A stretch of DNA of 17,651 nt from Promethearchaeota archaeon (GTDB lineage: Archaea > Asgardarchaeota > Thorarchaeia > Thorarchaeales > Thorarchaeaceae): assembly GCA_027031765.1 (NCBI GenBank), contig JALVPN010000047.1:1-17651 (forward strand), read 5' to 3'. A program made the position numbers and the translations under genes. The notes under the pieces were generated by a model, which saw only the letters and a program-made list of their open reading frames with translations, ran no database searches and was not told where the DNA came from. Below are positions 1 through 17,651 of this stretch, piece by piece. Positions within the stretch are counted from its first letter, which is position 1. Each line of letters begins with the position of its first letter.

Positions 1-20
1 GCCTTAATGAGGGTGGCCAT
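1..20 (-). CDS. Possible 5' end of a minus-strand gene running off the left edge (MATLIK...)
   Basis: ATG at 20-18 is directly preceded by CTGGAG. The frame is open from 242 to the edge, and TATA-like elements at 277-284 and 363-370 could face this way. There is too little sequence to confirm or identify it. Confidence 0.25.
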
Positions 21-109
21 CTCCAGCAGTGTTGCGACGGCCAGGAGGCCGGACTGCTCTGCACGGTCCACCTGCCCAAGATGGCCATGTCCACGAGTGT
101 TGCGACGGC
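14..109. repeat. Imperfect 28-bp direct repeat (14-41 and 82-109, 25/28 identical, 40-nt spacer); a much weaker third copy lies at 143-170
   Basis: TGGCCATCTCCAGCAGTGTTGCGACGGC versus TGGCCATGTCCACGAGTGTTGCGACGGC, read directly from the sequence. Confidence 0.75.
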
Positions 110-276
110 TGTCCAGTCCTGAGACCACCCTCAAGTGCCCGTGGGTCAGACGCAGCAGTCGCAGGACGGCGTGTACCGGTCTCCAAGCGGACGTAGCGTT
201 GTCCTGTCCGGTGCGTGCGGTCACTCGCACGTACAGTGCATGCTAACACCCGGGCCGCCGCGTCCGAGTAGCTATG

Positions 277-442
277 GATAAATAGTCCGGGCCACACGCC
301 ACCCCCCTGTCCGGTGTACCCGTACCTGGCGGTGTGGCCGGGCCTGGTACACAATGGGAACGTTCATAAGACAGTCATGGGCCGTGCGCCCACTACAGTA
401 AATTGACGTAACGGAGTTCGACAATCTCCGAACTCAAGGAGG
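277..442. promoter_or_regulatory. Upstream control region of the mvaS operon: AT-rich TATA-like boxes (278-284, 363-370, 398-406), GC hairpin (290-301/327-339), inverted repeat GAGTTCG-N8-CGAACTC (414-435) and SD AGGAGG (437-442)
   Basis: These are the only AT-rich patches in a GC-rich intergenic region. The inverted repeats and SD were read directly. Which box is the functional TATA is uncertain. Confidence 0.45.
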
Positions 443-452
443 CACAAGTTGG

Positions 453-1496
453 ATGGTCGGAATTGTAGGATATGGTGTCTACATCCCGCGATACCGTATC
501 AAGACCGAAGAGATTGCCCGGGTCTGGGGCGAGGACGGAGAGAAGCTCGCCCGTGGGCTGGGCGTATTCGAGAAGTCTGTGCCCGGGCCTGACGAGGATG
601 TGGCAACGATCAGTGTAGAGGCTGCCCGCAATGCTGTGAAGTATGCCCGCATTGACCCGAGGGACATTGGGGCCATATATGTGGGGTCCGAGTCGCACCC
701 CTACGCTGTGAAGCCGACCGGGACAATAGTTGCTGAGGCAATCGAGTGTTCGACGGACATCACATGTGCGGACTATGAGTTTGCCTGCAAGGCCGGCACC
801 GCTGCCATACAGACCTGCATGGGCCTTGTCGAGTCGGGCATGATAAAGCTCGGACTTGCGATTGGTGCTGACACTGCCCAGGGGCGTCCTGGTGACGCCC
901 TCGAGTACTCGGCCGCTGCTGGTGGCGCGGCCTACATCATTGGCAAGGAGAATGTGGTGGCCACCATCGAGGCGACTGCCTCCTTCACGACGGACACGCC
1001 GGACTTCTGGCGTCGTGAGGGCGAGGACTTTCCCAGCCACGGTGCACGTTTCACGGGAGAGCCCGCGTACTTCAGGCATGTGGGTGCAGCGACGCGGCTG
1101 CTCCTTGACAAGACCGACACCACGATTGCTGACTACGACTACTTCGTATTCCACATGCCGAACGGCAAGTTCCCTGTGTCGATGGGCCGTCAGTTGAAGA
1201 TACCCAAGGAGAAGTTGGAGGACAGCCTTGTCGTGCGGCAGATAGGGAACACGTACAGCGGGTCGTCAATGATCGGTCTGGCGAGGGTACTCGACAGGGC
1301 CGAGCCGGGCCAGAAGATATTCATGACCTCGTACGGCTCTGGGGCCGGCAGTGACGCCTTCGTCTTCCGGGTGGAGGACGCGATACTGGAGAGGCGTGGT
1401 GAGGTGCCCACAGTGGACGACTACATTGCACGGAAGACGTACATTGACTACTCGACCTATGCAAAGTACCGGCGCAAGATCAAGGCACTGGCATGA
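453..1496 (+). CDS. mvaS: Hydroxymethylglutaryl-CoA synthase (archaeal type)
   Basis: 347 aa; GSES, catalytic [16 protein letters not shown] and GNTYSGSS motifs; SD AGGAGG; adjacent to thiolase and DUF35. Confidence 0.96.
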
Positions 1497-1523
1497 GATG
1501 TTATGTTTCAGGGGATGGCACAG

Positions 1524-2684
1524 ATGAGTAGGGACGTTGCAATCATTGGCGTTGGCATGAGCAAGTTCGGTGAGCTCTGGGACAAGAACCTGCGCGACAT
1601 CACCCTTGAGGCCGGGATGTACGCGATCTTCGACTCTGGTGTGCGCGGTGCGGACATCGACGCCGTGTGCATCGGGAACATGAGTGCCGGCAGGTTCACC
1701 GGACAGGAACACCTCGGTGCCCTGGCTGCGGACATGGGCGGTCTTGGACACATCCCGGCGTACAGCGTCGAGGCCGCCTGTGCGAGTGGCGGCGCCGCAG
1801 TACGACAGGCCTACATGGCAATAAAGTCTGGCGAGCACGATGTGATGCTCGTCCTTGGCTGCGAGAAGATGAGTGACGTGAACCAGTCACAGGCGATGTA
1901 CACGGTCAGCGTGGCATCGGACTGGGAGTGGGAGGGCATGTTCGGGGCGACCTTCCCTGCCCTCTATGCGTTCATCGCCCGCCGGCACATGCTCGAGTAC
2001 GGGACGACCGAGGAACAGCTCGCAATGGTCGCCGTGAAGAACCACAAGAACGCGGTCGAGAACCCGTGGGCACAGTTCCGGAGGGCGCTCCCACTTGAGG
2101 TGGTCATGAACTCGGGCCTCATAGCAGACCCGATCCGGGTACTCCATGCGTCGCCGGTCAGCGACGGTGCTGCGGGCCTGGTGCTGTGCTCTGCTGACAG
2201 GGCAAAGGAGTTCACGGACACGCCGGTCTACATTGAGGCATCTGCACAGGCGAGCGATACCCTCGCACTCCACGACCGTGAGGACATCACCCGGATGGAC
2301 GCTGCTGTGATATCCGCGCGCGAGGCGCTGAAACAGGCGGGTGTCAGCATCAAGGACATCGACGTGTTCGAGCTCCACGACAGCTTCACGATCAGTGAGA
2401 TTGTCCTGACGGAGGATGTGGGCATTGTTGAGAAGGGGCAGGGCGGCAAGGCCGTTGAAGAGGGCCTCACTGAGATTGACGGCAAGTTCCCAGTGAACAC
2501 GTCGGGTGGTCTGAAGGCACGTGGACACCCCATTGGGGCCACTGGTGTCGCCCAGATCGTGGAGCTCGTGCTGCAGCTGCGTGGCGATGCCGAGAAGCGC
2601 CAGGTCGACGGCGCGGAGAAGGGGATGGCGGTCAACATCGGTGGCACTGGGGCCACCTCAATAGTGCACATCCTCGGGAGGTGA
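1524..2684 (+). CDS. Acetoacetyl-CoA thiolase (acetyl-CoA C-acetyltransferase, archaeal type)
   Basis: EAACASG nucleophile Cys, KNHKN, ELHDSF and GGLKARGHPIGATG motifs. Start placed at MSRDVAIIG (1524) because family members begin this way; ATG 1503 is an alternative. Confidence 0.94.
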   Translation: MSRDVAIIGVGMSKFGELWDKNLRDITLEAGMYAIFDSGVRGADIDAVCIGNMSAGRFTGQEHLGALAADMGGLGHIPAYSVEAACASGGAAVRQAYMAIKSGEHDVMLVLGCEKMSDVNQSQAMYTVSVASDWEWEGMFGATFPALYAFIARRHMLEYGTTEEQLAMVAVKNHKNAVENPWAQFRRALPLEVVMNSGLIADPIRVLHASPVSDGAAGLVLCSADRAKEFTDTPVYIEASAQASDTLALHDREDITRMDAAVISAREALKQAGVSIKDIDVFELHDSFTISEIVLTEDVGIVEKGQGGKAVEEGLTEIDGKFPVNTSGGLKARGHPIGATGVAQIVELVLQLRGDAEKRQVDGAEKGMAVNIGGTGATSIVHILGR

Positions 2685-2691
2685 TATGATA

Positions 2692-3117
2692 ATGGCTGAC
2701 CAAGGCGGAGTGGCACAGGTCTGGCGGAGGATTCGCTCTATCTACAACATCCAGGGCAACCACTGTACCACATGCGACACGTACTACTTCCCACCACGCC
2801 TGGTGTGTCCGAAGTGCAGGCGCAAGGGCAAGCTTGAGGACTACCGGTTCAAGGGGCTTGGCACGGTCTACACCTTTGCCATTGTCAGACAGGCGCCGCA
2901 GGACTTCAAGAGGCAGGTGCCCTATGTGGTGGCACAGGTGCAGCTCGATGAGGGCCCGAGGCTGACAGCACAGATAGTCAACTGTGAGCCATCAAGCGTC
3001 CACATCGGTATGCGTGTGCGTGCGTGTTTCCGCAAGATCACAGAGTACGGCCACGGTGGGATCATCGTCTACGGCTACAAGTTCGAGCCCACCATGCGTG
3101 TGACCGGCCACGACTGA
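2692..3117 (+). CDS. DUF35 family Zn-ribbon/OB-fold scaffold subunit of the thiolase-HMGCS complex
   Basis: CTTC...CPKC rubredoxin-like Zn ribbon, OB-fold region and YGYKF end. SD GGAGGTGA lies 7 nt before ATG 2692; ATG 2686 is an alternative. Confidence 0.93.
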   Translation: MADQGGVAQVWRRIRSIYNIQGNHCTTCDTYYFPPRLVCPKCRRKGKLEDYRFKGLGTVYTFAIVRQAPQDFKRQVPYVVAQVQLDEGPRLTAQIVNCEPSSVHIGMRVRACFRKITEYGHGGIIVYGYKFEPTMRVTGHD

Positions 3118-3137
3118 CTCCTGAGTGCACGCTATGG

Positions 3138-3163
3138 CCCGGGGCAACGTTGCGTGCCCCGGG
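3138..3163. terminator. Perfect 9-bp GC stem-loop just after the DUF35 stop (possible transcript 3'-end structure)
   Basis: CCCGGGGCA (3138-3146) and TGCCCCGGG (3155-3163) with an 8-nt loop. There is no T-tract, so a terminator role is uncertain. Confidence 0.3.
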
Positions 3164-3267
3164 TGCCCACCCTCTTGACCACGGGGACTGGGGCTCACTT
3201 CATGGCCCGACGTGACTACCTCGTTACGGGACTGTACTGCAGGTCTGGCGTGGTCACCGCCAACGGC

Positions 3268-3395
3268 CGGTGTGTCGCACCACACGACGTGGTCACCATA
3301 CGGTGATACTCCGGCGAGAGAAGGAGACCGGTCCCACACCCGTTGTGTCACGACACGGGACAATGTTGCGGTGTGTCGCCCCCCACATGGTCGCG
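3268..3395. repeat. Imperfect direct repeat in the convergent intergenic region (CGGTGTGTCGC...TGGTC at 3268 and 3369)
   Basis: 11-bp exact core CGGTGTGTCGC at 3268-3278 and 3369-3379 with similar downstream sequence. CGTGGTCACC also occurs twice (3249 and 3288). Confidence 0.5.
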
Positions 3396-3442
3396 GTACG
3401 GTAGTCCGGCATGACCAATCCGGGAGGGTTACGGACAGGCCG

Positions 3443-4132
3443 TCATACCTCTATCACTGTCGTCGAGCGGACTGCTGGGAATGCAACATTGTAGACGGTA
3501 GAACGGCCGAGCACTGCGTGGTGCTTTACGGAGTTGTGGACATGGCCGTGGACGACAAGGTCTGGCTGGGTCTCCAGGACCACCGAGTAGAACTTCTTGC
3601 TCCCGAGGACGCCGAAGGCGCGTGAGTCCTCCCCTTCGCAGGTCTCGATGCAGGGGCTGTAGTGCATCAGCAGCACAGTGATGTCTGCGTTGTGCGATAC
3701 AGACACGAGGAGTTGGGCTGCACGTTCTGCGCGCCTCTCGAAGACGCTCTTCACGTTTGGGATGTTCCTCTTCTGCCAGACTGTGGGCCTGTCCAGGGAG
3801 CCCTGTGTCCCCACGATGCCCACGCGGCGCCGCCGTCGACGGACAATGGTCGCTGTCTCGTCGAGCAGCATGACCCTGCGGCCCACGGCCTCTCTTATCT
3901 GGTCACGCACATCTGTGTACTCCTCGTTTCCAAAGCAGGCCACCAGTGGGAACCCGGTGCCCAGCGTGTCGTCTATGACATCGAGTACCCTCGGGTACTC
4001 CTCCACGTTGCCCCGGAGTATCATGTCGCCTGCAATCAGGAAGAGGTCGGGCCGCTGTCGCCCGGTGAGGTCTTCTCTGAACTGTTCGAGGTATCGTGGA
4101 CTGTGGATATCGGCGACGGCCAGTATCCTCAT
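3443..4132 (-). CDS. Calcineurin-like metallophosphoesterase (Icc-related)
   Basis: 229 aa; DIH, AGD, GNEE, MH and HGHVH metal-ligand motifs in canonical order. Confidence 0.9.
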   Translation of the reverse strand: MRILAVADIHSPRYLEQFREDLTGRQRPDLFLIAGDMILRGNVEEYPRVLDVIDDTLGTGFPLVACFGNEEYTDVRDQIREAVGRRVMLLDETATIVRRRRRRVGIVGTQGSLDRPTVWQKRNIPNVKSVFERRAERAAQLLVSVSHNADITVLLMHYSPCIETCEGEDSRAFGVLGSKKFYSVVLETQPDLVVHGHVHNSVKHHAVLGRSTVYNVAFPAVRSTTVIEV

Positions 4133-4170
4133 CTTCCAGCACTCTGACTGCGTTGGGTGGTCTCCTCAAC

Positions 4171-4219
4171 GGGTCACAGATATTAAAGTCTGGATGTTGA
4201 ACAGGTCAGCAGGTGACCC
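4171..4219. promoter_or_regulatory. Probable bidirectional promoter: TATTAAAG/CTTTAATA box (4181-4188) flanked by inverted repeat GGGTCAC (4171-4177) / GTGACCC (4213-4219); SD AGGTGA (4211-4216)
   Basis: Single AT-rich box in the 89-bp gap between divergent genes, at a plausible distance from both starts. Confidence 0.55.
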
Positions 4220-4221
4220 AT

Positions 4222-5223
4222 ATGGGCGGAACCTGGGCGCTGAACCTCTTTGACCGGCTCCACCTCGGACACCACGTCATGCTTGAACGGCTGGCTGACA
4301 TGCCTGCTCCCGTTGCCTGTGTCACTGGCGGCGAGCTGGTGGCCCACGACCTCGAACTGGCACAGATAGTCCAGCCACTGGCACTGCGCGTCCAGAGGCT
4401 CAAGGAGTACCTGCGTGACGTCGGACTTGACGACACGATACAGGTCACGAGTCTCACGTCATTCAGGGAGCTCCTGCGCATCGAGGGGGCGACGCAGTTC
4501 CTGATGTATGCCGGGCCGTGCTGTGACGAGATCAGGGAACACGGCCTGAGGGCCCGACTCCAGGTCTGGCCGGACGACAAGTTGGAATACCTCAAGCCGG
4601 TGCGGGCGCAGGACGGTGAGAAGCTGACGTCAGCAAGGGTACGGAAAGGGGAGGTCGACCGGATGGGGCGGCTCCTGCGAGGGACTGAGGAGCCACCGAG
4701 GCGGCTGCCACTCCACGACCGGGCGCGGCTGCAGACGCCGAAGGGCGAGGTGCTCGATAAGCGTGACGGCCCTCCGGAGGACAGGGCTGTGCGCATGATT
4801 GAGCGGGAAACACCACCACTCGTCATCGCAGTAGGTGACGTCACCTCCGCCACTCTGATCCGTGCCGGCTTCCAGCCCGATGTCTGCATTGTCGATGGGG
4901 CCACCAAGCGCGGTGCCTATGGCGGAGTGGTCCATGCAGAGCGCCAGTATCTCGTCTACAACCCGGCAGGTGTCCTATACCCCGAGGCCTGGTCTGTTGT
5001 GGGCACTGCGGTGGACGATGGCTGCAAGTCCGTGGTCTTTGTCGACGGTGAGGAGGACCTCCTCGGGTTCCCTGCGGTCCTGCTGGCACCAGAGGGTGCT
5101 GTCATGCTCTATGGACAGCCGGACGTTGGGATTGTCTGGGTGCCGGTGACGGAGGAGAACCGTACACGGGCACGCAGGTTCCTCGAAGAGATGCCAGTCA
5201 TTGGCCCCGGTCCAGCCGCATAG
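4222..5223 (+). CDS. coaD: Fused phosphopantetheine adenylyltransferase-like domain (archaeal CoaD) plus DUF359 GTP-dependent dephospho-CoA kinase
   Basis: The N-domain has FDRLHLGH (HxGH) and QDGEKLTSARVRKGEVDRMGRLL, a typical archaeal PPAT C-terminus. The C-domain has VGDVTS, IVDGATKR, NPAG, VDGEEDLL and LYGQP (DUF359). ATG 4222 follows the SD AGGTGA. Confidence 0.85.
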   Translation: MGGTWALNLFDRLHLGHHVMLERLADMPAPVACVTGGELVAHDLELAQIVQPLALRVQRLKEYLRDVGLDDTIQVTSLTSFRELLRIEGATQFLMYAGPCCDEIREHGLRARLQVWPDDKLEYLKPVRAQDGEKLTSARVRKGEVDRMGRLLRGTEEPPRRLPLHDRARLQTPKGEVLDKRDGPPEDRAVRMIERETPPLVIAVGDVTSATLIRAGFQPDVCIVDGATKRGAYGGVVHAERQYLVYNPAGVLYPEAWSVVGTAVDDGCKSVVFVDGEEDLLGFPAVLLAPEGAVMLYGQPDVGIVWVPVTEENRTRARRFLEEMPVIGPGPAA

Positions 5224-6727
5224 CCGACGGGAGCATCCTGATCCAGTCAGTGGGCGCTATGTGGTCGCCCAGTTCATGCTGTGCGAGTGTGCCTGCCACA
5301 CCCGACACGAACGCTGCTGCCGCGGCCGCACTCATTGCCCCCTCGCCCCGGGCCAGCAGGGCTGCCGTGATGCCTGTGAGGACATCGCCTGTGCCCCCAA
5401 CGGTCATTGCCGGGACGCCGGTCCTGTTCAGCTTGTAGTCACCGGACGGGGCTGCGACCACGTCCACTGGGCCCTTGAGGAGGACAGTTGCCTGGTAGCG
5501 CCCGGCGGCCTCCACTGCTGCTGAGACCCTCTGCTGGGTGTCCTCTGGAGCGGGTGCACTCCTCCCGAGCAGCACGCACAGCTCGCCCCAGTGAGGTGTC
5601 AGGATGCTGTCCTCGGGGCTGAGCCTCACGCCCGAGTCTGCCAGTGCCTTCAGGCCGTCTGCGTCAATGACCACTCGCCGGCCCATCCCCATTAGCTCGC
5701 GAACAAACTCAACAACAGCGCTCTTCGTGGCACTGTCCAGGCCGAGCCCGGGGCCAAGGGCAACGACATCCGAACGTTGGGCGAGCGACACCGCGGTCGC
5801 AAGGGCCTCCTCACAGAACACCTCAGTCCCTGTCGGGTGCACCATGAGCTCTGGGCCGTAGGCCCTGATGGCCGGGACTACCGGGTCGGGTGCGAGCACG
5901 GTGACGAGGTCGGCCCCGGTCCTCAGTGCAGCCATTCCAGCAAGTGCTGGTGCACCAGAGTATACGTTGCTGCCCCCAACGACGAGGATGCGTCCAAAGT
6001 CGCCCTTGTGGGCCCTGGCCGGGCGTGGCCTGGCGAAGAGCCACAGGTCACCCCTGCCGCATGTCCGTGCAGCTTCGGGCGGGATGCCGATAGGGACGAC
6101 GTGGAGCTGGCCGACGTACTCCTCTGCCGACAGGAGGCCGACCTTTGGGGCATGGAGTGTCACTGTGTGGTGTGCCCTGACCGCGTCGCCGTGCACCTCT
6201 CCCGTGTCCGAGTCGATGCCCGTAGGCACATCAATGGCGTACCTTATGCCCGGGGCCTCGTTGATTGTCCGCACTGCTGTCAGTATGGGCTCTCTGAGGC
6301 GGCTCCGGACACCGAAGCCCAGCAGTGCGTCGACCACCACATCAGCCTCACGGACGGCGTCGCAGGAAACCACTGCGCTCTCGGTCTTGAGCACACCGTG
6401 TCTGATGTCGTGGAGCCGCTCCAGGATGCGCCAGTTCATGGCGGTGTCCGGACTACGGATTCCCTCCTCCGGCCCGATGAGGTATACCTCGACGTCGGCA
6501 CCGCTCTCACACAGGTGCCGTGCTGCGACCATGCCGTCGCCGCCATTGCCACCCGGGCCACACAGGACCACGACCCTGCGTCCACTCACGGGCGTCGTCT
6601 GTCCTATGACCCTCGCCACTTCCCTGCCGGCGTTCTGCATCAGCATGGACAGGGTAACACCGAGGTAGTCCGAGTTCAGTTCCAGAACGCGCATCTGCTT
6701 GGTGGTCATCGGCCTGGTGTCCATCAT
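5198..6727 (-). CDS. nnr: Bifunctional NAD(P)H-hydrate epimerase / ADP-dependent NAD(P)H-hydrate dehydratase
   Basis: YjeF_N motifs (GPGGNGGDG, DALLGFG, IDVPTG) plus carbohydrate-kinase-family motifs (HKGDFG, YSGAPAL, GPGLG, DADGL, LTPHWGE, GGTGDVL). SD GGAGGT precedes ATGATG at 6727/6724. The 3' end overlaps the convergent coaD fusion by 26 nt. Confidence 0.95.
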   Translation of the reverse strand: MMDTRPMTTKQMRVLELNSDYLGVTLSMLMQNAGREVARVIGQTTPVSGRRVVVLCGPGGNGGDGMVAARHLCESGADVEVYLIGPEEGIRSPDTAMNWRILERLHDIRHGVLKTESAVVSCDAVREADVVVDALLGFGVRSRLREPILTAVRTINEAPGIRYAIDVPTGIDSDTGEVHGDAVRAHHTVTLHAPKVGLLSAEEYVGQLHVVPIGIPPEAARTCGRGDLWLFARPRPARAHKGDFGRILVVGGSNVYSGAPALAGMAALRTGADLVTVLAPDPVVPAIRAYGPELMVHPTGTEVFCEEALATAVSLAQRSDVVALGPGLGLDSATKSAVVEFVRELMGMGRRVVIDADGLKALADSGVRLSPEDSILTPHWGELCVLLGRSAPAPEDTQQRVSAAVEAAGRYQATVLLKGPVDVVAAPSGDYKLNRTGVPAMTVGGTGDVLTGITAALLARGEGAMSAAAAAAFVSGVAGTLAQHELGDHIAPTDWIRMLPSAMRLDRGQ

Positions 6728-6965
6728 CCTTACCTCCGTGCGCCGCCTTCTTGTCACAGCACGTTAATGAACACTTGGTCGTGTGTCAATACCCCTCTTG
6801 AAGGCTGTGCCATGCGCGCCCCACTCGAACCCCGGTCGCAGCACCACCACAGTCCGGCAGCACGCATGTCTGGCATCCGGTCAGCCGGTGGTCAGGTATG
6901 GTGTGTCGCCTCTGCACCTCTGCGCCCGTCCAGTCCGCTCTGTCCCTCCGACCCGCGTGCCCTTT

Positions 6966-6981
6966 GCAAACGCTTTTATGA
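6966..6981 (+). promoter_or_regulatory. BRE-TATA promoter of the redox operon (GCAAACGC-TTTTATGA); probably a leaderless first gene
   Basis: TTTTATGA at 6974-6981 with an A-rich BRE-like segment upstream. ATG 7005 lies about 24 nt downstream with no SD, which is typical archaeal leaderless geometry. Confidence 0.65.
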
Positions 6982-7004
6982 CCCTAGCAGGCGCAGGCCC
7001 AACC

Positions 7005-7466
7005 ATGCCCGACCAGACGCGTGCTGAGCTAGCCTCACGACTCATCCCGATGCTGCAGGAGATCCAGGAGGAGCTCGGGTACATAGCACCTGAGGCTGTT
7101 GAGTGGTTGTCCGAGCACCTGGGTGTCAGCAAGCAGGAGATATTCGGTGTGGCGACATTCTACAACTTCTTCAGGCTCAACCCTCCCGGGCGGCACGAGA
7201 TCCACGTCTGTCTTGGGACAGCGTGTCATGTGGGTGGTGGTGAGAAGCTCCTCGACACAATCCGGGAGAAGCTCGGTATTGAGCCGGGCGAGACCACCCC
7301 TGATGGACGGTTCAGTCTGGAGCGTGTGGCCTGTGTGGGTGCCTGTGCCCTCGCGCCGACGGTGGTCGTTGATGGAGAGGTCCACGGGCGCATGACGCAG
7401 CGCTCGCTGAAGCGCCTCCTGGACCGCATCGAGCGTGAGGACCGGGAGGCCATGGGGGGCAAGTAG
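7005..7466 (+). CDS. NuoE-like [2Fe-2S] subunit (HydC/BfuC/StnA-type)
   Basis: GVATFY, VCLGTACHV and ACVGACALAP (four Cys). Start set at MPDQ (7005) from the promoter position and family length; the upstream 74 codons of the ORF call are not protein-like. Confidence 0.92.
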   Translation: MPDQTRAELASRLIPMLQEIQEELGYIAPEAVEWLSEHLGVSKQEIFGVATFYNFFRLNPPGRHEIHVCLGTACHVGGGEKLLDTIREKLGIEPGETTPDGRFSLERVACVGACALAPTVVVDGEVHGRMTQRSLKRLLDRIEREDREAMGGK

Positions 7467-7503
7467 CACGGTCAGGTACCAGTGCGCAGGGAGCGTGTGA
7501 GGA

Positions 7504-9345
7504 ATGGAGTCCGACGATGTTATTGAGGTCCTCGTCTGTCGAGGCACTGGCTGTGAGTCTTCAAAGTCCGATGTCCTCCAGGAGAGACTCGTCGAGGAGG
7601 TGCAGCGGCACGGCCTTGACGGGCGCGTTGTGGTCAAGCGTGTGGGGTGCCATGGCCTGTGTCAGCAGGGGCCTGTGATTGCCATCGAGCCCGAGGGGCT
7701 CTTCTACTGCCAGGTCAAGGAGTCAGACATCCCTGAGATCGTGGAGTCGCACTTTGTGAAGGGCCAGCCCGTGGAACGCCTGTTCTACGAGGCCCCGGAC
7801 GGTAAGAGGATACCACACTACCGCGACATCCCGTTCTACTCCGAACAGCAGCGTGTCATCCTCGCCAAGTCGGGACACATCGACCCCGGTGAGATTGACG
7901 ACTATGTCGCTGCTGGCGGCTACAAGGGCCTTGAACGTGCCCTCAAGGAGATGACGCCTGATGAGGTCGTGGCTGAGGTCGAGAGGTCAGGCCTCCGGGG
8001 ACGTGGTGGTGCGGGGTTCCCGACAGGCCTCAAGTGGAAGTTCGCACGGCGCTCACCGGGCGATGTCAAGTACGCTATCTGCAACGCCGACGAGGGCGAC
8101 CCCGGGGCGTTCATGGACGGCTCCATACTGATAGCAGACCCCCATGCAGTGCTCGAAGGGCTGTCCATTGCTGCGTATGCCATTGGTGCACATGAGGCCT
8201 TCATCTACGTGCGCCACGAGTACCCGGCGGCCGTGGCATCCCTCAAGAGGGCCATTGCACAGTCGTACGAGCGCGGCTTCCTCGGCAAGGACATCCTTGG
8301 CACTGGCTTTGACCTCGACATCAAGATGATGGAGGGTGCGGGTGCCTTCGTCTGCGGTGAGGAGACCGCACTGATGGCCTCCATTGAGGGGCGCCGTGGG
8401 ATGCCGCGACCACGCCCACCGTTCCCAGTCGAGTCGGGCCTCTGGGGCAAGCCCACTGTCATCAACAACGTCAAGACCCTTGCTGCGGTGTCGCTCATCC
8501 TGCGCAACGGTGCTGACTGGTTCCGCTCCATCGGCACGGAGGGCAGTCCGGGCACAGCAATATTCTCACTCACGGGCAAGGTGCGCAACACGGGCCTCGT
8601 CGAGGTGCCAATGGGTGCGACACTGAGGCACATCATCTTTGACGTGGGCGGTGGTGTGAAGGAGGGGCGCAAGTTCAAGGCTGTCCAGACGGGTGGTCCT
8701 GCTGGTGGGTGCCTCCCTGCTGAGAAGCTCGACCTGCCTGTTGACTTCGACTCGCTGAAGGCTGCCGGTGCAATCATGGGCTCCGGCGGGATGATTGTAA
8801 TGGACGAGTCCACCTGCATGGTCGATGTTGCACGCTACTTCCTGTCGTTCACGCAGGCCGAGTCGTGTGGCAAGTGCACGCCGTGTCGTGTTGGCACACT
8901 CCAGATGCTGCGGCTCCTGGACAAAATCCGTTCCGGACGCGGTGAGGAGGGTGACATCGAGAAGCTCCTCGCCCTGTGTGATACCGTGGTGAAAGGGTCG
9001 CTGTGCGGCCTCGGCCAGAACGCACCGAACCCTGTGTTGACGACGATACAGTACTTCCGCGACGAGTACGAGGCCCACATCCGTGACAAGGTATGTCCTG
9101 CGATGGTGTGCAAGGATCTCATCAAGTTCGTCATTGACCCGGACAAGTGCATCGGATGTGGTGCCTGCGCACGGATATGTCCCACCGGTGCGGCCAGGGG
9201 CGAGAAGGAGAGCGTACACACCATTGAGCAGGAACTGTGTATCAAGTGTGGTGCATGCTACGAGGTCTGTCCGCCGAGGGCGCGGGCGGTCATGAAAGTG
9301 CCGGTGGGACAGACCCTTGAGGGGGCAAAGGGAGGTGCTGAGTAG
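7504..9345 (+). CDS. NuoF-like FMN/NADH subunit of the electron-bifurcating HydB/BfuB type
   Basis: 613 aa. N-terminal thioredoxin-like [2Fe-2S] (CRGTGC...GCHGLC), GLRGRGGAGFPTG, NADEGDPGAFMD, GAFVCGEETAL, ESCGKCTPCR...SLCGLG [4Fe-4S], the extra site DESTC...H-x5-C-x4-C, and a C-terminal 2x[4Fe-4S] ferredoxin domain. Confidence 0.93.
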   Translation: MESDDVIEVLVCRGTGCESSKSDVLQERLVEEVQRHGLDGRVVVKRVGCHGLCQQGPVIAIEPEGLFYCQVKESDIPEIVESHFVKGQPVERLFYEAPDGKRIPHYRDIPFYSEQQRVILAKSGHIDPGEIDDYVAAGGYKGLERALKEMTPDEVVAEVERSGLRGRGGAGFPTGLKWKFARRSPGDVKYAICNADEGDPGAFMDGSILIADPHAVLEGLSIAAYAIGAHEAFIYVRHEYPAAVASLKRAIAQSYERGFLGKDILGTGFDLDIKMMEGAGAFVCGEETALMASIEGRRGMPRPRPPFPVESGLWGKPTVINNVKTLAAVSLILRNGADWFRSIGTEGSPGTAIFSLTGKVRNTGLVEVPMGATLRHIIFDVGGGVKEGRKFKAVQTGGPAGGCLPAEKLDLPVDFDSLKAAGAIMGSGGMIVMDESTCMVDVARYFLSFTQAESCGKCTPCRVGTLQMLRLLDKIRSGRGEEGDIEKLLALCDTVVKGSLCGLGQNAPNPVLTTIQYFRDEYEAHIRDKVCPAMVCKDLIKFVIDPDKCIGCGACARICPTGAARGEKESVHTIEQELCIKCGACYEVCPPRARAVMKVPVGQTLEGAKGGAE

Positions 9346-11640
9346 ATGCCCAAGATGACGATTGATGGACGAGAGGTCGAGTTCGGCCCCGAGTGCGAGA
9401 CCGTACTGGACGTGGCCCGCTCCGCAGGGATCTACATCCCCACACTATGTGACCATGACGAGCTGGAGCCCTACGGCGGCTGTCGACTGTGCATCGTTGA
9501 GATTGAGGGGTTGCGCGGTTACGTCCCTGCGTGTACCACTGCGGCCAAGGACGGCATGGTGGTGCGCACGGCCACCGAGGAGCTCATGCGGCTCAAGAAG
9601 GAAATCCTCCAGCTGCTGCTCATAGAGCACCCGAGCGCATGTCTTGTCTGTGCTGAGTGGCCTGCCTGCCTGCAGTACCGCACACAGGCATACAGGGCTG
9701 GCCGTGTCACTGGTTGCAACACCTGTCCCCGCCGTGATGACTGCGAGCTGCGCGAGGTGGTCGAGCACATCGGCATCACAGGCCTTGACTATACACCCGA
9801 GTACCGTGACATCCCGGTCGAACGCTCAGACCCGTTCTATGACAGGGACTACAACCTGTGCGTGCTGTGTGCGCGCTGTGTACGGGTGTGTCAGGAAGTG
9901 CGGGGCACAGGCGCCATCACATTTGTGAAGCGTGGCCACGAGACCCGTGTTGACACTGCATTTGGTACCAGCCATGTCGACTGTGGCTGCTGGTTCTGCG
10001 GTGCATGCATCGATGTCTGTCCCACTGGCGCCCTGTACCCGCGGCTCTCCAAGTGGGTCGGCATGCCCGAGTCGGAAGAGGTGACGACCTGCATGCTCTG
10101 TGGCACCGGCTGTCAGTTCCGTGCTGACATCAAGTGGGGCAAGGTCATGGCCACGGGCCCGGCACCGCCTGACAGTGCACCCAATGGCAGGCACCTGTGC
10201 GTCCTCGGCAGGTTCTGTATCCCGCCACTTGTGAACGCTGGCGACAGGCTGCGTGCACCGCATGTCCGTCGTGACGGCGAGATGGTGCCTGTGTCTTGGG
10301 ACGAGGCACTGCAGGCGGTTGTGGAGGGCCTCAAGGGTGTCCCCCCTGGACGTATCGCAGTACTCGGGGGCCCCCACCTGACCACAGAGGCTGCCTACCT
10401 GTTGCAGAAGCTGGCACGAGTGGCCCTCGGCACTCCAGACGTTGCGTCACGTGGCTGTGAGTTCGCGTCGCTGGTATACCGTGTCCTCGGTGCAGACGGG
10501 GCCCTCGACAGGGTGGCCCAGCTGGAAGACATCTCCAGGGCTGACTGGATTGTCTCACTTGGCGGGGACTTCGTGGAGTCGCACCAGGTGGTCGCAAAGA
10601 CTGTGTACGGGGCAGTACGCCGTGGCGTCCCACTTGTCCACATAGGCCAGCCCGGAAAGAACCTGCGGCGGTGGACGGTGGAGGACGTCCTCGTGGACGA
10701 GCCGGTGGCACCCGCGGTGGTACGTGTCCTCGTCGAGGGGTCTGGTGCTGTGGAGGGCGTGCCTGAAGAGCAGCTCAGACGGGTCATCGATATCGTGTCG
10801 CAGGGCCGTGGTGTCGTACTTGTCGGGCCGCGGGTGCTTGAGCTCGACAGCCCCTCTGACCTGCTGCGTGATGTGCTGCGTCTACTGGGTGATGATGGGC
10901 GTCTTGTGCCCCTGTTCCTGAACGGCAACGAGGCCGGCGTTGTCAGGGCCGGTGCTGTCCACGACATGCTGCCCGGTCCCGCCTCGGTGGCTGCCGGTGC
11001 CGCGTCCTACGAGGAGAAGTGGGGCCGTGCTGTCGCTGCGGGTGCTGACCTTGGTGCCCTCCGGGAGAAGGCCCGCGCTGGCCAGGTCGATGCTGTCATC
11101 GTACTGGACGGTTCCATCCCTGTCGACGGCTTCGAGGGAGTGCCCTTCATTGTCTACCAGTCCCCGTTCCCGTCGCCATGGCTCGAACACGCGTCAGTGG
11201 TACTGGCGTCAGCGATGTCCATTGAGGAGTCCGGTACCATGGTCAACCACGAGTTCCGGGAACAGGCCCTGAAGGCCGTTGTGCCGCCCCCTGGCGAGGC
11301 GCGTCCTGACTGGGAGGTGCTTGCCGAGCTTGCGCGTCGGATGGGGGCTGCAGGCTTCGAGTACGGCAGCCCCGGGGAGGTCTGGGACGAGCTGGCCGGG
11401 CTTGAGTGCAGGGTCGGCCCCACAGATACTGCAGCAGGTGATGCGTGGCAGCCGGTACCACGTGAGGAGACCGAGTGGTACCCACGGTACCGTGGGGCAA
11501 CACTTGCAGAACGGATTGAAGACCTGGCGGTGCTCATCGAGGCGCTACCTGGACGGCGGGCGCCGCCACCTACCGAGTCCCTTGAGGACATGATGCGAGA
11601 GGCCCGTGAGAAGTGGGCTGCGAGGACGGAGGAGGTGTAG
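9346..11640 (+). CDS. NuoG/FdhA-like multi-FeS subunit (BfuA-type) with a degenerate, probably cofactor-less molybdopterin-oxidoreductase domain
   Basis: [2Fe-2S] (TLC...GGCRLC...C), expanded His/Cys cluster region, 2x[4Fe-4S] (CVLCARC; CWFCGACIDVCP), CxxCxxGC...C cluster, and recognisable Mo-enzyme segments (EESGTMVN, PGEARPDWEVL). No C-terminal molybdopterin-dinucleotide-binding domain and no H-cluster motifs. Confidence 0.85.
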   Translation: MPKMTIDGREVEFGPECETVLDVARSAGIYIPTLCDHDELEPYGGCRLCIVEIEGLRGYVPACTTAAKDGMVVRTATEELMRLKKEILQLLLIEHPSACLVCAEWPACLQYRTQAYRAGRVTGCNTCPRRDDCELREVVEHIGITGLDYTPEYRDIPVERSDPFYDRDYNLCVLCARCVRVCQEVRGTGAITFVKRGHETRVDTAFGTSHVDCGCWFCGACIDVCPTGALYPRLSKWVGMPESEEVTTCMLCGTGCQFRADIKWGKVMATGPAPPDSAPNGRHLCVLGRFCIPPLVNAGDRLRAPHVRRDGEMVPVSWDEALQAVVEGLKGVPPGRIAVLGGPHLTTEAAYLLQKLARVALGTPDVASRGCEFASLVYRVLGADGALDRVAQLEDISRADWIVSLGGDFVESHQVVAKTVYGAVRRGVPLVHIGQPGKNLRRWTVEDVLVDEPVAPAVVRVLVEGSGAVEGVPEEQLRRVIDIVSQGRGVVLVGPRVLELDSPSDLLRDVLRLLGDDGRLVPLFLNGNEAGVVRAGAVHDMLPGPASVAAGAASYEEKWGRAVAAGADLGALREKARAGQVDAVIVLDGSIPVDGFEGVPFIVYQSPFPSPWLEHASVVLASAMSIEESGTMVNHEFREQALKAVVPPPGEARPDWEVLAELARRMGAAGFEYGSPGEVWDELAGLECRVGPTDTAAGDAWQPVPREETEWYPRYRGATLAERIEDLAVLIEALPGRRAPPPTESLEDMMREAREKWAARTEEV

Positions 11641-11642
11641 TG

Positions 11643-12518
11643 ATGGCCGGGAGGATAATTGAGAACGAAGAGGTCGTGCCGAACGTCCGGCGACTGGTAC
11701 TTGAGGCCCCGCAGATAGCACGGCGTGCAAGGCCGGGACAGTTCATCATCGTGATACCAGACGAGGTGGGCGAGCGTGTCCCGTTCTCACTTGCGGACTG
11801 GGACGCTGATGCCGGGACAATCACGGCGTTCTATCTTGAGGCTGGTGTGTCGACGCTGAAGCTGTCGCGGATGCAGCCCGGAGAGTCTGTGCATGCGCTG
11901 GTGGGGCCACTGGGAAGGCCCACCGTGATAAAGAAGTATGGCACCGTACTGGTCGGCGGTGGCTGCTATGGCCTCGGTGCCATGTATCCACTCGTACGTG
12001 CCTTCAAGGAGGCGGGCAACAGGGTGGTCGCGCTCATGGAGGGGCGCACCTCGTACGTCATCTACAACGAGGAGAAGGTGCGTGAGGTGGCTGACGAGGT
12101 CATCATATGCACCGCCGACGGCTCGCGCGGCATCCGGGGGCACGTAAAGGAGGCGTTCGAGGCGCTCAGTGAAGAGGGACGCAAGTTCGACTACGCACAC
12201 TTTGTGGGGTGTACCTACATGATGATGATATCCTCGAAGGCGACCGAGCCCTACGGCATACCCACAGTGGTGTCACTGAACGCCCTGATGGTGGACGGCA
12301 CTGGCATGTGTGGCTGTTGCAGGGTGCTGGTAGGTGGCGAGACCCGGTTCGCCTGTGTTGACGGCCCCGACTTCGACGGCCACAAGGTGGACTGGGACCA
12401 GGTCTTCTCAAGACTCGCGGCCTACGTCCCACAGGAGAACCTCGCGTACCAGTACCTCAAGTGCAGGGAGGCGGGCTCCGTGAGGGCCAGCCCGGTCCGT
12501 GAGGAGGTGAGGCCATGA
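11643..12518 (+). CDS. nfnA: NfnA/SudB-like FAD-[2Fe-2S] subunit (FNR/PyrK fold), divergent
   Basis: PGQFII...GERVPFSLAD, GPLGRP and MVDGTGMCGCCRV...FACVDGPDFDGH motifs. SD GGAGGTG precedes ATG 11643. Directly upstream of nfnB. Confidence 0.88.
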   Translation: MAGRIIENEEVVPNVRRLVLEAPQIARRARPGQFIIVIPDEVGERVPFSLADWDADAGTITAFYLEAGVSTLKLSRMQPGESVHALVGPLGRPTVIKKYGTVLVGGGCYGLGAMYPLVRAFKEAGNRVVALMEGRTSYVIYNEEKVREVADEVIICTADGSRGIRGHVKEAFEALSEEGRKFDYAHFVGCTYMMMISSKATEPYGIPTVVSLNALMVDGTGMCGCCRVLVGGETRFACVDGPDFDGHKVDWDQVFSRLAAYVPQENLAYQYLKCREAGSVRASPVREEVRP

Positions 12519-13966
12519 GCAAGCGGCCGCAGCTCACTCCACGCGAGCGGATGGCAATACCGCGTGCCAAGATGCCTGAGCAGGACCCGGCCGCCCGGGC
12601 CACCAACTTCAGGGAGGTGCCACTGGGCCTGACACCGGAACAGGCGATGCGTGAGGCCGAACGGTGCCTGAACTGCCGCAAGAGGCCGTGTGTGGCCGGC
12701 TGTCCGGTGGGCGTACAGATCCCTGAGTTCATCGCCCTCGTGGCAGAGGGCAGGTTCGTCGAGGCCGCCCGGCTGATAAAGGAGACAAACGTGCTGCCTG
12801 CAATCACGGGGCGTGTGTGTCCGCAGGAGGTACAGTGCGAGGGCAACTGCACGCTCTTCAAGAAGTACGGTGGCGTGTCAATCGGTGCCCTGGAACGCTT
12901 TGTGGCGGACTATGAGCGTGAACACGGGCTTGTCGAGATACCCCCGAAGGCAGAGCCCACTGGAAAGAAGGTGGCCATCATTGGCTCTGGCCCCTCCGGT
13001 CTGACCGTGGCCGGCGACCTGATCAAGCTGGGGCACGAGGTGGTGGTCTTTGAGGCACTGCACGAGCCTGGTGGCGTCCTTGTGTACGGCATCCCCGAGT
13101 TCCGGTTGCCAAAGGACATCGTGCGGGCAGAGGTGGACTACCTCGTCCGCCAGGGTGTCAAGTTCGAGATGAACGCCGTTGTCGGGATGACGTATACCAT
13201 GGACGAGCTCTTTGACGAGCTCGGTTTCGATGCCGTCTACATCGGGGTCGGTGCCGGCCTGCCGAGGTTCATGGGCATACCCGGCGAGGACCTCAACGGT
13301 GTCTACTCGGCGAACGAGTACCTCACACGCTCCAACCTCCTGAAGGCGTACCTGTTCCCGGACTATGACTGTCCGCTGCCGCCCGCCAAGAAGGTCTGCG
13401 TTGTCGGTGGTGGGAATGTGGCCATGGACGCCGCACGCACGGCGCGTCGCCTCGGTGCTGATGTGACAATCGTCTATCGCCGTGCACGTGAGCAGCTGCC
13501 AGCTCGTGCTGAGGAGGTGCACCATGCCGAGGAGGAGGGCATCCACTTCCAGCTCCTCTCGAACCCGGTGCGGATCATCGGGGAGGCCGGCCGTGTCGTG
13601 GGCATGGAGTGTATCCGGATGCGCCTTGGCGAGCCGGACGAGAGCGGTCGTCGACGGCCAATACCCATTGAGGGCTCAAACTTCAATATCGACTGCGACC
13701 AAGTGGTCATTGCAATCGGCTCCGCTGCCAACCCGCTGCTCACAAAGACCCTCAAGACCGTCAAGCTGAACAAGTGGGGCTACATAGAGGTCGACAAGAA
13801 CAACCGGACGAGCGACCCACGGATATGGGCTGGTGGCGACATAGTCACGGGTGCGGCGACCGTAATCTCTGCGATGGGTGCGGGCCGGATTGCTGCACGC
13901 TCAATCCACGCCTATCTCATGGGCCTGCCACAGCCCGGTGAGGAGGGCGCTGAGGGAGAACAGTGA
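12515..13966 (+). CDS. nfnB: NfnB/SudA (GltD-like) NADPH-dependent bifurcating-FAD subunit with 2x[4Fe-4S]
   Basis: CLNC...PCVAGCP, GRVCPQEVQCEGNC, LERF (Glu ligand), GSGPSG, YGIPEFRLPK, GGGNVAMD, YRR (NADPH) and GGDIVTGAATV motifs. ATGA overlap with nfnA. Confidence 0.93.
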   Translation: MSKRPQLTPRERMAIPRAKMPEQDPAARATNFREVPLGLTPEQAMREAERCLNCRKRPCVAGCPVGVQIPEFIALVAEGRFVEAARLIKETNVLPAITGRVCPQEVQCEGNCTLFKKYGGVSIGALERFVADYEREHGLVEIPPKAEPTGKKVAIIGSGPSGLTVAGDLIKLGHEVVVFEALHEPGGVLVYGIPEFRLPKDIVRAEVDYLVRQGVKFEMNAVVGMTYTMDELFDELGFDAVYIGVGAGLPRFMGIPGEDLNGVYSANEYLTRSNLLKAYLFPDYDCPLPPAKKVCVVGGGNVAMDAARTARRLGADVTIVYRRAREQLPARAEEVHHAEEEGIHFQLLSNPVRIIGEAGRVVGMECIRMRLGEPDESGRRRPIPIEGSNFNIDCDQVVIAIGSAANPLLTKTLKTVKLNKWGYIEVDKNNRTSDPRIWAGGDIVTGAATVISAMGAGRIAARSIHAYLMGLPQPGEEGAEGEQ

Positions 13967-14110
13967 CCGGTGGCTGGCGGCAAGTGTCGCCCCAGCCCCT
14001 CACCTCGCCTGCACTCCAAGCAGCACATGTGGTGGCGCTGTCCTCTCTCTGAGGCTGTGGCCCGGCTGTCCTGACCGTGGTGTGGGGCCCGTCGCACATG
14101 TTGGTACAGC

Positions 14111-15079
14111 TCACGTGTCGGCCTGTCCTCGTGCTGGAGCGTCCGTACCCCGGTCATGGCCGGGTGTGTCCCCGGTGGTCGCGCCACTGTCCGTGCTGTC
14201 CCCCCTCGCCCTGTCCCCGCGCCCTGTGATGAACAACAGGTAGTCCTTCAGCCTGCGGAGCGGGACGGAGAACTGTGGCACTCTCTCCATGTAGGCCCGA
14301 TAGTCGTCGCCGAAACGCTCCAGCAGTTCTCTCTCTTCGGCCCTGATGAGCAGCCTGATCCCCACGTATGCGATTGCGCAGGTCGCGAGGCCATACACCG
14401 ACAGGTAGAGCAGAAAGATCCCCCTGGCAAAGAGCTTGACAGTGTAGTAGATGGGGTGTCGCAGGACCGAGTAGATACGGTGCTGCTGCACCTCCGCATC
14501 CTCAGGATAGTACACGTACAGTACGACGACGTAGTCTATCCCGATGGTCCGGAACCCGGCCCATGCTGTCAGGACCGCAAGGAGGATGTGGATGCCCCCG
14601 GCAACGGCCCTGAGGTACACCTCCCATGCTGGTGCACCCAGGAGCACGAGGAACGACGTTGAGAAGAGCGTCGTCAGTCCGTTCACCGGTGGCCCCGGTG
14701 GCAGCGCAGACACAGGGAGCAGCCCATTGGCGAGCACTGACATCATGAGGGCAACACCTGTGGCACCACGCATTAGCGCCCGTGGGTATGCGCGCCTGCG
14801 CCCGTACTCCCGCACCAGGCGCTCACGGCCCGTCAGTGCACTGACCACAAGCAGGAGCCCGATGGCCTCCACGACCAGTGGGCCAACGACTGGCATGAGG
14901 GGCTCAAGTGTCGCCAGCACCTGCACACCCGTGGACACTCGTGCAGCGGTCTCCAGCCAGAACATCAGGAGCAGTGCAAGCACTCCACACGACAGTGCTG
15001 TTGCCGGGAACACGAGCAGGCGGTGCCCAGGATGGTCAGGGAGCCTGCGTCGCACGTTGTCAAGACCCTTTATCTTCAT
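14111..15079 (-). CDS. ICMT/PEMT-family integral membrane S-adenosylmethionine-dependent methyltransferase
   Basis: Several hydrophobic segments, followed by IYSVLRHPIY and EERELLERFGDDYRAYMERVPQF, the two family motifs. Start at MKIKG (15079) is preferred; the ORF call extends to 15103. Confidence 0.82.
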   Translation of the reverse strand: MKIKGLDNVRRRLPDHPGHRLLVFPATALSCGVLALLLMFWLETAARVSTGVQVLATLEPLMPVVGPLVVEAIGLLLVVSALTGRERLVREYGRRRAYPRALMRGATGVALMMSVLANGLLPVSALPPGPPVNGLTTLFSTSFLVLLGAPAWEVYLRAVAGGIHILLAVLTAWAGFRTIGIDYVVVLYVYYPEDAEVQQHRIYSVLRHPIYYTVKLFARGIFLLYLSVYGLATCAIAYVGIRLLIRAEERELLERFGDDYRAYMERVPQFSVPLRRLKDYLLFITGRGDRARGDSTDSGATTGDTPGHDRGTDAPARGQADT

Positions 15080-15250
15080 GTCCAGTCGGGGTACACGACG
15101 CACTGCACCATCATAAGTGATGTGGGCCCAGTGGCGTCCTTCGTGGTGTCCTGTGGTGCATGGGACGGGACTGACGCAGTCGCCATGTCCACGGCCGGTG
15201 AGCGTTGCCGGACTGCTTCTCCTGAGCGCAGCCCATAGGAGCAGGGGGTG

Positions 15251-17056
15251 CTATTTGGGAGGTGCTGCGCTATGGTCCTCCCGGTCCACGTATATGCGTC
15301 TGACCTCTCTTATGACCAAGCCCTCAAGGTCGCGGGGTCTGCGCACAGAGACCACATGGCCGCCAGCGCTCTCAAGGGCAGCGGCCACCTCCTTGTCGAG
15401 GCGTCCAATGTAGAACATGAAGAAGAGGTGCCCCATGTTAGTAATCTGTCTGACCATGTCGATGAACTCGTCCCAGTTGTAGATCTCCGCGTCTGTGATA
15501 GTGAGGACCATGGCCGTTGGGTGGCCCCTGCACAGTGCAACGACCTCGTCCGTGGGCGCGACCGTACCGCCGCCCTGGTAGTCGAGCAGGACGCGTTCGA
15601 TGTCGTCCCGTTCGCGTGTCCACTTGGTGGTCTTGCAGTCGTCAGAGAAGTTGATGGCTGCAACACTGCACCCCTTCCTGAAGGCAACGCTGGCGGCTGC
15701 AAATGCGCACAGGAGTGCAGTGTGGTATGGTCCACGTGGGCCCTTCTTGCCCACCGACCACTCCATGGAACCGCTGGAGTCGATGACCAGCAGCATGTCT
15801 GGCAGTCCGGGCATCGACCCATGGCCTGACAGACTGGTGGTGTCCCACTTACGCGTGGTGACGTTTGGGATGAGGAGCGGGAACGTCTGGAGTGACTGTA
15901 CGACATCGAGTTGTTCTGCCGGGTCACCGAGCCGCCAGACCACGGGGCTCACGGGTGTGTCACCCTGGTGCTTCGGCCTTGACACATCGAACTCGAGCAT
16001 CCCCCGCACCTTGGCCCTGTACCAGTACTTGAGGGCCACCTCCCTGTCACCGTCGAGGCCGGCGAACCCGAGTGCCACCCGGAGGTCTTCCAGACTGCCG
16101 CCCTGCTGCTCGACCTCAATGGCGACCCTCTCACGTTCTGCCCCGACATCCCTGTCCCCGTGTCCCATGCACGCCTTGGCCCGGTCGCCATCACGTACTT
16201 CTGTCGGGTCGCCCATCAATGCGTCCACGTCCACCGGGACGCGTACTGGCGCCGTCCTGTCCGGGTCGTGGTCACCAGTCCCGCCGGGCACCAGCCTGAC
16301 CGGCACCTGACCGGCACCTGACAGTTCCTGCGCCACCTCTGGCTCCCACTCAGCGATTATCTTTGCAATCTCAGCAGTGGCCTTTGGCCAGCGCCGCTCG
16401 TCGCGTAGCCGCTCTCTTGCCACCTGTACAATCCTCGTTGCAGCGTCCTTCGTGCGCGTGTCTATGGGGATGTGCGGCGGTATTTCGAAGCCCCACATCT
16501 GGCGGTAGCAGGTGACCGCGAGGCGCCAGAGGTCGGAGTGTGCGTCGGCGTCCACGGCCGAGGCCGAGCTGGCGATTGACGCCTGCACACGGGAACGGGT
16601 CAGTCCCGGGAACCTCTCCATGAGGAAGCTGTCGACCACCAGGTCTGCGAACAGGTTGCACACGAACATGCCCGTCTGGGCGCTCACGTGTTTCCTCGTT
16701 GCGTTGAACATCCTCGCATGGGTCGGGCCGTCGTACGGGCACAGGAGGTAGTGCTGCATCTCATGGTGGCACACCGACCTCAGGTACTCACGCTCCTCCT
16801 CGGTCGTCAGCCCCTCCGGCACACCGGCCGTGTTGAGGTGCACCGTCCACGTCTTCGGGTCGATGTAGAAGAAGCTGCTCCCATCAGGCTCGTACTCGAC
16901 GATGACATCTGGTAGTGGCGGTGTGTAGAAGTCCTCAAGTGCCTGCGCCCATGCCAGCTGTGCTGCATGTCTGAGGCGCGTCGCCCTGTCGCCGTCACGT
17001 CCTGGTGTTGCCCTCTCGCGTGCCCCCCTGAGCCATCTCCTGAAGACGTTGACCAT
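15251..17056 (-). CDS. Putative metallopeptidase (HExxH) plus C-terminal von Willebrand factor A domain protein
   Basis: HEMQH at 16751-16765 followed by NLFADLVVD. vWA MIDAS motifs DSSGS, GGT and ITD. SD GGAGGT lies 7 nt upstream of ATG 17056; GTG 17089 is an alternative. Confidence 0.85.
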   Translation of the reverse strand: MVNVFRRWLRGARERATPGRDGDRATRLRHAAQLAWAQALEDFYTPPLPDVIVEYEPDGSSFFYIDPKTWTVHLNTAGVPEGLTTEEEREYLRSVCHHEMQHYLLCPYDGPTHARMFNATRKHVSAQTGMFVCNLFADLVVDSFLMERFPGLTRSRVQASIASSASAVDADAHSDLWRLAVTCYRQMWGFEIPPHIPIDTRTKDAATRIVQVARERLRDERRWPKATAEIAKIIAEWEPEVAQELSGAGQVPVRLVPGGTGDHDPDRTAPVRVPVDVDALMGDPTEVRDGDRAKACMGHGDRDVGAERERVAIEVEQQGGSLEDLRVALGFAGLDGDREVALKYWYRAKVRGMLEFDVSRPKHQGDTPVSPVVWRLGDPAEQLDVVQSLQTFPLLIPNVTTRKWDTTSLSGHGSMPGLPDMLLVIDSSGSMEWSVGKKGPRGPYHTALLCAFAAASVAFRKGCSVAAINFSDDCKTTKWTRERDDIERVLLDYQGGGTVAPTDEVVALCRGHPTAMVLTITDAEIYNWDEFIDMVRQITNMGHLFFMFYIGRLDKEVAAALESAGGHVVSVRRPRDLEGLVIREVRRIYVDREDHSAAPPK

Positions 17057-17085
17057 TGCCCGTACCTCCTGTCCCGCCGCCAGCA

Positions 17086-17651
17086 TCACCCTCCGGTGTT
17101 GGCCCTGATGACCTCGCAGAGCTCCTGTGCGTCGGCACCACCAGACACCTCGATGAACACTGCGGACTCTGGTGAGGCCCCTGTGGTATAGACCACGAGG
17201 GTGAGCCCATCAGCCCGGAGGATCTTGCGCTTGGGCGGTGTGAGGGTCTCCTTGAGGGCCGTTGTGAGGGCCGGGTGCCGGATGCTGACCTCAGTCCACA
17301 GGTCCTGCCACTGTTCAAAGGTGAGTGAGAACCGTGTCAGTGTGAGCCTGTGTAGGGCCTCGGAAACACGGCCCAGCAGAGTCGTCCTGTTGGGAAGTCC
17401 GTGTTGTGCCAGCAGGGTGTCGCGCAGCTCCGACAGCGCTTGGATGTCCTCGGCAGCAAGTGCCCTCTCAATCGTGCGCACCACCTTCACATAGTTGGCA
17501 CGTGTCAGCTCCTTCGCGACCCGGATATAGTCCAGGCGGACGAGGAGGTCGCTCTTGCCCATCTCCTTGAGGCGTTCCATAGCGTCCTCCGGTCCCGTGC
17601 CACGGCGCAGCTCGTCCATGAGGTCCATGGCAGCCCTGCGCTGTGCGAACC
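17086..17651 (-). CDS. Hypothetical protein, probably the C-terminal part of a gene that starts beyond the right edge
   Basis: Helical, typical-codon ORF. The frame remains open upstream of ATG 17628 to the window edge (...FAQRRAAMDL) with no SD visible. Its stop abuts the vWA gene. Confidence 0.7.
   Translation of the reverse strand, partial: FAQRRAAMDLMDELRRGTGPEDAMERLKEMGKSDLLVRLDYIRVAKELTRANYVKVVRTIERALAAEDIQALSELRDTLLAQHGLPNRTTLLGRVSEALHRLTLTRFSLTFEQWQDLWTEVSIRHPALTTALKETLTPPKRKILRADGLTLVVYTTGASPESAVFIEVSGGADAQELCEVIRANTGG

Follow-up and report, generated by a model that had tools for sequence, protein, structure and literature searches.

The question raised by this locus is whether five adjacent genes, three of them for a Bfu-type bifurcating core and two for an NfnAB pair, specify one enzyme or two. 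They lie within a 17,651-nucleotide stretch of DNA, hereafter the window. Judging from their sequences, they very probably encode one iron-sulfur flavoprotein complex that joins a HydBC/Bfu core to a specialised NfnAB.

Gene set and Bfu core

All five genes are carried by the forward strand, in the order bfuC (7005..7466, 153 aa), bfuB (7504..9345, 613 aa), bfuA (9346..11640, 764 aa), nfnA (11643..12518, 291 aa) and nfnB (12515..13966, 483 aa). Reading of positions 7005 to 13966 confirmed the co-directional packing described in the first-pass annotation, i.e., a gap of 37 nt between bfuC and bfuB, a TAG directly followed by ATG at the bfuB/bfuA junction (0 nt), a TAG-tg-ATG junction between bfuA and nfnA (2 nt) and an ATGA overlap between nfnA and nfnB. 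A GGAGG-like motif precedes every internal start (bfuB, bfuA, nfnA and nfnB), and the set is tightly packed, with signals of translational coupling. Orthologues of BfuC align from its residue 1. A candidate archaeal TATA box, TTTTAT (6974..6979, forward strand), selected on position only, is located 26-31 nt 5' of the bfuC ATG at 7005, a spacing that fits a putative archaeal promoter of a leaderless mRNA.

BfuC is a NuoE/HydC-like, thioredoxin-like [2Fe-2S] protein (Pfam 2Fe-2S_thioredx, PF01257 at 163 bits). The NuoF/HydB-like BfuB comprises, according to Pfam, an N-terminal thioredoxin-like [2Fe-2S] domain, Complex1_51K (FMN/NAD(H)), NADH_4Fe-4S and a C-terminal 2x[4Fe-4S] domain. The full HydB architecture announced for this subunit was thus recovered, and its residues 8-592 match the HydB of the Acetomicrobium mobile NiFe-Bfu (7t2r_B) at 858 bits, DEGDPGAFMD (with the annotated GAFMD motif) included. 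Five solved bifurcating B subunits aligned over the full length at 683-858 bits, whereas non-bifurcating NuoF/FdsB did not exceed 430 bits and aligned over the core only. BfuB has both extra cluster domains that non-bifurcating NuoF/HoxF are without, and its BfuC gene accompanies it 37 nt upstream, as in the Bfu family. It is also the sole Complex1_51K gene product of the genome. An identity as complex I N-module (NuoEFG) was rejected on the extra BfuB domains and on the location of the NuoD/NuoH genes, whose two clusters are found on other contigs (C127 and C12).

BfuA is NuoG-like. Its Pfam domains (Fer2_4, NADH-G_4Fe-4S_3, Fer4_Nqo3, Molybdop_Fe4S4 and Molybdopterin) correspond to a [2Fe-2S] cluster, a His-ligated [4Fe-4S] cluster, 2x[4Fe-4S] and an N7-like [4Fe-4S] cluster, followed by an eroded molybdopterin-like domain. 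The Pfam search returned no Molydop_binding (PF01568), H-cluster, Fer4_20 or Pyr_redox domain. The earlier statement that this subunit has neither an H-cluster nor an intact Mo site therefore holds, with the nuance that, in the alignment with Rhodobacter FdsA, the Mo-ligand Cys is still matched by a Cys and the next His by a Glu. An identity as FdhA/FdsA was rejected on the lack of PF01568, on this Cys-Glu instead of Cys-His pair and on the absence of the Mo-site stretch from orthologues of 522-536 aa; true Asgard FdhA-type BfuA, taken for comparison, has both molybdopterin domains. Across 52 sequences in which the Cys/His columns were scored, H95, C99, C102 and C108 of the H-x3-C-x2-C-x5-C motif (residues 95-108, 9628..9669, forward strand; His-ligated, 'A3'/N5 type) are invariant. 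The same holds for C124, C127 and C133 of a second, family-specific C-x2-C-x5-C motif (residues 124-133, 9715..9744, forward strand), which occurs in all Nfn-linked BfuA checked and was not found in the FdhA-like or HydA-type BfuA of other Asgard Bfu clusters.

In type 3 Bfu, the His-ligated cluster is the entry point (Schut et al., 2022). BfuA keeps this cluster, has no catalytic site and is directly followed by nfnA and nfnB, whose products are counted as subunits of a type 3 Bfu because of the BfuA::NfnA fusions described below. Other Asgard Bfu clusters instead have an adjacent catalytic module of their own, which may be an FdhA that includes Molydop_binding, an [FeFe] HydA or the product of a GltB-like gene. 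The statement that no NiFe large subunit is present is valid for the 17,651-nt window but not for the genome, which encodes three cytosolic and two membrane-type ones elsewhere. The three cytosolic [NiFe] hydrogenases all have partners of their own, two being Mvh-type (with MvhD or HdrA) and one group 3b (with beta and gamma subunits).

Conservation of the set and the Bfu-linked NfnA subfamily

The order C-B-A-NfnA-NfnB was conserved across domains of life, at 22 loci with unrelated flanks (seven in Thorarchaeota, the others in further Asgard families, Desulfobacteraceae and another deltaproteobacterium, Undinarchaeales, Bathyarchaeota and Thermoplasmata). Moreover, BfuB and NfnB are encoded 2.5-3.3 kb apart on one contig in about 19 further Asgard genomes. 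In four Asgard genomes from two families, BfuA and NfnA form a single uninterrupted ORF of 887-1080 aa, and the same fusion was found in 9 representative clusters of a 1.84-billion-protein library, all with the NfnA signature. A BfuA Y-R-G...D motif (residues 715-726, 11488..11523, forward strand), in which Y715, R716, G717 and D726 are nearly invariant, lies just before the NfnA fusion point and also precedes the linker in the fused proteins. At the gene level, this NfnA is hence no part of a free-standing NfnAB heterodimer, being either linked to bfuCBA or fused to BfuA. A single exception was encountered among the Nfn-linked BfuA family, a complete Thermoplasmatales genome in which bfuC-B-A is not followed by nfnAB and the only NfnA, encoded elsewhere, is of the stand-alone type (39-40% identity).

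A complex prediction for BfuA 85-764 with NfnA gave a score of 0.58, against 0.01 for the best of 3 controls, with a contact agreement between runs of at least 57% and a partner pLDDT of at least 82; no interface was reported for it. Of 80 solved complexes, 58 reach the mark applied, as do 2 of 110 mismatched pairs; at scores of 0.60 or less, just 7 of the 80 do so, together with both passing mismatches. This predicted fold lends weak support to binding, and it counts only because the fusions had already made BfuA-NfnA binding likely.

NfnA (NfnS-like, NF004862 at 340 bits) matches P. furiosus NfnI-S (5jca_S) at 276 bits and keeps the FAD-binding strand ERVPFS, of ERxPx(S/T) pattern, and the Asp/Cys3 [2Fe-2S] motif. 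NfnB (NfnL/GltD-like, TIGR01316 at 611 bits) matches T. maritima NfnB (4ylf_B) at 548 bits; its cluster cysteines are invariant, both [4Fe-4S] motifs (RCx2Cx4Cx3CPV and GRVCPQExQC) are kept, as is an Arg at the position of T. maritima R201, and comparison with 4ylf_B and 5jca_L shows an FAD domain with an Arg near N5 and an NADPH domain, as in NfnL. Overall, both proteins are 55-62% identical to characterised NfnSL.

In contrast with stand-alone NfnA, the whole linked subfamily has other residues in place of the canonical glycine loop and GP motif of its nucleotide domain. The loop reads GGGCYGLG (residues 105-112, 11955..11978, forward strand), with subfamily-specific Cys108 and Tyr109; position 108 is Cys in 100% of linked or fused NfnA and Gly in 100% of stand-alone NfnA. 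Glu133, at the end of the second strand of this domain (12039..12041, forward strand), takes the place of a Gly of stand-alone NfnA. In GCTYMMM (residues 189-195, 12207..12227, forward strand), Cys190 stands where the FNR-type 'GP..MM' motif has its Pro, this position being Cys in 100% of linked and Pro in 100% of stand-alone NfnA. Finally, Cys274 in the C-terminal tail (12462..12464, forward strand; Y-Q-x-x-H/Y-x-C-R/K motif) is found in 80% of linked or fused NfnA, in 0% of stand-alone NfnA and in 89 of 120 database homologues. The invariant subfamily-specific residues, C108 included, recur in all 120 closest database homologues, and the 4 of these picked from other phyla were all Bfu-linked. 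Such remodelling, which the first-pass annotation had not foreseen, may mean that NfnA offers no second NAD(H) site. A Glu in the place of Glu133 is, however, as typical of NAD-binding sites as of lost ones, so that the changes need not mean a loss of NAD(H) binding.

The trees are in line with this specialisation. The phylogeny fully separated 17 linked or fused from 21 stand-alone NfnA (SH-aLRT 100), and the linked NfnB copies of Thorarchaeota cluster with the linked copies of other lineages, apart from the stand-alone copies of Thorarchaeota. The linked pair is the only NfnAB of the window's genome, any other NfnA having at most 31% identity. Thorarchaeota relatives without bfuCBA have an ordinary nfnAB adjoining the same Nnr and orf15251 genes. 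The linked pair is nevertheless not simply "the" Nfn, since at several loci (L083, L076, L112 and L113) an ordinary nfnAB stands directly beside the five-gene set.

One complex or two enzymes

The best explanation of the whole, with a probability of roughly 0.7, is a soluble heteromer in which the Bfu core has a dedicated NfnA-NfnB third-substrate module and links NADP(H), NAD(H) and ferredoxin. That the separate NfnA and NfnB act as the input module of the HydBC/Bfu core, in a five-subunit assembly where bifurcation might occur at two sites, had been proposed from the window's sequence, and the conserved order, the fusions and the dedicated NfnA clade support it. BfuB and BfuC would provide the FMN/NAD(H) site and the ferredoxin-reducing 2x[4Fe-4S] domain, and NfnA would be docked at the C-terminal side of a non-catalytic BfuA. 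The unfused proteins of the window presumably bind one another, the contact being made via NfnA with its remodelled NAD(H) pocket. The FAD of NfnB would oxidise NADPH or reduce NADP+, and the Nfn module would exchange electrons with the cluster chain of BfuA. The new invariant Cys of NfnA and BfuA could hold extra metal centres that connect the flavin of NfnA with the His-ligated BfuA cluster. The whole complex would couple the three pools in a transhydrogenase-type bifurcation or confurcation, substituting for an ordinary NfnAB.

It is improbable that the operon encodes two enzymes, an ordinary NfnAB transhydrogenase and an independent BfuABC with its partner elsewhere, joined by co-regulation and common pools. 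Against a single complex, NfnA and NfnB retain all canonical cofactor motifs, for clusters and flavins alike, and, as close to characterised NfnSL as they are, the pair could act as a free-standing enzyme; co-regulation of two enzymes using the same pools can also explain the adjacency of bfuCBA and nfnAB. Being the sole NfnAB of the genome, the occurrence of nfnAB in various metabolic gene clusters (reviewed by Liang et al., 2019) and the Thermoplasmatales genome with C-B-A genes alone point the same way. Yet two separate enzymes fit poorly with BfuA::NfnA fusions in several lineages, with a separate clade of linked NfnA bearing its own invariant changes and with the ordinary nfnAB that adjoins the set at four loci; they would moreover leave BfuABC without a third substrate, in a genome whose cytosolic hydrogenases are all already partnered. 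Very improbable is a further arrangement, in which BfuCBA serves one of the two membrane NuoD/NuoH-type complexes as a detached input (N) module for NADH and ferredoxin, a split 'Nuo-Bfu' to which NfnAB is unrelated. The NuoG architecture of BfuA with its inactive molybdopterin-like domain, the two NuoD+NuoH clusters of the genome and the prediction of Nuo-Bfu enzymes by Schut et al. would accommodate it, but the predicted enzymes carry the BfuABC genes within the nuo operon, which is not so here. Besides, orthologues lack half of the NuoG-like domain that would dock to the membrane arm, in other lineages this domain is C-terminally fused to NfnA, and this BfuA family goes with nfnAB throughout, bar one exception.

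Within a single five-subunit complex, the number of bifurcation sites has to be considered. It is possible, though on balance doubtful, that only the Bfu flavobicluster bifurcates, as in a split Stn/Nfn-Bfu, NfnB being a plain NADPH dehydrogenase and NfnA an adaptor without NAD(H) binding whose FAD, [2Fe-2S] and perhaps a new Cys-bound centre bridge NfnB and BfuA. In sum, the complex would catalyse the Stn/NfnABC reaction, 2 NADPH + NAD+ + 2 Fd(ox) -> 2 NADP+ + NADH + 2 Fd(red), a 2:1:2 stoichiometry that should be thermodynamically unproblematic. This is consistent with the change of both NfnA nucleotide motifs in every member (GGGxG to GGCYG, GP..MMK to GC..MMM, Gly133 to Glu), with the choice of NfnA as fusion partner of BfuA and with StnC, where a GltD-type FAD is functional without bifurcating. 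The loop of P. furiosus NfnII also has a Tyr (GAYTG), and its NADH-binding domain is reported in a review to differ from that of NfnI. On the other hand, NfnB retains the R201-aligned Arg and the Glu of the proximal-cluster CPQE, both tied to bifurcation, and its two [4Fe-4S] clusters would form a dead-end branch. Unlikely, although less so than two separate enzymes, are two working bifurcation sites in series with new metal centres on the family-specific Cys. Cys108, Cys190 and the tail Cys, in the former NAD(H) pocket of NfnA, and Cys124, Cys127 and Cys133 of BfuA, beside the His-ligated cluster, would bind these new centres, through which the Bfu chain would be connected to the flavin of NfnA or to the low-potential NfnB branch. 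The electron path is also constrained thermodynamically. With the E' values of Schut et al., we infer that a Bfu core supplied by the high-potential Nfn branch could not drive a second bifurcation while NADPH is being oxidised. If true, the serial cascade would have a stoichiometry unlike known transhydrogenases, e.g., 4 NADPH + 3 NAD+ + 2 Fd(ox) -> 3 NADH + 2 Fd(red), which from the same E' values could reach about -680 mV and in reverse would make NADPH with half of the ferredoxin need of Nfn.

Comparison with known systems

No description of a Bfu core arranged with NfnAB was found in the literature searched. The unit, which Asgard archaea share with four or more further lineages of phylum rank, would be a widespread and so far uncharacterised point at which anaerobes balance NADH, NADPH and ferredoxin, the closest archaeal relatives of eukaryotes being among its hosts. 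Such genes are currently annotated as formate dehydrogenase, complex I or glutamate synthase-like proteins; indeed, as predicted, the source names are generic ('molybdopterin-dependent oxidoreductase', 'formate dehydrogenase alpha subunit', 'ferredoxin--NADP+ reductase'). The unit also offers a test case for the coupling of two bifurcating sites, for the uptake of new input modules by Bfu cores and for the role of the remodelled NfnA pocket.

The type 3 prototype, the NiFe-Bfu HydABCSL of Acetomicrobium mobile (7t2r), has the closest structural relative of BfuB (858 bits), a similar BfuA with His-ligated cluster and non-catalytic C-terminal domain (176 bits) and two extra subunits encoded straight after ABC. 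However, the latter are the small and large subunits of a [NiFe] hydrogenase instead of NfnA and NfnB, and the additional CxxCx5C motif is a feature of the window's BfuA. Bam-Bfu (BamBCDEFGHI), for which a Bfu module and a second bifurcating module, HdrA, were proposed (Schut et al., 2022), offers a predicted precedent for a complex with two modules capable of bifurcation, but there HdrA goes with a tungsten benzoyl-CoA reductase and has no sequence kinship to the Nfn part. With NfnAB/NfnSL (T. maritima 4ylf, P. furiosus NfnI 5jca), the window shares both subunits, the nfnA-nfnB order with overlapping genes and all the motifs for clusters and flavin (Asp/Cys3 of the [2Fe-2S], ERxPx(S/T), RCx2Cx4Cx3CPV and GRVCPQExQC). 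It differs in the position of the subfamily behind bfuCBA or fused to BfuA, and in its nucleotide-binding residues, the canonical motifs having given way to Cys108, Tyr109, Glu133, Cys190 and a tail that contains a Cys; the Bfu-linked pattern is not among the Nfn sequence patterns A-D of Liang et al. (2019).

Type 1 Bfu, i.e., Nfn-Bfu/NfnABC/StnABC, was compared through Sporomusa ovata 8oh5, Caldicellulosiruptor saccharolyticus 9bov and Thermococcus sibiricus 9n5u. Shared features are a HydBC-type core with the full cluster set, in which BfuB scores 710-721 bits against the B subunits of these enzymes, and a NuoG-like A subunit whose FdhF-like domain is inactive. A GltD/NfnB-type module for NADPH and FAD that contains two [4Fe-4S] clusters is likewise common to both (354-306 bits), and the same three redox pools are expected. 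In agreement with the first-pass annotation, the Stn literature places the GltD-like module inside the A subunit and states that "there is no NfnA homologue in Stn". Membership of type 1 was rejected for the window, where BfuA lacks this domain and NfnA and NfnB are separate genes. There, NfnB is a separate, canonical NfnL-type protein that keeps the Glu of CPQE, replaced by Lys in Stn, together with the R201-aligned Arg, and a specialised NfnA is present. According to the structural papers on Stn and Nfn-Bfu, NfnSL and Bfu are two unrelated solutions with no such subunits in common, and an organism usually has one system or the other; here, two systems treated as alternatives are encoded as one unit, and in some lineages fused.

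Conservation of the five-gene unit

The five co-directional genes described in the first-pass annotation, here named bfuC (7005-7466), bfuB (7504-9345), bfuA (9346-11640), nfnA (11643-12518) and nfnB (12515-13966), all on the forward strand, were confirmed by direct reading of their junctions, start codons and Shine-Dalgarno-like motifs and by Pfam/NCBIfam domain assignment. A survey for the order bfuC-B-A-nfnA-nfnB recovered it in Thorarchaeota and in distant loci with unrelated flanks. The same set of five genes occurs in six further Thorarchaeota genomes from five genera. This conservation says little alone, because the whole neighbourhood is syntenic there too. The decisive evidence for one unit is supplied instead by the distant loci, found in Desulfobacteraceae Eth-SRB1, Undinarchaeales, Bathyarchaeota, a deltaproteobacterium, Thermoplasmata and Heimdallarchaeota, where stop and start codons frequently overlap. 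Four more Asgard families likewise have such distant loci. Among 301 sampled Asgard genomes, 73 contained a BfuB-like gene and 240 an NfnB-like gene, and in about 19 further Asgard genomes the two share one contig, 2.5-3.3 kb apart. As controls, Asgard Bfu clusters were examined in which a true FdhA or [FeFe] HydA is the A subunit, or in which a GltB-like gene follows a short BfuA; none contained nfnAB.

The exception was a complete Thermoplasmatales genome, in which C-B-A genes of the same family are followed by small ORFs and the NfnA encoded elsewhere is of the stand-alone type only. At this locus (10440-15600 of locus L075, from CP070724), the nfnAB position corresponds to 2 kb without called genes, beyond which come consecutive small ORFs together with a trypsin-like protease; a mobile element possibly displaced nfnAB. 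BfuA is encoded here by an ORF of 812 aa, and the protein is labeled partial by NCBI. Two other Bfu clusters were encountered in Asgard genomes. In G053 (contig C48; 15748-19900 of locus L080), a second cluster lies 3 kb past a fused Bfu-Nfn cluster and comprises bfuC, bfuB, a minimal BfuA of 232 aa and a gene whose product has an FMN region of the glutamate-synthase (GltB-like) kind; the cluster may represent another unnamed Bfu type. In an Asgard genome of another family (G214, contig C1, ~1944700-1948900), bfuC-bfuB precedes a 587-aa [FeFe] hydrogenase HydA (Fe_hyd_lg_C 300 bits, Fe_hyd_SSU 77 bits), i.e., a HydABC-type cluster in an archaeon, a cluster type that Schut et al. (2022) describe as so far not found in Archaea.

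The window's genome is a metagenome-assembled genome of 2.95 Mb, 95% complete, and the sole sequencing run containing the window's DNA was a hydrothermal-vent metagenome, which may be its source; no RNA dataset was listed among the runs that contain it. The nearest homologues of BfuA are named Candidatus Thorarchaeota or Promethearchaeota, which places the organism among the Asgard archaea. The neighbours fit an archaeal host: a trio encoding HMG-CoA synthase, acetoacetyl-CoA thiolase and a DUF35 (OB-fold/zinc-ribbon) protein (453-3117, forward strand), a DUF359 gene, and the gene for the NAD(P)HX epimerase/dehydratase repair enzyme Nnr (5198-6757, reverse strand), divergent from bfuC. The trio has the archaeal layout for the initial mevalonate-pathway steps. 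No hydrogen-sensor gene was seen in the window. On the other side, the reverse strand (14111-17628) encodes a PEMT-like methyltransferase and contains two ORFs of 612 and 180 aa. The two ORFs had no Pfam match; in related Thorarchaeota they are syntenic 3' of the cluster, and they flank stand-alone nfnAB in another genome (G009).

The Bfu core and the specialized Nfn pair

The earlier proposal that BfuB has the full architecture of a bifurcation-type HydB held, as the protein aligned over its full length with B subunits from solved bifurcating enzymes. Its top match was the NiFe-Bfu of Acetomicrobium mobile (858 bits), while the match with the non-bifurcating NuoF and FdsB was limited to the core. 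It is the sole gene of its type in the window's genome. BfuA is NuoG-like. It combines a [2Fe-2S] domain and the motif for a His-ligated cluster with a ferredoxin-like domain of two clusters and an N7-like cluster. A genuine Mo site in BfuA was rejected: its molybdopterin-like domain has no dinucleotide-binding domain, the Cys-His pair of formate dehydrogenase is replaced by Cys-Glu, and in orthologues of 522-536 aa about 200 residues of the domain are missing. Hence, this domain is a scaffold rather than a catalyst. A search with BfuA for related loci in a collection of genome contigs returned just distant alphaproteobacterial NuoG genes (26-31%), which are uninformative about this family. 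About 25 residues past the His-cluster motif, linked BfuA has an additional CxxCx5C (Cys124, Cys127, Cys133), which is invariant among 52 sequences and missing in FdhA- and HydA-type A subunits.

NfnA matched P. furiosus NfnI-S (276 bits) and NfnB matched T. maritima NfnB (548 bits), and both retain the published cofactor motifs, including the R201-aligned Arg and the proximal-cluster CPQE motif. NfnA copies encoded behind bfuCBA (linked) or joined to BfuA (fused) differ from stand-alone ones at a small number of invariant positions (numbering from the ATG at 11643). The glycine loop GGGxGxA becomes GGCYGxG (Cys108, Tyr109), Gly133 becomes Glu, the FNR-type motif GP..MMK becomes GC..MMM (Cys190), and a C-terminal H/Y-x-C motif (Cys274, 80%), missing in stand-alone copies, is present. 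Cys108, Glu133 and Cys190 were found in all of the 120 best NfnA homologues from a collection of 5.8 billion proteins. The altered motifs are those with which the FNR fold binds nucleotides. The Tyr in the glycine loop is likewise present in P. furiosus NfnII, for which a differing NADH domain has been reported. Together with the second CxxCx5C of BfuA, these cysteines place family-specific cysteines on both partners: those of NfnA lie in the putative former NAD(H) pocket and those of BfuA beside the proposed entry cluster. The canonical motifs predict 13 clusters (8 [4Fe-4S] and 5 [2Fe-2S], with the Cys/His site of BfuB taken as one [2Fe-2S]), to which the family-specific cysteines might add metal centres.

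No comparable subfamily signature was detected in NfnB, where just three weakly diagnostic columns differ. In one genome family (e.g., 10737-12470 of locus L076, genome G148), linked NfnB reaches 577-588 aa through a C-terminal extension of about 100 residues without Pfam match. Contig C109 of the window's genome (3411-6167 of locus L109) also encodes a 918-aa protein, with an N-terminal FAD-type Rossmann segment and a GltD/NfnB-like module (Fer4_20, Pyr_redox_2); frames of 910-938 aa, similar in size, match NfnB in many Lokiarchaeia-type genomes.

In a tree of 38 NfnA sequences, a branch with an SH-aLRT of 100 lay between the 17 linked or fused copies, bacterial and DPANN ones included, and all 21 of the stand-alone copies. 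In the NfnB tree, the linked Thorarchaeota copies clustered with the linked copies of other lineages, apart from the stand-alone Thorarchaeota ones. The fused-type copies fell near stand-alone Lokiarchaeia-type ones, so that the linked label requires two changes on this tree. In Thorarchaeota without bfuCBA (loci L084 and L085), ordinary nfnAB adjoins the same Nnr and orf15251 genes. Both kinds of Nfn are adjacent at four loci (L076, L083, L112, L113) and the window's genome has the linked kind only. At one locus, then, the five-gene unit looks to have taken the place of Nfn, which argues for a related physiological role. Since Nnr lies beside both the cluster and ordinary nfnAB, this neighbourhood keeps its pyridine-nucleotide theme with either Nfn form.

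Candidate partners and routes of electron transfer

BfuA and NfnA form a single stop-free ORF of 887-1080 aa in four Asgard genomes from two families. Nine mutually distant clusters with this architecture were retrieved when 1.84 billion representatives were scanned in full with HMMER, one fusion serving as query. Complex folding of BfuA residues 85-764 with NfnA, each with its own alignment, gave a score of 0.58 (0.01 for the best of three controls), with at least 57% contact agreement between runs and a partner pLDDT of at least 82; the verdict was weak support and no interface was reported. Of 80 solved complexes, 58 passed the mark applied, as did 2 of 110 mismatched pairs, but passing scores of 0.60 or below included just 7 of the 80 solved complexes and both of these mismatches. 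Given the fusions as prior, the predicted fold adds a little to the case for BfuA-NfnA binding.

As for other partners, the genome encodes two Mvh-type [NiFe] hydrogenases, one beside HdrA and MvhD and one beside MvhD, a group 3b [NiFe] enzyme with its own beta and gamma subunits, and two NuoD+NuoH clusters. No [FeFe] hydrogenase domain was found in this genome. A hydrogenase encoded elsewhere is an unlikely partner of BfuABC, because every cytosolic [NiFe] enzyme already has its own partners, and none of the hydrogenases or NuoD+NuoH sets looks like an orphan module awaiting BfuABC; a link to a membrane complex is conceivable.

The gene unit, conserved and sometimes fused, combines a complete Bfu core, the cluster wire of BfuA and a complete NfnSL-type module. 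We infer a single complex, with NfnA as its docking subunit, that passes electrons between the NADP(H), NAD(H) and ferredoxin pools. In BfuB, NAD(H) would react at the FMN and ferredoxin at the C-terminal clusters; NADPH would react at the FAD of NfnB. Three schemes were compared using the E' values of Schut et al., -280 mV (NAD), -380 mV (NADP) and -500 mV (ferredoxin). In scheme (a), NfnAB would merely be the NADPH input and the Bfu site the sole bifurcation site, with a Stn-like 2:1:2 stoichiometry that is energetically unproblematic. In scheme (b), the low-potential branch of NfnB would feed BfuA while NfnA reduces NAD+ (4 NADPH + 3 NAD+ + 2 Fd(ox) -> 3 NADH + 2 Fd(red)); this scheme is feasible and could attain very low potentials. 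In scheme (c), the high-potential branch would feed BfuA and Bfu would bifurcate a second time. On these E' values, scheme (c) is ruled out energetically in the NADPH-oxidizing direction; it could work only in reverse, as an NADPH generator wasting ferredoxin. The remodelled NfnA pocket and the point of fusion favour contact via NfnA, which matches scheme (a) best. Scheme (b) stays open, since the bifurcation features of NfnB are intact.

Relation to known bifurcating systems

The Stn paper states that an NfnA homologue is missing from Stn and an HydBC homologue from Nfn, and that most species have either Stn or Nfn. NfnSL and NfnABC are treated as two unrelated kinds of enzymes in the T. sibiricus paper. 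None of the four sequence patterns listed in the Nfn review (Liang et al., 2019) matches bfuCBA-nfnAB, and no description of this arrangement or of a BfuA::NfnA fusion was found in open-access full text. The hybrid is real, conserved and uncharacterized. In the Bfu classification (Schut et al., 2022), Nfn-Bfu is assigned to type 1 alone, where the GltD domain is fused, and a BfuA with an A3 cluster and extra subunits, as in the window, is the type 3 layout. The bfuCBA-nfnAB unit is not a member of the type 1 Stn/Nfn-Bfu group and differs from free-standing NfnAB; it is best filed as a type 3-like variant of the Bfu family with a specialized NfnSL pair as its input module.
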